Origin: a virus
Taxonomy: Duplodnaviria > Heunggongvirae > Uroviricota > Caudoviricetes
DNA length: 64,000 nt
Reading direction: 5' to 3' (one strand)
Virus record (IMG/VR): IMGVR_UViG_3300017989_000062
Location: 85,483 to 149,482 of that record
The position numbers and the translations under genes were made by a program. The notes below the pieces were generated by a model that was not told where the DNA came from, made no database searches, and saw nothing but the letters and a program-made list of their open reading frames with translations. How positions within the stretch are numbered: the stretch's first letter is position 1; every line of letters begins with the position of its first letter. Below, piece by piece: positions 1 through 64,000 of this stretch.

Positions 1-1
1 A

Positions 2-1114
2 ATGAAAGATACTGAGGATGACGTAATAAAGAAGGTTCTTGAGCATGAAGGTATGCATATTTTAAACCAACATATATCTAGACTGCTCAGAATTTTGGCA
101 AATGAGGTCATGCCAGAAGCGAAGTTCGTTAAATCGAGAATCTGGAATACAGCAGCTGATTGTGCTGTTAATCCTATCATTAAAATGCCAAGAGAATGTA
201 TGATTGGTGGGAAACCGTGGGCAGGTTGTTTTCCAGACATTTATGATATGGAAGATGGTAAATCAACTGAACACTACTACCATAATTTGCTGAATGAAGT
301 AAGAGAACAAATGAAGCAAATGGGTGGCGGGAAGATGCAATTCGGTGGTGGCGGTGAGGATTATGATGAAATTGATGATCATGGTTCTTGGGGTAAAGTG
401 ACGAGTCAAGTTTCTGATGTAAGTGCCTTATCTAGAAAGATGGAAGGGTATGTTCAGGACATTATCAAAGATTCGTTGAAGAATTTTCGAAAGAAAAGGG
501 GTGAGTTGCCTGGATATATAAAGGATTTAATAGACAGAGCACTCTCTCCACCAAAAGTTCCATATTATCAAGTTATTAGAAAGCTGGTAAGGGGTTCCAG
601 GTTGAGTAAATTCAAGAGATCTTTTACCAGAATTAATCGTAAACGGACTTATGTGTTTGCAATCGGAGAACAAAATCTCCCTCAAATATCTCCATTCCCA
701 GGTCGAACTCGAGATTTCACATTTGATATTGTGGTTTTGATTGATACATCCGGTAGTATGTCACCTGATGACATCAAAGAAGGTTTGAAAGGAATCAAGA
801 ACATAATTGAAAATGATCGTCATTGTAAAACGACGGTTATTGAAAATGACACGCAAGTTCAAAAAGAATATGTGTGTAAGAAGGTTCGAGATATTGACTT
901 TGAAGTAAAGGGTAGAGGTGGGACAACTTTGTCTCCTGGACTTATGCGAGCACGTGAGTTAAAACCTGATGTGGTATTAGCTTTCACAGATGGAGGTTGT
1001 GATAACATAAACAATATCCCAAGGCAGTTACTGCCTAAGAAAATAATATGGGTCGTGCAGAAGGACGGATCAATTACCCAGATCAATAAAACTGGATACA
1101 TAGTGAGGATATGA
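2..1114 (+). CDS. vWA-domain protein with an HExxH (HEGMH) motif; 5'-partial at the window edge
   Basis: MIDAS-like 'VLIDTSGSM' (DxSxS) at about 735-760. 'HEGMHILNQH' HExxH near the N-terminus. The ORF runs from the window edge. Confidence 0.5.
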   Translation: MKDTEDDVIKKVLEHEGMHILNQHISRLLRILANEVMPEAKFVKSRIWNTAADCAVNPIIKMPRECMIGGKPWAGCFPDIYDMEDGKSTEHYYHNLLNEVREQMKQMGGGKMQFGGGGEDYDEIDDHGSWGKVTSQVSDVSALSRKMEGYVQDIIKDSLKNFRKKRGELPGYIKDLIDRALSPPKVPYYQVIRKLVRGSRLSKFKRSFTRINRKRTYVFAIGEQNLPQISPFPGRTRDFTFDIVVLIDTSGSMSPDDIKEGLKGIKNIIENDRHCKTTVIENDTQVQKEYVCKKVRDIDFEVKGRGGTTLSPGLMRARELKPDVVLAFTDGGCDNINNIPRQLLPKKIIWVVQKDGSITQINKTGYIVRI

Positions 1115-1758
1115 GAGATTTAACAGATCAAAAGTTTAACAGGTGGTATGTAATTCGCAAAGACAGCCACAACAAAAGTTACTATATATGTCGTTGTGAT
1201 TGCGGTACTGTTCGATCTATACGATCTGATGGTCTTAAATCTGGCGCATCTAAAAGTTGTGGCTGTCTTAAATCAGAAAAATGGATTGAAAGAAATACCA
1301 AATACAAGAACGGAGAGAATGTTGACACACCATTTTATCGTAGATGGGAAGAAATGAGAGGAAGATGTCAACGTTATCAAAGATATCTTAAGAAAGGTAT
1401 TCAAGTTTGTGATCGGTGGTTAGATCCACAAGATGGGTTTAAGAATTTCCATGCTGATATGTATGAAGAATATGTAAGACACGTTGAAGAACATGGATTA
1501 AATGAGACCACTCTTGATAGGATTGATAATGATGGGGATTATGAGCCATCAAACTGTAGATGGGCAACAAGAGCAGAGCAAGTTCGAAATTCTGATCGTT
1601 GTAAGCCGTTTATAGCAATTCATGAAACAGGAGTTCAAAAACGAGCGAGAGTTGCTTTAGATTTTGCAGAAGAGCATAAGCTTAGTTCTGAAATGATCTT
1701 GCGTTGTTTGCATGGACAACAAGAAACACATAGAGGATGGAGGTTTAAATATGCCTAA
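1111..1758 (+). CDS. Free-standing HNH homing endonuclease
   Basis: 'YICRCDCGTVRS..SKSCGC' Cys cluster plus 'LDRIDNDGDYEPSNCRWATRAEQVRN' HNH-type motif. It is wedged between two genes with 4-8 nt overlaps. Confidence 0.6.
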   Translation: MRDLTDQKFNRWYVIRKDSHNKSYYICRCDCGTVRSIRSDGLKSGASKSCGCLKSEKWIERNTKYKNGENVDTPFYRRWEEMRGRCQRYQRYLKKGIQVCDRWLDPQDGFKNFHADMYEEYVRHVEEHGLNETTLDRIDNDGDYEPSNCRWATRAEQVRNSDRCKPFIAIHETGVQKRARVALDFAEEHKLSSEMILRCLHGQQETHRGWRFKYA

Positions 1759-3544
1759 ATATTCAGCAAAAGATGTACGTGTTTTGAAAGAGATGGAACA
1801 CGTACAATTAAACCCCTCGATGTATATTGGAGATACTGAACGACCAACCCATCTTGTGGAAGAAGCTCTTGATAATGCTTTAGACGAGGCACAAGGTGGT
1901 CATGTATCTATCATAGCAATAAACATCGATACAAAAACAAATGTTTGTGCTGTATTAGATAATGGTAGAGGAATTCCATTAAGCAATAACACACCAATAA
2001 CTATATCAAATAAGTTGTTTTCTGGAGCAAAATTTCAAGATAAGAAAACTGCTTATGAGATTGCATCGGGACTCCACGGAGTGGGTCTTGTGGCCTTGAA
2101 CGCTCTGAGTGATTTTTACATAGTGGAAGTTTACAGAAACAAAAAACATGGAGTTTTTCGGTTTGAGAAAGGCAAACTCAAAACCAAATCAATAAAACCT
2201 TACACCGACAAAAAACCCTTTTCAACAAAAATTCAATTCAAGCCTTCCAAGAAAATCTTTGAGAATCTCGTACCCGATGTTAAACGGATTAAGAGACGAC
2301 TATGCACTGCTTCAGCTGAACTCAGCAAAAACATGACGTTTATCTTAAATGTCGACAACAAAAGAGAACTTTTTAGACTTACGCTTGATGAGCATTTTAC
2401 GGATCACGTGTTACATGACGGAGAACAACACGTTGGTCTAATGAAGTTTTCTGCAGTGGAAAGACCTGAAGCTTTCCATGCTATGTTGACATATGCGACT
2501 AACGGAAGTGTATCACCAAGAGTATTGTCATCAGTCAATCTTTTACCTGTTGATAGCGGGGGAACACATGTTAATGCCCTCTACGAGATTCTCAGAGATT
2601 TCTTCATTACAAAAGGTAAGAAATTAGGGTTTAATTTTCAACCACCGGATTGTCTTATGGGTCTTAGAGCATATTTGATGCTCAGTTTAATAGAGCCAAA
2701 GTTTTCAGGGCAAACCAAGGATAAACTGACTAACAGAAAAGTATCGCTGGACAAGTTTGTGGCTCAATTGAAAACAAAAATTGAGGCACATTTTACAGCC
2801 AATCCTGAGCAATTAACTACTCTTCTTGAGAGATTTGCTGAATATCGAGCACGGCTTGATTCAAGAAAAGTCAAAGTGATGACAAATGGTAAACGAGCCG
2901 CTACAAAGTTTACCAAATTACGAGATTGCACATCTGCACAAGGTGAACTATTTATCGTTGAGGGTGACTCTGCTGGAGGCGGTTTTGTTGAATGTAGAGA
3001 TCCAAGGAAACATGCAATATTACCACTAAAAGGTAAGATTCCAAATGTGGTAAATGCGAAAGACATTATCAAAAACAAAGAAGTTTATGAAATGATAATG
3101 GCTCTTGGGACTGGAGTGGGTCCGGACTTTGATATCTCAAGATTAAAGTATGACAAGATAATAAGCGCCGTTGATGCTGATGCTGATGGTGGTCATATAT
3201 TTTGTTTGGCAACTTTGATTCTTGCAACGTTAGTTCCTGAGATTATTTTAGGCGGACATTATTATCTGGTTGAAACACCGCTATATGCAATCAATGAGAA
3301 AAACAATTTTGTGCCGTTATGGACGAAAGAAGAAATACAAGCGGCGAGAGATCAAAAACGCCCTATCATCCGACTTAAAGGTTTGGGTGAATTAAATCCA
3401 GACCAGCTCGGTGAAGTTGCAATCAATGAAAAGAAGAGGAAACTTGTTCCAGTAACAATGACGTCGAATATCGAAAAAATGTCAAAGTTATTTGCTGACG
3501 CAGCACAAAAGCGAAAATTGCTTGAGGGGACATGGGTGATTTGA
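1751..3544 (+). CDS. DNA topoisomerase II large subunit (GyrB/T4 gp39-like; GHKL ATPase plus TOPRIM)
   Basis: 'LVEEALDNALDEA' (GHKL N-box) and 'GLHGVG'. 'EGDSAGG' (TOPRIM, 2961-2981) and 'DADADGGHI'. Start set at MPKYSAKDVRVLKE after a GGAGG RBS. Confidence 0.85.
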   Translation: MPKYSAKDVRVLKEMEHVQLNPSMYIGDTERPTHLVEEALDNALDEAQGGHVSIIAINIDTKTNVCAVLDNGRGIPLSNNTPITISNKLFSGAKFQDKKTAYEIASGLHGVGLVALNALSDFYIVEVYRNKKHGVFRFEKGKLKTKSIKPYTDKKPFSTKIQFKPSKKIFENLVPDVKRIKRRLCTASAELSKNMTFILNVDNKRELFRLTLDEHFTDHVLHDGEQHVGLMKFSAVERPEAFHAMLTYATNGSVSPRVLSSVNLLPVDSGGTHVNALYEILRDFFITKGKKLGFNFQPPDCLMGLRAYLMLSLIEPKFSGQTKDKLTNRKVSLDKFVAQLKTKIEAHFTANPEQLTTLLERFAEYRARLDSRKVKVMTNGKRAATKFTKLRDCTSAQGELFIVEGDSAGGGFVECRDPRKHAILPLKGKIPNVVNAKDIIKNKEVYEMIMALGTGVGPDFDISRLKYDKIISAVDADADGGHIFCLATLILATLVPEIILGGHYYLVETPLYAINEKNNFVPLWTKEEIQAARDQKRPIIRLKGLGELNPDQLGEVAINEKKRKLVPVTMTSNIEKMSKLFADAAQKRKLLEGTWVI

Positions 3545-3545
3545 A

Positions 3546-3953
3546 ATGTACGAGAAAATTCAAGATTGGTATAATAAAAACCAACCAAGAGAAGATCTCA
3601 TTTATAAAGACGGGTTGTGGCCTCAAATTAAAATGTTCAGAGATACTCTTCCGAGCATTCTCGCTAGATCATCAGAAGAATTCAGGGGAACTCGCGAAGG
3701 AGTTATGGTCATTAGTACCCACACGTCAAAGTCAGTGACTCTTCCCGTTTTTGAGTTACAATGGAATGACTTTCTATTTATTGCACGATATAATTTTCAT
3801 GATTGGAAATTGTCTGTTCGTGCTCCGATCAGGGTCGAATTAGGTATTGATTTTCATGGATTGTTTAAACCAGATGCAAAAATCAACAAAGTATACTGTG
3901 AAGGATTTTCAGCTGAGTGGGTGTATGGTCCTTATTCGGAGAATCAAAGGTAG
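3546..3953 (+). CDS. Hypothetical protein between the topoisomerase subunits
   Basis: ORF with continuous coding in the operon; no recognisable motif. Confidence 0.4.
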   Translation: MYEKIQDWYNKNQPREDLIYKDGLWPQIKMFRDTLPSILARSSEEFRGTREGVMVISTHTSKSVTLPVFELQWNDFLFIARYNFHDWKLSVRAPIRVELGIDFHGLFKPDAKINKVYCEGFSAEWVYGPYSENQR

Positions 3954-4032
3954 TTCACCATTGAGTTATATAACGACTATCAACTCTACACTTTCTTTTG
4001 GATTTTAAGATATCATGTTCATGGAGGAACAC

Positions 4033-4257
4033 ATGGCAAAGAAGCAGGGAAAGAATGCGAGTCGTCCGTCAGCTCAGAGATATAAGGCGGAGAAAAGATC
4101 AGAGTTCAACAGGCTGCGTAAACAGGAGAAGCATAAAAGAAAGGTGGAAAAACAAGCCAAACGTAAAGAAGAACAAAAATTGCGTAAATTACAAACGGAC
4201 GCTGTTAAACGACATCAAGGAGAATCAGATGGACCAGTTAATACCGAAGTTGTATAA
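4033..4257 (+). CDS. Small highly basic (K/R-rich) protein, possibly nucleic-acid binding
   Basis: GGAGG RBS 7 nt upstream of ATG. 74 aa with more than 35% K/R. Overlaps the start of the topoisomerase A-like gene by about 29 nt. Confidence 0.35.
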   Translation: MAKKQGKNASRPSAQRYKAEKRSEFNRLRKQEKHKRKVEKQAKRKEEQKLRKLQTDAVKRHQGESDGPVNTEVV

Positions 4258-5575
4258 AGCATACGGAGACTATATCAATTCTTTCAGGTCGTTTCCATTA
4301 GATCTGGATGGGTTAAAACCAGTTGAACGTAGGGTATTACTGTCTGCTTATCTGGTCGCAAGAGAGAAGTTTGCAAAATGTCCAAGGGTGGATGGAACTT
4401 GTATCGCCAGGTTCCATCCACACAGCACGACATATGGAACTATTGTCCAGTTGGCAAACCAAGGATTCTTAGAAAAACAAGGAAACTTTGGAAGTAATAT
4501 TGGAATAGAACCATCTCCACCTGCGGCTATGAGATACACAGAATGTAAACTTAATCCAAGAACATATGAACTGATGTTTAAGTATGTCAAGCATGTTCCT
4601 TGGGTTGATAGTGAATCCAAAGATGATAAAGAACCTCTTTATCTCCCTACTATGTTTCCAGTATGTCTTATTGGTCATGATTTTTCACAGGGAATTGGAT
4701 TTGGATTTCGGACGGTAATTCCTACATATTTCATTGCTGATTTACAGAAGCGACTTTTGTGGCTCCTCGGAATCAGAAAAACAAAACCTACTATTACGCC
4801 AAGATCCAATTGTCAAATAACTGCAGATCAAGCAGCATTGGAGTCGTTATTAACCACTGGAAAAGCTTCAATATCCATGAAAGGAGTTATCAAGGCAAAC
4901 GCAGCTTTATGCAAGGTTATTGTAAAATCTTGGCCGCCCGGTCGTAGATTTGAGGCAATTCTAAACAAACCAACCATCAAAAAATTGCTAGACAATCAAG
5001 ATATTGGTTTTATTGATTCTTCTGGTAAAAATGTTGGGACGGAAATTGTTTTCAGTGTTTTAAAACAAAGAAATCGAGATAAGATATACCGATCTTGTCT
5101 CAAAGCTATTCAAGCTGCTACAAGCAGTTCTGTAACATTTGAAATAACAATGACTGACATTAACAATCAGACAAGGGTTGTCTCTGTTGATGAAATGTTA
5201 ATGAATACGTTTAAAATGTATACAGAAGTCAATAAGACCATGTTAAACCATGAAATTGGAAAGACACAGAGTGCTATTGTAGAGTTAAACGCGTTAGCAG
5301 CAATTCGAGATCCATTAGCATTGATGATGCAGGCAACAGCCACATTTGGAAGTTATTCTTTAGAAAAGAAGGTCAAATTAATTTCAGATCAATCTAAAGT
5401 TGCTCAAGATGTGGTTAAGGAAATTCTTTCCAAGTATCCCATTCAAAAGTTATTGACTCTCGATACGGATACCACCAAGCTCCAAGAAAAGGTAACAGAA
5501 ATACAAGAAAGTTTAACAAATATTACTAATTTCGTCTTGGATCAATATAGTAAGGCGGGAAAGGAATTGTTATGA
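4229..5575 (+). CDS. DNA topoisomerase II A subunit-like (GyrA/T4 gp52-like)
   Basis: 'LKPVERRVLL' and the catalytic-Tyr motif 'AAMRYTE' (4524-4544). Start at MDQLIPKLY after an AAGGAG RBS; the ORF-track start at 3998 is probably an upstream extension. Confidence 0.8.
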   Translation: MDQLIPKLYKAYGDYINSFRSFPLDLDGLKPVERRVLLSAYLVAREKFAKCPRVDGTCIARFHPHSTTYGTIVQLANQGFLEKQGNFGSNIGIEPSPPAAMRYTECKLNPRTYELMFKYVKHVPWVDSESKDDKEPLYLPTMFPVCLIGHDFSQGIGFGFRTVIPTYFIADLQKRLLWLLGIRKTKPTITPRSNCQITADQAALESLLTTGKASISMKGVIKANAALCKVIVKSWPPGRRFEAILNKPTIKKLLDNQDIGFIDSSGKNVGTEIVFSVLKQRNRDKIYRSCLKAIQAATSSSVTFEITMTDINNQTRVVSVDEMLMNTFKMYTEVNKTMLNHEIGKTQSAIVELNALAAIRDPLALMMQATATFGSYSLEKKVKLISDQSKVAQDVVKEILSKYPIQKLLTLDTDTTKLQEKVTEIQESLTNITNFVLDQYSKAGKELL

Positions 5576-6066
5576 ACGGGAAGAAGGGATTTACGTTATT
5601 CGAATTATTGATGGCAATTGTGATCATTGGTGCTTTGTTAAGTTTTGTGTTAGGAACGATAAAGGACAACAAAGAAGAACTCAAAGAAGGTGTTGCTAAC
5701 ATTAAAGAAATCCTCAATGTTACATCTGAGGATGGTCATGTTTCCATTAAGATCACAACTAAACTAAATGAGAAAAGACCTGAATCGAAAACAGTGTCTG
5801 GTGGAGCAATTATAGAATGTGAACATGGTGACGGTTATGGAGACGGGAGGTCGGTTGTTTTCATTAATAAAGAGAAGTTTTATTTCGGTGAGAAAGATAG
5901 CTACGGAGATATCAAATCTTTTCCATGTTATCAACTCAAAGGTGTATTAGCAACTCAATGCCAGGATGGAGAGAGTGTTCTCTATGTTGGTAATAGAAAG
6001 TTTTATCTTGGCCACGATGATGGCTGGGGTGATTTGAACCCAATTCCATGTGATGGAGGAAAATAG
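5572..6066 (+). CDS. Type IV pilin/pseudopilin-like protein (prepilin N-terminal methylation motif)
   Basis: 'KKG|FTLFELLMAIVIIGALLSFV' matches the class III signal (G|FTLxE, with Glu at +5). The C-terminal half has two internal repeats, 'FYFGEKDSYGDIKSFPC' and 'FYLGHDDGWGDLNPIPC', each ending in Cys. Confidence 0.55.
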   Translation: MNGKKGFTLFELLMAIVIIGALLSFVLGTIKDNKEELKEGVANIKEILNVTSEDGHVSIKITTKLNEKRPESKTVSGGAIIECEHGDGYGDGRSVVFINKEKFYFGEKDSYGDIKSFPCYQLKGVLATQCQDGESVLYVGNRKFYLGHDDGWGDLNPIPCDGGK

Positions 6067-6510
6067 ATGCCAGTTTATCGAGTAAGAAAAATCTTTAAAC
6101 TACCTATCGGACACCGATTGAGTAAACACGCAGGTTTATGTAAAAATATTCATGGACATAACATCCGGTGTGAAATTCAGATTTCGTGTTCTGAGTTAAA
6201 TCTGAATGATATGGTTGTAGATTTTCATGATATTAAGACTATTGTTAGTGCAATTCTGGAACGTTTCGATCACGCTGTATTGATTAATAACAGTGATAAG
6301 GAATTTCGAAAGTTTGCACACCAATTTGGAGTTCGAACAATTATTTTGGAATGTTATGATGATGCGAATGTAGACCCAACGGCTGAGGTTCTAGCGAGGT
6401 ATCTATTTCAACATATTAGCACTGAGTTTCAGAGTTATAACCCGAAGCTGGTTTTGGATTTCGTGAGAATCTGGGAAAACGACGACGGTATGGCGGAGTA
6501 TTCGGAGTAA
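6067..6510 (+). CDS. queD: 6-pyruvoyl-tetrahydropterin / 6-carboxy-tetrahydropterin synthase (QueD/PTPS family)
   Basis: 'CKNIHGHN' (Cx3HGH zinc/catalytic motif) at 6139-6162. Size of 147 aa is typical of the family. Confidence 0.7.
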   Translation: MPVYRVRKIFKLPIGHRLSKHAGLCKNIHGHNIRCEIQISCSELNLNDMVVDFHDIKTIVSAILERFDHAVLINNSDKEFRKFAHQFGVRTIILECYDDANVDPTAEVLARYLFQHISTEFQSYNPKLVLDFVRIWENDDGMAEYSE

Positions 6511-6513
6511 CAT

Positions 6514-7911
6514 ATGATTGAACTGACGAGAAGATCTGGCATTGCAATTCCTACATCGTTTCAAAATGAGACGTTCTATCAAAAAATTAGAGCGCACTTA
6601 TATAGGAGAGCAAGGCAATATAACACTCCAGATTACGTCATTCAAAAATTCTTCATAGAGACGGACAAATATCTAACCATTCCAAGATTCTTCCCTGTTC
6701 ATGAGTATGTCAATTGTAAGATCAAAGACATATCACATGAAGGGGAAGATATTGAGATTGAACATAGCATAACACCAAGAAATGTGACCCAGGAAAATGC
6801 GATCAAACATATGCTAAAATATGATAGCGGCATTGTTGAATTAAATCCTGGAATGGGTAAAACAGTGATTAGTATCTATATGATTGCTGAGAGAAAAAAG
6901 AAAACTATTGTTCTCGTTCACCGAGACGGTTTGGTGAAGCAATGGAGAAACAGAGTTGTTGAACATTCGAATTTGAATGAGAGTGATATTGCCATACTTT
7001 CCTCGACAAAGTTTGAGGAAGATTTAAAGAAACCAATTATCATTGCAACAAACCAATTAATCCTATCAATCCTAAAACGAAAACGGATGGAATTTTTGAT
7101 TGCTCTGGATAAAGCAAACATTGGGATCTTTATTGGAGATGAAGTTCATACTACAATTGGAGCGCCCACATTTTCAGAAGCATCTATTCATATTCCAGCT
7201 AAAGTAGTTTGGGGTTTGAGTGCAACGCCATATAGATGGGATGGGAATACAGACATCATAGATTACCATCTTGGTAAGACATACAGTGACGAAGACACAT
7301 CAGACACGATGCCAGCAAGAGTTACAGTCTTATTATTTGATTTTGGTATAGATATTCCAAAAAGATATAAATATCTTAGATGGGAGGGTCAATTCCAAAG
7401 GAGTAGGTATCTCAATCTGATAAAGAATTCTAAAATGGTGTTGGGAATTAGCAACTCAATACTTGAAAAGTTTCGCTCACGTCACGTATTATATGTTGCA
7501 GAAAGACTCAATCTTTTGGGATTAGTTTCTGATGCAATTGAACATGAGAGTAAAGCAATGTTTACTGCTGGTTGCCCATTGGAAGCATTGGAAGAAAATT
7601 TAACCTTTTCAACTCCAGGTAAGTGTCGAGATGGTATTGATGCTCCTTGGAAAGATGTTTGTGTGTTAACCTCACCAATCAAAAATATCCATCAGATGGT
7701 TGGTAGAATTAATCGTAAACATCCAGGTAAACAGGATCCAATAGTGGTCGATATGGTCGATATTGGTTGTCCTGAAATATCAAATACATATTTTGGACGC
7801 AATCAATATTACAATGACAAGGGATGGAAAGTACAGTATATAGTCGTTGATCAAGCACATAATCTCCATCCAGTTGATGAAAAGGTTGCTATTAACATTC
7901 TGCGGGGGTAA
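6514..7911 (+). CDS. SF2 DEAD/DEAH-box helicase (UvsW/Res-like)
   Basis: Walker A 'NPGMGKTV', DEVH box 'FIGDEVHT', motif III 'GLSATPYR'. Confidence 0.7.
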   Translation: MIELTRRSGIAIPTSFQNETFYQKIRAHLYRRARQYNTPDYVIQKFFIETDKYLTIPRFFPVHEYVNCKIKDISHEGEDIEIEHSITPRNVTQENAIKHMLKYDSGIVELNPGMGKTVISIYMIAERKKKTIVLVHRDGLVKQWRNRVVEHSNLNESDIAILSSTKFEEDLKKPIIIATNQLILSILKRKRMEFLIALDKANIGIFIGDEVHTTIGAPTFSEASIHIPAKVVWGLSATPYRWDGNTDIIDYHLGKTYSDEDTSDTMPARVTVLLFDFGIDIPKRYKYLRWEGQFQRSRYLNLIKNSKMVLGISNSILEKFRSRHVLYVAERLNLLGLVSDAIEHESKAMFTAGCPLEALEENLTFSTPGKCRDGIDAPWKDVCVLTSPIKNIHQMVGRINRKHPGKQDPIVVDMVDIGCPEISNTYFGRNQYYNDKGWKVQYIVVDQAHNLHPVDEKVAINILRG

Positions 7912-7933
7912 AGAATGATATCAGTGAGGAAAC

Positions 7934-8368
7934 ATGAAGTACAAAGCAAGCGAGGTGACAAATAGTTCTTCAACCTCATTTATGGTGTACATTCCACCAA
8001 ACCTTGATATTAGGAAATTTCTTCATTTAATTCCAGAACAGATACATAAGGATTATGAAGACCAATCTAAACATTATGATGGTGCTATCGATCCACTTTC
8101 AAAATTGGTTGTTGAAAGGTTCGAAATGGCTCAAGAATATGTTTCATCATCAGTTTATGATGAATCTATGTATCAAAGTGATAGAGCTTTGATGTCCATT
8201 TTACAAGAGTTAGATCTGATTATTGATGAATGGGATTCTTGTCTCGGAGGAGGACAGTTGATTAATATTGGACATTCAACTATTCAAGACGGTGTTAAAA
8301 ATATTAAAGAAGGGAATTGGGGTATTCGACATGGTGGTTGGGGATCGAAAGACGGAGACACAATATGA
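7934..8368 (+). CDS. Small acidic protein carrying the conserved N-terminal tag MKYKASEVTNSSSTSF (tag family member A)
   Basis: The N-terminal 16 aa are shared with four other ORFs in this window; the rest of the protein is unrelated to them. Confidence 0.6.
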   Translation: MKYKASEVTNSSSTSFMVYIPPNLDIRKFLHLIPEQIHKDYEDQSKHYDGAIDPLSKLVVERFEMAQEYVSSSVYDESMYQSDRALMSILQELDLIIDEWDSCLGGGQLINIGHSTIQDGVKNIKEGNWGIRHGGWGSKDGDTI

Positions 8369-9417
8369 AATTTATTAGTATAGCAGATTTACATCTCTCA
8401 ATGTATTCTCAAGATCCAATTTTACAGGGGGTGCCTGAGAGATTGTATTTTCTAGACTTAGTCCTGAGAAATATTGCAGAATATGCGATTGCTCAGAAAA
8501 TTCCAAAAATTGTTATTGCTGGAGACACGTTTCATACAAAAAGTGTGATACATGCTCTTGCACAATCTATGTTATTAGATTATGTAAGAGATTATCGTGA
8601 TAAAGTTGAATTTATTTCAATTGATGGAAATCATGATATGTCTTCAAAGTCTGGTGAAGGTGTGTCAGCTCTAAAATGTTTGGACGTAGAACCAAATGTG
8701 GATATGATTCACACACCAAAACAAATCGAAAATGTACTCTTTGTTCCGTGGCATGCAAAGACGATGGTAAAAACAATAAAAGAGAATGCTGCTGACGTGT
8801 TAGTGTCTCATTTCGGTTTAAACGAGGCACAATTAAACAGTGGTATATCTATTATATCAGACATCGGGATCGGCGACCTGCGGAGCTATAAGCGGTGCAT
8901 AATCGGACATTACCATGCTCCCCAAGAGCTAGGAAATGTTATTATACCTGGTTCAATCATACAATTGGATTGGGGTGAGAAACATGAGGAAAAACGATTT
9001 ATTGTAATGGATACGGAGACGGATAAAGTTCAATCTATTCCAACTTCGGGATATAAGAAACATTACGTTATCGAGATTACCTCAGAAAACAAAGATGAAC
9101 AAGTTATTGAAGCTTTGAAACTAAAGGAAGAAGGACATGCAGTAAACATTCATAGAGTATCAAACGATGTGGATGTTGAAGATTTGCGAGAAAATTTTAG
9201 AGTTGTTGACAAGGTAGAAAAGGATATAACAAATAGAGGAATAGACTCGAGCATGTCAACTGCTGATAAATTACGCCGCTATATGGAAATACAAGAAATT
9301 CCAGAAGAGGATAGAGAAGAATACCTCAAATGCGGCTTAGATATTATCAGCACAGTGACGGGAGGAGAAACAGAATGTACATCTTACTCATCATCTTGTG
9401 GCTTGGTATCGGTATAA
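8365..9417 (+). CDS. Mre11/SbcD-like nuclease (T4 gp47-like; calcineurin-like phosphoesterase)
   Basis: 'IADLHL' (DxH), 'IAGDTFH' (GD) and 'IDGNHD' (GNHD/E) phosphoesterase motifs. Start at MKFISIADLHL. Confidence 0.75.
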   Translation: MKFISIADLHLSMYSQDPILQGVPERLYFLDLVLRNIAEYAIAQKIPKIVIAGDTFHTKSVIHALAQSMLLDYVRDYRDKVEFISIDGNHDMSSKSGEGVSALKCLDVEPNVDMIHTPKQIENVLFVPWHAKTMVKTIKENAADVLVSHFGLNEAQLNSGISIISDIGIGDLRSYKRCIIGHYHAPQELGNVIIPGSIIQLDWGEKHEEKRFIVMDTETDKVQSIPTSGYKKHYVIEITSENKDEQVIEALKLKEEGHAVNIHRVSNDVDVEDLRENFRVVDKVEKDITNRGIDSSMSTADKLRRYMEIQEIPEEDREEYLKCGLDIISTVTGGETECTSYSSSCGLVSV

Positions 9418-9560
9418 CAACTTCTGTAACGGTCGGAATTTCGGATTATCGGAAAAACAAAGAACTAAAACCTGATTATTACTTTCTACTGATATTGGCT
9501 GGTCCATTGTATCATATCAGTGGGGCAATTGATTACTATTTTAGAGAGAGGAAAAGTTAA
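9375..9560 (+). CDS. Small membrane protein
   Basis: Strong GGGAGGAG RBS before MYILLIILWLGIGITT. Two predicted TM helices. Confidence 0.4.
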   Translation: MYILLIILWLGIGITTSVTVGISDYRKNKELKPDYYFLLILAGPLYHISGAIDYYFRERKS

Positions 9561-9877
9561 TGGCTAATGTTGATCTAGGACAAGATATGAATAAAGGTCT
9601 CCCAAAGACAGAAGAGGATCTAAAGAAACAAAAAATGATTTATATGAATATTCCAACGGTTACGATGCTGTTGTTGGATATTAAAGATTACGCTAACTGT
9701 CGGAGATATGTAAAAGCTCTAGTACAATCAATTCGAAACTCGATGTCCAAAAGAGAACTCAGAAAAGAGTTATTTAAAACATTCGGAGTCAAAACTTTGA
9801 AAAAAATGAAGGCACTCAAACCAAAAGAATTTGAACTATTAAAACAAGTTTATGGCGACGATATATGGGGAGAATAA
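9560..9877 (+). CDS. Hypothetical protein
   Basis: ORF sits between the Mre11-like and Rad50-like genes, as the small gene does in T4-like modules. Confidence 0.4.
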   Translation: MANVDLGQDMNKGLPKTEEDLKKQKMIYMNIPTVTMLLLDIKDYANCRRYVKALVQSIRNSMSKRELRKELFKTFGVKTLKKMKALKPKEFELLKQVYGDDIWGE

Positions 9878-9878
9878 A

Positions 9879-12059
9879 ATGAAACAAGTTTTCTTCCAAA
9901 AGATTGGAATGAAGAACTTCTGTAATCATATTGACCCCGTTGAGATCACCATGGTAAACGGACAACTTGTGTTGGTTACTGGTCCAAATGGTTCCGGAAA
10001 AACTTCAATGTTTCAAGCTTTACCTTACGCGTTATATGGACAATGTGAGAAGGGTAGAGGAGAAGATGTTTTAAATGACAAAACACGAAAAAATTGTCAT
10101 GTGTGGGTTGAATTTCTAATAGGAGATGACACATACCGTGTTGATAGATATGTAAAGTATACAAGACTTGGTAATACGGTAACTCTCAAAAAGAATGATG
10201 TTGTGACTCATAAAGGTCATAAAGAGGTTGTTCCTGAAATTGAAAATCTTCTTGTGCCTTATAAACTGTTCACTAATACTCTACTATTCGGACAGAAAGT
10301 AAAAACCTTCTTTACCGATTTAACTGATTCAGAACAGAAGGAAATTTTCAGAAGAATACTGAAACTTGATGATTATGTTTTGTATTACAAAGAAGCAGCG
10401 GATCGTTTCAAAGCAGTTGATGACTTAATACAAAGAACTGTTAATCAAATTTCTGTGCAAACTAGTTTGATTACAACAACTGCGGCTCAAATCGAAGCTC
10501 AGAAGGAAGAAGAAAGAAAATATTATGAGACACAGGAGAAGGAACTAAAAGATCTCCAAATTATCAACTCGATGCTTCAGACTAAAGTTTCTGACCTTGA
10601 GAGGAATTTAGAAAATACAGCAATTGCTGAAGCTCAGTTACAAACTATTTCTGAGTTACTAACTGAAGCATCAAGGGAGTATGCATCTCTTGTTGCTGAG
10701 CTGAATGATCAGAAACAAAAGATTCAAACCAGAGCTGAAGCAACAAAAGCTGGTATGGATAAGGATGCTGAGCAGGCGAAAAGAGAAATTATTCAGTCTA
10801 ATCAAAAGAAGCAGGAGGAAATTACAAGCCGATTTGGGGAAAAGATTAGAGATATTGAATCTCAAATATCCCTTATCACTTCAGATCGTCATGAACTGGA
10901 AGTTGTAACAGCTTCCCAGTATAGTGATATTAAAGGGTTTGAAACTCAAATAAGTGATTTGAGGATCGATCCAAAAATGATAGTATGTCCAACATGTCAC
11001 CAGAAAATTACAAAAGAATGTGTTGGTCATATTGATGAAAAAATAAACCAAATTCAAAGAAAAATACTTGCGACTAAAACGGCAATAGAAACAAATGAAG
11101 AGGCTCATAAGCGATCTACGTTGGAGATAGAACTTTTAGAAACAAAGAAACAAAAACTTGAGTCAGATCGAGATGAAGAGTATGAGCTTAATAATGAAGA
11201 CGAAACAAACATGTTGGTTGGCATTCAAGAGCGTTTAACAGCAGCTCATGGAAAATTAGCCACGATGGTGAAAGAAGCTGAAGCTGACTGGGAAAGGACA
11301 ATGAAGGACAAGGAAGTAAACCTTGGAGCTCAGATAATTTCCCTGACAGATCAGAGAGATCAGTTACAAAAGATAGTAAATGAAAGAAACATCAAGCATG
11401 ATGAATTACAAGCTGTGAAAGTAGAGCTTGCAACCAATCAAGAATCTGCAGCGAATCTTAAGAAACAAGAGTTTAATAAAACGCTGATAGAATCTTTAGA
11501 AATAAAGTTAGAAGAATTAAAAGTCCAGGTTCAATCATTAACGGACTCTCGTGTAGGCTTGGATCGAGAAAATACAATGCTCAAATTCTGGAAGGGTGGG
11601 TTTTCTCCATCTGGAATACAGTCGATGTTGATAGATGAAGCAATTCCATTTATGAATGATAAAATTGCTGCATATATGTATCAGTTGTCAAATGGGAGAT
11701 ACTCTGTAACATTTGATACATTGAAAGCAACCAAGGCTGGTGAGTTTAGAGATAAAATATCGGTTGATGTATTTGATAATACAACTCATGCGGATGCAAG
11801 AATCAAGTTGTCAGGAGGACAAGAGCGAATTGTTGATATTGGTACTATCCTCACTTTATGTGATTTGCAAAGTATGATTCAAGATGTGGAATTTAATCTC
11901 TTGCTCTTTGATGAGATATTCGATGCTCTTGATGATGAAAACATTGGGTTTGTTGCAAATCTCATTAAAATGGTATCAAAGAACAAATGGGTTGGTGTCA
12001 TTTCACATCGTCATATAGATCAGATTGAAGCAGATGAGGTTTTAAGCTTCAGGGGGTGA
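9879..12059 (+). CDS. Rad50/SbcC-like ATPase (T4 gp46-like)
   Basis: Walker A 'GPNGSGKTS' (9982-10008). Long coiled-coil. Zinc-hook 'CPTCHQ' (10987-11004). ABC signature 'LSGGQER'. Walker B 'LLLFDEIFDALD'. Confidence 0.85.
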   Translation: MKQVFFQKIGMKNFCNHIDPVEITMVNGQLVLVTGPNGSGKTSMFQALPYALYGQCEKGRGEDVLNDKTRKNCHVWVEFLIGDDTYRVDRYVKYTRLGNTVTLKKNDVVTHKGHKEVVPEIENLLVPYKLFTNTLLFGQKVKTFFTDLTDSEQKEIFRRILKLDDYVLYYKEAADRFKAVDDLIQRTVNQISVQTSLITTTAAQIEAQKEEERKYYETQEKELKDLQIINSMLQTKVSDLERNLENTAIAEAQLQTISELLTEASREYASLVAELNDQKQKIQTRAEATKAGMDKDAEQAKREIIQSNQKKQEEITSRFGEKIRDIESQISLITSDRHELEVVTASQYSDIKGFETQISDLRIDPKMIVCPTCHQKITKECVGHIDEKINQIQRKILATKTAIETNEEAHKRSTLEIELLETKKQKLESDRDEEYELNNEDETNMLVGIQERLTAAHGKLATMVKEAEADWERTMKDKEVNLGAQIISLTDQRDQLQKIVNERNIKHDELQAVKVELATNQESAANLKKQEFNKTLIESLEIKLEELKVQVQSLTDSRVGLDRENTMLKFWKGGFSPSGIQSMLIDEAIPFMNDKIAAYMYQLSNGRYSVTFDTLKATKAGEFRDKISVDVFDNTTHADARIKLSGGQERIVDIGTILTLCDLQSMIQDVEFNLLLFDEIFDALDDENIGFVANLIKMVSKNKWVGVISHRHIDQIEADEVLSFRG

Positions 12060-12114
12060 CGATATGTTTTTACGAGCTAAGTACCCATGTCATAGAGTAG
12101 TCATTGGGATAGCA

Positions 12115-12147
12115 AACGGGATTATTCTTTCAATCCCGTTTTGGGCG
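12115..12147 (+). terminator. Rho-independent terminator candidate after the Rad50-like gene
   Basis: 9-bp stem AACGGGATT/AATCCCGTT with an 8-nt loop, followed by TTTTGGG. Confidence 0.45.
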
Positions 12148-12184
12148 TTGGTGTTATGGTTGATATTCAAGTGAAGGAGAAAAT

Positions 12185-13231
12185 ATGGATAAAATTCAGA
12201 TTGTTAGTTGGTTGCTCACCAGGCGTTGTAATTTGAGATGTTCTTACTGTGCCCTCGTTCGAAATTACAAACATATGCCAGAAAAGTATCCTCAAATGAA
12301 ACACTATCATCAACATGAGATGTCAACAGAATATGTGATTGAGGTTCTTGGTAAATTGAAGGAGCATAATCCGAATGTTTTCAATATCTTATATGGCGGC
12401 GAACCGCTTCTAAGAAAAGATTTGGCTAAGATTGTGAATTTCTGTAATGATAATGACATTCATTATACAATCATCTCAAATAATACTGAAGAGATTCAGC
12501 CATTGCTTGATGCGTTAATGGATGATGTGGAATACATTAATGGCTATACAGCATCAGTGGACCCAGTTATTGTAATGGATCCGGCAAACGTTGATCCTTA
12601 TCGTTTGGACAAAAGTCTTGCTGGTTATGCAAAACTGGTAGCTTTAAAGAAACTATTTGGATCGGATTATGTAAAAGACCCAGTAGCGGAAATCACTGTT
12701 GACAATGAGTCAGTTCCTTATCTCCACAAACTAGTCTCTTTGCTGACTGAAAATGAGATTAGTAGCGACATCACATTTGTGGATATTGCAAAGAGTCCTT
12801 ACTATGACTTCTCAAATGTTAGTGATGAGAGTCAGTTGGTTCATAGATCTGATGAACTGAGCATTCAATTTGATAAAATCATCGATGACAAATTGGATGT
12901 TCATATGGCGGACAAACTCTTGCCGGCAATGTGGAAAATTCTTCCAGCAGATATGGATTGTGAAATTGAACGTAATGTTCATAATATGACCATTGATGCT
13001 GATGGTACTGTGAGGTTGTGTTTGAGGATTCGAGGAACAGCAACTCCGACGTTAAAAGCAATCGACGCATTTACCCCAACTGGATTAAATCCTATTCTTA
13101 AGGAGCATCTCAAACGGGATAAGGAACGTTATTGTCGAGGATGCAACTGGACCTGTATGTTAATGTCCCAAATACTCATGAAACAAAGTCATTTGTATCG
13201 TGAATTAGTGCACACCGAGAGGAGAAAATGA
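12185..13231 (+). CDS. Radical SAM enzyme with a C-terminal Cys cluster (SPASM/twitch-like); anSME/peptide-maturase-like
   Basis: 'CNLRCSYC' (Cx3Cx2C, 12228-12251), 'GGEPLL', and C-terminal 'YCRGCNWTC'. At 348 aa it is longer than QueE. Confidence 0.7.
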   Translation: MDKIQIVSWLLTRRCNLRCSYCALVRNYKHMPEKYPQMKHYHQHEMSTEYVIEVLGKLKEHNPNVFNILYGGEPLLRKDLAKIVNFCNDNDIHYTIISNNTEEIQPLLDALMDDVEYINGYTASVDPVIVMDPANVDPYRLDKSLAGYAKLVALKKLFGSDYVKDPVAEITVDNESVPYLHKLVSLLTENEISSDITFVDIAKSPYYDFSNVSDESQLVHRSDELSIQFDKIIDDKLDVHMADKLLPAMWKILPADMDCEIERNVHNMTIDADGTVRLCLRIRGTATPTLKAIDAFTPTGLNPILKEHLKRDKERYCRGCNWTCMLMSQILMKQSHLYRELVHTERRK

Positions 13232-13782
13232 AATATAAAGTGAGTGAAGTCACGAATTCTTCATCAACTTCATTCTTGATGGCATTTGCAGGAAACCACA
13301 TTGGTCTGTATAAAGCAATGCTCAAATATGAAGACCATTTTAGTTTAGAAAATGACTACTGGGAGGGCGGAAAATCCACTATTGATGTATGGGATGTTAT
13401 TCAAGCGTTAGATGGAGCAATTAAATCTAATCCAGAGCAGTTATGGTTAAGACCAGAAATCAAAACGATAGATGAAGCCATCAAAGGTTTGGAGGAAGAT
13501 GCAGCATCGTGGAAAAACCAAATCCGAGAATCAGCAGAAGAAGACAAATCTGGAGATGTCACATTTGATTGGGAAAAGGAAGCTCTCCGAAAGGCAATAA
13601 GTACTCTTCACCTTTTACAAAAGGGAAAGGAGCGAGGACTCACTTCGGTTATAAAAGTTGGATTTGGTGATAATCATGGTGAAATTTCCGGAGATATTGT
13701 TGGTTGTACAATGGATTATCGTGGCCGTCATATTCGGATAGATGAATCTGATTTTATCGTAGTAACGGAGCAAAATCGATGA
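13228..13782 (+). CDS. Tag-family member B (MKYKVSEVTNSSSTSF...), acidic
   Basis: Conserved N-terminal 16-mer. Immediately downstream of the radical SAM gene with a 4-nt overlap. Confidence 0.6.
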   Translation: MKYKVSEVTNSSSTSFLMAFAGNHIGLYKAMLKYEDHFSLENDYWEGGKSTIDVWDVIQALDGAIKSNPEQLWLRPEIKTIDEAIKGLEEDAASWKNQIRESAEEDKSGDVTFDWEKEALRKAISTLHLLQKGKERGLTSVIKVGFGDNHGEISGDIVGCTMDYRGRHIRIDESDFIVVTEQNR

Positions 13783-14387
13783 AATACAAGTCGAGTGAGG
13801 TGACGAATTCATCCAGTACCAGTTTTGTAATATCAGCATATGCATCTGGGTTTGTTATGGGTATTCCCCATGATGATTTATTTATGTGGGTGGAAAAATT
13901 TTGGCCTACTGCTATCCCAAAATCATTTCTATCAATTGGTACAGAAGAGATAACAGTAGAGTTGTTGATTGAAAATTTCGATGAGGACTGGCCGGATAAC
14001 GATGGTGTTGTTTTAGTGAACTTAACCAAGGCTACAAGGAGGGTTGGTTCGACACTTTCTAAAATTGAACCGGTAACTCAAGTTATAATGCAAGCTACTG
14101 GTCCTGTTACAATAAGGGCTAAACAAAAGATTACATTTAACAAACTCCGTAATTTATATACACAAGTTTGTGAACATTGTCTGGTTGGTGATGGAGAGGG
14201 AGAATTATACTATTCTCAACAACCAGTAGATTTTTCTGGTGATGGTTGGGATGGTGGTGACCCAATGGGCGATTACGCTTATACTGACGATTGTAAAGTT
14301 GCAGAATCAATACTCACTAAGATTATATGTGTAAAACGTGACGGAGTTATAAAAATGGGGGAGGAACGGAAAGATGGCAACACCTGA
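13779..14387 (+). CDS. Tag-family member C (MKYKSSEVTNSSSTSF...), acidic
   Basis: Conserved N-terminal 16-mer. In tandem with member B with a 4-nt overlap. Confidence 0.6.
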   Translation: MKYKSSEVTNSSSTSFVISAYASGFVMGIPHDDLFMWVEKFWPTAIPKSFLSIGTEEITVELLIENFDEDWPDNDGVVLVNLTKATRRVGSTLSKIEPVTQVIMQATGPVTIRAKQKITFNKLRNLYTQVCEHCLVGDGEGELYYSQQPVDFSGDGWDGGDPMGDYAYTDDCKVAESILTKIICVKRDGVIKMGEERKDGNT

Positions 14388-14709
14388 TGATGTAATAACG
14401 AGCGCAACTGCGTTCTTTTCAAAGGTAAAGGAGGAAGATCGTGTCACCATAAAGTTTGTGAAGAAAGATGGAACAGAGAGGACAATGAAATGTACTCTTA
14501 ATTTTAATCATGTTCCATTGTCTAAACGACCGAAAGATGTAAACGTGGCAAAGATTCTTACACGATTGAACAAACATGGGATTATTAACGTATATGATCT
14601 CGAGAAGCAAGATTGGCGTAGTGTGCCGTTTAAACAAGTTCAATGGTTAGAGACAGGTGAAGAAAATCAAGTTGATCGAAAGAGGTTTAGAATACAACCA
14701 CCGAGGTGA
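14374..14709 (+). CDS. Hypothetical protein
   Basis: ORF in the operon; no recognisable motif. Confidence 0.4.
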   Translation: MATPDDVITSATAFFSKVKEEDRVTIKFVKKDGTERTMKCTLNFNHVPLSKRPKDVNVAKILTRLNKHGIINVYDLEKQDWRSVPFKQVQWLETGEENQVDRKRFRIQPPR

Positions 14710-15287
14710 AAATGAAATTCGTAACAGCAGATTACCATTTAGGACATCATGGTATTATTGAAAGTTGCGATCGACCTTTTACACAAATTAGACATATGGA
14801 TAGCGCGATCATCAGAAATCATAACAAAGTAGTTGGTGATAATGATGATGTATACATTCTTGGGGATTTCTCCATGATGACAAAAAGACATCGCGGAACT
14901 ATTGAAGGATATGTCAGTAAGTTGAAAGGCCGAAAACATCTGATTATGGGAAACCATGATGTAAAAGACCCATGGTTTTGGATAGACATGGGATTCTGGT
15001 CAGTTCATGCACCATATTTTGAACTTGAAGATTTTATTCTCGTACATGATCCTGCTCTGTCTCAAGTCTGGACAAACAAGTGGTTTCTTTGTGGGCATAT
15101 ACATACTCTATTTTACATGCAGCGAAATTGTCTGAATGTTGGAGTGGACATGCATAATTTTACACCACTAACAATAGAACAAGTGAGGGATCAAATTCAA
15201 AGATATGAGGATGGAGAACGTTATACAGCAAGAAAGTGGTTGCAGAATATGAAAAGAGAACGAGAAAGGAGTATAATGCATGGTTAG
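14706..15287 (+). CDS. Calcineurin-like metallophosphoesterase / Ser-Thr phosphatase-like
   Basis: 'ADYHLGHH' (DxH), 'ILGDFS' (GD) and 'GNHD' motifs. Confidence 0.65.
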   Translation: MKMKFVTADYHLGHHGIIESCDRPFTQIRHMDSAIIRNHNKVVGDNDDVYILGDFSMMTKRHRGTIEGYVSKLKGRKHLIMGNHDVKDPWFWIDMGFWSVHAPYFELEDFILVHDPALSQVWTNKWFLCGHIHTLFYMQRNCLNVGVDMHNFTPLTIEQVRDQIQRYEDGERYTARKWLQNMKRERERSIMHG

Positions 15288-15669
15288 AAAAGACTTAGCC
15301 ATCGCATCCTTAGAAGTGGACCCAAAAGAAGGAAAATTATGGTTAAACACATCAAGGTGTATTTTACGTATCACTAATTTACAATTCACTGGTGAGATAA
15401 AAGAGCAGTTTGACATGCTTGAAATAAACGGTAGTGAAGGTTATATGGTTAGTGATGCAATGCCAGTAGATGAATCTGATGATCTCATGACATTCTTGAT
15501 GAATACAGCCAATTTTCTTCAATCAGAAATAAACCACAATAAACATATACTTGATAAGGGTGCGTTTTTAGACAGAATGCTTACTACCATGAGACAATTA
15601 GTTGATACAGATTATCGAGATGAAGGGAGCGATGATGGGAATATTAGAGCAACTGTTGTCAGAGATTGA
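15280..15669 (+). CDS. Hypothetical protein
   Basis: ORF only. Confidence 0.35.
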   Translation: MVRKDLAIASLEVDPKEGKLWLNTSRCILRITNLQFTGEIKEQFDMLEINGSEGYMVSDAMPVDESDDLMTFLMNTANFLQSEINHNKHILDKGAFLDRMLTTMRQLVDTDYRDEGSDDGNIRATVVRD

Positions 15670-15997
15670 AGATAAAGAACTTGATCAAAAAGTTAAGAAG
15701 CTTTGTGATCAAATAACAGACGAAGAAAGAGGCAAAGAAGAGTATACTGGTCCTGAAGGTCCGAATATTTTCCTATCACTTGAAGCCAGGACAACGGACA
15801 AAGAAGAGTTCTTTCTGACTCTTGAACGAGAGGAGGCTGAAAAATATATAGTGTGCTTTTACGCAAGATTTGTTGCAAGTCCTACAGGTCCGAGAAAACC
15901 CTTGAAAAGAATCAATTCATGGGAAGTCAAGGATGATAGAGCCAATAAGATTGTAAGGATGTTTGCGGAAAAGCTCAAATATGTTAGAGGTGAGTGA
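15632..15997 (+). CDS. Hypothetical acidic protein
   Basis: ORF; likely start at MMGILEQLL after a GAAGGGA RBS. Confidence 0.35.
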   Translation: MMGILEQLLSEIEDKELDQKVKKLCDQITDEERGKEEYTGPEGPNIFLSLEARTTDKEEFFLTLEREEAEKYIVCFYARFVASPTGPRKPLKRINSWEVKDDRANKIVRMFAEKLKYVRGE

Positions 15998-16017
15998 TTT
16001 CGAAAGGAGATCGAATT

Positions 16018-18531
16018 ATGATGGAAGAAATCGTGTTAAACGATTATTACGCGAGTCTTGTGATAAGCGCTGAACGAGAAGGGAATGATCCTACGTTTAC
16101 TCCATATCGGAGAAGACGAATAATAAAGATGGATGAGTTTAATCAAAGATTTGGAGAGGCAACAAATCAAGCAGGAATGATTTTGCCACAAAATACTCGA
16201 TATGTTGAACGTGTGGGTCGTCAAGGTTTACTCCTTGTTATTGAGGAATCTCCAAGAGTTCGGACCGTTAATGTTGAGATGGATATGGTTGGAACAATAG
16301 AGAAGCTCAAAATCACTGGACATTTGAAAGAGTATGGGTATGAAAACTGGTTAGAGGAGAATAAAAAAATACCATACAAATTTCGGCTTGCATTTCCTTA
16401 CATTGTATATGTGATGTTTATGGATGGAGGTTCATTAGTATCAGCTCATCCATATTACAGATTACACCCATTAACCTCTTTAGAAGATTATCTTCTTAAA
16501 CCAAATCTTCCAAATATCGGTAGTGGTGGGGCACTATGTCTTGGCTCGAATCCTCAAGATGGACATACAAAGAATCCATTTGAAGCGGCAAATGTTGCTC
16601 TTGAGAAATTCTGGGTAAATGCCTTTAATACAGATTATGCCTCAAGATATACTTCATATGATAAAATACCTTTTGTATCCGACTGGTTAACGTGGCAATA
16701 TCATACAATTCAGGATCCAATGTTTATCTATTCAGTGCCTTGGATTAAAGAACCAAAGATCTTGATAGATGCAATTAAGGATGTTATTGAAAGAGATCGA
16801 AGATATGGTACAGGTGTGGCATTAAGTTTTGACTCGTTGAGAAGCATTTTTACAAAACGAGTTCCTTCAAAAGATGACCCTATGTTTTATCATAATGTGA
16901 CTGAATCGGTTATCGTGGGTAGTGCGACGCTGGCGATTGGGGATGAAGTAGAATACCAAAAGAAACCTTACTATGTTCACTCGTTTTCTGGTAAACGACT
17001 TTGCCGTCCTGTTTCTGTCAATCTTGAAGATGATGAGGGTAATATCAAAGAAGTAAATCTTACTGCATCAACAGAAAAACAATTTGAGAAACAACTTCTT
17101 GGAGAGAAGCGACTGAAATATGTAACAGTTCAAGACCAAGAAGTGTCAGTTGGAGATATTCTGGTATTAAGTTATCCAGAAAATGCGTATCGTAAAGTAT
17201 CAAAAATACGACAAGGTAGAGATGGTAAAATTGAGGTACAATGTAATCAAACTGATTACTATCTTCTTGAGAACTTAAAATTTTCTCGATTTACTGATAA
17301 CCTAATTAACATAGATGGAGTTGAGGTTGGGAAGGATGAAGAGGTTTATCTCCTTGATATACATAACAGTTCCTCGAATCCTCTATGCGTTGGATCAAAA
17401 GTTGTTTTCTGTGGATTTTCGGATACAAGGGATGGAGTTCTTATTGGTGAGTTTAAAGATGTTGATACTGACCAGCCAGAAATCCATAGTGTTCGACTTC
17501 AGAATAGCTCAAAACGTTTGGTGAAGATGGAGGATATGTATATTCCACCAGTATATCGAATATTCTGTAATTTACATACCAATACTCCACGAGATACCCC
17601 TCAGTATCCTTTGATGAGAAAATATGGGTCTTTGACTCCACGTAGAGGCACAGAGGGTAACAGATACCATCAGGCATATGCCACAAAGAAAATCTTATCT
17701 GAAGATAAATCAGAACTTCATATTCCCGGGTTTGATATTGATATCAACTTTAAAGTTGGGGATAGTGTTGTGATCTCAGATTGGGAACATCCTTTGGAGA
17801 TGTTAAAGGTTAGAACCATTCAATCTTTTACAATAGAAGGATCGGCGTTGTTTGTCAATACAATTACCGCGAAGGGAGTTGAACGAAAAGATCTGTATAT
17901 TAACCTTATAACTGGGTGTATTTGGACTGGCACAATTCGTCATATAATGCCAGAATTTGGTGGAATAAAGGCTGGAGATAAAATACGAGCAAATACTCCT
18001 GGTATTACAATGTTCCCGAAGAAAGACACAAACACAGTTATTGGTTTCTTATCGGATTGTGGTGAAGATCATTATCCACTGATGTTGTGTTCTAACTGTT
18101 GTACACAATGGGCAAGTCCTGCAGGTCTAAGTCGATTTGATGTTATCAGAAGAGGAACTCCTCAGTGGATGAAAGCTAAAAATGCCCCAATACAAATAAG
18201 TAAAATCAAATATCAATGTGGAGATATGGTTTGTAGTTTGAATGACTCACCGCAATTTTATGTAGGAGTATATCATAAATACGGTGGAGAAGTTAGAATG
18301 ACCGATCTCAGACAATGGGGTACAGGATATTATAACGATATTACTGAATACACTCGTGAACGTTGGAGAAGAGTAGGATTCATATCTCCTCGTTATCAAC
18401 AAAGAGTGTTGGGTGAGTTAAGACGCAGACAAAAAGCGGGGTTTTCAAATCTACATAACGGTTTTACTCCATATCCAACAACAGAAAATCGATACAGGGA
18501 GGACTGGGATTATGTTCAATGTCTGGATTAA
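16018..18531 (+). CDS. Large (about 837 aa) protein of unknown function heading the JAB/E1/E2 operon; contains a possible divergent UBC-like motif
   Basis: AAGGAG RBS before MMEEIVLN. 'VYVMFMDGGSLVSAHPYYRLHP...IGSGGALCLGS' (about 16440-16560) loosely resembles the E2 HPN...G.ICL core. Confidence 0.45.
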   Translation: MMEEIVLNDYYASLVISAEREGNDPTFTPYRRRRIIKMDEFNQRFGEATNQAGMILPQNTRYVERVGRQGLLLVIEESPRVRTVNVEMDMVGTIEKLKITGHLKEYGYENWLEENKKIPYKFRLAFPYIVYVMFMDGGSLVSAHPYYRLHPLTSLEDYLLKPNLPNIGSGGALCLGSNPQDGHTKNPFEAANVALEKFWVNAFNTDYASRYTSYDKIPFVSDWLTWQYHTIQDPMFIYSVPWIKEPKILIDAIKDVIERDRRYGTGVALSFDSLRSIFTKRVPSKDDPMFYHNVTESVIVGSATLAIGDEVEYQKKPYYVHSFSGKRLCRPVSVNLEDDEGNIKEVNLTASTEKQFEKQLLGEKRLKYVTVQDQEVSVGDILVLSYPENAYRKVSKIRQGRDGKIEVQCNQTDYYLLENLKFSRFTDNLINIDGVEVGKDEEVYLLDIHNSSSNPLCVGSKVVFCGFSDTRDGVLIGEFKDVDTDQPEIHSVRLQNSSKRLVKMEDMYIPPVYRIFCNLHTNTPRDTPQYPLMRKYGSLTPRRGTEGNRYHQAYATKKILSEDKSELHIPGFDIDINFKVGDSVVISDWEHPLEMLKVRTIQSFTIEGSALFVNTITAKGVERKDLYINLITGCIWTGTIRHIMPEFGGIKAGDKIRANTPGITMFPKKDTNTVIGFLSDCGEDHYPLMLCSNCCTQWASPAGLSRFDVIRRGTPQWMKAKNAPIQISKIKYQCGDMVCSLNDSPQFYVGVYHKYGGEVRMTDLRQWGTGYYNDITEYTRERWRRVGFISPRYQQRVLGELRRRQKAGFSNLHNGFTPYPTTENRYREDWDYVQCLD

Positions 18532-19675
18532 TGATGGGACTACAGAGATGCCTTCCGACGATATTCTATACATTGTCTCAAAAGAAGGCATCTTCTTAAA
18601 GAAAAAACTAGGGTTGTTTGAAAGCATGGCTCCTGTAGACGGTATCAGTATTCTGAATGAGCTTGAATCTTATGCACATATGGATATTTACCAGATTCCA
18701 GGAAAGATGTTCTCTCAAGTTTTGTATTTCTTCATTGCTGTTCTCAAAGAATACAAAGGAGAAGCAAATGTTATTATTCATTATAATCAAACCACTGGAA
18801 ACTATAAGTTTGAAATACCAGAGCAAAAGGTTGCTCCAGCGGGAACTGCATATGAAAGTGAGGTGAGTTATAAAAACTTTGTAAGATTAGGAACAATTCA
18901 TAGTCATTGTAATTTCTCAGCTTTTCATTCTCCAACTGATAAGGGTGATGAAGCAACATGGGATGGTTTACATATTACCATCGGAGATATTTTTAAACCA
19001 GCCTTCTCATGTACGGCATCTATTGTAGCAAATGGAACAAGGTTTGTGGTCAATCCAACAGACTATGTTGAAGGGTTGGAGCTTACAGAAGTTGAAACAA
19101 TAACTAATCCTCAGTACGCTGCATATCTGGAAAGGGAAGGAAAGGAAATTCCAGAAACTATGATTAAAAAGACGCTTGGATATAAAATCAATGTTGATGC
19201 AAAAGGATATCCAGCCAAATGGATGTCCAGCATATCCAAGAAGGAATACAAACCTGTTGTATATGGCTCAAATGGAGATCGAAGATATGGACATTGGGGA
19301 CAATGGCATCGAGATGTTCGACAACCAGGACTTTTTGATGGTACTGGAAACACAGTATTTCCAGATCAATCAATGTTGATTCCAGATCCAGGAAAGTCAT
19401 ATTCTGATCTTCTCTTTCGACAGTTTGGGGGAACGGAATGGAATCCCTGTGAGGAATGTCCTTATAAGAATCACAAGGTTGATTTACTTATGGAATCTAT
19501 TCTAGAAGAGCTTGATCTAGATGACGACCAACTTGAAAAACTTGGTTTTGAGGTTGATGATGAACAAACTGAACTGAATAGTGACGAACCTCATAACTAT
19601 ATTCCAGAGCATTATCAACAAGAAGGGTTTAGGACACCTGAAGAAGCCATTAACGGAGGTGTGCATGAGGATTAA
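18512..19675 (+). CDS. JAB/MPN+ (JAMM) metalloprotease, deubiquitinase-like
   Basis: Exact JAMM signature HxHx7Sx2D in 'HSHCNFSAFHSPTD' (about 18893-18934), with an upstream Glu. Confidence 0.65.
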   Translation: MFNVWINDGTTEMPSDDILYIVSKEGIFLKKKLGLFESMAPVDGISILNELESYAHMDIYQIPGKMFSQVLYFFIAVLKEYKGEANVIIHYNQTTGNYKFEIPEQKVAPAGTAYESEVSYKNFVRLGTIHSHCNFSAFHSPTDKGDEATWDGLHITIGDIFKPAFSCTASIVANGTRFVVNPTDYVEGLELTEVETITNPQYAAYLEREGKEIPETMIKKTLGYKINVDAKGYPAKWMSSISKKEYKPVVYGSNGDRRYGHWGQWHRDVRQPGLFDGTGNTVFPDQSMLIPDPGKSYSDLLFRQFGGTEWNPCEECPYKNHKVDLLMESILEELDLDDDQLEKLGFEVDDEQTELNSDEPHNYIPEHYQQEGFRTPEEAINGGVHED

Positions 19676-20450
19676 AATTATTGGTTTGGGTGGAGTTGGT
19701 ACATATCTCTGTGATGCATTATGTAGATACTTAAACTATGGAGAAGCTTCTGATATCATTGTTACGATGGTTGATGGAGATTCATACGAGCAAAAGAATC
19801 TACAACGGCAGGTATTCACCGATTTTGGAAATAAAGCTGAAACAAAGAAAGCAGATATGCAGGAGCTTTATGACCGACTGAAGTTTGAGAACATTAACTC
19901 TTTCGTAAATTCAGAAAACATTAGGAGGATAGTGTACAGTGGTGATATCGTGTTTGTGTGTGTTGATAACCATCAGACGAGAAAAGTTGTTTCTGATTAT
20001 GCAACAACCTTGGACGATATTACAATAATTTCGGGCGGTAATGAATTTACCGACGGTAATGTCCAAATTTATGTGAGGAAAGGAGGCATTGATATTACGC
20101 CATCACTTACGGACTACCACCCGGAAATTGAAACCCCAGGTGACCGGTCACCTGAGGATATGGGGTGTGAAGAATTGGCAAAGGCAGCACCACAGCTTTT
20201 GTTTACCAACCTAACAGTAGCTACGATTATGTGTTGGGTATTCTACGCACTTATTCTGCAAAAAGATCCAGTTGCATTTGCAGAGATTTATTTTGACCTT
20301 GAGACCATGAGCGTGAGATCTCAAATCAGAAAACCAGTAACGAAAGGAGTTCGATCGAATGACCAAAGTAACGTTGAACGAAAAGACAGTAGCGGAACTA
20401 CGCCAAATGTGTCGGGATCAGGATATTCCTGGTATGAGCAAGAAGCGTAA
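19665..20450 (+). CDS. ThiF/MoeB/E1-like adenylyltransferase (E1-like subunit a)
   Basis: Rossmann 'IIGLGGVGTYL' and 'DGDSYEQKNLQRQVF', which is ThiF-family Dx-D...NLxRQ. GGAGG RBS before MRIKIIGLGG. Confidence 0.65.
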   Translation: MRIKIIGLGGVGTYLCDALCRYLNYGEASDIIVTMVDGDSYEQKNLQRQVFTDFGNKAETKKADMQELYDRLKFENINSFVNSENIRRIVYSGDIVFVCVDNHQTRKVVSDYATTLDDITIISGGNEFTDGNVQIYVRKGGIDITPSLTDYHPEIETPGDRSPEDMGCEELAKAAPQLLFTNLTVATIMCWVFYALILQKDPVAFAEIYFDLETMSVRSQIRKPVTKGVRSNDQSNVERKDSSGTTPNVSGSGYSWYEQEA

Positions 20451-20850
20451 GGATGTCATCATTGACGCAATTTTGAAAGCCAACAGGACAACAACCAAGG
20501 CAGCTTCTTCTGGAAGAAAGAAGGCTGGACATATGGCTGCGTTGGCAACACAAGCTGGTGTGGAACAAGTTACCAAGGCTGATTTCCAAATGTCAAGCGT
20601 TTTGACTCATCCATCGAAAAAGCCTGGGGATAGATGTACCACGGCTATTCGAGTATCCTGTGGCGCCAACTCTGGCAAGTTCCCAGTGACTGGCAAGACA
20701 GTCGGGGCAGTTGGTGAGTTCTTGAGGGAAGTCCTCAATGTTGATAGACTCGCCGAGGGTATTGTAAACGGTGACAAGGTTGACGGAGCTTACGTTCTCA
20801 AAGATGGGGATGATCTTGAGTTCTTGAAACCCGCAGGCCGTAAAGGCTAG
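20359..20850 (+). CDS. SAP/Rho-N-like domain fused to a ThiS/MoaD-like beta-grasp (ubiquitin-like) domain
   Basis: The N-terminal 'TVAELRQMCRDQDIPGMSKKRKDVIIDAIL' has a SAP/HeH pattern. The C-terminal 'VNGDKVDGAYVLKDGDDLEFLKPAGRKG*' resembles the ThiS/MoaD end 'NG..V....LKDGDEV.i.PPVSGG'. AAGGAG RBS. Confidence 0.55.
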   Translation: MTKVTLNEKTVAELRQMCRDQDIPGMSKKRKDVIIDAILKANRTTTKAASSGRKKAGHMAALATQAGVEQVTKADFQMSSVLTHPSKKPGDRCTTAIRVSCGANSGKFPVTGKTVGAVGEFLREVLNVDRLAEGIVNGDKVDGAYVLKDGDDLEFLKPAGRKG

Positions 20851-20860
20851 TATCTGAGCT

Positions 20861-20900
20861 AAGGAGTAGCTCGGTTACTAGTAGTCGGGCTACTCCTTTC
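20861..20900 (+). terminator. Strong stem-loop / terminator candidate after the Ubl-like gene
   Basis: 10-bp perfect stem AAGGAGTAGC/GCTACTCCTT with an 18-nt loop containing the TACTAGTA palindrome, followed by TTTCTT. Confidence 0.5.
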
Positions 20901-20915
20901 TTAAAAGGAGATAGT

Positions 20916-21509
20916 ATGGATGGAGTTAGTGTTGTAGAAGAACATCCCGACTACTATGTGCTTGAAAAAGATGGAGAGCAATTTGAAGCTCTTAAAATTA
21001 AGAAAGATGTAGTACAAAAAATACAAGACGAATCAAATCGAAAGGTTGCAGAAAAACTTACTAAAGATGATATGTACCAATTACTTTCTACTCTTACAGA
21101 TATTATGAATGATATCCCAACAGTAGAGACTTTCGAATTTGTAACAAATAAGCTGGCTGATTATCTACAAGTATTGTATGATAAAGTCGGCAGACCCAAC
21201 TTGTTTCATCATCCAATTAAGAATCTTCATACTGAGTGTTACGGGAAAGCTCAAACGTTTATGAAGGAAGTGTTACAATTATACGAGACAGCCATCGAGA
21301 TTGCTGAAATGATGAAAGAAATGGGAAAGTTGTCTGAAGTAGAGACAGCTCAAATACCCTATAAAAAATATACGATTCAATTCAATGGTGAAGGTTCAAC
21401 ATACTTTACATCTGATTTGGTCCAATTATCTGAAAAGCACAGAGATGAAGGGAAAGATGTTAAACTAAGGCAACAAGCGATACATAGAACTTTTACAAAA
21501 ATCGCTTGA
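20916..21509 (+). CDS. Hypothetical protein within the E1/E2 operon
   Basis: ORF with a GGAG RBS; no recognisable motif. Confidence 0.45.
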   Translation: MDGVSVVEEHPDYYVLEKDGEQFEALKIKKDVVQKIQDESNRKVAEKLTKDDMYQLLSTLTDIMNDIPTVETFEFVTNKLADYLQVLYDKVGRPNLFHHPIKNLHTECYGKAQTFMKEVLQLYETAIEIAEMMKEMGKLSEVETAQIPYKKYTIQFNGEGSTYFTSDLVQLSEKHRDEGKDVKLRQQAIHRTFTKIA

Positions 21510-21584
21510 TTTGTGAAACAAATTTATTTATAAAGAACAAATAACAAACCTTATAGGTCTAGAGAGAAAAGATGGAGGATACCC

Positions 21585-22460
21585 GTGGAGAAAGTGGCGA
21601 TTGTAGGGTGCGGTAGTTTGGGTAGTCATTTAGCACAAAGTCTCTCAGAGCTTGACGAAGTGAAAGAACTCGTGTTGATTGATCACGATAAGGTTGAGAA
21701 GAGAAATCTCAGAAACGCGTGTTTTAGAAAAGGAGATATTGGAACATATAAAACAGAAGCAGTATGCTCGTCAATTACACAAAGAAGAGATGATATTGTG
21801 TTGACAGCTGTAAATGAGAAGTTTCTTGAAGGACAAACCCCAATACCAGAGTGTGATCTGGTTATTGATTGCAGAGATTATGTATATGATCGAAAGGGTA
21901 GCATTCATGTTCGAATGTATATGTCTTCAAGATATCTAATTGTTGATGGCCGACAAGATGTCGAGTATGCTGCAAATCATCAAGGACGTTATTTACATAA
22001 ACTCACCAAAACAGATCTTAGAGTGGCAGCATTTAGTGCTTCTACTTTAATACAAAAAGGTCTCATTTCAGATATTATCAACAAACAACTTATCCATAAA
22101 ATTGAGTTGGATTATCTCAATCGTGATATAGCACAAAGTATGGCACTTGTTAGAAGAGCGCCGGATGAAATTTTGGAATATCAAGATGGAGAAAAGAAAC
22201 TCACCAACCTTTATGAAAATCTACCTCGAATAAAAGAGATGAATCAAATGAATCCAGTCTTCATATTCGTAGGTAGTAAGGATTATCCAATCGTTAAACG
22301 AAAAATACCGGCAGGGTCAATACGAGATTCAAATGACGCAATTGCCTGCTTGATTTCCTCACTCGACTTACCTTTTGTATTTAACACTTACATAGTATCA
22401 CCTGGCTGTGATAATGGTTGTCATTACGTAGAGTTAATAGCAGAAACAGGAGCAGCATAA
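21585..22460 (+). CDS. ThiF/E1-like adenylyltransferase (E1-like subunit b; GTG start)
   Basis: 'VAIVGCGSLGSHLAQ' Rossmann and 'LIDHDKVEKRNLRNACF'. GGAGG RBS before the GTG start. Confidence 0.6.
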   Translation: MEKVAIVGCGSLGSHLAQSLSELDEVKELVLIDHDKVEKRNLRNACFRKGDIGTYKTEAVCSSITQRRDDIVLTAVNEKFLEGQTPIPECDLVIDCRDYVYDRKGSIHVRMYMSSRYLIVDGRQDVEYAANHQGRYLHKLTKTDLRVAAFSASTLIQKGLISDIINKQLIHKIELDYLNRDIAQSMALVRRAPDEILEYQDGEKKLTNLYENLPRIKEMNQMNPVFIFVGSKDYPIVKRKIPAGSIRDSNDAIACLISSLDLPFVFNTYIVSPGCDNGCHYVELIAETGAA

Positions 22461-22484
22461 ATAAGGGTATGGAGGAGAACACAA

Positions 22485-22823
22485 ATGATTACTGTCCCGG
22501 TTCAAGTAGAAATAGTTCCAGATAGATTGATCTTTAAACAACAAGTAAAACCAATTATAGATGTTGACGAGAAATTTGTGTTCTATGGGTTCACAATGCA
22601 ATTTTCAGATGATAATCTTCTGAGAAGGGTAAAAATACCTGGAGTGCATCCAAACTGTGACCCAAGCTCTGGTTTACTATGTTTGCCTAAAGATCTTGAA
22701 TTTCAACAAAGAAGCGAGTTTCTTATTCCAACTGTAATCAGTCTTCTAAAAACTTTTAACTTAGATGATAGCTATTTTCAGCCCTGGAATGAGTTTGAAT
22801 GGATTGAAAGCAAGGAGGATTAA
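22485..22823 (+). CDS. UBC-like E2 ubiquitin-conjugating enzyme homologue
   Basis: 'VKIPGVHPNCDPSSGLLCLPKDL...VISLLKTFN' matches the E2 HPN-x(3-5)-G-x-[IL]CL...SLL core (about 22641-22690). Confidence 0.55.
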   Translation: MITVPVQVEIVPDRLIFKQQVKPIIDVDEKFVFYGFTMQFSDDNLLRRVKIPGVHPNCDPSSGLLCLPKDLEFQQRSEFLIPTVISLLKTFNLDDSYFQPWNEFEWIESKED

Positions 22824-22825
22824 AA

Positions 22826-23080
22826 ATGGAAGTGAAGACCGCGTTAAAAAATCTTGGAGAAAAGCTAAGACCTGTCGTTGTAGAACTTATTCAAGGTTTG
22901 GAAAAACCAATGAAAGAGGGAGGAGAAAAAGCGGCGCAAATTTTGCTAGCTGAGGCACAAGGAAAGATAGCAAAACAATGGGATAAAGGTAAAGACAAAA
23001 TCATTAAGAAATTAGAGAATGAGGAGGGGGATACAGATGCCCAAGAAAGCGAAACCGCAGGATCTGGAGAAACTCTCTAG
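22826..23080 (+). CDS. Hypothetical small protein
   Basis: ORF with an RBS. Confidence 0.35.
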   Translation: MEVKTALKNLGEKLRPVVVELIQGLEKPMKEGGEKAAQILLAEAQGKIAKQWDKGKDKIIKKLENEEGDTDAQESETAGSGETL

Positions 23081-23294
23081 CCTGTTTGGTAACCTAATGG
23101 ATTTGGAGAATGTGGCAACATCATTTGTTGAGGATATCGTTGAAAAGAAACAAGCCAAACTAACCAAAAAAGATATCAAAACAATTTCTCAAGATCTGAT
23201 GCCTGATTTGGACAAGATGATTTCTAAAAGAGTGAAAGAACATTTACAATTCTTAGTCGATACATTGAATAAAGCAATTAAAAAGGGGGAGTAA
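23037..23294 (+). CDS. Hypothetical small protein
   Basis: GGAGGGGG RBS before MPKKAKPQ. Confidence 0.35.
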   Translation: MPKKAKPQDLEKLSSLFGNLMDLENVATSFVEDIVEKKQAKLTKKDIKTISQDLMPDLDKMISKRVKEHLQFLVDTLNKAIKKGE

Positions 23295-23297
23295 CTT

Positions 23298-25997
23298 ATG
23301 CCATGCCTTCTGGACTATGCACAATTCTGTGAAGAATTACCCGAAGTTAGATCCTCAAAAATCATGGATAAGAAACATTTTCATCCAGAGGGTTTATTTT
23401 CGGAGCAAATCTTTGGTCCTCTTAAAAACTATACGTGTCAATGCGGAACCTACCATGGAGTGTCAAAGTCTGGAGGGACATGTGGTGAATGCGGTGTTGA
23501 CATTGTAAATAGTGATGAGAGACGTCGGAGATTTGCAAAAATTATACTGCCGATAGAGGTTATGAATCCAGTATTTTATGATTTGATTGCTGATGTGGGC
23601 GGTAAAGATATTAAAGGTGCGATTGATACACTTTTGAAAAAAGAAGATGCTGTTATGTATATGGATGAAGAAGAATTTGTTGTGACAACTCAAGAGCATC
23701 TTCCTGAGAATGTGACCAAATGGGAACGTCTGGAAGCAATTAATGAACTAGTTACTGGTCTTGCAGATAAGTTATGTGTGGAGATGGATGAATGGCAGTT
23801 AATTAAAAATAATATTGACAGGTTATTCTTAAGGTCAATTATCGTTCTACCTCCAGATCTTAGACCAGCGGCAAAAGGTGTTGAAAGAAATAGCCAGGTC
23901 GTGGATAAGATTAATCGTTTCTATAATCAAATCCTAAACAAAAAAGAAACTATGGAAGCAACGCTAGTTGACGTGTTGCGAGATAAGCAACTTTTCTATA
24001 GTTACTTTAAACAATTACAAAAAGACGTCAATGATCTATACAGTCACATAGTAGAAAAAATGTCTAAGAAGGAAGGTTTGATTCGAGGAAACATTCTTGG
24101 CAAACGAATTGATTTCTCTGGTCGAGCTGTTATTATTCCTGATCCAACGATTAACCTTGATGAGTGTGTTTTGCCGTATGCAATGGTTTTAGAATTATTT
24201 AAGTTGCAAATTGCAAAGAAGTTAATTGATATAGAGAAATTCAAAACCTTGAATCAAGGAATTGATTTTGTTGATGAATGTATTGAATATCAAATACCCG
24301 TCTTGTTCAAGATTTGCCAAGAGATGGTTAAAGGTGAAGTGTGTTTGCTTAACCGTCAACCATCACTACATAGACTCAGTATGCTAGGGTTTAAGGTCCA
24401 GGTATCTCTTGATAATGTTATTAAGATTCATCCTTTAGCCTGCCCTCCATTTAACGCAGACTTTGATGGAGATCAGATGGCAGTTTATATCCCTATATCC
24501 AAGAAAACAAAAGAAGAGGTTCTTGAGAAGTTTCTTATTACAAGAAATTTTACAAACCCAGCTAATGAAAGTCTCACAACCACACCCAGTCAAGATATCA
24601 TTTTGGGTATTTATACGCTTACAAATAATGAGTTTCCACAGTTGCAGAAAACAGTTGAATTGAAGGGTTCTATGATATCAGAAGGAAGAGCATTGTTCAA
24701 TAAATGTCTTCCAGAAGATTATCCAGTTGTTGACGAAGTGGTTCGAGCAAAAGATCTAATGAAAATATTGGATCGAATTAAGCGAGAATATAGTTACCAA
24801 ATACTGGCAGTAGTCCTAGATGAAATTAAACGTCTGGGTTTTAAATATAGTACATTATATGGTTCTTCTATGTCACTACAAGCATCTCGAGTAGAAGGAG
24901 CCAATGAATTACAAAAAAGTCTGTATGTAGATGATGATATTAGGGAACAGTTAAATAAAGTTTCTAGTAATGTAACACAAAAATTTCTGGAAGATCACTT
25001 TTCATATTCCTATATGATTGAGTCTGGAGCGAGAGGTTCATGGGATCAGGTTAGACAAATAGTACTAACTCGAGGATTTATCTCTAACTTCAAAGGTCAA
25101 ATTATTCCTCATCCAATTAAACACAGTTTTCTTAACGGGTTGACTCAGAAAGAGTTCTTTGATTCAACTTATGGAAGTCGAAAAGGGTTGCTGGACGTTG
25201 CTCTAAATACTGGCTCGTCAGGCTATCTTTCTAGAAAACTAATCTTTGCTTGCACCAATTTGATTCTGAACACAGATGTTGAAGATTGTGGTACAACAGA
25301 TTTCTTAGAAGTCTTTGTGGCAGATAAAAAGAAAGCAAGGATGTTGATTGGGAAATGGATGAAGACTGATAACGGGTTGGTTGCAATTACAGAAGAAAAC
25401 AATCAAAGTCTTGAAGGCACAACTATACAAGTAAGAAGTCCTATTTTCTGTAAGAATCCAGGTATCTGCTGTAAGTGTTATGGGGAGTTGTATAAAACCA
25501 TAGACAGTAGATTTGTAGGAGTTATTGCTGCTCAGTCAATGGGAGAAACAAATACTCAGTTAGTTTTAAGAACCTTCCATACAAGTGGGGTTGCTGTTAT
25601 TAAGGATCTCCAAGATGAAGATATGAAGCAAATGGATATTGTAAACGATTTGTCTATAGCTTCAAAGTTACTTCATCAGTTTAAAGGTGAAACACACACA
25701 TCCTTAGTTCATAAACTTTGTGAAGTGTATAATAACAGTCGATCAATACATCATGTTCATTTTGAATGTGTGGTAGCTCAGTTAATGTGGTTTGGTTATA
25801 CAAAATGGCGATTGTTACATAACAGAGATAAATACGCACCAGAATTTCACTCTGTGCAGACTGTTCCTTCATACGAGAGTTGGTTATTGGCTCTAGCATT
25901 CTCCAACCCGAAGCGAAGTATCCTAAAGGGTATTCTCTACAGTGGTCGGTATACTGGAGTTATGGATACAATTCTGAAGGGAGGTATGGTTGTATGA
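23298..25997 (+). CDS. Multisubunit RNA polymerase beta-prime-like subunit (unsplit)
   Basis: N-terminal zinc-binding 'CQCGTY...CGECGV'. The universal catalytic motif 'NADFDGDQMAV' at about 24441-24480. Confidence 0.85.
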   Translation: MPCLLDYAQFCEELPEVRSSKIMDKKHFHPEGLFSEQIFGPLKNYTCQCGTYHGVSKSGGTCGECGVDIVNSDERRRRFAKIILPIEVMNPVFYDLIADVGGKDIKGAIDTLLKKEDAVMYMDEEEFVVTTQEHLPENVTKWERLEAINELVTGLADKLCVEMDEWQLIKNNIDRLFLRSIIVLPPDLRPAAKGVERNSQVVDKINRFYNQILNKKETMEATLVDVLRDKQLFYSYFKQLQKDVNDLYSHIVEKMSKKEGLIRGNILGKRIDFSGRAVIIPDPTINLDECVLPYAMVLELFKLQIAKKLIDIEKFKTLNQGIDFVDECIEYQIPVLFKICQEMVKGEVCLLNRQPSLHRLSMLGFKVQVSLDNVIKIHPLACPPFNADFDGDQMAVYIPISKKTKEEVLEKFLITRNFTNPANESLTTTPSQDIILGIYTLTNNEFPQLQKTVELKGSMISEGRALFNKCLPEDYPVVDEVVRAKDLMKILDRIKREYSYQILAVVLDEIKRLGFKYSTLYGSSMSLQASRVEGANELQKSLYVDDDIREQLNKVSSNVTQKFLEDHFSYSYMIESGARGSWDQVRQIVLTRGFISNFKGQIIPHPIKHSFLNGLTQKEFFDSTYGSRKGLLDVALNTGSSGYLSRKLIFACTNLILNTDVEDCGTTDFLEVFVADKKKARMLIGKWMKTDNGLVAITEENNQSLEGTTIQVRSPIFCKNPGICCKCYGELYKTIDSRFVGVIAAQSMGETNTQLVLRTFHTSGVAVIKDLQDEDMKQMDIVNDLSIASKLLHQFKGETHTSLVHKLCEVYNNSRSIHHVHFECVVAQLMWFGYTKWRLLHNRDKYAPEFHSVQTVPSYESWLLALAFSNPKRSILKGILYSGRYTGVMDTILKGGMVV

Positions 25998-26224
25998 TAA
26001 GTTATTTACATACAATGAGGCGACCAAGAAAACCAGCTATGAAACCAGGATACAATATCTGGAGTCTTAACGGGTTTTGGTATTGGTCGTATGTTTCATC
26101 AAATGGAACAATGATGGCGAAGTGTGGTGCAGGTTTAACATCCAAAGCAAACATACAGAGATCACTGAACAGATTTATCAAGCTAGTAAAAACATATTAC
26201 ACTCCAATTCATTTTCACGACTAG
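25994..26224 (+). CDS. Possible small Trp/Tyr-rich ORF between the RNAP subunit genes
   Basis: ORF 25880..26224 continues past the beta-prime stop. Only the part after the internal Met can be independent. No RBS evaluated. Confidence 0.2.
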   Translation: MISYLHTMRRPRKPAMKPGYNIWSLNGFWYWSYVSSNGTMMAKCGAGLTSKANIQRSLNRFIKLVKTYYTPIHFHD

Positions 26225-26238
26225 GGAGGAGGAACACA

Positions 26239-29200
26239 TTGAAATTTGTTAATCCGATGTTTAAACCTAAGGAAGATAACATCTTTCTTATACGACAACG
26301 GGAATTTGATGCATTAGAATCCACAATTCTTCAAATATTGCAACCAGTTGTTGATATTGGTTTTGAAATTGTGGATTTCGGCATTAAAGATCCAAAAATG
26401 GCATCAGGAGAATTACAACCAACCCTTAGAAAGAATTTAATTATCAAATTACAAAGAGGGACGTCAAACATTGATCTCTCTATGCAAATACCAGCTCTAA
26501 TTGATGACAACTATATTATCATCAATGGAAGAAAGAAAATCCCTCTGTTTCAATTATTTGATATTCCTGTTGTGACAAGGGGGAAAGCAATTAAAATTAG
26601 AACTAACGTCGCTACTATGATGTTGTTTGAGGAAAAGAATCCACCCTACGTCTATCTTAGTATATTGGGAAAAAGGGTTCCATTCTGTATGATTATGTTT
26701 GCGAAGTATGGTTATGAAGTATTAGATAGTCGATTTGATTTTGCGAATCTCGATCCATCGTTGGATACGATTTACGGAAAGCTTCTATATGATTTGAAAC
26801 TAATGTATGAAGCTGGAGAATCTACCCAAGTGGACATCTTTCGAGAAATTGGTAGAATCTACTCCAAGTATAACTTCTTGGCGAAGGGTGAAACATTACT
26901 CTATGCTCTCGACATCATGCTTGCAGTAGATCCATACTCTGCAAAATTCTTTAAGACAGATTCCGTTATTGAGGAATTTATCGACGTTATGCAGAATCCA
27001 GATTACGATGATACCGACTATCAAAATAAAAGAATCAGGTGTTTTGAGTATGCCGTAGCATCAAAGGTTTCCAAAGCTGTATTTGATTTATGTCTTGCTC
27101 ACAGAACCACAAGAAATGCCAAATTCAATGTCAACTCAACAAAAATACTGACTGAATGCAATGTGTCTGATATTGTTCAGTTCGATTTCTCTATTAATCC
27201 AATTGAAGAGTTAACCAAACTTTCAAGAACTAGTTTGGTAGGACCTGGTGGATTTAAACGAGAAAATGTTCCTGAGCATCTCAGAGATCTTAGCGACACA
27301 ATGTTTGGTCGAATGTGTCCTGTTGATACTCCTGATCGAGATAACTGCGGAGTATTGCAGAATCTTTTAGTTAACACAAAGTTTGACGAGAATCTCAGAT
27401 TTACAAATGAAACTCTTGTGGATGCACCAATCTCTATCCCAGTATCAATGGTTCCATTTCTCGAACATGATGATCAGACCAGACTGCAAATGGCTTCTTC
27501 ACAGATGAGACAAGCTGTATTGTTAAAGAAGTTTGATACACCAATGGTCCAATCTGGGTGTGAAGGATTATATACAGATCATACTCAGTTTGTAAAACTT
27601 GCTAAGAAAAATGGAGAAGTTGTTTATATCAATGACAAACATATGATCGTTGTTTATGATGACAAATCTATTGACATCTTCAACGTTGGATATCGAAAAA
27701 TCTATGTTGAAAACATGGATTTAATTAATGTATATGTCAAACAGGGAGATAAGTTCAAAGCAGGTGATATACTTGCTGAAAGCAACTATTGTACCGATGG
27801 TAGTATAAACATTGGTAAAAATTTACTTACGGGAGTTATGATCTATTATGGTCATAATTATGAGGATGGTATTGTTATCTCAGACAGGTTGGTAAATGAT
27901 GGGTCTTTTACATCAGTACATTATAGAGACTTCTCATTCACATTACCACCAGATAAGGTTCTTCTGAGTCTTGAAGAAGATTCATATAAACCTCTACCTG
28001 ATGTATTTGACAAGGTTACGATTGGTTCTACGTACGCTATTATGAAGAAGGTTCCACAGGGTCCAACAGACTTCTGTTCAATCTTTGAAGAGCCGATTGA
28101 ACTTACAACAAAAAAGTCCGTAGTAATTACTGAAGTTAACATTTACCCCAATACATGGAATGAAGGTATTCCAGAGTTTAAAGATTGGGTTGAAGCAAAA
28201 ATTGAAACTCAATTACAAAAAGAGAAAGAAATACAAGACATATTAAAGTCTCACTTACCAAAAGAAGTTGTGTCAAGATATATTAGAGACAATGGATTCG
28301 ATAAGAGTAGTTTTGTTAGAAAATACAAGGTGAAGAAAGAAAAGGTTAATGGTATACAAGTTGAGATGTATGGTATATACACTCGCAAAATACAAGTTGG
28401 AGATAAGATCGGAAATCGGCATGGTAACAAAGGTGTTATTTCAACTATAGTTCCTCATGAAATGATGCCCCAACTAGCTGATGGACGACATGTAGATATT
28501 TGCATTAACCCACTCGGAATTATCAGTCGAATGAACATTGGTCAATTATTTGAATTACATTTGAGCATGGCTTTAGATGATCTCAAGAAGAATCTTTTGA
28601 AAATGATAGAGAATAAACAAGGTCAAGCACAACTTAAATTATATTTAACTGGTTTTTACAAGGCAATTGATAATACAAAAACTGGTTGGTATACAAAACA
28701 ATATATGGAGCAAATACCCGAAGTCATTGATAAAGACTTTGTTGAGCATCTTACAGTAATACAACCGCCATTTGAATCTGTTACTGCAACCATGCTTGAA
28801 GAAGTTCTAAAGTATACAGAAACATCATTTGAACAGAAACTCTTAGATCCAGTTTCTGGACAACATTTGTTAAATACTGTCGCAGTTGGGTTCATGTACT
28901 TCTTTAGAATGGTTCATATTGCTGAGTCAAGATTAGCAGCGAGAGGGATTGGATCATATGCAAGAAGAACATTACAACCGTTAGCCGGGAGAAAAAATAA
29001 AGGTGGACAAAGACTTGGTGAAATGGAAACAGCATGTCTAATTGCTCACGATGCACCATACAATATAGCTGAATTCTTAACTACAAAATCAGACTGTATT
29101 GATATGAAAAATAGATTTCTTAGAAATACAATTGAAACTGACTTACTAAAAGATGAAAGCAATGGGGATTCAATAGTGGCTGAATCAGTTAAGTTACTTG

Positions 29201-29280
29201 AAGCCTATTTGCTTGCGATTGGAGTGCAGCCAAATGACAGACGTCAAACACAAACCGAGGATAGCGGTATACGCGGGTAG
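26239..29280 (+). CDS. Multisubunit RNA polymerase beta-like subunit (unsplit)
   Basis: 'GDKIGNRHGNKGVIS' matches bacterial beta 'GDKxAGRHGNKGVIS' (about 28408-28440). GGGAGGAGG RBS with TTG at 26239 or ATG at 26257 as possible starts; the ORF-track start at 26077 is likely too far upstream. Confidence 0.85.
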   Translation: MKFVNPMFKPKEDNIFLIRQREFDALESTILQILQPVVDIGFEIVDFGIKDPKMASGELQPTLRKNLIIKLQRGTSNIDLSMQIPALIDDNYIIINGRKKIPLFQLFDIPVVTRGKAIKIRTNVATMMLFEEKNPPYVYLSILGKRVPFCMIMFAKYGYEVLDSRFDFANLDPSLDTIYGKLLYDLKLMYEAGESTQVDIFREIGRIYSKYNFLAKGETLLYALDIMLAVDPYSAKFFKTDSVIEEFIDVMQNPDYDDTDYQNKRIRCFEYAVASKVSKAVFDLCLAHRTTRNAKFNVNSTKILTECNVSDIVQFDFSINPIEELTKLSRTSLVGPGGFKRENVPEHLRDLSDTMFGRMCPVDTPDRDNCGVLQNLLVNTKFDENLRFTNETLVDAPISIPVSMVPFLEHDDQTRLQMASSQMRQAVLLKKFDTPMVQSGCEGLYTDHTQFVKLAKKNGEVVYINDKHMIVVYDDKSIDIFNVGYRKIYVENMDLINVYVKQGDKFKAGDILAESNYCTDGSINIGKNLLTGVMIYYGHNYEDGIVISDRLVNDGSFTSVHYRDFSFTLPPDKVLLSLEEDSYKPLPDVFDKVTIGSTYAIMKKVPQGPTDFCSIFEEPIELTTKKSVVITEVNIYPNTWNEGIPEFKDWVEAKIETQLQKEKEIQDILKSHLPKEVVSRYIRDNGFDKSSFVRKYKVKKEKVNGIQVEMYGIYTRKIQVGDKIGNRHGNKGVISTIVPHEMMPQLADGRHVDICINPLGIISRMNIGQLFELHLSMALDDLKKNLLKMIENKQGQAQLKLYLTGFYKAIDNTKTGWYTKQYMEQIPEVIDKDFVEHLTVIQPPFESVTATMLEEVLKYTETSFEQKLLDPVSGQHLLNTVAVGFMYFFRMVHIAESRLAARGIGSYARRTLQPLAGRKNKGGQRLGEMETACLIAHDAPYNIAEFLTTKSDCIDMKNRFLRNTIETDLLKDESNGDSIVAESVKLLEAYLLAIGVQPNDRRQTQTEDSGIRG

Positions 29281-29845
29281 TTTTGACCCACCAACTAATG
29301 GACACCAATGGGTTATCAATCAAGGAGCACACCTGTTTGATAAACTTCTTATTGCAATCGGTATAAACCCAGAAAAGAAATCTTACTTTAGCCAGTTTGA
29401 ACGTTTGGCGATGATGAGTCAAATGGCTTCAATCTACCCAAACGTTCAAGCTGTGGTTTTAGGAAATGAGTATTTAGTTGACTTTGCAGCTTCACACAAA
29501 GCGAACTATATTCTTCGAGGGATTCGTTCTAGAACAGACTTTGCTTTTGAAAATACAATGAGACAATTTAATGGCGGGTTGAAACCATGGATAAACTCGG
29601 TGTTTCTTATCCCGCCTGCATCATTAATTAATGTAAGTTCTAGCACCATTAAAGGTTTAATCGGTCCCAAGGGTTGGCAAGAGGTTGTCAAAAAGTTCGT
29701 GCCAGAAAATGTGTTTGAAGCTATATCAAACAAACACAAGGAGAAAACAGATGTCTCAAAAGTCCGACCAATCAGTACCGACCCCCTCTTCTTCAGAGCT
29801 ACCAGACATTCAGGAGACGACACCAAAAATAAAAAGACCGATTAA
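29234..29845 (+). CDS. coaD: Phosphopantetheine adenylyltransferase (CoaD/PPAT family nucleotidyltransferase)
   Basis: 'RIAVYAGSFDPPTNGHQW' (GxFDPxTxGH) and 'ILRGIRSRTDFAFE...SVFLIPP...SSSTIKGL' are collinear with E. coli CoaD. The real C-terminus is probably near ...FEAISNK, and the ORF tail overlaps the next gene. Confidence 0.7.
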   Translation: MTDVKHKPRIAVYAGSFDPPTNGHQWVINQGAHLFDKLLIAIGINPEKKSYFSQFERLAMMSQMASIYPNVQAVVLGNEYLVDFAASHKANYILRGIRSRTDFAFENTMRQFNGGLKPWINSVFLIPPASLINVSSSTIKGLIGPKGWQEVVKKFVPENVFEAISNKHKEKTDVSKVRPISTDPLFFRATRHSGDDTKNKKTD

Positions 29846-30671
29846 ACAAGTGGGTGTTGAAAACGTTATGGTTCCTTTTGTATTGGAATCTAAATATGGT
29901 GGATTTAAATCAATGGTAGCAAACGTGTCAATGAGAACCAATCTTGATGCTGATACCAAGGGCATTTCAATGTCAAGATTGATTAGGACATTAAAGAAAT
30001 ATCTAGATCTCCCTCTCAAGAAAGAATTGATTAGGGGAATTCTTTTAGATCTGATGCATAATGTTGGGTCTACAAGAAGTTATATGAGTTTTGATTTTCA
30101 ATTACCGATTACAAGATCGTCTGCGCTGTCGGAAAATCATTTTCCAATCTTTCATAAAAGCAGATTTGAGGGACAGTTAATTCAACATGAATCTAAGGAC
30201 CCTGGTAAGGATGCATTAGAATTTCGATTCTTTCAAGGTGTTATAGTTCAATATGCAAGTTACTGTCCTTGTTCTGCGGAACTGTGTAAAGATCTCTTTG
30301 CGAAAGGAAGTGTTGGTTTTCCACATGCGCAGCGATCTTTTGCTCATATCATCACAGAAAAAGATATGATTCAAGAGAATAACTATGTATGGTTAGAGGA
30401 TATTGTGGAGTGTGTTGAGAGAGCAATTAAAACACTCCCATATCCAATAATCAAACGAGAAGACGAACAAGAGATTGCTCGTATAGCCGGAGAAAATCCT
30501 ATATTCGTTGAGGATGCGATTCGCTCTATAAGCGATCAATTAGACGCCCTGCCTGGTGTACGTGACTGGATAGTTAAGAGTATTCATGAGGAAAGTATTC
30601 ACACCTCAGAAGCGATAGCGGTCAATTACAAGGGTGTTGAGGGTGGTTTTGATTACCATTATTTCCTTTAG
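29751..30671 (+). CDS. folE2: GTP cyclohydrolase FolE2/MptA family (GCYH-IB)
   Basis: N-terminal 'DIQETTPKIKRPIKQVGVENVMVPF' resembles the FolE2 'DVQ...PI.QVGI' opening. 'YCPCSAELC' and C-terminal 'HEESIHTSEA' are present. AAGGAG RBS before MSQKSDQ. Confidence 0.6.
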   Translation: MSQKSDQSVPTPSSSELPDIQETTPKIKRPIKQVGVENVMVPFVLESKYGGFKSMVANVSMRTNLDADTKGISMSRLIRTLKKYLDLPLKKELIRGILLDLMHNVGSTRSYMSFDFQLPITRSSALSENHFPIFHKSRFEGQLIQHESKDPGKDALEFRFFQGVIVQYASYCPCSAELCKDLFAKGSVGFPHAQRSFAHIITEKDMIQENNYVWLEDIVECVERAIKTLPYPIIKREDEQEIARIAGENPIFVEDAIRSISDQLDALPGVRDWIVKSIHEESIHTSEAIAVNYKGVEGGFDYHYFL

Positions 30672-31024
30672 TGGGGGTGTTGTTTATGAACAGTTGCACG
30701 AAAGTTATGATAGGCTTTCTTGTATGGTTCGTTTTGACAATAATTTCCGCAAGAGCCTGGTCTGGTGAGATTCTACATACAGCTAATAAAGGAGTGCCTT
30801 ACAAAGTTCAAGAGAAGGGTTGGAATTCTCGTTCCTTTGGTATTGTGTATTGTGGGTTGATAAATGTAGGTCGATATTCAGTTGCCGGCACAAGTCGTAG
30901 CGCTGTTAATCTTTACTGGGCAACAACAGATAAACTCATATATGTAGATTATGAACAACTAGAAGTTGTACATGTGACTGATTGGTGCATCCAGTTTAAA
31001 ATCAGGAGCGGTAATTATGAATAA
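30671..31024 (+). CDS. Small protein with an N-terminal signal/TM segment
   Basis: 'MIGFLVWFVLTIISARAWSG' hydrophobic segment. Confidence 0.4.
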   Translation: MGVLFMNSCTKVMIGFLVWFVLTIISARAWSGEILHTANKGVPYKVQEKGWNSRSFGIVYCGLINVGRYSVAGTSRSAVNLYWATTDKLIYVDYEQLEVVHVTDWCIQFKIRSGNYE

Positions 31025-31214
31025 AGTAATGAGATTCGGTCTTATTTTAATGATTGCTTCAATACCTCTAGTGATCTTTGGAGTTGAATATGACCAGTCT
31101 TGGTTGAGAATATTCTCAGGATTTATTGGAGGTGTTGGAGCCAGTCTGTTCTTTACTGGGAACTTTAAGACTAAGATAAACTGGCGAGAATTTTGGAGGA
31201 AGTGGGGATTTTAA
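31017..31214 (+). CDS. Small two-TM membrane protein
   Basis: Two hydrophobic helices in 65 aa. Confidence 0.4.
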   Translation: MNKVMRFGLILMIASIPLVIFGVEYDQSWLRIFSGFIGGVGASLFFTGNFKTKINWREFWRKWGF

Positions 31215-31522
31215 TGACATTAACTAGAGAGGATATTGTTAAGAGTAAAATGGATCTACTTACTCATGCAGACTTGATTTTATGTTTCATACAAGGCAAG
31301 ATGACAATTTATAAAAGTCGATATACACATCCGGATGATGGTTTGACTATTATGGACGCAATAAAAACATTCGCTATAATGCTCAGACCAAATTCTGGTA
31401 TTGATGTATTTGATGATTTTGCTAGGGAGGAAATCGAAGAGGCAGTCACAAAAATACTATATCGTCATTCTGTGGGAGGTGACCATGCAAATAAGTTACA
31501 ACGGATTCATGAATCTGGTTAA
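31214..31522 (+). CDS. Hypothetical protein
   Basis: ORF; RBS before MTLTRED. Confidence 0.35.
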   Translation: MTLTREDIVKSKMDLLTHADLILCFIQGKMTIYKSRYTHPDDGLTIMDAIKTFAIMLRPNSGIDVFDDFAREEIEEAVTKILYRHSVGGDHANKLQRIHESG

Positions 31523-31811
31523 TGAATATTCAATGATCGTTGGATTCAATCGTGGTCGTGCAGCAATTCTCAAGATGCCTTGGAATGATCCAAACGCGGA
31601 CACAGTTGCAGAATTATCAGATGACGAAAGGATTTGGTTATTGATCCATCTCATAAGACCAGATCTCTACATTGAGCATTTTGATGTTGCTGCTCGGGTT
31701 GAACTAAAAGAAAGTATTGTGGAAATTTTAGAGAAACATCGCCCAAGCGGGGAGGTGATTAATGCGTCAGGACATTCTAAGATTAGAGAATTATGGGATC
31801 ACCCCAAATGA
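31485..31811 (+). CDS. Hypothetical protein
   Basis: GGGAGG RBS before MQISYNG. Confidence 0.35.
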   Translation: MQISYNGFMNLVNEYSMIVGFNRGRAAILKMPWNDPNADTVAELSDDERIWLLIHLIRPDLYIEHFDVAARVELKESIVEILEKHRPSGEVINASGHSKIRELWDHPK

Positions 31812-32157
31812 AAGAGTACCAGACATTGCCAGAAGTCATGGAAATATGGGAAGACCAAGACATAACTATGAGTATGAATATGAGTATGAATTTGTAAATC
31901 CTAACAGCAAGAGACTTAGTTTAGAAAGGGGGGATGTTTTTAGATTTAGTTCTTCTGTAAGACCAGAGTATGCCAGAAACCAAATGGGAATGATTATTGA
32001 TCGATACCGGAAAGTCAAACATAAGGGTATTAAATATATTGACTACTGTGCAGTTGTGATGGTAATAACTGGTCCACAGAAGGGCAGGGTTTTTAGATTT
32101 TCAATGAATCACGCAGGACAACTAGACAAAACGATAGGAGGACAAATCGATGACTGA
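31762..32157 (+). CDS. Hypothetical protein (contains a YEYEYEF stretch)
   Basis: GGGGAGG RBS before MRQDIL. Confidence 0.35.
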   Translation: MRQDILRLENYGITPNERVPDIARSHGNMGRPRHNYEYEYEYEFVNPNSKRLSLERGDVFRFSSSVRPEYARNQMGMIIDRYRKVKHKGIKYIDYCAVVMVITGPQKGRVFRFSMNHAGQLDKTIGGQIDD

Positions 32158-33295
32158 AAGGAAACATGTCGCAAAAACGTTGAAGAATGTATTGGATCAC
32201 CCCGTAATGAAAAGTGTTTTGGACAAAACAGAAGATCCAATGTTGGCTGTGGAGCAGGTCACGAAGTGGTGGGGTTTTGATCTCTACAGTCGTAAACCAG
32301 GTGCAGCACTCCGTGATGGAGTATTTGTCGGGACCGATCTTGATCTCGCCTGCTTTCTCAGTGCCATTGCTGACAGAGGCGCCGTGATCAATATTCCAAA
32401 TTACAAATCCATGCGCCCCAAGACGATCAAGGAAGGAGAAAGGGTTGTATCCAAGTCCAACAGACACGGACCTGTTGTGAATCTGGTCTCCAATAAGGAT
32501 GTCTTCTCATTCTCAATCCGGATCATGGATCACAACGTCATCACAACTGACAAAGTTGGTGATTACCGGACCTACTCCCTGACCGATCCTTCTGGTGAAT
32601 GGTATGACGGATGGAGTTGTATTCAATGGGACCCGAGCGCGAAGGAGAATGCTTTTCTCCGAGAGAACAGTCTCTGGACTGGCAACCGAGTCGTATTTAA
32701 GAACTTTGTGCATCCCAACCGATGGACCAGTTTCTACGGCCAGCATTATTTTATCACCAAGGCTCTGATTCAGCGCCTGACTGACGAAGCAAAGTTCTAC
32801 GGTCTGGAGATAAAAAGACTTCAGGAAGCCGGTGCACGTTTTCCTGAGTCTGGTGATGGCGCAAAGAAAGTATGGCCGAAATCTTCCAAGGACGCCGGCA
32901 AGTCTGTCAAGTTCCGATCTCTTGAGGTTGAGATTGACATTCCTGAGTATACCGGTGAGTGGCAACAGTGTGATGTTTCACAAACGAATTTGATTGACCT
33001 GGATGAAAGGCGTCGACAGATCAATAGTACGATCATTCCCAATCTACGTTTTGCTACCAGGTGTACAGAGCTCGCCTTCTTTAAACATGCGATGAACGAC
33101 GAGTTACACAGGATGCCAGCATGGTTGGCAGGCGGAACAAAATGGCAAAAAAATTATGTCCCAAAAGGGAAAAGGACCAAATGGGAGAGATTAGTCCTTT
33201 TTCAGCCTTCTGTGGGTGAAAGAGCTGTCGCTATCAGAATGAGGGTAAAGGAAAAGTCTGAGATTATGGCGATGAATTATCGTGGTGGTGTATGA
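32150..33295 (+). CDS. Hypothetical protein (381 aa)
   Basis: AGGAGG RBS; no recognisable motif. Confidence 0.45.
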   Translation: MTERKHVAKTLKNVLDHPVMKSVLDKTEDPMLAVEQVTKWWGFDLYSRKPGAALRDGVFVGTDLDLACFLSAIADRGAVINIPNYKSMRPKTIKEGERVVSKSNRHGPVVNLVSNKDVFSFSIRIMDHNVITTDKVGDYRTYSLTDPSGEWYDGWSCIQWDPSAKENAFLRENSLWTGNRVVFKNFVHPNRWTSFYGQHYFITKALIQRLTDEAKFYGLEIKRLQEAGARFPESGDGAKKVWPKSSKDAGKSVKFRSLEVEIDIPEYTGEWQQCDVSQTNLIDLDERRRQINSTIIPNLRFATRCTELAFFKHAMNDELHRMPAWLAGGTKWQKNYVPKGKRTKWERLVLFQPSVGERAVAIRMRVKEKSEIMAMNYRGGV

Positions 33296-33816
33296 TTCGA
33301 TACACCTGTTCAGTTTGTGGGAAGTCTTTTGAAAACAAATATGCTTACTGGGGTCATAAGACTTCCCATGTTTTAAAAGAGTGTCCAAAATGTGGTCGAA
33401 CAATTCGAGCTTCTACAATGAAACTACACCTAAAATACTGCGGTAAGCGAATTGTAGGATCTAGAGGAGATGTCATAATCTCAGATCAAAACGGAAATCG
33501 GGTTCTTGAACACACTCTTGTGGCTGAAGAAATACTAGGGCGAAAGTTACTGCCCGAGGAAGTTGTTCATCATAAAGATGGAAACCACCAAAACAATTCT
33601 AGGTTGAATTTAGAAATTACGACACAAGATAGACACGCTAAGAACCACGCCTTAGCTGGCCAATGTAATCGAAAGATGACAGAACAACAAGTTAGAGAAA
33701 TTCGTAAGTTACTAAATCGTGGACATTCAGCCAGCTCTGTGGCAAGGCAGTATGGAGTTCGTTCAACTACAATTGATAACATTAAACATAACAGATCGTG
33801 GAGATGGTTAGAATAG
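33292..33816 (+). CDS. HNH endonuclease with N-terminal zinc fingers and a C-terminal HTH
   Basis: 'CSVCGK...HKTSH' and 'CPKCGR...HLKYCGK' zinc fingers. 'VVHHKDGNHQNNSRLNLEITTQDRHAKNH' is an HNH motif. C-terminal 'REIRKLLNRGHSASSVARQYGV' is HTH-like. Confidence 0.6.
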   Translation: MIRYTCSVCGKSFENKYAYWGHKTSHVLKECPKCGRTIRASTMKLHLKYCGKRIVGSRGDVIISDQNGNRVLEHTLVAEEILGRKLLPEEVVHHKDGNHQNNSRLNLEITTQDRHAKNHALAGQCNRKMTEQQVREIRKLLNRGHSASSVARQYGVRSTTIDNIKHNRSWRWLE

Positions 33817-33830
33817 GAGGAATCTAACGA

Positions 33831-34199
33831 ATGGACAAACAAACCCTCATTGACCTTTACGTCAAAGAGAGAAAGTATCAAGAAACAGTGTTCGGAGATT
33901 ACAAAAACGACCCTGATTTAAGTCTCGCAAGCTTTCTATTGTTTATAGAAGAGTATGTTCTAAAGGCAAAAAGAAAGTTTGTCCAAAAGTGGGATAAAGA
34001 TCTTCCTATCTGGATGTCAGGGTGTAAAGAGTCAACTGGGGGTAAGGCAGCACCAGTAGGAGCATATGAAGATCTGATAAAGGTTTTCGCTCTTACTGGC
34101 GCTGCCCTTGAAGCTTATCTTGACGTGGAGCCTGAACGTTGGCGAGAAGATGGTATTAATCCAAAATGGTTAGAGCAGGAGGAAGCACAAGATGGATGA
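33831..34199 (+). CDS. Hypothetical protein
   Basis: ORF. Confidence 0.35.
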   Translation: MDKQTLIDLYVKERKYQETVFGDYKNDPDLSLASFLLFIEEYVLKAKRKFVQKWDKDLPIWMSGCKESTGGKAAPVGAYEDLIKVFALTGAALEAYLDVEPERWREDGINPKWLEQEEAQDG

Positions 34200-34443
34200 T
34201 AAAAAAACAAAAGAAGTATCTGTATCAAAAGACAAAGATATCTATCACAAGTTACCGTTGACTGCCACAGGTGATTTAACGGTTTCAAAAACACCAATCC
34301 CGAAAGGAGAAGCAGTTAACGCTAAAACTGGTCTTCCGCCTGTTGGAACAAGGTTTATGATCGCTGGTAAATCCTTCGAGGTTGTATATCTTAACGAAGG
34401 TAAGGGACGGTTTACAGCCAAACCAATCAAGGGGCAGTATTAG
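34192..34443 (+). CDS. Hypothetical small protein
   Basis: ORF. Confidence 0.3.
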   Translation: MDDKKTKEVSVSKDKDIYHKLPLTATGDLTVSKTPIPKGEAVNAKTGLPPVGTRFMIAGKSFEVVYLNEGKGRFTAKPIKGQY

Positions 34444-34507
34444 AAACTTTCTTACTTTCTCCGAACATATTTAAAATAGAAACTTTTATGAAAGGAGATT
34501 GAAGTTT

Positions 34508-35248
34508 ATGAACGATAATCTAACTTCAATGATCGATCAGGCTGATCAACACTCTACTGATTTGCCAACAGAAACTGACTTGATGGTAGAGGATTCATCA
34601 ACTGTTTCTCAGCCTGCTTTAGAACGTTTCGATATTGGAGTCGCAGCATTTCCTGACTGGTTTGATGAAAACCATGTAAGATTTGCAGACATCGGGCACG
34701 TCCGTGCTTCGATTGCAGATGTAGATCCTCGTCAAGATCTGATTTTCAAGATTCCAGATCCGAAAGGGGAAACATTCGAGGATGGAAGACTGAAAAAGCG
34801 ACTTCGATTATTTGAAGATGCGAACAAGATTCCAGTGTTGAATTTGCCTGGGTCTGATATGACTGTTTACAAGAATAACAGTTTCCGAATTGTATATGAT
34901 CTTGGTGACGGCAAATTCATCAAGAGTTACGGTGTTAAGACAGGATTGATCAATGTGTTTTGTGTTTTGATTAACAATGTTTTGATTCCGTACGCCAAAG
35001 AGAAAATGAAACGAAAGAATGATGGCATTAATATTATTGAACCTAACCTAACACGAATTAATTCAAAGTTGGCTGAACAAGTTGATACAGAAGCTCTTCA
35101 GTTACATTACAAACAAATCACGAAGAGTATTGCTGAAATTTCGACTGCGCAGTCGGCTGTGAATTGGTTTCAGACCAAGGTCGGTGATGTGCAAGATGTC
35201 AATCATCTTCTACAAATTGATGACGTTATCATCATGCTTGTGAACTAG
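34508..35248 (+). CDS. Hypothetical protein
   Basis: AAAGGAG RBS before ATG (MNDNLTS). Confidence 0.45.
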   Translation: MNDNLTSMIDQADQHSTDLPTETDLMVEDSSTVSQPALERFDIGVAAFPDWFDENHVRFADIGHVRASIADVDPRQDLIFKIPDPKGETFEDGRLKKRLRLFEDANKIPVLNLPGSDMTVYKNNSFRIVYDLGDGKFIKSYGVKTGLINVFCVLINNVLIPYAKEKMKRKNDGINIIEPNLTRINSKLAEQVDTEALQLHYKQITKSIAEISTAQSAVNWFQTKVGDVQDVNHLLQIDDVIIMLVN

Positions 35249-35261
35249 GGAGGAACACGAA

Positions 35262-36032
35262 ATGGCGAATGACAAGAAGGGTGGTCTGCTCCATGAAGTA
35301 TTGGCTGTGGTTGGTAGTCTCCAAGGTGCGAAGGATAAAATCGCTGCTGAGACTGTTGTGACGTTTACTAAGAAACCAACACATTTTACCGGCCATCATC
35401 GAGAATTGAGAATGCTTGATGAAGCCCGAAAGAGTGAAGGCGGTGTCGACCAGCATGTTGAGATGGTCACAACGGTCATGGAAAAACTCAACTATATGAC
35501 CGGCGCCTTTATCAAATTCTGGGATGCCAAGTTTCAAAAAGAACTAGGTGCACAGGAAGCGAAAGCAGACATTGAGGTGGATGGTGTAGTTTTGGTTCAG
35601 GGTGTTCCAGTGTATTTTCTCCTTGAGATGGAGAAGGAACTCGGTGCCTTGAGATCAATCTATGAATCCATTCCAACTCTTGCGCCTGGTGCTAAATGGG
35701 ATCGAGCTCCTGACAGAGGAGATGGTGTGTGGGAATCCATGCATGTGGTTGAAGATGACAAAACGGAAAAGGTGTTCAAAAGTAATGTTATCGTTCCGGC
35801 TACCGACCATCATCCAGCTCAGATTCGGGAGTGGACTGAGAATGTGGTGGTAGGAAAATATGCCCTTGATCGATGGAGTGGCTGTCTTAGTCCTGCTGAG
35901 AAGTCAGTCATTATCGGAAGAGTGGACAAACTACGACGTGCCGTGAAGCGTGCTCGACAGAGAGCAAACACCCAGGAAGTTCCGAAGGCAAAAATGGGTA
36001 AAGCTCTTTTCGAATACATTCACACAACATAA
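35262..36032 (+). CDS. Hypothetical protein
   Basis: GGGAGG RBS before MANDKKGG. Confidence 0.45.
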   Translation: MANDKKGGLLHEVLAVVGSLQGAKDKIAAETVVTFTKKPTHFTGHHRELRMLDEARKSEGGVDQHVEMVTTVMEKLNYMTGAFIKFWDAKFQKELGAQEAKADIEVDGVVLVQGVPVYFLLEMEKELGALRSIYESIPTLAPGAKWDRAPDRGDGVWESMHVVEDDKTEKVFKSNVIVPATDHHPAQIREWTENVVVGKYALDRWSGCLSPAEKSVIIGRVDKLRRAVKRARQRANTQEVPKAKMGKALFEYIHTT

Positions 36033-36044
36033 GATCTGGTTAAG

Positions 36045-36062
36045 CTTATACTTATACTTATA
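36045..36062. repeat. Tandem hexamer (CTTATA)x3
   Basis: 'cttatacttatacttata' lies directly after the stop of the upstream gene. Confidence 0.6.
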
Positions 36063-36227
36063 CTTGCTTGGTCGAAGACAATATGTCCCGTAGAAGCCGG
36101 CTCTATAAATGAATAAGACCGGTGGAGGGAATCATCTTTGGCCGCTTCATACTCGACCTTATTGACCAGACAAGCTCATACTCGTAGAACATATTTACTA
36201 CTTGGTAATTAACTCGAATTCTATCTC

Positions 36228-36334
36228 AGGTCGAAGGTTCAAATCCTTCCTGGGCGTCCATAATGTAATTTCATTAGAAGTTATATTATGACCGCCCAGT
36301 AGCTCAGTGGAAGAGCAGAGTAGGTGTCATACTG
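36228..36334 (+). ncRNA. tRNA-like element in permuted order (3' half upstream of 5' half)
   Basis: 36228-36260 reads AGGTC + T-arm GAAGG-TTCAAAT-CCTTC + acceptor 3' strand CTGGGCG + T + CCA. 36293-36334 reads acceptor 5' strand CGCCCAG, which has 7/7 complementarity to the upstream 3' strand, followed by TA, D-arm GCTC-AGTGGAA-GAGC and a possible anticodon-arm-like hairpin. The two pieces are separated by a 32-nt spacer. Confidence 0.35.
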
Positions 36335-36421
36335 AAGTTAATTGCTCGAGGAAAGATATGGGTCTAAACTTTCTATAGATGTTGTTACTAACAATAACAA
36401 TAATATGATAAAGTAGACTTG

Positions 36422-36454
36422 GGGGAGATGTGGCAGGATAGTCTACATCTCCCC
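36422..36454 (+). other. Perfect 10-bp GC-rich hairpin (GGGGAGATGT / ACATCTCCCC) with a 13-nt loop
   Basis: Read directly from the sequence. Confidence 0.6.
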
Positions 36455-36477
36455 TTACTTATTAATAATAAACTAAC

Positions 36478-36508
36478 GGGGGTAGAAGAAATATATTCTT
36501 CTACCCCC
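36478..36508 (+). other. Perfect 13-bp hairpin (GGGGGTAGAAGAA / TTCTTCTACCCCC) with an ATATA loop
   Basis: Read directly. No U-tract follows; it lies 18 nt upstream of the next gene's RBS. Confidence 0.6.
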
Positions 36509-36525
36509 AACATCCGTCGGAGGGT

Positions 36526-36960
36526 GTGATGGGAATACCAAAGGAATGGTTGAAGGAGTTCGAAGATGAAGAAAATTGCCGATACTTTTATATTGTCGGT
36601 GTGAGAATGCGAATGAACAGACAAATGGAACCCGAGTATAATTGTGATTTCGTGATTGGATATAACACAAAAGATATCATGAGAACAGAGTTAGCTCAAA
36701 TGATGTCTGCAAACAAACTTTGTCCTACATCAAGAAAGGACGCCGTAGAGGCTGTTGATTTAAGTAATCTAAACGCAACATTAAACGCCGTAAGCTTAAG
36801 AGTTAGATTCAATCCGGAAATCACAGTGCATAAATTTCACTCTGATTTTCCAATCGAAGAAGAATGGTTTGATATGTATATCAAATCCGCAAGTGTTTGT
36901 AAGGACGTGAAGCAAAAACTAATTGAATCAAAAATGAAAATATCTGGAGGACAAATATGA
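36526..36960 (+). CDS. Hypothetical protein
   Basis: GGAGGG RBS. Confidence 0.45.
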   Translation: MMGIPKEWLKEFEDEENCRYFYIVGVRMRMNRQMEPEYNCDFVIGYNTKDIMRTELAQMMSANKLCPTSRKDAVEAVDLSNLNATLNAVSLRVRFNPEITVHKFHSDFPIEEEWFDMYIKSASVCKDVKQKLIESKMKISGGQI

Positions 36961-37667
36961 AAACATTAGTAGGTTTGTTGGGGATCGTTTTATGTTGCTT
37001 GGTGTTGACTGCATGTGATGACTACTCAGAAGGTGATATGACCGCTGGTAACACATGGCCACTTATGACTGTTCAAGAAATGCAATATTACAATGCAGTT
37101 CAATCTGTGTGGGGTCAAAGTTATTTGGCAAATTTGAGATCAGCAATCCGCAATCGAACAGACAAACCAAAAGAGGACGAAATTCCATTTATCGATCTTG
37201 GACCTATTATCAAAACAACAGAAGAAATTGAAATGGTTACCAAAGATAATTGGAAGAGTGATCATATAAAGAAGGCAAACAACGCTCGGTTTAGTACTAT
37301 AGATCCTCAGTGGTATAAGTTGATTACAAAGTCAGAACCGCCTGTTTATCCAGATCCAGTGGAGGAAGAGGAATCTCTGGAGAGGGATACGGGAGACGAT
37401 GAAATAAAGAATTCCCGGATTCAGATGCCTAGGAAAGCATCTTATGAATCCCAGAACAAAAGACAAATGGATCTAACTGACTTTGTTTCTGCTGATGTCT
37501 ATGATGATATTAAGTTTGATATAAGGAGTTGCCCAGAAGCAAAAACCTTCTTTAATCAAATTGTTCTTAATGAAGGACGGCCACTTACAGTGGAAGATTG
37601 CAGAATAATCAGGCAGCATGTGTTATTATGTAAAGCAAAAGAAATAAGTGAATCTATGAAGGAATAG
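36957..37667 (+). CDS. Lipoprotein (signal peptide plus lipobox)
   Basis: 'MKTLVGLLGIVLCCLVLTAC|DD' with the L-T-A-C lipobox. Confidence 0.55.
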   Translation: MKTLVGLLGIVLCCLVLTACDDYSEGDMTAGNTWPLMTVQEMQYYNAVQSVWGQSYLANLRSAIRNRTDKPKEDEIPFIDLGPIIKTTEEIEMVTKDNWKSDHIKKANNARFSTIDPQWYKLITKSEPPVYPDPVEEEESLERDTGDDEIKNSRIQMPRKASYESQNKRQMDLTDFVSADVYDDIKFDIRSCPEAKTFFNQIVLNEGRPLTVEDCRIIRQHVLLCKAKEISESMKE

Positions 37668-37670
37668 GTA

Positions 37671-38393
37671 ATGGAAATTAACAAGTCTTGTAAGTTACTC
37701 CTGAAAGATGTGTATCTTTATGATATATCAGCATGTCATTACCAGATCATTCAAAGACTTGGTTTTGACTTAACTCACATTGATAAAGAAGACAAGTTAA
37801 AAAGAAATACACAAATCGGAATAATGATGCGAGACGATCCTCGCCTGACCAGTATTATTCGTGGAATTACAAACTCAACAATCGGAGACTTTCTCACCAA
37901 AAACCATGTCAAAGAAGAGGAGTTAATATTACGTCAGTATGATGGTGTGATTACAACGAAACTTCTGCGAGAGACCAGCCAAAATATTCCGCTCGACCTC
38001 AGAGCATGTTTCGAAGCAATGTTAATTTCTTCAGATAGGAAAACCTACATCGCGATCTATAACAGAAATGTAATGATCAAAGGAATTCCATATCGTTATC
38101 CAGCGATGGATGCGATGTTTGAGAAGTTGATAAAGGTTTGTAATTCAAAGAAGTATAAAATCTTTACAACATTGCAGGAGATTAGAGACGAAATCATTAC
38201 ATCTGAAAATCCGTACTTATATGCAATACCAGTTGCGAATAATATGTGTAATGTATTTTTGAAATACTTTGGTCAAACGCAAATCTCAAAGAGTATGATT
38301 AGAATTATGGATCCTGTGGACATTGATAGAGAACGGTATTATGATTTTTACATTCGACCATTTGCAGAAAGCTTGGTTATGGAATTCGCGTAG
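37671..38393 (+). CDS. Hypothetical protein
   Basis: ORF. Confidence 0.4.
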   Translation: MEINKSCKLLLKDVYLYDISACHYQIIQRLGFDLTHIDKEDKLKRNTQIGIMMRDDPRLTSIIRGITNSTIGDFLTKNHVKEEELILRQYDGVITTKLLRETSQNIPLDLRACFEAMLISSDRKTYIAIYNRNVMIKGIPYRYPAMDAMFEKLIKVCNSKKYKIFTTLQEIRDEIITSENPYLYAIPVANNMCNVFLKYFGQTQISKSMIRIMDPVDIDRERYYDFYIRPFAESLVMEFA

Positions 38394-38404
38394 GAGGTTG
38401 TACA

Positions 38405-38809
38405 ATGAAGTATAAAGCAAGTGAGGTTACCAATTCTTCAAGTTCAAGTTTTGTGGTGTGGGGTCTTTATATGGGTCTCGACGATATCAAAGAAAAATAT
38501 GGACACACCATCTGGGAAAAGGAATGTGTTATTCTTGGACCAGCAATTGCAAACAAATCAGAAGAAGATTTCATGGATGAGTTTGATTCTGAAAGGTTAT
38601 CTGAACTTTGTGATAAACATGGACTTGATCATTCTAGAATGGCTTATGATGATTATGAAACAATGATTGGAATCTCACCATTTACAATGAAGGAGGACCA
38701 AACACTTAGGGAGTTTAAAGAGGAAATATCTAAGAAATTTTCAGATATGGGTATTAATCTATCAGCGGATGAACTTCAACAAATTGAAGAAGCCTGGATG
38801 GACAACTAG
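38405..38809 (+). CDS. Tag-family member D (MKYKASEVTNSSSSSF...), acidic
   Basis: Conserved N-terminal 16-mer. GGAGG RBS. Confidence 0.6.
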   Translation: MKYKASEVTNSSSSSFVVWGLYMGLDDIKEKYGHTIWEKECVILGPAIANKSEEDFMDEFDSERLSELCDKHGLDHSRMAYDDYETMIGISPFTMKEDQTLREFKEEISKKFSDMGINLSADELQQIEEAWMDN

Positions 38810-38821
38810 AAGGGAGGCACT

Positions 38822-39043
38822 ATGTGTGAATGTGGGAGCAACAGAATCATGGAAGTCAGTGGAAAATGTTCGGATCTGTTTCATGCTGAGTCTGGAGATT
38901 ATGAACATTTCGGATACGTTCCTGATGGTCTTGGAATTGGAAGCGGAGATTACATGGAGTTATCTTACTGTCTAGAGTGTGGGAGAATCCAGGGCAACTT
39001 TCCCATCCCAACACCGATTTCAAAGGAGGAAGAGGACGAATGA
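38822..39043 (+). CDS. Small zinc-ribbon-like protein
   Basis: 'CEC...C' and 'CLECGR' Cys pairs. AGGGAGG RBS. Confidence 0.4.
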   Translation: MCECGSNRIMEVSGKCSDLFHAESGDYEHFGYVPDGLGIGSGDYMELSYCLECGRIQGNFPIPTPISKEEEDE

Positions 39044-39666
39044 TATCAGTCTTGAATATTGCGGCCGGTAAGATACTATGTCCTTTGAATGAAGAGGATA
39101 ATAAGGACATTTTCGTTGTCAATCTTGACACGATGTACTACAACGCTTATGAACCAGAAGACATTGAAAGTGTGTACAACTACTGGGTTGAGAAGGACGG
39201 TGTATTTGATCCAGAGAAATATCCTGAGAATCGACGGTCAATTAGAAAGATGAATTCCGATGCGATCGAGTTCATGGAAAGAACAACTATTCCGTTTGAC
39301 AAGATTGTCTGTTACCGGTATTTGGAGCATGTCCCTTTTACAAACGTTTTATATTTCATATACTTGATGTCGACCTCACTCAAAATTGGAGGCGAGGTTG
39401 AAATCATTGTACCGGATTATTCAATCCTCGCCAGACGAATCTTAGACGAGAAGGTAGGAAGTCCAGGGTGGGAAGCAGAGAATATCATCACAACTACAGA
39501 GATTGTAAATGATCCTGGATGTCCTCATGCTTCTATCTGGACTGTCGCAAGATTGGAGTATTTCTTTGAACTCGAGAAAAGATTTGAAACTGTAGCCATC
39601 GAACCAAACTTTGAATTTGATGGTAGGGATATATACGTCCACTACAGAGGAAGGCGGGTTGCATAA
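39040..39666 (+). CDS. Possible class I SAM-dependent methyltransferase
   Basis: 'YRYLEHVPF....LKIGGEVEIIVPD' resembles the Methyltransf_11/23 post-motif II/III region. AAGGAGG RBS before MISVLNIAAG. Motif I is not clear. Confidence 0.35.
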   Translation: MISVLNIAAGKILCPLNEEDNKDIFVVNLDTMYYNAYEPEDIESVYNYWVEKDGVFDPEKYPENRRSIRKMNSDAIEFMERTTIPFDKIVCYRYLEHVPFTNVLYFIYLMSTSLKIGGEVEIIVPDYSILARRILDEKVGSPGWEAENIITTTEIVNDPGCPHASIWTVARLEYFFELEKRFETVAIEPNFEFDGRDIYVHYRGRRVA

Positions 39667-40014
39667 ATGCCGACGAAGCGGATCGGGAAAAATGTAATTG
39701 AAGTTCTTAAATTCTGTAGAAACTGTGGAGAAGAAAATCCTCCAGGCCGTTCTGTGTATTGTTCTAAAACTTGTATGAAGGAATATTACAAGAAGCCAGA
39801 AATAAGAAAGAAATATGCAGTCGAGAAAAAGGAATATCAAGATGATTATTGTGGCGTTGACCCTGACTTCAAAACAAAAATGGTGGAGTGTATTTGTCCT
39901 AAATGTAGAAGGACACACAAGAAGAAACTGTTATGGACTGGTAGAGGAAAACCAAGAAAATATTGCTGGGACTGTTACGAAATAGCGAATACAATTGATG
40001 CGGAAGCTGCTTAA
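39667..40014 (+). CDS. Cys-rich zinc-finger protein
   Basis: 'CRNCGEE', 'CSKTC', 'CICPKCRR' and 'CWDCY' motifs. Confidence 0.45.
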   Translation: MPTKRIGKNVIEVLKFCRNCGEENPPGRSVYCSKTCMKEYYKKPEIRKKYAVEKKEYQDDYCGVDPDFKTKMVECICPKCRRTHKKKLLWTGRGKPRKYCWDCYEIANTIDAEAA

Positions 40015-40221
40015 GGATTTGGGGTCCTGTGGGTTTGTGGTGATTGACCCAAGGTTATGCAGGCGTTTTCATGCGATCGTCTGCCGCCATGCGAGTAGGT
40101 TCTCAGTAGTCCTGCATGTAAAATTCTGTTGCTACGAGAACGTCCTTTGAGGAAAGAAGCCGGGGGTCTAATCCTGAATGAACAATGGCGGCTACCCCCA
40201 CCCTTTTGAAAGAGAGGCAAC

Positions 40222-40368
40222 ATGTTTAAAACACTCAAAAAATGGTTTGAAAGGAAACCAACAATATATGATCCTCCAAAATCATGTCCGGATTGTGGTT
40301 GCATTATGTTGATGGTTGCAGACACACAAGTTCATTGGAAATGTACTAAGTGTCGGAGAGGATGGTGA
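40222..40368 (+). CDS. Tiny zinc-ribbon ORF (48 aa), below the ORF-track size cutoff
   Basis: Translation MFKTLKKWFERKPTIYDPPKSCPDCGCIMLMVADTQVHWKCTKCRRGW*. Has CxxC...CxxC. Its stop overlaps the ATG of the next gene. Confidence 0.3.
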   Translation: MFKTLKKWFERKPTIYDPPKSCPDCGCIMLMVADTQVHWKCTKCRRGW

Positions 40369-40369
40369 T

Positions 40370-40876
40370 ATGACAGAAGAAGAGCAAAGAAGTGAAAGCT
40401 ATCTCAAGGATTGGGAAGAGAATGGTGTTTGGCTTCAACTATCAACTTGCATTAAAATAGCTGCCGAGCGCCATGAACACCAACTCGACAAATCTGGAAA
40501 ACCGTATATTCTCCATCCTTTGAAAGTCATGTCTCATTTTACTGACCCGAAGGATATGATGGCTGCAATACTCCATGACATCATTGAAGATACACCAGTG
40601 ACAATCGACGATCTATATGGATATGGTATTCCGTATGATGTGGTTACTACAGTCATTGCATTATCAAGGAGAGAAGGAGAAACGGTTAAAGAATATTACG
40701 CTCGAATTAAGAAAGATGAACGAGCAGTAAGAGTTAAAATGAGAGATCTAGAACACAACATAGATGTTCTTAGATTTAAAAGACTCTTACGAAAGGAGGA
40801 CATTTCCAGATTAAAAATGTATCACCAGAAGCATTTAGAATTGTGGGAGGTTGAGAATGAAGTTCAAAGCAAGTGA
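40370..40876 (+). CDS. HD-domain hydrolase, RelA/SpoT-hydrolase-like (small alarmone hydrolase-like)
   Basis: 'HEHQLDKSGKPYILHPLKV' (H...H) and 'AAILHDIIEDT', which matches the SpoT/Mesh1 'LLHDVVEDT' HD motif (40571-40594). Confidence 0.55.
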   Translation: MTEEEQRSESYLKDWEENGVWLQLSTCIKIAAERHEHQLDKSGKPYILHPLKVMSHFTDPKDMMAAILHDIIEDTPVTIDDLYGYGIPYDVVTTVIALSRREGETVKEYYARIKKDERAVRVKMRDLEHNIDVLRFKRLLRKEDISRLKMYHQKHLELWEVENEVQSK

Positions 40877-41234
40877 AATAACCAATTCGTCAAGCACTAC
40901 CTTCTTACTTGGCATCATGACTGGTGATGGTTCTGTTGACCTCAACATTGAGCTGAGAGTGGTCGTCAATTTGAAGGAGTTTTTGGAACGTACTCTTAAG
41001 TCTGTAGAAGATTTGGATGCATGGGTTGATGATTGGTATGGCGACCCAAGCGCTTTACCTTCTAATGAGTACGATAGATGTAAAAATATCTTAGAGAAAG
41101 GAGGTGTAGTTCAACTGTTGTATGTTACAGACGAAAGTGATAATCCATTGGAAGTATTTCTAACACAGAATGGAATCGAAAATGTGAATTTACCAGACAA
41201 CATCGTTGTCATTAGAGGACAAGGAGGATACTAA
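40857..41234 (+). CDS. Tag-family member E (MKFKASEITNSSSTTF...), acidic
   Basis: Conserved N-terminal 16-mer, slightly diverged. GGGAGG RBS. Confidence 0.55.
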   Translation: MKFKASEITNSSSTTFLLGIMTGDGSVDLNIELRVVVNLKEFLERTLKSVEDLDAWVDDWYGDPSALPSNEYDRCKNILEKGGVVQLLYVTDESDNPLEVFLTQNGIENVNLPDNIVVIRGQGGY

Positions 41235-41236
41235 AA

Positions 41237-42559
41237 ATGGCTAAAGATAGTTACAAAAAAGATGCTCAAGAGCAAATGAGTTGGCAAGAGCAGGAAATGT
41301 TGAAGAAACGTGCCTTGATTAAGAAGTTTGCCGGCCTGGCTGTGTTGGTTGTTATTGGTCTTGTTGGGTTGGTGCTGTCGCCAAAGATCTTCGATACGGT
41401 TGAAAAAGGCACATACCAGATCAAGCAGGCCGCTGTCACTGGAACAATGTCCGCGAAAATGGATCCGGGTCTTTGGTTGCAGTTGTTTGGTGATATTACC
41501 GTATGGCCTACCGCTGAGACTTTCTTCTTCACCAAGGATTCTGATGAAGGTACAGCAGCAGACCAGTCAATTGAAGTCCGATTCAATGACGGTTCTCTCT
41601 GTGATGTTTCAGGAACCCTTCGAAATATAATGCCTACAAATCCACAAGATGCAGTCAACCTCGTTACCGTTAGAGGTCATAAGACCTACTACGATGTGCA
41701 ACAAAAGTTGATTCTCCCTCATGTGAGAAACTCATTACGTTTGACGGCCAACTTGATGTCCGCCAGAGAATCTTATGCAGAGAAGAGAACCGACTTTCTA
41801 TACTGGGCGGCTGATCAGATTCAGAATGGTATCTACCAAACGGATGAAGAAACAAAGAAAATTATGGATCCGATCACCGGCGAGATGGTTACCAGGACCG
41901 TCAAGAGAATCAAGATGGGTGAAAATGGTTTACCGCTTCGACAAATGAATCCTCTGCAAGATACCGGTATACACCTGGTCAACTTTGAAATCAAAGCGTT
42001 CGAATACGCGGACAAGGTGAAAGCACAAATCGGCGCTCAGCAAGAGGCTCTCATGGCTGTTGCTACCGCACGAGCCAAAGCACAAGAAGCCGAGCAGGAC
42101 AAGTTGACCATTGAGGCTCAGGGTGAGGCAAAGGTCGCCAAAGCCAGATATTTGGAATTGGAAAAGAAAGCAACCGCAGTTGTCCAGGCCGAAAGGGACA
42201 AGGAAGTTGCTGAGACCCATGCTCAGAAGGAACTCGAAGTTGCTAAACTGGCTAAAGCAGCCGCCAAGGAAACCAAAGAGAAAGACATCCTACTCGGTCA
42301 AGGTCAAGCTGAGAAGAAACGTCTAGTTATGCAGGCTGACGGCGCCCTGAAACAGAAATTGGAAGCGTTGGTTGAGATCAACAAAAATTATGCCAATGCT
42401 TACAAAGAGAGGAAAGTTCCTCAAGTGTATATGGCCGGCGGTTCCGGTGCTAACGGAACATCAAATCCGGATGATGAATTCAGTCGATTTATGAACCTGA
42501 TGAATATTCGTAACGCCAAAGAACTGGCAATTGATATGAACATCAAAGGCCAGAAATAG
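41237..42559 (+). CDS. SPFH/band-7 (prohibitin/HflKC-like) membrane protein with a C-terminal coiled-coil
   Basis: N-terminal TM helix, central globular domain, then an Ala/Glu/Lys-rich heptad region (AQQEALMAVATARAKAQEAEQDK...). Lies in the GC-rich island. Confidence 0.5.
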   Translation: MAKDSYKKDAQEQMSWQEQEMLKKRALIKKFAGLAVLVVIGLVGLVLSPKIFDTVEKGTYQIKQAAVTGTMSAKMDPGLWLQLFGDITVWPTAETFFFTKDSDEGTAADQSIEVRFNDGSLCDVSGTLRNIMPTNPQDAVNLVTVRGHKTYYDVQQKLILPHVRNSLRLTANLMSARESYAEKRTDFLYWAADQIQNGIYQTDEETKKIMDPITGEMVTRTVKRIKMGENGLPLRQMNPLQDTGIHLVNFEIKAFEYADKVKAQIGAQQEALMAVATARAKAQEAEQDKLTIEAQGEAKVAKARYLELEKKATAVVQAERDKEVAETHAQKELEVAKLAKAAAKETKEKDILLGQGQAEKKRLVMQADGALKQKLEALVEINKNYANAYKERKVPQVYMAGGSGANGTSNPDDEFSRFMNLMNIRNAKELAIDMNIKGQK

Positions 42560-42569
42560 TTATTGAATA

Positions 42570-42600
42570 AAGTGGGGACTCTGAAACGGGTCCCCACTAA
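42570..42600 (+). terminator. Stem-loop / terminator candidate
   Basis: AGTGGGGAC...GTCCCCACT 9-bp stem. Confidence 0.45.
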
Positions 42601-42615
42601 ACTGGAGGTGACTGT

Positions 42616-43008
42616 ATGTTTGCGCAAGGATTAATTGTTTTACTAATCTTTGGCTGCATTGTATATTTTGGTTGGAAGATTATTGGCAAACGCCTTACAG
42701 CCAAAGTGGAAGAAGAGTTAACGGAGCCAAAGACTCCAGAAGAAGAAGCAGCGGCGTTGAAGCTGAAAATCGCGGCGTTGAAACGATCCAAAATGAAACT
42801 GGAAGCAGTTCAAGAAGAAATTGATGTGACTGCGGACCTGACTAAAGTCAAGACTACATTGTTCAAGGCGGAGAATAGACTCAAGACCCTTGACGAGAAA
42901 CTTGAAAACGTTGGTGTTCAAGTTGCAAAACATGATGACAAGATACAAACGGAGACAACTCCGGATGGCAGTGTGGAAGAAGCACCGGCAGAAACGCCAA
43001 AACAATAG
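42616..43008 (+). CDS. Single-pass membrane coiled-coil protein
   Basis: N-terminal TM 'LIVLLIFGCIVYFGWKIIG' followed by a charged coiled-coil. Confidence 0.45.
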   Translation: MFAQGLIVLLIFGCIVYFGWKIIGKRLTAKVEEELTEPKTPEEEAAALKLKIAALKRSKMKLEAVQEEIDVTADLTKVKTTLFKAENRLKTLDEKLENVGVQVAKHDDKIQTETTPDGSVEEAPAETPKQ

Positions 43009-43033
43009 AAAGTGATCGAAAGGAGATCAAAAG

Positions 43034-44152
43034 ATGGAAAATTTGGACTTGGAACAAATGGCTGAAGAAGATGGTGCTGTTGAAGGCGCCGTAGAAGAAA
43101 CTGTTGAGACCAACGGTGAGTTGGTGATGGAAGATGACCTGGACGCAGCGGTAGAGGATGCTGCAGACCCTACCGACGAAGAGACGTCCGCCGAAGAAGC
43201 TTCTACAGATGGAGACACGGAAGAAGCCGCGCCAGCAAGATTGGATTTTGAAGCTCGTGCCGAAGCGATGGGTCTGACCCCACTGGGAGCAGAAGGTTGT
43301 TTCCATTACGCAGATGAATTTTCAGAAGTCGTATATCGCCTGTTGCAAACGGGTAGTGGCGCCGGCCTGGTAGATGATGTCCAGGTTCCGCCTGTCGGTC
43401 TTTTCACCAAGCCTGCCGGAATCGATGGAGAATTCGGATGGGTCGGTATCGTTTCCATGTATTATAAGTTCGAGGGAAACGGAGCTTTGATCGGCCGGAT
43501 TCGTGAATCTGTTGCCGCAGTTGGGAATCCCATCATGTCCGAGAACACTGTTATGGCGCCCAACCTGGCCAGCATCCGTCACGACATTGTGATTCAACAT
43601 GCTACCAATGTGCCCGCAGTCGGAGATATGTATCCGGTTCTGATCGTCACCAATAGCTATGACGGCACGAAAGCTGCCAACGTTGCTTTTGGTTTGAGTT
43701 TCAACGATGGGGAACAAGACATCCGGTTCTGTTCCCACAAGAAGCTTGGCTCCCTTCGCCAGATCCATTTGGAAGGTGCCGATACGACCATGCAGGCTGA
43801 GGTTGGTGGTTACATCACCGCCTTCGCCGGCAATATTGGAGACATGATCCAGGCCAACATGGAAAGCACCATCACGGAAGATGATATGATGAGTGTGCTT
43901 GACATGATTGAGAAGCAGACCGGCAAGACCAGGCGCGAGGCAATCTCCGCCGTTATTACCGAAGCTCATCCCACAGAGGGTATTGAGTCTTGGACAATGA
44001 CCAGCTGGCAGCTCTTCAATGCCATTACGAAGTTCAGCTCCCTTGAGGCGAACCTCAATTCCAAGAAGATTTTGGAGAGTGTTGCCGAACGTGTGCTGAT
44101 CATTCCGGCGCAAATGGTCGAAGCCGTGGCCGCCCTCAGAACTGCAGAATAA
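43034..44152 (+). CDS. Protein with a highly acidic N-terminal about 70 aa followed by a globular domain; function unknown
   Basis: AAGGAG RBS. D/E-rich N-terminus. Follows the operon direction. Confidence 0.5.
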   Translation: MENLDLEQMAEEDGAVEGAVEETVETNGELVMEDDLDAAVEDAADPTDEETSAEEASTDGDTEEAAPARLDFEARAEAMGLTPLGAEGCFHYADEFSEVVYRLLQTGSGAGLVDDVQVPPVGLFTKPAGIDGEFGWVGIVSMYYKFEGNGALIGRIRESVAAVGNPIMSENTVMAPNLASIRHDIVIQHATNVPAVGDMYPVLIVTNSYDGTKAANVAFGLSFNDGEQDIRFCSHKKLGSLRQIHLEGADTTMQAEVGGYITAFAGNIGDMIQANMESTITEDDMMSVLDMIEKQTGKTRREAISAVITEAHPTEGIESWTMTSWQLFNAITKFSSLEANLNSKKILESVAERVLIIPAQMVEAVAALRTAE

Positions 44153-44165
44153 TGGTCTGAGGAGT

Positions 44166-44208
44166 ACAAAAAAAATGAGGCGTCCGAAAGGGCGTCTCAT
44201 TTTTTTGT
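44166..44208. terminator. Bidirectional rho-independent terminator
   Basis: A8 tract, then an 11-bp stem ATGAGGCGTCC/GGGCGTCTCAT with a GAAA tetraloop, then a T7 tract. Confidence 0.8.
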
Positions 44209-44316
44209 TGTTAATATCTTCTTGGCTTCCCACCACAAAAGCATCTTACCATATCATATAGAAGCGATGGGAAGAACCAAAGTAGATACACAATTGCTGA
44301 TATGGTTTGTAATGGT

Positions 44317-44481
44317 TTAAGTTTCATTTTCTCCATCCCCATCCTCGACGAATGAAAGATCATATTCAAATCCTAGAGTGCCTTTGATAACGTTGTACCC
44401 TATTAGTGGTACCCAGAATCCGAGGATTAAACAACTACCCAGCAAGGTTAAAACCAAGCTTGTTAATGAAGGTTCATTCAT
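44317..44481 (-). CDS. Small single-TM protein with an acidic C-terminus
   Basis: Minus strand. GGAGG RBS before MNEPSL. One hydrophobic helix. Confidence 0.35.
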   Translation of the reverse strand: MNEPSLTSLVLTLLGSCLILGFWVPLIGYNVIKGTLGFEYDLSFVEDGDGENET

Positions 44482-44645
44482 GACGTCCCGCCTCCTAGTG
44501 CCATTATTATTGCAAGCGCAGTACCTGCACACCCTAATAGAAATATCACAAGTGCGACTCTCTGCGCATGTTCGATGCATACTTCACATTCAGTATCATC
44601 GATCAATAATGGACGACCACATTTACACTTAGCCAATTCCATCAT
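44478..44645 (-). CDS. Small zinc-ribbon plus TM protein
   Basis: Minus strand. AAAGGAGG RBS before MMELAKCKCG....CEVC, then a hydrophobic tail. Confidence 0.35.
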   Translation of the reverse strand: MMELAKCKCGRPLLIDDTECEVCIEHAQRVALVIFLLGCAGTALAIIMALGGGTS

Positions 44646-44702
44646 CGCACCTCCTTTGGCAGTTTTATATTTCATAGTATATTTTAAACAATCTTGCTTC
44701 TC

Positions 44703-44790
44703 TAGTTATTAATATATATAGTAATTCGGTTTCTACGGACGGTTCTAAAAGTATTAAAAATACTTAGTTAATATATAGATGTAATTTCCC
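44703..44790. promoter_or_regulatory. AT-rich divergent promoter region with two copies of a TAATATATA(G) motif
   Basis: 'agttattaatatatatagtaattc' and 'cttagttaatatatagatgtaattt'. A third copy lies at 46299-46315 upstream of the terminase gene. Confidence 0.4.
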
Positions 44791-44822
44791 GAACAAAATA
44801 TAAACAACAAGGAGTTTACGAA

Positions 44823-46040
44823 ATGGCTAATACCATACTTGCACCACAAAGAAGTTATCTTTTTGAACTGAAAATCAAGGGTATAGATTATACGCCAGAT
44901 ATTTATCAAGTTCGAGTTACTACATCAATTGCCGCTCCATGGCCAGTTGTTGTTTTGAATATTTTTGTAGATGTAAATGATGTAATATTAGAAGGATTGT
45001 GGGGACAGGATCCATGTGAATTAAACATCATCTTACTTGGACAAACAGGATTACAAAGCGACCAAATCAAATTAGATTTGATGGTTGTAGATATGAATCT
45101 TGACATCCAAACAAAAGATCAAATGTCAGAAGGAAAACAAAAAGATCGAACCCCAATAACAATTACTACAGTTGCTAGAGATGCCTTCAAAACCATGACA
45201 ACAATGGTAAATGATGTTTTTGAAAATATGTCCTTAAAAGATATTATTTCTAGTTTAGTATCAACAGCAGGTGGAACATTAATTTATGATGCAAAGAACG
45301 AAAACACAGAAAAGATATCACAAGTTGTCGTACCACCAACAACATTATATCGAGTGATTCAATATCTTGATTCAACATTTGGTTTGTTTGAAGGAGTTCC
45401 TGTTGCTTTCTGTGATTTAGAAAACAACGTTCATATTTATAACTTGTCAGAACGTATGAATAAAAGTCAAACATTTACCATCACACAATTAGCAAGTGGA
45501 ATGAATACAACAGATATTGTTGAAAATACATCATCAGGTAAAGAGTTTTACACATATTCTGTAGTGAAGACAAGATATAGAGGAAATGCAACATATGCTG
45601 TTTTAGCAAGTAACATGGCTTTTATTGCAAAACCAAAAGATTCATTATACTATCCTGTTGATCTAACCTTAGATGGGATATGTAAAGATAATGGTTTAAT
45701 ATCCAGAAACAGTAAAATACCGACAGATACAAATATCGCTCACAGAAAAACATATTATATTAATCAAACAGGGTACAACTATACAGAAGCTTTTGCTCGT
45801 TCAATAATGGCGAAAAGAATATCTTCTTTATCAGAAGTCAATATTAGTATTGAAAAAAATCTACCTGTTTGGAATTTACTTCAAGTTGGGGAACCTGTTA
45901 AATTTATTCCTCGAACCGTCGAGTTTATTAACCTTTCTGGAAAATATATTTTAAAAGCATCTGATTTATATTTCAAAAAAAATAAAGACTGGGAATCAAC
46001 TGCAAATATTTATTTGATCAGAACTAACAGAACTATATAA
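44823..46040 (+). CDS. Hypothetical late protein (possibly structural)
   Basis: AAGGAG RBS. First gene after the late-promoter-like region. Confidence 0.45.
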   Translation: MANTILAPQRSYLFELKIKGIDYTPDIYQVRVTTSIAAPWPVVVLNIFVDVNDVILEGLWGQDPCELNIILLGQTGLQSDQIKLDLMVVDMNLDIQTKDQMSEGKQKDRTPITITTVARDAFKTMTTMVNDVFENMSLKDIISSLVSTAGGTLIYDAKNENTEKISQVVVPPTTLYRVIQYLDSTFGLFEGVPVAFCDLENNVHIYNLSERMNKSQTFTITQLASGMNTTDIVENTSSGKEFYTYSVVKTRYRGNATYAVLASNMAFIAKPKDSLYYPVDLTLDGICKDNGLISRNSKIPTDTNIAHRKTYYINQTGYNYTEAFARSIMAKRISSLSEVNISIEKNLPVWNLLQVGEPVKFIPRTVEFINLSGKYILKASDLYFKKNKDWESTANIYLIRTNRTI

Positions 46041-46402
46041 AAAAGAAACAACAAAATTTGACTAGAGCCTGAGGCTCCAGTCTAGAAGACTTGGATTGAT
46101 TTTGATTTCAGTTGAGTGTTGAATAGCTTTAGTCTGGGCTTCTTCTTAGCTGCGGGTAGACTAAAACCATCCAATCAGACTGGTTAGTGACGAGTTAACC
46201 TCTGAAATCAAAAGCGTCTCTTCCGTGTGGTCGGGTCACGGTAGACGAGGATACGTAATGAATAAGACTAATTGACAACAATTCTCCTTATTCAATAAGT
46301 AATATATATAATTCTTAGTTCTAACCAAAAACTATTGGATAAATAGAACAAACTTTAAAGGGATATCTTCCATCGACATTACGCCGGAAAGTAGAGGAAA
46401 AA

Positions 46403-48082
46403 ATGGCTAAAGCAACTAGGTCTGTTAAATCACAAGCAGAATTTTATGTGCAAGAATATCTTAAATGTAAGAATTCATTTAAGTATTTTGTACCGAGATA
46501 CATCCTGCTTGAACTGACCGGTGGTGACCAACATTTTACTCCTTATGGTAAACAGTTTGAATTGATTGATTTAATTCTTTCTAATAAGTTTGTGCTTGTA
46601 TTGAAGAGTAGACAGATTGGTATTTCAACTGTTATGAAGGCATTTGTTGTTTGGTTAACTATATTTCATGATAACGTTGTAGTTGGAATTATTTCAAAGG
46701 ATGCTCCAGAAGCTACAGATTTTACTCGTGATATCATTTCAATGATTGAAAAACTTCCAACATGGTTACAGCCAAAATTCAAAAAGAATACCGAAAGAAC
46801 TTTTATTTTAGACAATGGATCTAAATGTTATGCTTCTCCGGTTGTTCCTAATGCTCCAGAAAAAACTCTTCGAGGTAAATCAATTACGTTCCTAGTTATT
46901 GACGAGGCCGCGTTTATTCATCATATTGACACAGCTTGGACTTCCATTATTCCTACTCTTTCAACAAATCAGATGCATGCTAGAAAAGCTGGAGTTCCTT
47001 ATGGAACTATTTTATTATCAACACCCAACAGAGCAGTTGGAGTCGGAGCATGGTTCTTTAAGAAGTATTCAGATGCAGTTTCTGGAGAAAGTACTTCTCT
47101 AACACCATTTGTAATTCATTGGAAAGATATACCAGAGTTAGCAGATGATCCTTATTGGTATAAAGGTATTTGTGATCTATTTGACAATGATCCTCGTAAA
47201 ATTGAACAGGAACTTGAACTAAAGTTTCTTAGTACTGAAGGTTCATTCTTTAGCGAAATCACTAGTGCTAAATTACAAGACGGTGTTAAGAAACCAATAG
47301 AGAAGTTTCATATTTTTAACGGCGAGATTTGGACATGGCAAGAACCAAATAGAAAACAATTCTATTTAACAGGAGTTGATACAGCGCCAGAACATGGACA
47401 CGATAAGTCAGCTATTGTTGTTTTCGATTATGAAACAATGGAACAAGTTTGGGAATTTAGTGCTAAATGTTCTGTAACTGACTTTATTAAAGTTGTCATG
47501 TTAGCTTGTACAAAATATCCAGGTCAGGTTATTATTGAATCCAATTCATATGGAAATCATGTCGTTGAAGCAATGTATCGATCTGAACATGCTCCAATGG
47601 TTTACAAAGAGAAAAGGGGACTCAATACTATTGTTCCTGGCCTCAGTACAAACGCTAAAACAAGACCACTAATGGTTGACTCGTTATATTCATTTGTAAC
47701 TGACTTTCCAGAAATAGTCAAATCTCAAAGATTAGCTTTAGAACTAATTGGTTTGATTACAAAACCCAACGGTAAAGTAGAAGCTGATCTTGGATGCCGA
47801 GACGACCTTGCAATTGCAACATCACTATGTACATACGTTCGTAAATATGATCCCCCTCTGTTAATTGATAAGGGTTTTACACATAGTGTACAAAAAGATT
47901 TTACTGATATCATGAGCACAAATACAGAGGAATTTTTTGGAACCATGACAAGTTCAAATGTAATGCGACATATTAAAGACCATAATATTGGTGGAATTAT
48001 TGATATTATGAGTTTTTATAATCTAAGTTCAGGAGTGGCTGAAGATGACAAAGAAGATGAAAACAACAGAACAGGAGCTTAA
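46403..48082 (+). CDS. terL: Terminase large subunit
   Basis: 'LKSRQIGISTVM' Walker-A-like. 'FLVIDEAAF' Walker B. A C-terminal nuclease region with conserved acidic residues. Confidence 0.8.
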   Translation: MAKATRSVKSQAEFYVQEYLKCKNSFKYFVPRYILLELTGGDQHFTPYGKQFELIDLILSNKFVLVLKSRQIGISTVMKAFVVWLTIFHDNVVVGIISKDAPEATDFTRDIISMIEKLPTWLQPKFKKNTERTFILDNGSKCYASPVVPNAPEKTLRGKSITFLVIDEAAFIHHIDTAWTSIIPTLSTNQMHARKAGVPYGTILLSTPNRAVGVGAWFFKKYSDAVSGESTSLTPFVIHWKDIPELADDPYWYKGICDLFDNDPRKIEQELELKFLSTEGSFFSEITSAKLQDGVKKPIEKFHIFNGEIWTWQEPNRKQFYLTGVDTAPEHGHDKSAIVVFDYETMEQVWEFSAKCSVTDFIKVVMLACTKYPGQVIIESNSYGNHVVEAMYRSEHAPMVYKEKRGLNTIVPGLSTNAKTRPLMVDSLYSFVTDFPEIVKSQRLALELIGLITKPNGKVEADLGCRDDLAIATSLCTYVRKYDPPLLIDKGFTHSVQKDFTDIMSTNTEEFFGTMTSSNVMRHIKDHNIGGIIDIMSFYNLSSGVAEDDKEDENNRTGA

Positions 48083-48950
48083 AGAACTCTTTGTTTTACC
48101 GTTTGGTCTGAAAAAGATTGCAACATTAGATGGTTTAGACTTATTCGGGTCTGACCGTTTAAATAAAAGTTTTGTGAAAACAATGAGTAAGACTGGACGA
48201 GGAAAAGCCATTGCTTCAACTATTGAATCTATGATAGCCAAACAACAATTCTTACCTGCTTTTGTTAGTAAAAACATTTTTGCTTTGATTAAACGTAAGG
48301 TATTTCCAGGTGGACTGCCAAAAGGTATAATGGGGTTCTATTCACTACGACATAAAGTTATTATGTTATGCTTGGATAACAATATTAAGTTTGGATTTGC
48401 AAATGATGATTGGATGGCTAGATTAACAATACATGAAGGAATGCATAAAATGGCTTCAGAGCATTCTTCTGCATTTATGTCATTTTTCAAAAAAGATTTA
48501 GAAGATTATTATGCAGCTTTGTTTACTCGTTTGTTTTCTTTAAAAACAAGACCAAAAGAAATGGATAAGATAGTAAAGTTTATTTTCTTTAAAGTTGAAC
48601 AAGGTCAGAAATGGCATGATAACTCTGTTATTATGTCTTACTATAAAATGCTGCAAACAACATTAAAGAAATATACAACTTTGCCTGATGAAGCATTTGA
48701 AGGAATGGTGAGGGACTATATTGTTACATGGAAAGTTTACGTTAAAGCACCTTATTTATTGTTTCAAAATATTCAAAAATATGCTCACATTCTAAGGCCA
48801 ATAGCATACGCATATAAAGACGTTTATGGTAAATTTGTAAACAGAAATTTTTACATACAAGAAATAGGAATACCTTCAGAAGTAATTGCTATTAGATCAG
48901 AAATCAAAGGGGATTCTCTGACTTATAAAGCATTTTCTAAACTAGGATAG
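48045..48950 (+). CDS. Hypothetical protein with an HExxH motif ('TIHEGMHKM')
   Basis: The HEGMH motif also occurs in the first ORF of the window. Confidence 0.4.
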   Translation: MTKKMKTTEQELKELFVLPFGLKKIATLDGLDLFGSDRLNKSFVKTMSKTGRGKAIASTIESMIAKQQFLPAFVSKNIFALIKRKVFPGGLPKGIMGFYSLRHKVIMLCLDNNIKFGFANDDWMARLTIHEGMHKMASEHSSAFMSFFKKDLEDYYAALFTRLFSLKTRPKEMDKIVKFIFFKVEQGQKWHDNSVIMSYYKMLQTTLKKYTTLPDEAFEGMVRDYIVTWKVYVKAPYLLFQNIQKYAHILRPIAYAYKDVYGKFVNRNFYIQEIGIPSEVIAIRSEIKGDSLTYKAFSKLG

Positions 48951-48962
48951 AGGTAAACTAGT

Positions 48963-51900
48963 ATGGCAAACAATGATGATATCTTAAAAGCGGCGGATCG
49001 AGAATCGAAAGAACGACTTCGCCAGATTGACATGGTTACATCAAATGTGTCCAAGTTGCGCGCCGAAATTAATCGAAAAATGACAGAGGTGGATCGCCGA
49101 TCCACTCAAATGTCTACGATGACTGATAGATCAATAGCAAAGTTAAGTACAGATCTTGGAACGATCAAGAAGGGAATGGCGAGACAGAATAGTGCTATTC
49201 AAACAATTGGAAATCAAAAAGGAATAAGAGAAGTTCAGACATCTGTTAATACAATGATGAAGACCATGAGTAAATCTGTTGATTATCTTGCTCGTGGTGT
49301 TAGAACTACATCAGCAGAAACTATGAGAATGACCAAAAACGCTATTGGTCAATATGGAAAAGCGATTAGTGAAGATATTAGTATAAACAAACAAAATACA
49401 ATTGCAATGGCGATGGCCAAATCATCTCCACTATTTGGTTACTTTGCATCAAAGTTTATGGAGACTGAGGTCTATTCTGAATTTACAGATAAAATTAAAC
49501 AAAAATTTAGTGACGCGTTTAAAGCTATTACTCCATTGTTTACAGGAATCTTTAGACAACTTGGAGAGAAACTTTCGAACCTCCGCTATCTATTTGCTAG
49601 AAAACCAAAAATTGAATACTCAGATGAATCCTTACGAGCGATGGGTAATGTTGCAGCAACTGTTCGAGGATATGGTGAAAAAGCTGCTGCTAGAAATAAT
49701 AAAAAGAAGAAGATTCCTCACCTTGCGTCCGGTGGTACGATTAAGAAATCAGGGTTAGCTAAAGTCCATAAAGGTGAAGTAGTAATGCCAATGGACGAAC
49801 TCCTGAGAGAAATTGATAGAAAAGCAGAACAGCAAGGGGATTCTAAACTTGCTAGAACTTTTATGGGCGGTTTGACCGTCATGTCTCAGGATATGGCCAA
49901 CATTGAAAAGTATGTTGCCAGAGCTGAGATGGAGAAGCCAAGAGAAAGAAAGGGACTTGCAAGAACGTTTGTAGACGCATTTAAGAAAGCCAAAGACTCT
50001 GATACTTTACAATGGCAAGAACGTCTTCTTAGAGCTACTCTTGAACTAAAAACAGAATTAGTTGGTTCAACTGATAGAATGAAGTTAGCATGGCAAGAAA
50101 CTCTTATTCAACATCCAACTTTTCGTAATATTCTTGCACTTACAAAAGGTTTACATGCAGCTTTCACACTTCCTCTGAGATATCTTTTCGCAGCTCGTGG
50201 TGGGTTCATGGGTCTGTGGAGAAAAGCAACCAGATCTAAAAACATATTTCAAAATATGGTTTCTGGTCTTGGATTGATGTACACTCAGTGGTCGCCTAAG
50301 TTTGATTTGATGGCGAAAAGTCTTTCTCAGTTGTCTGATGAGGAATATAAGAAAGCAGCTACAGATAAAACTCATACACAATTCGACAAGTTAAAAGCTT
50401 GGGTTGAAGGAAAAGAATCTCCAGGTGGTAAACCAAAGAAGTTTGGTGAAACACTTTTTACCGCGTATACTAGTTTCTTAGGTCTTGATAAAGCAGAACT
50501 TGATAAAGCAGGGATAACTACATTTTCTGATATGAACCCAAAGACGCTCATGGAGAAAGCTGGGGTTTCAAAGAAAGTTCTTCAAGAAAAATGGCGTCAA
50601 TCATTTAGAAAAACAGGTGCTGATGTAGCAACATCTGAAGCAAAAGCTAAATTAAATCCGTTAGCTGATGTTATTAAAGATAGAATTGATGACGTAGTTT
50701 TTGATGCAACATTTGCTCTAAAAGGAATTAAAAAGGGTGGTGTTGCAGGTGCCAAATTAAGAGCTCAAGCAGTTGGTACTAGAATAAAAGGTGTTGGTAG
50801 CAAAGTCAAACAAAAGATATCAGATGCTGATAAGAAAAAAATGGCTGTTCAAGCTGGAATTTTACTAGCTTCTGGTGGCTGGTCCACTGGTATGGGTCTT
50901 GTTGGTGAAGGTGGATCTTTTAATAAAGAAGAATGGGCGAGAAAGAAGCAATCAGTTAAAGATTTACCTGACACATTAAAGGGACTTCCAGAAGAATTTC
51001 GAAAAGACCCAAAAGGAATGTTGAAGAAATCTGGTAAGTTTGGATTGAATCATGGCTTGACAGCTTACATGCTTGGAAGTAGATTTTTACCCCGTGCTGC
51101 TAAGGGCGGAGTTATACATAAAACTGGAAAACTAATTGGACATAAGGGTGAAGTAATTTTACCTCTTAGAAAAGTTTTTGAACTTATAAATACATTTGCA
51201 CGCAGTACGTGGGCACTTGTTCAAAAACTTAACCCCTTAACAAAGCTTGGGGAGATTTTCAAAAAGGGACAATCTAAATTTCCATTTCAACTTAAAAGCA
51301 AATTAGCAGATTCTTCTAAAATTGGCACCAAGTTGATGGGAGTTTACTCTACCATTTTACAAAAGAAACATGAATTCTGGGCGAGAAGAACATGGAAGAA
51401 AGAAGTAAAATTACAAAAAGAAACTCTACGGGAAAGAGAAAGATTTGCAAGAAAATTTGAAAAAATTCGAGACAAGAGTGATACCATTTCTGAGAAGGCT
51501 AGAACCAAATTAGAAAAAAGATCTGAAAAGTTTTATGAAAGATCAGAAAATCTTAGAAATAAATCAGCAGAGAATACACAAAAGCGTCAAACGAGATGGG
51601 AAAAAATTAGAGCAAGAGTACAACAAAAGTTTGATGCTAAAGTAGACAGAATGCGTGAATATGCTGGCATGAAAGCAGCAAGAAAACAAGCAAAAGTACT
51701 TTCTAAATATGATCGATTAATGCATAAGGATCGAGTAACGTATGCAAAAAAAGCTCGAGATTACAAAAAACAACTAAACGATGAAATAATTGGAGAGGCT
51801 AAAGCTCTACAAAAACATCATCGTAGAACAATGACATTTTATAGAAGACTTCATGGCTGGTTTGCTGGTAGAGAAGAGCGACGCCAAAAAAGAATGGAGA

Positions 51901-53657
51901 AATCTCAACAAAAGATAGCGAACCAACGTGAAAAGATAATGAAGAAGACTGCTAAAATTAGAGAAAAAATTGAGAAAGACAAATTAAAATTTGCGTTAAA
52001 ACTTGAAAGAGCAAAGGCTAAGCAACAAGGTAAAGCTGCAAGAAGACTTCAAAAAATGAAGTTGAAATTAGATCTTCAAAAACAAAAAATACAAGCTAAG
52101 AAAGATCAGAAGAAAAATAGAATCAAATTGAAGTTAGATAGAGAAAGAATGAAGGTAGAAGCGATTCAGATGAAGAAAAAATGGAAGATTGAACGCGCTA
52201 ATATGAAAATAGAAACAAAGAAGATGAAGGAACAATTAAAAGAAGAAAAGAAGACATTGAAAAAAGAACGAAAGGCTGCTAGAAAAGAACGAAGACAAGC
52301 CAGAATGGAATATTGGTCAAAGAGATGGGAACAGATTAGAGAATTTCCTAAATCAGTAGAAAAGTTTAGAAGTGATGCAAGAAATGCAACAAGCAAGCAG
52401 TATAAAATATTAAAAGACCAAAGAGATAGTTTGTCCACCATCAGAGGTGTGCAATTAAAGATGAAAAAAGTATTTCCAACATTCACAAGAATGCTTGGAG
52501 GTATTGGTAAGGGTATAAAGAAACTAGGCGGCGGTTTTTTGAAATACTTAATGATGGGATTTAGTTTCTTATCAAAAATGGTAGGACCTGGAATCATTGC
52601 TCTAATTAAATGGCTTCCTGCTATAGCAATATCACTTGGTCAGAAAGCTCTTGGTGGTATTGGAAGTGCTGTAGGTGGGATTGGTAGTAGATTAGCCGCA
52701 GGTGGTGCCGGTGCGTTCGCGGGAGCTGCAGCAGGTGTTGGAGGTTTAGCCTGGGGCGCCATGGATGCTTACAAAGGTGTCGGTAAAGCTAAAGAGTGGG
52801 GTACATCAAAAACCGGAGCTGGTATTGGTGGTTTCCTTGGAGGAACAGAAGAGCAATTTTCTGCTGCTGGAGCAATGAAAGGCGCTGGAAAAGGCGCAAT
52901 GATTGGAGCAGGGATTGGAACACTAGTTGGTGGACCTTTTGGAACAGCTATTGGTGGAGCTATTGGAGCAATTGCTGGTGGTATTCTTGGTTTTGTCGGT
53001 GGTCAGAATATTGCTAAAGCGATGGATTGGATCGGAAATAAGATTAAATCTCTAGTTAAGGGTGTTGTATCATTCATTACTTGGCCGTATAGAATGATGT
53101 GGAAAGCATTGCAATGGGCGAAGGACAAAATGATCTCGGGTCTTTCAAAGATTCCTTTCATTGGAAAGTACATTAAGAAGTGGGCAGTAGGTGAAAAAAC
53201 CGACGACGAGAAATTTGAAGAAGCTAAAGGAAAGTGGGCGGAACGTAATAAAAATATAAAAACACCAACTATGCAACGAGGTGGTATTGTAAGACACCCA
53301 ACAAAAGCTAATCTTCATGGTGGAGAAGTAGTTGTTCCTCTCCCACCTGGAGTTGCAGAAACAATGGCGAGATCAGTTATGAGTCCTAGTGAACTTGCTA
53401 AAAGACAAGCTGGTATGGATATTGCAAGAACTAGAGCTGGAGTTAACCCACTATTAGCATCTGATGCTGCCACAAGAAACTCAATGGGACAAGGTAATGG
53501 AGCAGTTGTTACAAGCGTAAATAATATAGTTAGTGCAGTATCAGCAAATAATTCAACAGCGTCTACTACTGCCAATTCTGGTGTAGGTGGAGGCGCAGGA
53601 ATGATGAACGGTGGGATTGATTATGCATCACAAGTAGTAATGGGAGATATAGGATAA
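48963..53657 (+). CDS. Very large (1564 aa) coiled-coil protein with a Lys/Arg-rich low-complexity core and a Gly-zipper TM region; tape-measure-like
   Basis: Extended K/R/E coiled-coil region (about 51400-52330). 'GGxxG' repeats with hydrophobic helices at 52500-53000. Confidence 0.45.
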   Translation: MANNDDILKAADRESKERLRQIDMVTSNVSKLRAEINRKMTEVDRRSTQMSTMTDRSIAKLSTDLGTIKKGMARQNSAIQTIGNQKGIREVQTSVNTMMKTMSKSVDYLARGVRTTSAETMRMTKNAIGQYGKAISEDISINKQNTIAMAMAKSSPLFGYFASKFMETEVYSEFTDKIKQKFSDAFKAITPLFTGIFRQLGEKLSNLRYLFARKPKIEYSDESLRAMGNVAATVRGYGEKAAARNNKKKKIPHLASGGTIKKSGLAKVHKGEVVMPMDELLREIDRKAEQQGDSKLARTFMGGLTVMSQDMANIEKYVARAEMEKPRERKGLARTFVDAFKKAKDSDTLQWQERLLRATLELKTELVGSTDRMKLAWQETLIQHPTFRNILALTKGLHAAFTLPLRYLFAARGGFMGLWRKATRSKNIFQNMVSGLGLMYTQWSPKFDLMAKSLSQLSDEEYKKAATDKTHTQFDKLKAWVEGKESPGGKPKKFGETLFTAYTSFLGLDKAELDKAGITTFSDMNPKTLMEKAGVSKKVLQEKWRQSFRKTGADVATSEAKAKLNPLADVIKDRIDDVVFDATFALKGIKKGGVAGAKLRAQAVGTRIKGVGSKVKQKISDADKKKMAVQAGILLASGGWSTGMGLVGEGGSFNKEEWARKKQSVKDLPDTLKGLPEEFRKDPKGMLKKSGKFGLNHGLTAYMLGSRFLPRAAKGGVIHKTGKLIGHKGEVILPLRKVFELINTFARSTWALVQKLNPLTKLGEIFKKGQSKFPFQLKSKLADSSKIGTKLMGVYSTILQKKHEFWARRTWKKEVKLQKETLRERERFARKFEKIRDKSDTISEKARTKLEKRSEKFYERSENLRNKSAENTQKRQTRWEKIRARVQQKFDAKVDRMREYAGMKAARKQAKVLSKYDRLMHKDRVTYAKKARDYKKQLNDEIIGEAKALQKHHRRTMTFYRRLHGWFAGREERRQKRMEKSQQKIANQREKIMKKTAKIREKIEKDKLKFALKLERAKAKQQGKAARRLQKMKLKLDLQKQKIQAKKDQKKNRIKLKLDRERMKVEAIQMKKKWKIERANMKIETKKMKEQLKEEKKTLKKERKAARKERRQARMEYWSKRWEQIREFPKSVEKFRSDARNATSKQYKILKDQRDSLSTIRGVQLKMKKVFPTFTRMLGGIGKGIKKLGGGFLKYLMMGFSFLSKMVGPGIIALIKWLPAIAISLGQKALGGIGSAVGGIGSRLAAGGAGAFAGAAAGVGGLAWGAMDAYKGVGKAKEWGTSKTGAGIGGFLGGTEEQFSAAGAMKGAGKGAMIGAGIGTLVGGPFGTAIGGAIGAIAGGILGFVGGQNIAKAMDWIGNKIKSLVKGVVSFITWPYRMMWKALQWAKDKMISGLSKIPFIGKYIKKWAVGEKTDDEKFEEAKGKWAERNKNIKTPTMQRGGIVRHPTKANLHGGEVVVPLPPGVAETMARSVMSPSELAKRQAGMDIARTRAGVNPLLASDAATRNSMGQGNGAVVTSVNNIVSAVSANNSTASTTANSGVGGGAGMMNGGIDYASQVVMGDIG

Positions 53658-55021
53658 TGGCAACAACAGGACCTACTATAACATCAAAACATACAACAGA
53701 ACCTAAAGAACAACCTGGCGGATGGTCAAAAGATGACTGGGCGTTTCATCAAGCCAAACTCGCAGCTCGTGCAAGGATGAAGAAAGAAGAAGCTGCGGCT
53801 CGGGCAGCACGAGAAGGAAAAGGAACACCATTAGAATCAGTTTTGGGTCTTCCGCCTGGAAACTATACTACAGATGATGTGATTAAAGCTTCTATGCCCA
53901 TAGCGCGTATAACTCCTTGCGAGCCAGAATTTCAGCCAGGGTTTACATTATTTAAAATCGCACCGAAACAAAGGATGTATCTTGATCTTCTTGAATCTCA
54001 TGGGTTTACCACAAAAATGCCTCTACAGCTTGCATTCTTAGCGGACAGTTTTCCAACTGATACATTTTCTAATGAATACGGTGAAAGTTTTTTACAGAAA
54101 ACTACTGATGTTGCATCTTCAGCTGCTGGTGAAATTAATCAAATAATGGGAACTAAAAAAGCCACAGATGCGATGGACAAAATTACAAAAGCATTGGAAG
54201 GAACAAAGACAAAGAGTGCAGGAGTTAATGCCGTAGTCGGTGGAATTGGCTCTGCTCTAGATTTTACTAAATCTGGTCTTACCGGTCTTGGTAATATGCT
54301 GGCAAATAACACTGGTGGTTTCGGAGGGATGGCCAAAAGCGGAGCCAATCTTGTTGATAGAATGTTGGCTGGAGCAAGAGTTGACTTTCCTCAAGTATGG
54401 AAAAATAGTGGATTTGCTCCATCATATACTATGACTGTTAGATTGTATAATCCCAGTCCTGGTAATTTAGAATCTACTCGACGACATATTATTGGTCCTA
54501 TATGTGCTATCATGTTACTTGGTATTCCTAGAACGATAGATGGGAGTACATATAACTGGCCGTTTTTACATAAAATTCAAGCGCCAGGAATTTATAATCT
54601 AGACCCTGCTTTTATCACAAATATCACAGTTATTAAGGGTGGTGATCAACAATCTATTGGTTGGAATCAACGCTTAGCAATGGTAGATGTCAGAATTGAT
54701 TTTGGTAGCTTATACAATAGTATGATTGCTGGTGAGAAGTATGAATCTCAATCAAGACCAACACTTAAGAATTATCTTGCAGCATTAGAGGAACAAGAAG
54801 AAGTTGAAACGGGGTTGATGTATAAGAAAAGTATAGATCATAATTGGCCTAAATATGTACAAAACAATACTGCCGACAAAAATATGGCAAAGGTGTTGTC
54901 TAAACAAGATCCAGATCCAGAAACGACACCAGACAATCGAGTAGCGAGTTCTAAGAAAAACAAGGCTCTTGAACTAGCTTTAGCGGCAGAAGGTGCTGCA
55001 TTTGAACTTTATGCTGTTTAA
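53657..55021 (+). CDS. Hypothetical structural protein
   Basis: ORF with a start overlapping the upstream stop (ATAATGG). Confidence 0.45.
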   Translation: MATTGPTITSKHTTEPKEQPGGWSKDDWAFHQAKLAARARMKKEEAAARAAREGKGTPLESVLGLPPGNYTTDDVIKASMPIARITPCEPEFQPGFTLFKIAPKQRMYLDLLESHGFTTKMPLQLAFLADSFPTDTFSNEYGESFLQKTTDVASSAAGEINQIMGTKKATDAMDKITKALEGTKTKSAGVNAVVGGIGSALDFTKSGLTGLGNMLANNTGGFGGMAKSGANLVDRMLAGARVDFPQVWKNSGFAPSYTMTVRLYNPSPGNLESTRRHIIGPICAIMLLGIPRTIDGSTYNWPFLHKIQAPGIYNLDPAFITNITVIKGGDQQSIGWNQRLAMVDVRIDFGSLYNSMIAGEKYESQSRPTLKNYLAALEEQEEVETGLMYKKSIDHNWPKYVQNNTADKNMAKVLSKQDPDPETTPDNRVASSKKNKALELALAAEGAAFELYAV

Positions 55022-56160
55022 CTATACTTCTTTCTTTTATCTGCTGTTAGTCCACAAAGATCATTGCGTAGAATCATTGTGATGTATAGAGCGAGGTAGG
55101 AATTGATGGAGAATTTTGTTTGATTTGTTAAACTATCATATTTTTTATCGTAAGCTATTTCTTTCAATAACATCATGAGTAATTCATACACCTGTTGTTT
55201 AAAGTAAATTTGTTCTCTTGTTCGTTTAATACCCATAAGCTTCTTAACATATGGATAAAAACCCTTCCCACAAATAGCGTTTACATTCTTCAAATTCTTT
55301 AAAAACAACTGTAAACACATTCTGATATTGTCTGTATATTTGACATTACATAATTTAGCACTAAGCTGTGTTGCAAGAGCGGTGCTAATTTTGGTGTATT
55401 TCTTCGCATCCATTATTGCTTTTTTGTCAATTTCTTTATATACAGTTATTTTCTTCACAATATCATTAATAACATTTACATATCTTTCTTGTGATTGAGT
55501 TTGATATTGATTCTCATCTTCATTAGGTTCAGGTTCAGTTTTGATTCCCCCGCCTTTAGCTCCTTGATAATAAACAGATGCAAAGCTCTTAATGCTCTGA
55601 CTAATCCTTGTACGATATTCTGTAATAAATGCTGAAATTTTATCTCGATTTAGAGTTTCTAAACCAATGGTATGTCGTTTGATCATTGCTTTTGATAAGA
55701 AATAAATTCCATTACCAATAGTCTTCTCTCTAAAAAAGAGATGTGTTTTTGCTAGATGTTCAAGAGCGTATCGAAAATAATCATCATTACAATGTGGTAT
55801 TTGTCTATACATTAAATTCGCATATGTTCTAATCCCCATAAATAACATCATGGTTGGATAACTACCACGTTGTGATTTGTTAATTAGAAGATTATGCATA
55901 CAAAATACATAAAACATTGTAACACGGTCGGTCGGAAGTAATCTCGTTGCTTCAGGCATTCCCTTCCAGAATCTCTTCGGAAAAGGTCTTAAGTCTTCAT
56001 CTTTCAGTCCACAAATACTAAGAAACTCATGGTAATGTTTATGGTGAGCAGGGTAATAACAAGGCTCACTCATTCTCATTAGTTCCGTACCAGCGGTTTT
56101 ATTGAGATAACTCTTAAGCCGAGTATAATTTATATTTGCTTTTGATAGTAATATATCCAT
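55018..56160 (-). CDS. Hypothetical protein
   Basis: Minus-strand ORF, convergent with the previous gene with a 4-nt overlap. Confidence 0.45.
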   Translation of the reverse strand: MDILLSKANINYTRLKSYLNKTAGTELMRMSEPCYYPAHHKHYHEFLSICGLKDEDLRPFPKRFWKGMPEATRLLPTDRVTMFYVFCMHNLLINKSQRGSYPTMMLFMGIRTYANLMYRQIPHCNDDYFRYALEHLAKTHLFFREKTIGNGIYFLSKAMIKRHTIGLETLNRDKISAFITEYRTRISQSIKSFASVYYQGAKGGGIKTEPEPNEDENQYQTQSQERYVNVINDIVKKITVYKEIDKKAIMDAKKYTKISTALATQLSAKLCNVKYTDNIRMCLQLFLKNLKNVNAICGKGFYPYVKKLMGIKRTREQIYFKQQVYELLMMLLKEIAYDKKYDSLTNQTKFSINSYLALYITMILRNDLCGLTADKRKKYS

Positions 56161-58661
56161 TATGCTTCCACCGAAGATAATACTCTACATATAATATTTG
56201 ATTTTGTAAAATACACAAACTCTGGAGCATATTCCAACAATTCTGTTTGTGTAAACTCCTCTAACTTGTAGTTAAAGAATATATTTGAGGTTGGTCTTAT
56301 GAGTCTACAGTGTTTTACACCATCAACATTTTGCACAACATCGATGATTTCAGACCGATAAATATTAACATTCGGGCCAAAACGGCTCTGAAATTCACTA
56401 TACAAGCCATTTTTAACACTATCAACAATCTGCGCTTCTGTTGCATCACTGTTTGGATCTCGTATTATTTCAAGTTCAATAATTAGAGGAATTTGATAGC
56501 TAGGAACAACCCATCCTCTTTGAGTATAGATATATTTCGTTGCTTTGTCAGTAACTGTTAGGATATCATCTGTGTTTGGAGTTGTGAATGTCCATGTCTG
56601 AGCTGTTGAATCTACACATAAAGCAATATCATGATCATGTCCATCCCAATCTCCACCTTCTTTTCCGCTAACAATATATCGATCCCCAACACTTCCAATC
56701 GGAACGGAACAATCTCCAAAGTCAATTACAGGCTGCTTTGTTGGGGTGTTTAAAAGCATATTTGTCATCAATCCTGTTGTGTTACTAAACTTAACATTGA
56801 TAAAATCAGTTAACATTCTATAGTTGACAAAGTCCATTGATTGCATGGTGGCTTGAAGTATTTGGAGTTCGAAAGTTCTCTGGTCAATTGCATCATAGTA
56901 AGATTTTTTAACAACAGGAATGTCATAAATGATTGTACTTGTACCATCAATAACAGTATTGGATAACATAAACTCGTCAAGATCTTGTCGAAAAACTAAT
57001 GATGTTGAGTATTCAGAAATTAATCCACCAGGATTACTCAATCTGAAATAATATGTATTGTTGTTTTCAGGAACGTTAGTGTATGGATTAAATGTATATT
57101 CGAAATAACCACCATTAACTCCCGGAACATTTGTCATTGTATAAGAGGTTTCATTTTCAACAATTGACATGGTGCATGTGCATAAATTAAAATTAGATTC
57201 ATCTGAGTAGTATGATAATCTATATACTGCAGTATTTCCAGATTTGATTACTTCAAGATTATTAACATACAAAGAGTAGGGATTACTAGCAAAACTTTGA
57301 ACTAAAATAGGAACCAGTTCAACTTCAGACATGATATAATGATAATATGCTGCGGAGTTCATTATATCTACTGTCATATCAAACAATGTATAATAATCGG
57401 TTCCATTAATAGATATTACGGTATCTCTTGGAATATATGACGTACCACCAAGAACTTCAAGCAATGCGTTTCTCATTGGGACAAGATCATCACCGTATTC
57501 AAGAGTTGTAAATAATTGAACTTCATTAACTGTAAGGTCAGATCGTTTTAACACAGGGATGGAATTATTAGCAAGAGGTGAATTTTCTATTACAACATTT
57601 GCATTTTCAAAATCACTTTTGGTAACGAGTCTTCCCAACGCTGTTAGGGATGCAATTGCATTCTGTCTTGTTGCTTCTAAGTCCTCTTCATCACTACCGC
57701 CGCTTGCTGGTGATGGATTTGTCAGAGAATAGTTAACTGATTGTGTTAATGGAGGACTACCCTGTTGTGTGTAAATTTTATCTCCTTGAGTAATGGAGCC
57801 AGCGATAACGTTTCCATCTGCTCCCCCTGTTTCAAGAATATCAACAACAATTGTAGAACCTGGAGTTGGTTGTATACCAATAAGACCATTACCAAAGAAT
57901 AACATTACACCTTCATCTGTTCTTCTATAAACATAACCATAATCAGTAGACGACATAAGATAAAGACTGTCAAATGATTCGTATAATCTTCCTGTATCAT
58001 TGGGCGGTGAGCCTGGTTCTTTAATATGAACTTCAATATCAGAAATTTTACCTGCGAATGGAACAGCAATGTCGCTAAACTGATAAATTTGAAGATCAGA
58101 ATCCATTTGAAATTCTTGTGTTGTTGTTTTATATTGTCTAACAGGTAATAGAAAACTAAATTGATTTTCTCCTGTAGTATCAATATCAACAGGAATAGGA
58201 AACACGCTTCCGTCTCGATTAATCTCAACGTATGCAGAAACATTATTTGTTACTGTAATTGTTGTGGTATAAAATGGATGAAAAATAATTTCTCCAGCTT
58301 TAAACTGAAAGTCTTCATCAATAGAAAATGTTACACTTGCATCTGTAAACCCGAAGGGAATTGATACAAGAACATTAGCTGTGGCATACTTAGCTACTGC
58401 CGGACGATATCCAATGAAAGCGGCTAAATTCAAAACAGATTCTTGAAGTTGAGCTTTGGTGAGAAAGAATTCTCTATAAACAGAAGTTTGGTAGAATAGA
58501 AGATTAGACGTAAGAGTTGCAAGGGTGTCTATTACAAAAGAAAGAAAAGATGATTTCGAAAGATCTACATTCTCTAGTTCTAAATAGTCTTTCATAAAAT
58601 CGGAGATTTGCAGTCTTATCTGATCTCTCGATAAATAAATTTGTGTCGAAATATCTGTCAT
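56160..58661 (-). CDS. Large baseplate/tail protein (833 aa), possibly baseplate-J/gp6-like by position
   Basis: Minus-strand ORF downstream, in transcription order, of the gp25-like gene. Assignment is by synteny only. Confidence 0.35.
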   Translation of the reverse strand: MTDISTQIYLSRDQIRLQISDFMKDYLELENVDLSKSSFLSFVIDTLATLTSNLLFYQTSVYREFFLTKAQLQESVLNLAAFIGYRPAVAKYATANVLVSIPFGFTDASVTFSIDEDFQFKAGEIIFHPFYTTTITVTNNVSAYVEINRDGSVFPIPVDIDTTGENQFSFLLPVRQYKTTTQEFQMDSDLQIYQFSDIAVPFAGKISDIEVHIKEPGSPPNDTGRLYESFDSLYLMSSTDYGYVYRRTDEGVMLFFGNGLIGIQPTPGSTIVVDILETGGADGNVIAGSITQGDKIYTQQGSPPLTQSVNYSLTNPSPASGGSDEEDLEATRQNAIASLTALGRLVTKSDFENANVVIENSPLANNSIPVLKRSDLTVNEVQLFTTLEYGDDLVPMRNALLEVLGGTSYIPRDTVISINGTDYYTLFDMTVDIMNSAAYYHYIMSEVELVPILVQSFASNPYSLYVNNLEVIKSGNTAVYRLSYYSDESNFNLCTCTMSIVENETSYTMTNVPGVNGGYFEYTFNPYTNVPENNNTYYFRLSNPGGLISEYSTSLVFRQDLDEFMLSNTVIDGTSTIIYDIPVVKKSYYDAIDQRTFELQILQATMQSMDFVNYRMLTDFINVKFSNTTGLMTNMLLNTPTKQPVIDFGDCSVPIGSVGDRYIVSGKEGGDWDGHDHDIALCVDSTAQTWTFTTPNTDDILTVTDKATKYIYTQRGWVVPSYQIPLIIELEIIRDPNSDATEAQIVDSVKNGLYSEFQSRFGPNVNIYRSEIIDVVQNVDGVKHCRLIRPTSNIFFNYKLEEFTQTELLEYAPEFVYFTKSNIICRVLSSVEA

Positions 58662-58670
58662 ATCAATCCT

Positions 58671-59360
58671 CTAAACTTGGTAAAATCCTGAGTTTGGATC
58701 CCACAATGATGTTAGTCTTTTCTTCAAGGTTTCATTTTTTGCCAGTAATTTAGCAAGAGCTAACCCATCATCTAATGTATGAACTTTCTTATCATAGTCA
58801 AAAAATACATAAGTGTTCACAACATGAGGTTCAACCTCTTCTAATGCATAACTATGATATGGTCGAATTGTCAACTTCCAAAATCTTTTATCAGTATTTG
58901 GATGAATTTCTCTTCCTTCAACAACAAATAGAGGGTATTTGTTATTAGTTGGTCTCATATAAGCTTGTTCTAATTTTACAATGTCTCCAGCATAAGGTGT
59001 GATGCCATATGAACTTGGGATTACGAAAGTTGAAACTTGTTCTTTATTAAGTCCAGTTTCTTGAGCATCAAAACCAGTTGTTATTTCATCAAAGAAGTAG
59101 CAAGGAAGAAGAAGATACTTGTCCATTCTCACACCTGATAAGTCACCAGTCCATTCGTAAGGACCTCCCATCATCTCTTCATCATCCCAGATAGTATCAT
59201 CTCTGTTAATGTTATAGTAGTTAACAAGAAACGCCACACCAGTTTTGGAATAGTAATCATAAACAAGTCTCTGATAATCGTGAATATAACTATAGAGCCT
59301 TTCCCAGTTTTGCATGACTATCCATCCCCTAATATATTTATGAACATAACACCAGTCCAA
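58671..59360 (-). CDS. Hypothetical structural protein
   Basis: ORF. Confidence 0.4.
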   Translation of the reverse strand: MDWCYVHKYIRGWIVMQNWERLYSYIHDYQRLVYDYYSKTGVAFLVNYYNINRDDTIWDDEEMMGGPYEWTGDLSGVRMDKYLLLPCYFFDEITTGFDAQETGLNKEQVSTFVIPSSYGITPYAGDIVKLEQAYMRPTNNKYPLFVVEGREIHPNTDKRFWKLTIRPYHSYALEEVEPHVVNTYVFFDYDKKVHTLDDGLALAKLLAKNETLKKRLTSLWDPNSGFYQV

Positions 59361-59370
59361 GACGCGCTGC

Positions 59371-59943
59371 TTAGTCTTGAGCAGCCATTTTACGTGCTTT
59401 CATTCTAGCTTTCAATACTGCTTCTCGTAATTTTGCCTCTGCTTTAACAAGCTTGTGACGTTGTGCCGACATGAGTTTATAGAGTTTCTTCTCACAATTT
59501 TTATGGTGTTTTGGATTTGGTAATTTCTTACATTTATGAAACTCTCTTGTTACTATACGCAATGATTCAGAAACAGCACGATACCTACAATGAGCATAAG
59601 CTAGATTTTTATCTGGTGCATTTGAAGCTTCAACTCGTTGGATACATTTATATCTAGCTGAATCCACCATATAGTTAATTACTAAAGCCAATCCTGGTAT
59701 TGGATATTTAATAGTAGCTGCTGTTAGACCAATCTTAAGAATTAGTTCAATTTTAGGATTGGATTTAACTGGTGGTGGGAGCTCTGCCTCTTTGAGAGTT
59801 GCGCATAGCCTTTTTAGTTGAGGTTCTGGCATCTTAGAGATACCGTGATATAGATTCAAATGTTCTTCAAATGATAATTCTTTTCTTATAGTAGGACTGT
59901 TCGAGATGACGTTTAATAGGTTTTCTCTATTAAGTTTTGTCAT
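59371..59943 (-). CDS. Cys/His- and Lys-rich protein, paralogue of the next gene
   Basis: Shares 'LSFEE', 'LK[IY]GL' and 'CEKKL.K......KL.K..AK' blocks with 59952..60563. Confidence 0.4.
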   Translation of the reverse strand: MTKLNRENLLNVISNSPTIRKELSFEEHLNLYHGISKMPEPQLKRLCATLKEAELPPPVKSNPKIELILKIGLTAATIKYPIPGLALVINYMVDSARYKCIQRVEASNAPDKNLAYAHCRYRAVSESLRIVTREFHKCKKLPNPKHHKNCEKKLYKLMSAQRHKLVKAEAKLREAVLKARMKARKMAAQD

Positions 59944-59951
59944 TTTAAATC

Positions 59952-60563
59952 CTACCCTTTTACTCTATTCATATCTGGACGTTTTGAAGAGGTTAAAGCT
60001 GCTTTTGCTTTTTGTAATTTAACTAATTGTTTCTCTAATTTCTTTGACCATTTGATTAACACTTTGTTTAGTTTTTTCTCACAAGCGATTGGTCTTTTTG
60101 AACCTGAACAACGACTTATTTGTGATTTAATATCATTGACAACACTCTGTGCTGCTCGAACTTGGCATTCATATTTACAAACTTTTCTTTCAAGTGGCTT
60201 ACCAAACTTTCTTAAACATACCTGATAACATGGGTCTGTGGCCTTTCGAAAGAAATAATATGTGACCATAGTAATTGTAGGACCGCCTTTTCCCATAAAC
60301 ATTCCGCCAGCGATCGCGGCTAAACCATATTTAAGAAACTTCTTAAATTTAGATTCGAAGTCACGAACACCTACTTCTGAAAGAGGTTGGCAGTTATAAA
60401 AAATTGCAGATATAGATTGTTCATAGGACATATCCCTAACCCACTCAGCCATTTTGACTTGCTCTTTAAAAGATAGAGATTCATGGATATGTTTACTTTG
60501 AACAACGAGATCTAGCAGAGCTCTTTTACAACTCCATTCAATTAATTTTTTATTAGAACCCAT
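59952..60563 (-). CDS. Cys-rich protein, paralogue of the previous gene
   Basis: See above; these are tandem paralogues. Confidence 0.4.
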   Translation of the reverse strand: MGSNKKLIEWSCKRALLDLVVQSKHIHESLSFKEQVKMAEWVRDMSYEQSISAIFYNCQPLSEVGVRDFESKFKKFLKYGLAAIAGGMFMGKGGPTITMVTYYFFRKATDPCYQVCLRKFGKPLERKVCKYECQVRAAQSVVNDIKSQISRCSGSKRPIACEKKLNKVLIKWSKKLEKQLVKLQKAKAALTSSKRPDMNRVKG

Positions 60564-60573
60564 AAGGTTACTC

Positions 60574-61080
60574 CTACTTTAAAACTTTTCTAGCAAGTGC
60601 AACTCTTTGTCGCATTTTACCGGCTTGAAATGTATCAGAGACAAAATCTTCTACTTTGATATCACCTGTCAATTTAAAAACTTGTTCACGAGCTTGACGA
60701 CTTACCTGTTGATCATACTCCAAAACAAAATCTGCCATGTATTTAGATTTCGGTATTTTAACTTCAAAATTGCCTATGTCTAGCTTTTTTGCTTTACAAG
60801 CAGCCGATTCAATTACTACAAATGGATGATCAGGGTTTCGTGCAGTGTATTCTTCTTGTGTATCAAAAAAGTTTTGCATTTTTTGAAGAGGACCCTTCTG
60901 TACCACAATCGCCCAGAATGCTTTTTCAAGATCCTCTCGAAGTTCTCCAGCTAAAACAAATACATAAAATTGTTGATTATCAACTGGAGTTACAAGCACA
61001 ATTAACATGGATTCAAAAGTTCTCTTTTTTGAGAAGAAGGCTTTTTTATAATGTTTGACAGCACAAAGATGAGCTTCCAT
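60574..61080 (-). CDS. Hypothetical protein
   Basis: ORF. Confidence 0.4.
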   Translation of the reverse strand: MEAHLCAVKHYKKAFFSKKRTFESMLIVLVTPVDNQQFYVFVLAGELREDLEKAFWAIVVQKGPLQKMQNFFDTQEEYTARNPDHPFVVIESAACKAKKLDIGNFEVKIPKSKYMADFVLEYDQQVSRQAREQVFKLTGDIKVEDFVSDTFQAGKMRQRVALARKVLK

Positions 61081-61090
61081 ATTTAAACTC

Positions 61091-61516
61091 CTATTCTAAT
61101 AAACTCAAACTATTTGGATCTATTGTAGCACTTAGTTCTCCAATGTTCCCATCATATCGACATTGAATATCAACAACAAATCCTTTTCGGTTTGGTAAAA
61201 ATGAAACGTCCACGCTCACAATAGTAGCTCTATCATCAAACAAAGGAAGTCGAAAATAAATTTCTTCCTTTATTGTATCAAGAGTGTTCTTATCAGCTGG
61301 ATCAAAAACGTATTTATATAAGTCACTGCCATAGTTTGGATCAAAGCTTGCTGATCGAAGTGGGGTTAGTAAAATATTTCGCCAGGAATTCAAGATAACA
61401 TTTAGGTCAGCAATTCTTTTAAAATCCCCAGTTGCAGCAATTGATGACGTATAATCCGCAATGCGTCCCTGCGATCCAACAATATGCTTTTGAAATTTTT
61501 CTAAAATCCCTGACAT
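61091..61516 (-). CDS. Baseplate wedge protein, gp25/GpW-like (lysozyme-like fold)
   Basis: 'RNILLTPLRSASFDPNYGSDLYKYVFDP' matches the GpW/gp25 block 'iLtT..GER.m.PdFGs.L..l.FeP'. Confidence 0.5.
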   Translation of the reverse strand: MSGILEKFQKHIVGSQGRIADYTSSIAATGDFKRIADLNVILNSWRNILLTPLRSASFDPNYGSDLYKYVFDPADKNTLDTIKEEIYFRLPLFDDRATIVSVDVSFLPNRKGFVVDIQCRYDGNIGELSATIDPNSLSLLE

Positions 61517-61526
61517 ATATTACCTC

Positions 61527-61757
61527 TTACTTATTTGCTTCCTCTTCCATCATTTTTTGTTTTTCTTCTTCCAAGTTAGATTTCCATTTAATGTAAGCAT
61601 AGAACTTATAAATGGGCATCATCATAACTTGTTGATAAGATTGTTTACTCATCTCCATACAAGTGAAAATGTTTTGATCGAGATTATTACGAAATTTATC
61701 TATAAGATCATACGCTGTAGAGTACTCGAAAAAAGGCAGACACCAAATCGATGTCAA
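61527..61757 (-). CDS. Hypothetical small protein
   Basis: ORF. Overlaps the end of the next gene by 50 nt, so its start is uncertain. Confidence 0.3.
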   Translation of the reverse strand: MTSIWCLPFFEYSTAYDLIDKFRNNLDQNIFTCMEMSKQSYQQVMMMPIYKFYAYIKWKSNLEEEKQKMMEEEANK

Positions 61758-62538
61758 TCACCTCCTCCGCCCCACAGTGTGTACAGGAACTGCGCATTTT
61801 TAACTCGATTCCATATTGTCCAAAAGATTCTCTATACTGTTTATATATAGCTCGTTTGTCCATAGCTGGAAGAGTTAAATAGGCATCTAGAATATCAGCT
61901 CTATCATCATAGATTGTAGGTTCAACTTTTTTCTCAATATCTTGTTCGAATTTAGAAACAATTAAAGTTTCTGTTACAACTTCTGGAGTTGCATTTGGTC
62001 TATGTCCAAGAGTTTTCATTGCGTTTGCTTCATCAGCCAGAGTTGGTTGTTTAACAAATGCAGTAACCCCTTGGGATCTTGGAAGTTCTACTTTTTCTGT
62101 TTGTGATAATATTGTTTTGCCGGGAAAATGCTTGAAAGTAAATGTATCAGAAGCTTGCACGGTGACAGCATAATCCTTTCGGCATGAAGAACACGTAACA
62201 TCATAATCTCGTATTTCTCCATACGAAATATGATAGAGACCATATAAAAGAGCATCTCGATCTTTTAATGTAACCCCTTGCATGAAAGCATCATAATCTT
62301 TAATTGCAGTGGGTTTTTTAACAATCGCTTCAAATATACATTTATTAAGATGATCAGTAACCTTTTGAGGCGTCATTAAACTTCCCTTCAAACGTTCTTC
62401 TTCTTGGACATTTAATGACCGCACTGTAAACGATTGCTTTGTTTGTGGTGTAATAACTTCATACTCTGGATATGTTAGATTAAAACCTTGAAATGACATG
62501 ATAAAACTCCTTTCTTTCTTGTCTAGTCTGTTATTCAC
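61708..62538 (-). CDS. Hypothetical baseplate-module protein
   Basis: ORF. Confidence 0.4.
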   Translation of the reverse strand: MNNRLDKKERSFIMSFQGFNLTYPEYEVITPQTKQSFTVRSLNVQEEERLKGSLMTPQKVTDHLNKCIFEAIVKKPTAIKDYDAFMQGVTLKDRDALLYGLYHISYGEIRDYDVTCSSCRKDYAVTVQASDTFTFKHFPGKTILSQTEKVELPRSQGVTAFVKQPTLADEANAMKTLGHRPNATPEVVTETLIVSKFEQDIEKKVEPTIYDDRADILDAYLTLPAMDKRAIYKQYRESFGQYGIELKMRSSCTHCGAEEVIDIDLVSAFFRVLYSV

Positions 62539-62539
62539 A

Positions 62540-62587
62540 AAAAGACCCGCTCAAACAAAATGTCTAAGCGGGTCTTTTTAGATTTAA
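62540..62587. terminator. Bidirectional intrinsic terminator
   Basis: A5 tract, then a 9-bp stem AGACCCGCT/AGCGGGTCT, then a T5 tract. Confidence 0.65.
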
Positions 62588-63715
62588 TTAGCCTCTTAAT
62601 TTATTTTGAAGCTTAGCAACTCTTGCTTGAATTCCAGCCTTACATTTTGCTGGATCTTTGGACTTCGCACATGCTGCTGCTCCCTTCTGGGTTGCTGCGA
62701 TTTGTGCTTTAACAGCTACTTGTCTAGCCTTGGCCATACAACCTGCTTTATCAGCAGCGCCCTTACAGGATTGTGCCGCCTTACTAAAGTAGTTTTTATA
62801 AACCTTTGTTCCGGCGTAGATAGCTGTAGCTAATGCTGCTGTAGCAGCCATTGCCTTTGCTCCAGGAACCTTTGATAGACTTTTGACTGCACCACCAACA
62901 GATTTGCCAGCTTTACCCATTTGTTGGCCAGCTTTACCCATGTCAGCTTTTGCACCACGTAGATGAGCACCAGCAGCCTTTTTCATTCCTCTTGCTTTTA
63001 CTTGAGCATCAAAAGCTGCATTCTTCCCTTTCTCAACACCAGCGGCAACAGCTTTCTTTCCAGATGCTACTGCGCCTCTAGCTGCGGATGAAACTTTAGC
63101 ACCTTTGTGGGCTGCTTGTTTCTTGAGAGCTCTACCCTTAAACTGGGCGTCAAACTTAGCTGCAGATGCCTTATCAGCAACTTTACCAGCAGCTTTCTTT
63201 GCACCTTCAACACCCTTCTTAGCGGCGCCAACTACAGCTTTCTTTGCTTTACCAGCTTTATAAGCAGCTCTCTTTTTCAAGGCTCTTGCTTTAAACTGAG
63301 CATCAAACGCCATGTCCTTGGGACTCTTTTCTTCTAGATATCCAGACTGAGTCAGAAACTCAAGAACTGGAACAGCAGAAGACAGACCATCACCAGAAAT
63401 AGGACCGACTTCATAAAGCAAGTTCATTGTAAGTTTTTTACCAAGCCATTCAGAGATCTCGGCATAGTTTTCAACAACCGTTTCTCTGAATCTAGCAAAA
63501 ACTTCTGCCTCTGCAATGTCATTATATTTTTCTTCAGGTACTTCACCATCCATAACCATTGAGATTACTTGATAGTCGGTAGCCTCGTTAATAACAAAAT
63601 TACAAAGAGCTGTTTTTGCATCCTTGTCCATGTTTTCATTTAGTCTAATAACCTCTCGTAGAGCTATACGTGCTGAACCAAGAAATAGCAACGAGTCAGA
63701 AACATTATGTTCCAT
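62588..63715 (-). CDS. Lys/Ala-rich protein with three about 27-aa tandem repeats (FDAQFKARALKK...)
   Basis: Repeats 'AAFDAQFKARALKKRAAYKAGKAKKA', 'AKFDAQFKGRALKKQAAHKGAKVSSA' and 'AAFDAQVKARGMKKAAGAHLRGAKA'. Confidence 0.45.
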   Translation of the reverse strand: MEHNVSDSLLFLGSARIALREVIRLNENMDKDAKTALCNFVINEATDYQVISMVMDGEVPEEKYNDIAEAEVFARFRETVVENYAEISEWLGKKLTMNLLYEVGPISGDGLSSAVPVLEFLTQSGYLEEKSPKDMAFDAQFKARALKKRAAYKAGKAKKAVVGAAKKGVEGAKKAAGKVADKASAAKFDAQFKGRALKKQAAHKGAKVSSAARGAVASGKKAVAAGVEKGKNAAFDAQVKARGMKKAAGAHLRGAKADMGKAGQQMGKAGKSVGGAVKSLSKVPGAKAMAATAALATAIYAGTKVYKNYFSKAAQSCKGAADKAGCMAKARQVAVKAQIAATQKGAAACAKSKDPAKCKAGIQARVAKLQNKLRG

Positions 63716-63748
63716 TATTATATCCTCCTGTATTTTTTCTTAATTTTA

Positions 63749-64000
63749 TTATGGCGTTGGTTGATATGAATTCACGTGGTTCTTTGCTGTCATGTAAATG
63801 CCTTCAGAGAAGCTCTTGCATTTATCATAGACCCATTTCTCATGCCAAGCATAATCGACATTAAATTCAATCTCGATATCTAGTCGACCCACTGTTTCAA
63901 CATCACTTGTAAACAAATCTTGTGGATCTTTGGATGGGAACATTCCGTCATAACACGCATAGTATTCAATAGTCTGTGCATCCGGTGCTGTAGTCCAGTA
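63749..64000 (-). CDS. Minus-strand ORF running off the window edge (3'-partial in window terms)
   Basis: The ORF 63749..63943 may extend upstream beyond position 64000. Confidence 0.25.
   Translation of the reverse strand, partial: YWTTAPDAQTIEYYACYDGMFPSKDPQDLFTSDVETVGRLDIEIEFNVDYAWHEKWVYDKCKSFSEGIYMTAKNHVNSYQPTP

What the first reader, a model, noticed from the sequence alone, without database searches (positions are those of the whole stretch)
36228..36334. tRNA-like halves in permuted order, with the 3' half upstream of the 5' half
36228-36260 encodes a textbook tRNA 3' portion: AGGTC variable loop, T-arm GAAGG/TTCAAAT/CCTTC, acceptor 3' strand CTGGGCG, discriminator T, and an encoded CCA. 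Thirty-two nucleotides downstream, 36293-36316 encodes the perfectly complementary acceptor 5' strand CGCCCAG (7 of 7 Watson-Crick pairs), then TA and a canonical D-arm GCTC-AGTGGAA-GAGC, then a hairpin GAGTA-GGTGTCA-TACTG. No conventionally ordered tRNA can be built at either location. The arrangement matches circularly permuted tRNA genes, known in a red alga and a few archaea, and the gene layout of two-piece permuted tmRNA. The pair 3:70 is C:G rather than G:U, so an alanine-charged tmRNA is unlikely. The candidate anticodon loop GGTGTCA is non-canonical (it lacks U33 and R37), so this may be a tRNA-like structural or regulatory RNA rather than a decoding tRNA. It lies in a 490-nt gene-free hub with other structured elements.
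Basis: seen in the sequence. Interest (0 to 1): 0.65.

Follow-up and report, generated by a model that had tools for sequence, protein, structure and literature searches.

The report
Phage tRNA-mimic RNA with new partner
The "permuted tRNA halves" are real. They form one small non-coding RNA that mimics the top half of a tRNA (a YrlA/Y-RNA-like RNA), and in phages and bacteria it always sits just after an uncharacterised gene (DUF7873) instead of next to its usual partner Ro60.

Summary
It is not a permuted decoding tRNA, a two-piece tmRNA or tRNA debris. It is a YrlA-class tRNA-like non-coding RNA, about 36201-36356 on the + strand. The order is T-arm, 7-bp acceptor-like stem and D-arm, and a long helix between the RNA's 5' and 3' flanks closes them.

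- Rfam's best match is YrlA: 37.8 bits, E 1.3e-6. That is below the gathering score, but equal to the published mycobacteriophage ET08 YrlA (37.4).
- A covariance model built without the window scores it 67.2 bits, E 2.4e-16. It is the only hit in 64 kb.
- The upstream gene is DUF7873. About 72 of 80 viral loci and about 70 of 80 bacterial-genome loci that carry DUF7873 have such an RNA 100-400 nt downstream on the same strand. No other neighbouring gene is conserved.
- The stems covary, and so does the tertiary 15-48 pair.
- 79% of the phage copies encode N-CCA after an exact 7-bp stem.
- Cultured DUF7873 phages lack Ro60, with at most stray exceptions. Ro60 and DUF7873 are adjacent in only 3 metagenomic contigs.

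Most likely this is a DUF7873-RNA particle that works like a Y RNA and may be opened by RNase P. I rate it a new variant of a known kind.

The parts
35262..36032 (+). DUF7873 gene (256 aa), the invariant upstream neighbour and proposed protein partner of the RNA
   Evidence: Pfam PF25283, E 1.5e-65. Homologues in 75 phage records, 167 viral contigs and 410 species genomes. The family holds 2473 clusters at 50% identity. AF2 model pLDDT 91.8, with no structural relative found.
36036..36061 (+). Spacer block CTGGTTAAGCTTATACTTATACTTAT, conserved at all 26 positions (contains CTTATA x3); candidate promoter or operator for the RNA
   Evidence: Identical in L019, whose DUF7873 is only 57% identical, inside an otherwise diverged spacer. 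Its function was not tested.
36201..36356 (+). The whole tRNA-like non-coding RNA (YrlA class): structured span 36201-36350 plus the tail GAAAGA
   Evidence: Rfam YrlA 36206-36347, 37.8 bits, E 1.3e-6. Model R1 36223-36324, 67.2 bits, E 2.4e-16. Minimum-energy fold z = -5.6.
36201..36227 (+). 5' strand of the closing helix: distal part 36201-36217 (CUUGGUAAUUAACUCGA) and proximal part 36220-36227 (CTA-T-CTC)
   Evidence: Minimum-energy fold. The distal helix is recovered by RNAalifold on a plain MAFFT alignment of 30 relatives, with 5-16 double changes per pair. The proximal stem covaries with L019.
36228..36232 (+). Variable-loop equivalent AGGTC (positions 44-48; C48 pairs with G15)
   Evidence: The 15-48 Levitt pair covaries across the family: C-G 44, U-A 14, other 2.
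36233..36249 (+). T-arm GAAGG / TTCAAAT / CCTTC
   Evidence: Four of the five pairs covary in 60 relatives; G53, T54, T55, C56, A58 and C61 are invariant.
36250..36260 (+). Acceptor 3' strand CTGGGCG, discriminator T, encoded CCA
   Evidence: 62 of 78 distinct phage relatives carry CCA at this position. In a scan that did not require acceptor pairing, 50 of 63 do.
36259..36290 (+). Linker hairpin (14 bp, loop AUUA) stacked on the acceptor stem across a 2x2 internal loop
   Evidence: Minimum-energy fold. CATAAT/ATTATG is conserved in L019 while the tip differs. Linker length in the family runs from 6 to 93 nt.
36293..36299 (+). Acceptor 5' strand CGCCCAG; the predicted RNase P site is between 36292 and 36293
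   Evidence: 7/7 pairs. 71 distinct acceptor sequences in the family stay paired. The cleavage is inferred from M. smegmatis YrlA (PMC4201824) and was not tested.
36300..36316 (+). U8-A9 spacer and D-arm GCTC / AGTGGAA / GAGC
   Evidence: U8, A14, G18 and G19 are invariant, and all four stem pairs covary.
36317..36350 (+). 3' strand of the closing helix: A26, GAG-TAG, internal loop GTGTCATACTGAAG, then GTTAATTGCTCGAG
   Evidence: This replaces the 'anticodon hairpin' reading.
36422..36454 (+). Hairpin GGGGAGATGT...ACATCTCCCC followed by a T-rich tract; likely terminator of the RNA gene
   Evidence: Sequence. A hairpin with compensating changes sits at the same place in L019. The simple terminator scan does not call it.
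36478..36508 (.). Second GC-rich hairpin GGGGGTAGAAGAA...TTCTTCTACCCCC
   Evidence: Called terminator-like on the minus strand only. Its role is unclear.

Best explanation
Window 36201-36356 (+) encodes a YrlA-class ('Y RNA-like') non-coding RNA.

Shown:
- A T-arm, an exact 7-bp acceptor-like stem and a D-arm are laid out in that order and fold into the elbow and acceptor half of a tRNA.
- An anticodon arm is absent. In its place the 5' and 3' flanks pair into a long, interrupted helix.
- The RNA forms a conserved two-part cassette with the gene just upstream, DUF7873. The cassette recurs in hundreds of phages and bacterial genomes, usually without Ro60.

Inferred:
1. The RNA is made as a stable transcript, from a promoter in the spacer or by processing of the DUF7873 message.
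2. The DUF7873 protein binds it, probably on the closing helix. This gives a ribonucleoprotein that works like Ro60-Y RNA.
3. The exposed tRNA-like module docks the particle onto, or titrates, a host factor that recognises the tRNA elbow and acceptor end. Candidates are RNase P, tRNA-modifying enzymes, the CCA enzyme, and toxins or synthetases that target the acceptor end.
4. In many family members, RNase P cuts 5' of the acceptor strand and trimming exposes the encoded CCA. The result would be a nicked, two-piece tRNA mimic. In the window copy the linker forms a 14-bp hairpin, so this step is less certain here.
For: RNA identity:
- YrlA is the best Rfam family. The match is full length (model positions 1-114), 37.8 bits, E 1.3e-6.
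- The published ET08 phage YrlA scores 37.4 and Forza 52.1 with the same model.
- Model R1, which excludes the window, scores the window 67.2 bits, and scores the Ro60-linked ET08 and Forza RNAs 55.2 and 45.7.

Structure:
- 88% of cells are paired, against 60% in shuffles, and 20 of 21 pairs show double changes.
- In a scan that did not require acceptor pairing, 49 of 63 elements have 7/7 acceptor pairs, while shifted registers never do.
- The Levitt 15-48 pair switches between G-C and A-U with no single-sided changes.
- The distal helix is found on an unfitted alignment.
- The minimum-energy fold has z = -5.6.

Cassette:
- About 72 of 80 IMG/VR DUF7873 loci have a hit of at least 45 bits downstream on the same strand.
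- The same holds in annotated phages of Rhizobium, Klebsiella, Vibrio, Ralstonia, Gordonia, Arthrobacter and Rhodococcus.
- It holds again in about 70 of 80 bacterial-genome loci, including isolate chromosomes.
- No other neighbouring gene is conserved.

Independence from Ro60:
- No TROVE protein is found in the window.
- None lies within 2.5 kb in 80 genome loci.
- Cultured Ro60 phages and DUF7873 phages are almost disjoint sets. In Gordonia they are fully disjoint.

Link to the Ro60 neighbourhood: the two genes are adjacent in L055, L232 and L201.

Processing:
- N-CCA occurs in 62 of 78 phage copies, against about 6 of 68 Ro60-linked copies.
- M. smegmatis YrlA, which has a 7-bp stem, is cut by RNase P and receives CCA in vivo (PMC4201824).
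Against: - There is no expression or binding data of any kind. The DUF7873-RNA partnership rests on synteny alone.
- DUF7873 has no recognisable fold or RNA-binding domain.
- The score is below Rfam's gathering threshold (37.8 against 69).
- No flank motif is shared by all DUF7873-linked RNAs. TGGTA and GAAAG are specific to one clade.
- The fixed-register proximal stem is paired in only 53% of cells.
- Chromosomal copies mostly lack a full CCA. In the window, part of the CCA is base-paired inside the linker hairpin.
- Only about 80 kb of a contig of about 156 kb was inspected for Ro60.
Confidence: 0.72

Rival explanations
1. It is an ordinary Ro60-dependent Y RNA. It binds a Ro60 encoded elsewhere in this phage genome or the host's Rsr, and DUF7873 is an accessory factor or simply a frequent neighbour.
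For: - The RNA core cannot be told apart by model from Ro60-linked YrlAs.
- Ro60 and DUF7873 are adjacent in three viral contigs.
- Only 64 kb plus about 15 kb of a contig of about 156 kb was seen.
- Some hosts, for example Rhizobium etli, have Rsr and YrlA (PMC4201824).
Against: - Complete Rhizobium, Klebsiella/Serratia, Ralstonia, Arthrobacter, Pseudanabaena and Gordonia phages that carry the cassette give no Ro60 hit in tblastn with two Ro60 queries. Those queries find 358-362 other phage records.
- 0 of 80 bacterial loci have Ro60 within 2.5 kb.
- Ro60-linked RNAs usually lie upstream of rsr, whereas these always lie downstream of DUF7873.
- The GNCGAA motif is not enriched here.
Confidence: 0.17
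2. It is a self-contained protein-plus-RNA conflict module, of the type III toxin-antitoxin kind or a decoy. The tRNA-like RNA would neutralise DUF7873, be its substrate, or soak up a host toxin that attacks tRNA acceptor ends.
For: - The two-component cassette has no other conserved neighbour.
- It is scattered across unrelated phages and chromosomes and is often embedded in tRNA arrays.
- The encoded CCA end is the target of several known tRNA-modifying toxins (general knowledge, not tested here).
Against: - There is no match to PADLOC defence models.
- DUF7873 shows no nuclease or transferase fold.
- The RNA is a single or double copy, not the repeat array typical of type III antitoxins.
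Confidence: 0.07
3. It is a cis-acting 3' element of the DUF7873 message: a tRNA-like RNase P punctuation or stabilising structure, not a trans-acting RNA.
For: It always lies on the same strand, 100-400 nt after the stop codon. tRNA-like shapes are RNase P substrates (PMC4201824).
Against: - A mere cleavage signal would not need a preserved L-shape core (the Levitt pair and all the elbow contacts) together with a long, covarying closing helix.
- A 26-nt conserved block between the gene and the RNA suggests a separate promoter.
Confidence: 0.03
4. It is a true circularly permuted tRNA gene or a two-piece tmRNA. The halves would be joined or annealed to act in translation.
For: The 3' half lies upstream of the 5' half, the acceptor stem is perfect and CCA is encoded.
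Against: - There is no anticodon arm. The flanks form a long interrupted helix with open ends.
- ARAGORN, which detects permuted tmRNA, finds nothing.
- Rfam's tmRNA_permuted model does not match, and beta_tmRNA matches only the T-arm region at 17.9 bits.
- Pair 3:70 is C:G here and varies across the family, as does the discriminator.
- There is no tag reading frame.
Confidence: 0.01
5. It is a chance juxtaposition of remnants from two decayed tRNA genes.
For: - Phage tRNA arrays do give model hits of 24-41 bits across adjacent tRNAs.
- The 3' piece resembles tRNA-Pro 3' ends, 91% over 33 nt.
Against: - The score of 67.2 bits is well above that class.
- The acceptor strands are complementary in 49 of 63 unselected cases.
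- The element is conserved next to DUF7873 in more than 140 loci.
- The window has no tRNA genes at all.
Confidence: 0.005

Closest known systems
YrlA, the bacterial and phage Y-RNA-like tRNA mimic (Rfam RF02553; Chen et al. 2014, PMC4201824)
   Same: - The order of modules is the same: closing helix, variable region, T-arm, acceptor-like stem-loop, D-arm, closing helix.
- The conserved T- and D-loop nucleotides are the same, and the 15-48 pair covaries in the same way.
- It is the best Rfam hit.
- Model R1 recognises both this element and the Ro60-linked phage YrlAs.
   Different: - It is not next to Ro60. It sits downstream of DUF7873 instead.
- In the phage copies the stem is exactly 7 bp and is followed by an encoded discriminator and CCA in 79%, against about 9% of Ro60-linked copies. 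The linkers are also longer, 6-93 nt.
- The GNCGAAN0-1G Ro60-site motif is not clearly present: the window has CUCGAAUU.
- The score is below Rfam's gathering score.
Mycobacterium smegmatis YrlA
   Same: [quoted passage not shown] RNase P cuts it, and it ends in CCA in vivo (PMC4201824). That is exactly the maturation the encoded N-CCA suggests here.
   Different: It is bound by and encoded beside Rsr/Ro60, and its CA is added after transcription. Here the full CCA is in the gene and no Ro60 is nearby.
Circularly permuted tRNA genes (Cyanidioschyzon merolae and some archaea)
   Same: The 3' half is encoded upstream of the 5' half, and the acceptor strands are joined by a linker.
   Different: Those genes yield complete decoding tRNAs, with an anticodon arm, through a circular intermediate made by the splicing endonuclease (general knowledge). 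Here no anticodon arm exists and no such machinery is expected in a phage or bacterium.
Two-piece (permuted) tmRNA
   Same: The gene order is permuted, with the T-arm and the CCA-ended acceptor strand first.
   Different: tmRNA needs G3:U70, a tag reading frame and pseudoknots, and it lacks a canonical D-arm. None of this fits.

Membership tests
YrlA / bacterial Y RNA (RF02553) | T-arm-like and D-arm-like stem-loops with tRNA consensus loops, separated by an acceptor-like stem-loop | tested here: met
   G53, T54, T55, C56, A58, C61, U8, A14, G18 and G19 are invariant in 60 relatives.
YrlA / bacterial Y RNA (RF02553) | Covarying 15-48 (Levitt) tertiary pair, as reported for YrlA | tested here: met
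   C-G 44, U-A 14, other 2; 0 of 500 shuffles reach this. The window has G15-C48.
YrlA / bacterial Y RNA (RF02553) | Long helix formed by the 5' and 3' ends of the RNA | tested here: met
   Minimum-energy fold. RNAalifold finds the distal helix with compensatory changes. Comparison with L019.
YrlA / bacterial Y RNA (RF02553) | GNCGAAN0-1G motif on the 5' strand (the presumed Ro60 site) | tested here: inconclusive
   The window has CUCGAAUU at 36213-36220: the CGAA is present but the flanking Gs are absent. G.CGAA is not enriched in DUF7873-linked flanks (0.06 against 0.04 expected). It is mildly enriched in Ro60-linked flanks (0.18 against 0.08).
YrlA / bacterial Y RNA (RF02553) | Encoded within about 4 kb of a Ro60/TROVE gene on the same strand | tested here: not met
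   - No TROVE protein among the window ORFs of at least 250 aa or by tblastn.
- None in about 15 kb beyond the window ends.
- 0 of 80 genome loci.
- Met only in L055, L232 and L201.
YrlA / bacterial Y RNA (RF02553) | Binds Ro60 | not testable with these tools
   Needs immunoprecipitation.
YrlA / bacterial Y RNA (RF02553) | Reaches the Rfam gathering score (69 bits) | tested here: not met
   37.8 bits. The published phage YrlAs also fall short: ET08 37.4 and Forza 52.1.
Circularly permuted tRNA gene | The two halves together give a full cloverleaf with an anticodon stem and a 7-nt loop | tested here: not met
   The flanks form an interrupted helix of about 25 bp with open ends. The proposed hairpin is not conserved in L019.
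Circularly permuted tRNA gene | Bulge-helix-bulge junction processed by the splicing endonuclease | not tested
   No such enzyme is expected in a phage or bacterium, and no motif search was run.
Two-piece tmRNA | Detected by ARAGORN or the Rfam tmRNA models | tested here: not met
   ARAGORN gives 0 genes. There is no tmRNA_permuted hit, and beta_tmRNA gives 17.9 bits over the T-arm region only.
Two-piece tmRNA | G3:U70 alanine identity pair | tested here: not met
   The pair is C3:G70 in the window. Across the family, 3:70 is GC 32, CG 29, AT 7, TA 7, GT 2, TG 1.
DUF7873-linked tRNA-like RNA (group defined here) | Model R1 hit of at least 45 bits, 100-900 nt downstream of a DUF7873 gene on the same strand | tested here: met
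   67.2 bits. The model hit starts 190 nt after the stop codon at 36032.
DUF7873-linked tRNA-like RNA (group defined here) | Exact 7-bp acceptor stem followed by a discriminator and CCA | tested here: met
   CTGGGCG-T-CCA paired with CGCCCAG. 62 of 78 phage members share this.

The most novel reading that the evidence does not exclude
DUF7873 is a second protein partner for tRNA-like 'Y' RNAs, unrelated to Ro60. The DUF7873-RNA cassette would be a widespread ribonucleoprotein system of phages and bacteria (about 2500 protein clusters). Its RNA would be opened by RNase P into a two-piece, CCA-ended tRNA mimic that engages acceptor-end enzymes: it might be charged, be modified, or act as a decoy against tRNA-targeting immunity.
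Probability: 0.4. Interest if true: 0.85.

Novelty: new variant of a known kind. Interest (0 to 1): 0.62.

Why it matters
Y RNAs are defined by Ro60, and every bacterial or phage Y RNA described so far was found beside a Ro60 gene. Here the same tRNA-mimicking RNA architecture is tied to a different, uncharacterised protein family, in genomes that mostly lack Ro60.

If DUF7873 binds this RNA, several things follow:
- tRNA-like 'Y' modules would be a general adaptor used by more than one ribonucleoprotein system.
- A large domain of unknown function would gain a testable role.
- Hundreds of unannotated 400-500-nt 'gene-free' gaps in phage genomes would gain an explanation.

The encoded CCA also gives a simple experiment: does a phage make a split tRNA mimic with a free acceptor end? 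That bears on how phages deal with tRNA-targeting defences.

Tried and rejected
- ARAGORN and Rfam at gathering thresholds found nothing in the window.
- Megablast of 35000-38000 against phages gave no match. Distant blastn of the element gave only 33-40-nt similarities to tRNA 3' ends, for example tRNA-Pro.
- DUF7873 function could not be assigned:
  - PDB sequence search, nothing.
  - Foldseek against the PDB, no hit better than E 0.024 and none at E <= 0.001.
  - BFVD, nothing.
  - afdb50 was not available.
  - PHROGs, NCBIfam and PADLOC, no family.
  - hhalign against Ro60, probability 0.2%.
  - Literature search for 'DUF7873', 0 papers.
- I looked for a third conserved gene in the cassette and found none in the viral or the genomic loci.
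- I looked for a universal protein-binding motif in the flanks. TGGTA and GAAAG turned out to be specific to one clade.
- A second tRNA-like copy exists in several relatives, but the window has none.
- The spacer 36033-36200 is not significantly structured, z = -1.1.
- Walking the source contig to search the rest of the genome for Ro60 covered only about 15 kb beyond the window.
- The 2020 Y RNA review and the supplementary tables of Chen et al. were not held.
- The attP / tRNA 3'-fragment idea was dropped: no integrase is nearby and the 5' strand is present.

Full report
**Observation.**
- AGGTC lies at 36228-36232.
- The T-arm GAAGG/TTCAAAT/CCTTC lies at 36233-36249.
- CTGGGCG lies at 36250-36256, the discriminator T at 36257 and CCA at 36258-36260.
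- CGCCCAG lies at 36293-36299 and pairs 7/7 with CTGGGCG.
- TA follows, then the D-arm GCTC/AGTGGAA/GAGC at 36302-36316.

All the nucleotides that build the tRNA core and elbow are present: U8, A14, G15-C48, G18G19, T54-T55-C56, A58, G53-C61, G46 and A26. ARAGORN finds no tRNA or tmRNA anywhere in the 64 kb. No Rfam family reaches its gathering score. The gap 36033-36525 has no credible ORF.

**What it matches.** A sensitive Rfam scan of 35900-36700 gives one meaningful hit: RF02553 YrlA ('Y RNA-like') at 36206-36347. The match is full length, 37.8 bits, E 1.3e-6, with 38 nt in the loop that closes the acceptor-like stem, where the model consensus has 3.

Chen et al. 2014 (PMC4201824) describe YrlA as follows:
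- It is a Ro60-bound RNA whose effector domain mimics tRNA.
- A T-arm, an acceptor-like stem-loop and a D-arm come in that order, closed by a long helix formed by the RNA's two ends.
- It was found next to Ro60 in 254 bacteria and 22 phages.
- The M. smegmatis version has a 7-bp stem, is cut by RNase P and carries CCA in vivo.

This explains the 'permuted' order without invoking permuted tRNA genes. The sub-threshold score is not informative, because bona fide phage YrlAs score 37.4 (ET08) and 52.1 (Forza) with the same model.

**The window.** It comes from a large phage. It encodes topoisomerase II subunits, a helicase, an SMC-like ATPase, full-length RNA polymerase beta' and beta, FolE2, a radical SAM enzyme, a T4-type terminase and baseplate proteins. 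No TROVE/Ro60 protein is found among the larger ORFs or by tblastn with a validated Ro60 probe.

**The neighbour gene.** The ORF just upstream, 35262-36032, is Pfam DUF7873 (E 1.5e-65). tblastn finds it in 75 phage records. In every annotated example, the gene is followed by an unannotated gap of 400-700 nt, and it often sits inside a tRNA array.

In Rhizobium phage RHph_Y65 that gap holds the same kind of element with a completely different acceptor stem: CTCGCCA-C-CCA ... TGGCGAG. Rfam or a simple pattern scan finds it in Klebsiella, Vibrio, Ralstonia RSL1, Gordonia, Arthrobacter and Rhodococcus phages and in a second Rhizobium phage. Several of these carry two copies in tandem.

**Scale and statistics.**
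- I fetched 80 IMG/VR loci that encode DUF7873.
- A scan that required only a T-arm followed by a D-arm found 63 distinct pairs. Of these, 49 have 7/7 complementary acceptor strands, while shifted registers never reach 7. Fifty have CCA after the discriminator.
- I built a gapless seed of 60 cores that excluded the window. In it, 20 of 21 pairs show changes on both sides, and 88% of cells are paired against 60% in shuffles. Acceptor pairing in this seed was selected for, so one search is the fair test of that stem.
- The tertiary 15-48 pair was not selected for. It switches cleanly between G-C (44) and A-U (14).
- The resulting model R1 gives a single hit in the window: 36223-36324, 67.2 bits, E 2.4e-16.
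- About 72 of the 80 viral loci have a hit of at least 45 bits downstream of DUF7873 on the same strand. Adjacent genuine tRNAs score only 24-41 bits.

**Flanks.**
- RNAalifold on a plain MAFFT alignment of 30 elements with 44-48-nt flanks recovers a 10-bp distal helix with a bulge and many compensatory changes.
- The unconstrained fold of 36192-36356 gives the full architecture at -56.2 kcal/mol, z = -5.6. The linker forms a 14-bp hairpin stacked on the acceptor stem.
- Against the closest relative, L019, the T-stem, D-stem, proximal stem (CTA-T-CTC/GAG-TAG versus ACCTC/GAGGT) and distal helix all covary.

**Relation to Ro60.**
- Two Ro60 queries find 358-362 phage records, mostly Mycobacterium and Streptomyces phages. 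None is from Rhizobium, Klebsiella/Serratia, Ralstonia, Arthrobacter or Pseudanabaena.
- The 11 Gordonia Ro60 records and the 12 Gordonia DUF7873 records are different phages.
- Gordonia phages Forza and Phendrix share a similar run of tRNA genes. One has Ro60 plus a closed-hairpin YrlA; the other has DUF7873 plus two RNAs.
- DUF7873 is not homologous to Ro60 (hhalign probability 0.2%).
- The two genes do touch in three metagenomic contigs. In L055 a Ro60 ORF overlaps the DUF7873 start. L232 and L201 are the other two. In L232, YrlA-like hits lie upstream of Ro60 and another lies downstream of DUF7873.
- Ro60-linked RNAs have acceptor-like hairpins of variable length (5-11 bp) with small loops. 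Only about 6 of 68 have 7 bp plus CCA, against 62 of 78 in the DUF7873 phage set.

**Beyond phages.**
- DUF7873 has 410 relatives in species-representative bacterial and archaeal genomes. These include isolate chromosomes of Nannocystis, Actinomadura, Acrocarpospora and Streptomyces.
- About 70 of the 80 fetched loci have an R1 hit 100-400 nt downstream, often two in tandem. None has Ro60 within 2.5 kb, and no other neighbouring gene is conserved.
- These chromosomal copies mostly close the 7-bp stem with a 6-7-nt loop that begins N-C. This resembles M. smegmatis YrlA more than a full encoded CCA.
- The protein family holds 2473 clusters at 50% identity, all about 250 aa.
- It has no NCBIfam, PADLOC or PHROG model, no solved structural relative and no paper in the searchable library.

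**Interpretation.** The RNA's class is secure: it is a YrlA-type tRNA mimic.

The functional pairing with DUF7873 is an inference from very consistent synteny. I rate it likely, but it is unproven. RNase P opening of the acceptor hairpin is suggested by the exact 7-bp stem, the encoded N-CCA and the M. smegmatis precedent. It is less certain for the window copy, where part of the CCA is buried in a hairpin.

The downstream function is unknown. Scaffold, decoy, substrate or antitoxin all remain possible.

Not resolved:
- whether Ro60 is encoded in the roughly 77 kb of this phage genome that I did not see;
- whether host Rsr binds the RNA;
- where DUF7873 binds, since the flank motifs are specific to one clade.

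**Verdict.** The finding is real and ordinary in kind, because tRNA-like Y RNAs in phages were described in 2014. Its context is unreported: a Ro60-less cassette with a large uncharacterised protein family, and an unusually tRNA-faithful acceptor end. I rate it a new variant of a known kind, of moderate to high interest.

Noticed in passing
window 36036-36061 (also 36144-36152 and 36173-36181): The 26-nt block CTGGTTAAGCTTATACTTATACTTAT is identical in a relative whose DUF7873 is only 57% identical, inside an otherwise diverged spacer. Related TCATACTCG motifs recur twice downstream. It may be a promoter or operator, possibly for the phage's own RNA polymerase.
   Followed up: partly
window 36422-36454 and 36478-36508: Two GC-rich hairpins follow the RNA. 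The first is conserved with compensating changes in L019 and is followed by a T-rich tract. The scan tool calls only the second, and on the minus strand.
   Followed up: partly
L006:3862-3921, L008:3886-3965, L012:3700-3757, L036:2647-2732, L088:2557-2633, L089:2581-2723: A second permuted tRNA-like element lies next to the main one in several phages, upstream of it in the annotated ones. Its D-arm is of the tRNA-Leu type (UG GCGG AAUUGGUAG ACGC), and the discriminator is A in 6 of 6. That combination resembles LeuRS identity features. The window has no such copy.
   Followed up: partly
L055:60-1499; L232:3001-5709; L201:1340-5981: Ro60 (TROVE + vWA_Ro60) and DUF7873 genes are adjacent in three metagenomic viral contigs. 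In L232, separate tRNA-like RNAs flank each gene.
   Followed up: partly
L014:3863-4072 (Microcoleus phage My-WqHQDG): Here the DUF7873 homologue is followed by a HEARO RNA (129 bits, above the gathering score) and not by a tRNA-like element.
   Followed up: no
L007:2153-2278 (Vibrio phage K481); L008:4557-4680 (Ralstonia phage RSL1): Oversized tRNA hits or annotations of 124-126 nt near the cassette. They may be tRNA genes that carry an intron or an insertion.
   Followed up: no
window 23298-29280, 29685-30671, 12185-13231, 19581-22460: The phage encodes full-length RNA polymerase beta' and beta subunits, FolE2 GTP cyclohydrolase, a radical SAM enzyme and two ThiF-family proteins. PTPS lies just upstream of the window. 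Together these suggest a 7-deazaguanine-type modification pathway.
   Followed up: no
window 41237-42559; L012:4158-5030: A Band-7/SPFH protein lies a few kb downstream of the cassette in the window, and directly after it (following one tRNA) in Rhodococcus phage NiceHouse. This may be coincidence.
   Followed up: no
L010:865-1393; L097:5947-6350: Gordonia phages Phendrix and Forza each carry a full tmRNA gene in a similar run of tRNA genes. They differ in having DUF7873 plus two RNAs (Phendrix) or Ro60 plus YrlA (Forza).
   Followed up: partly
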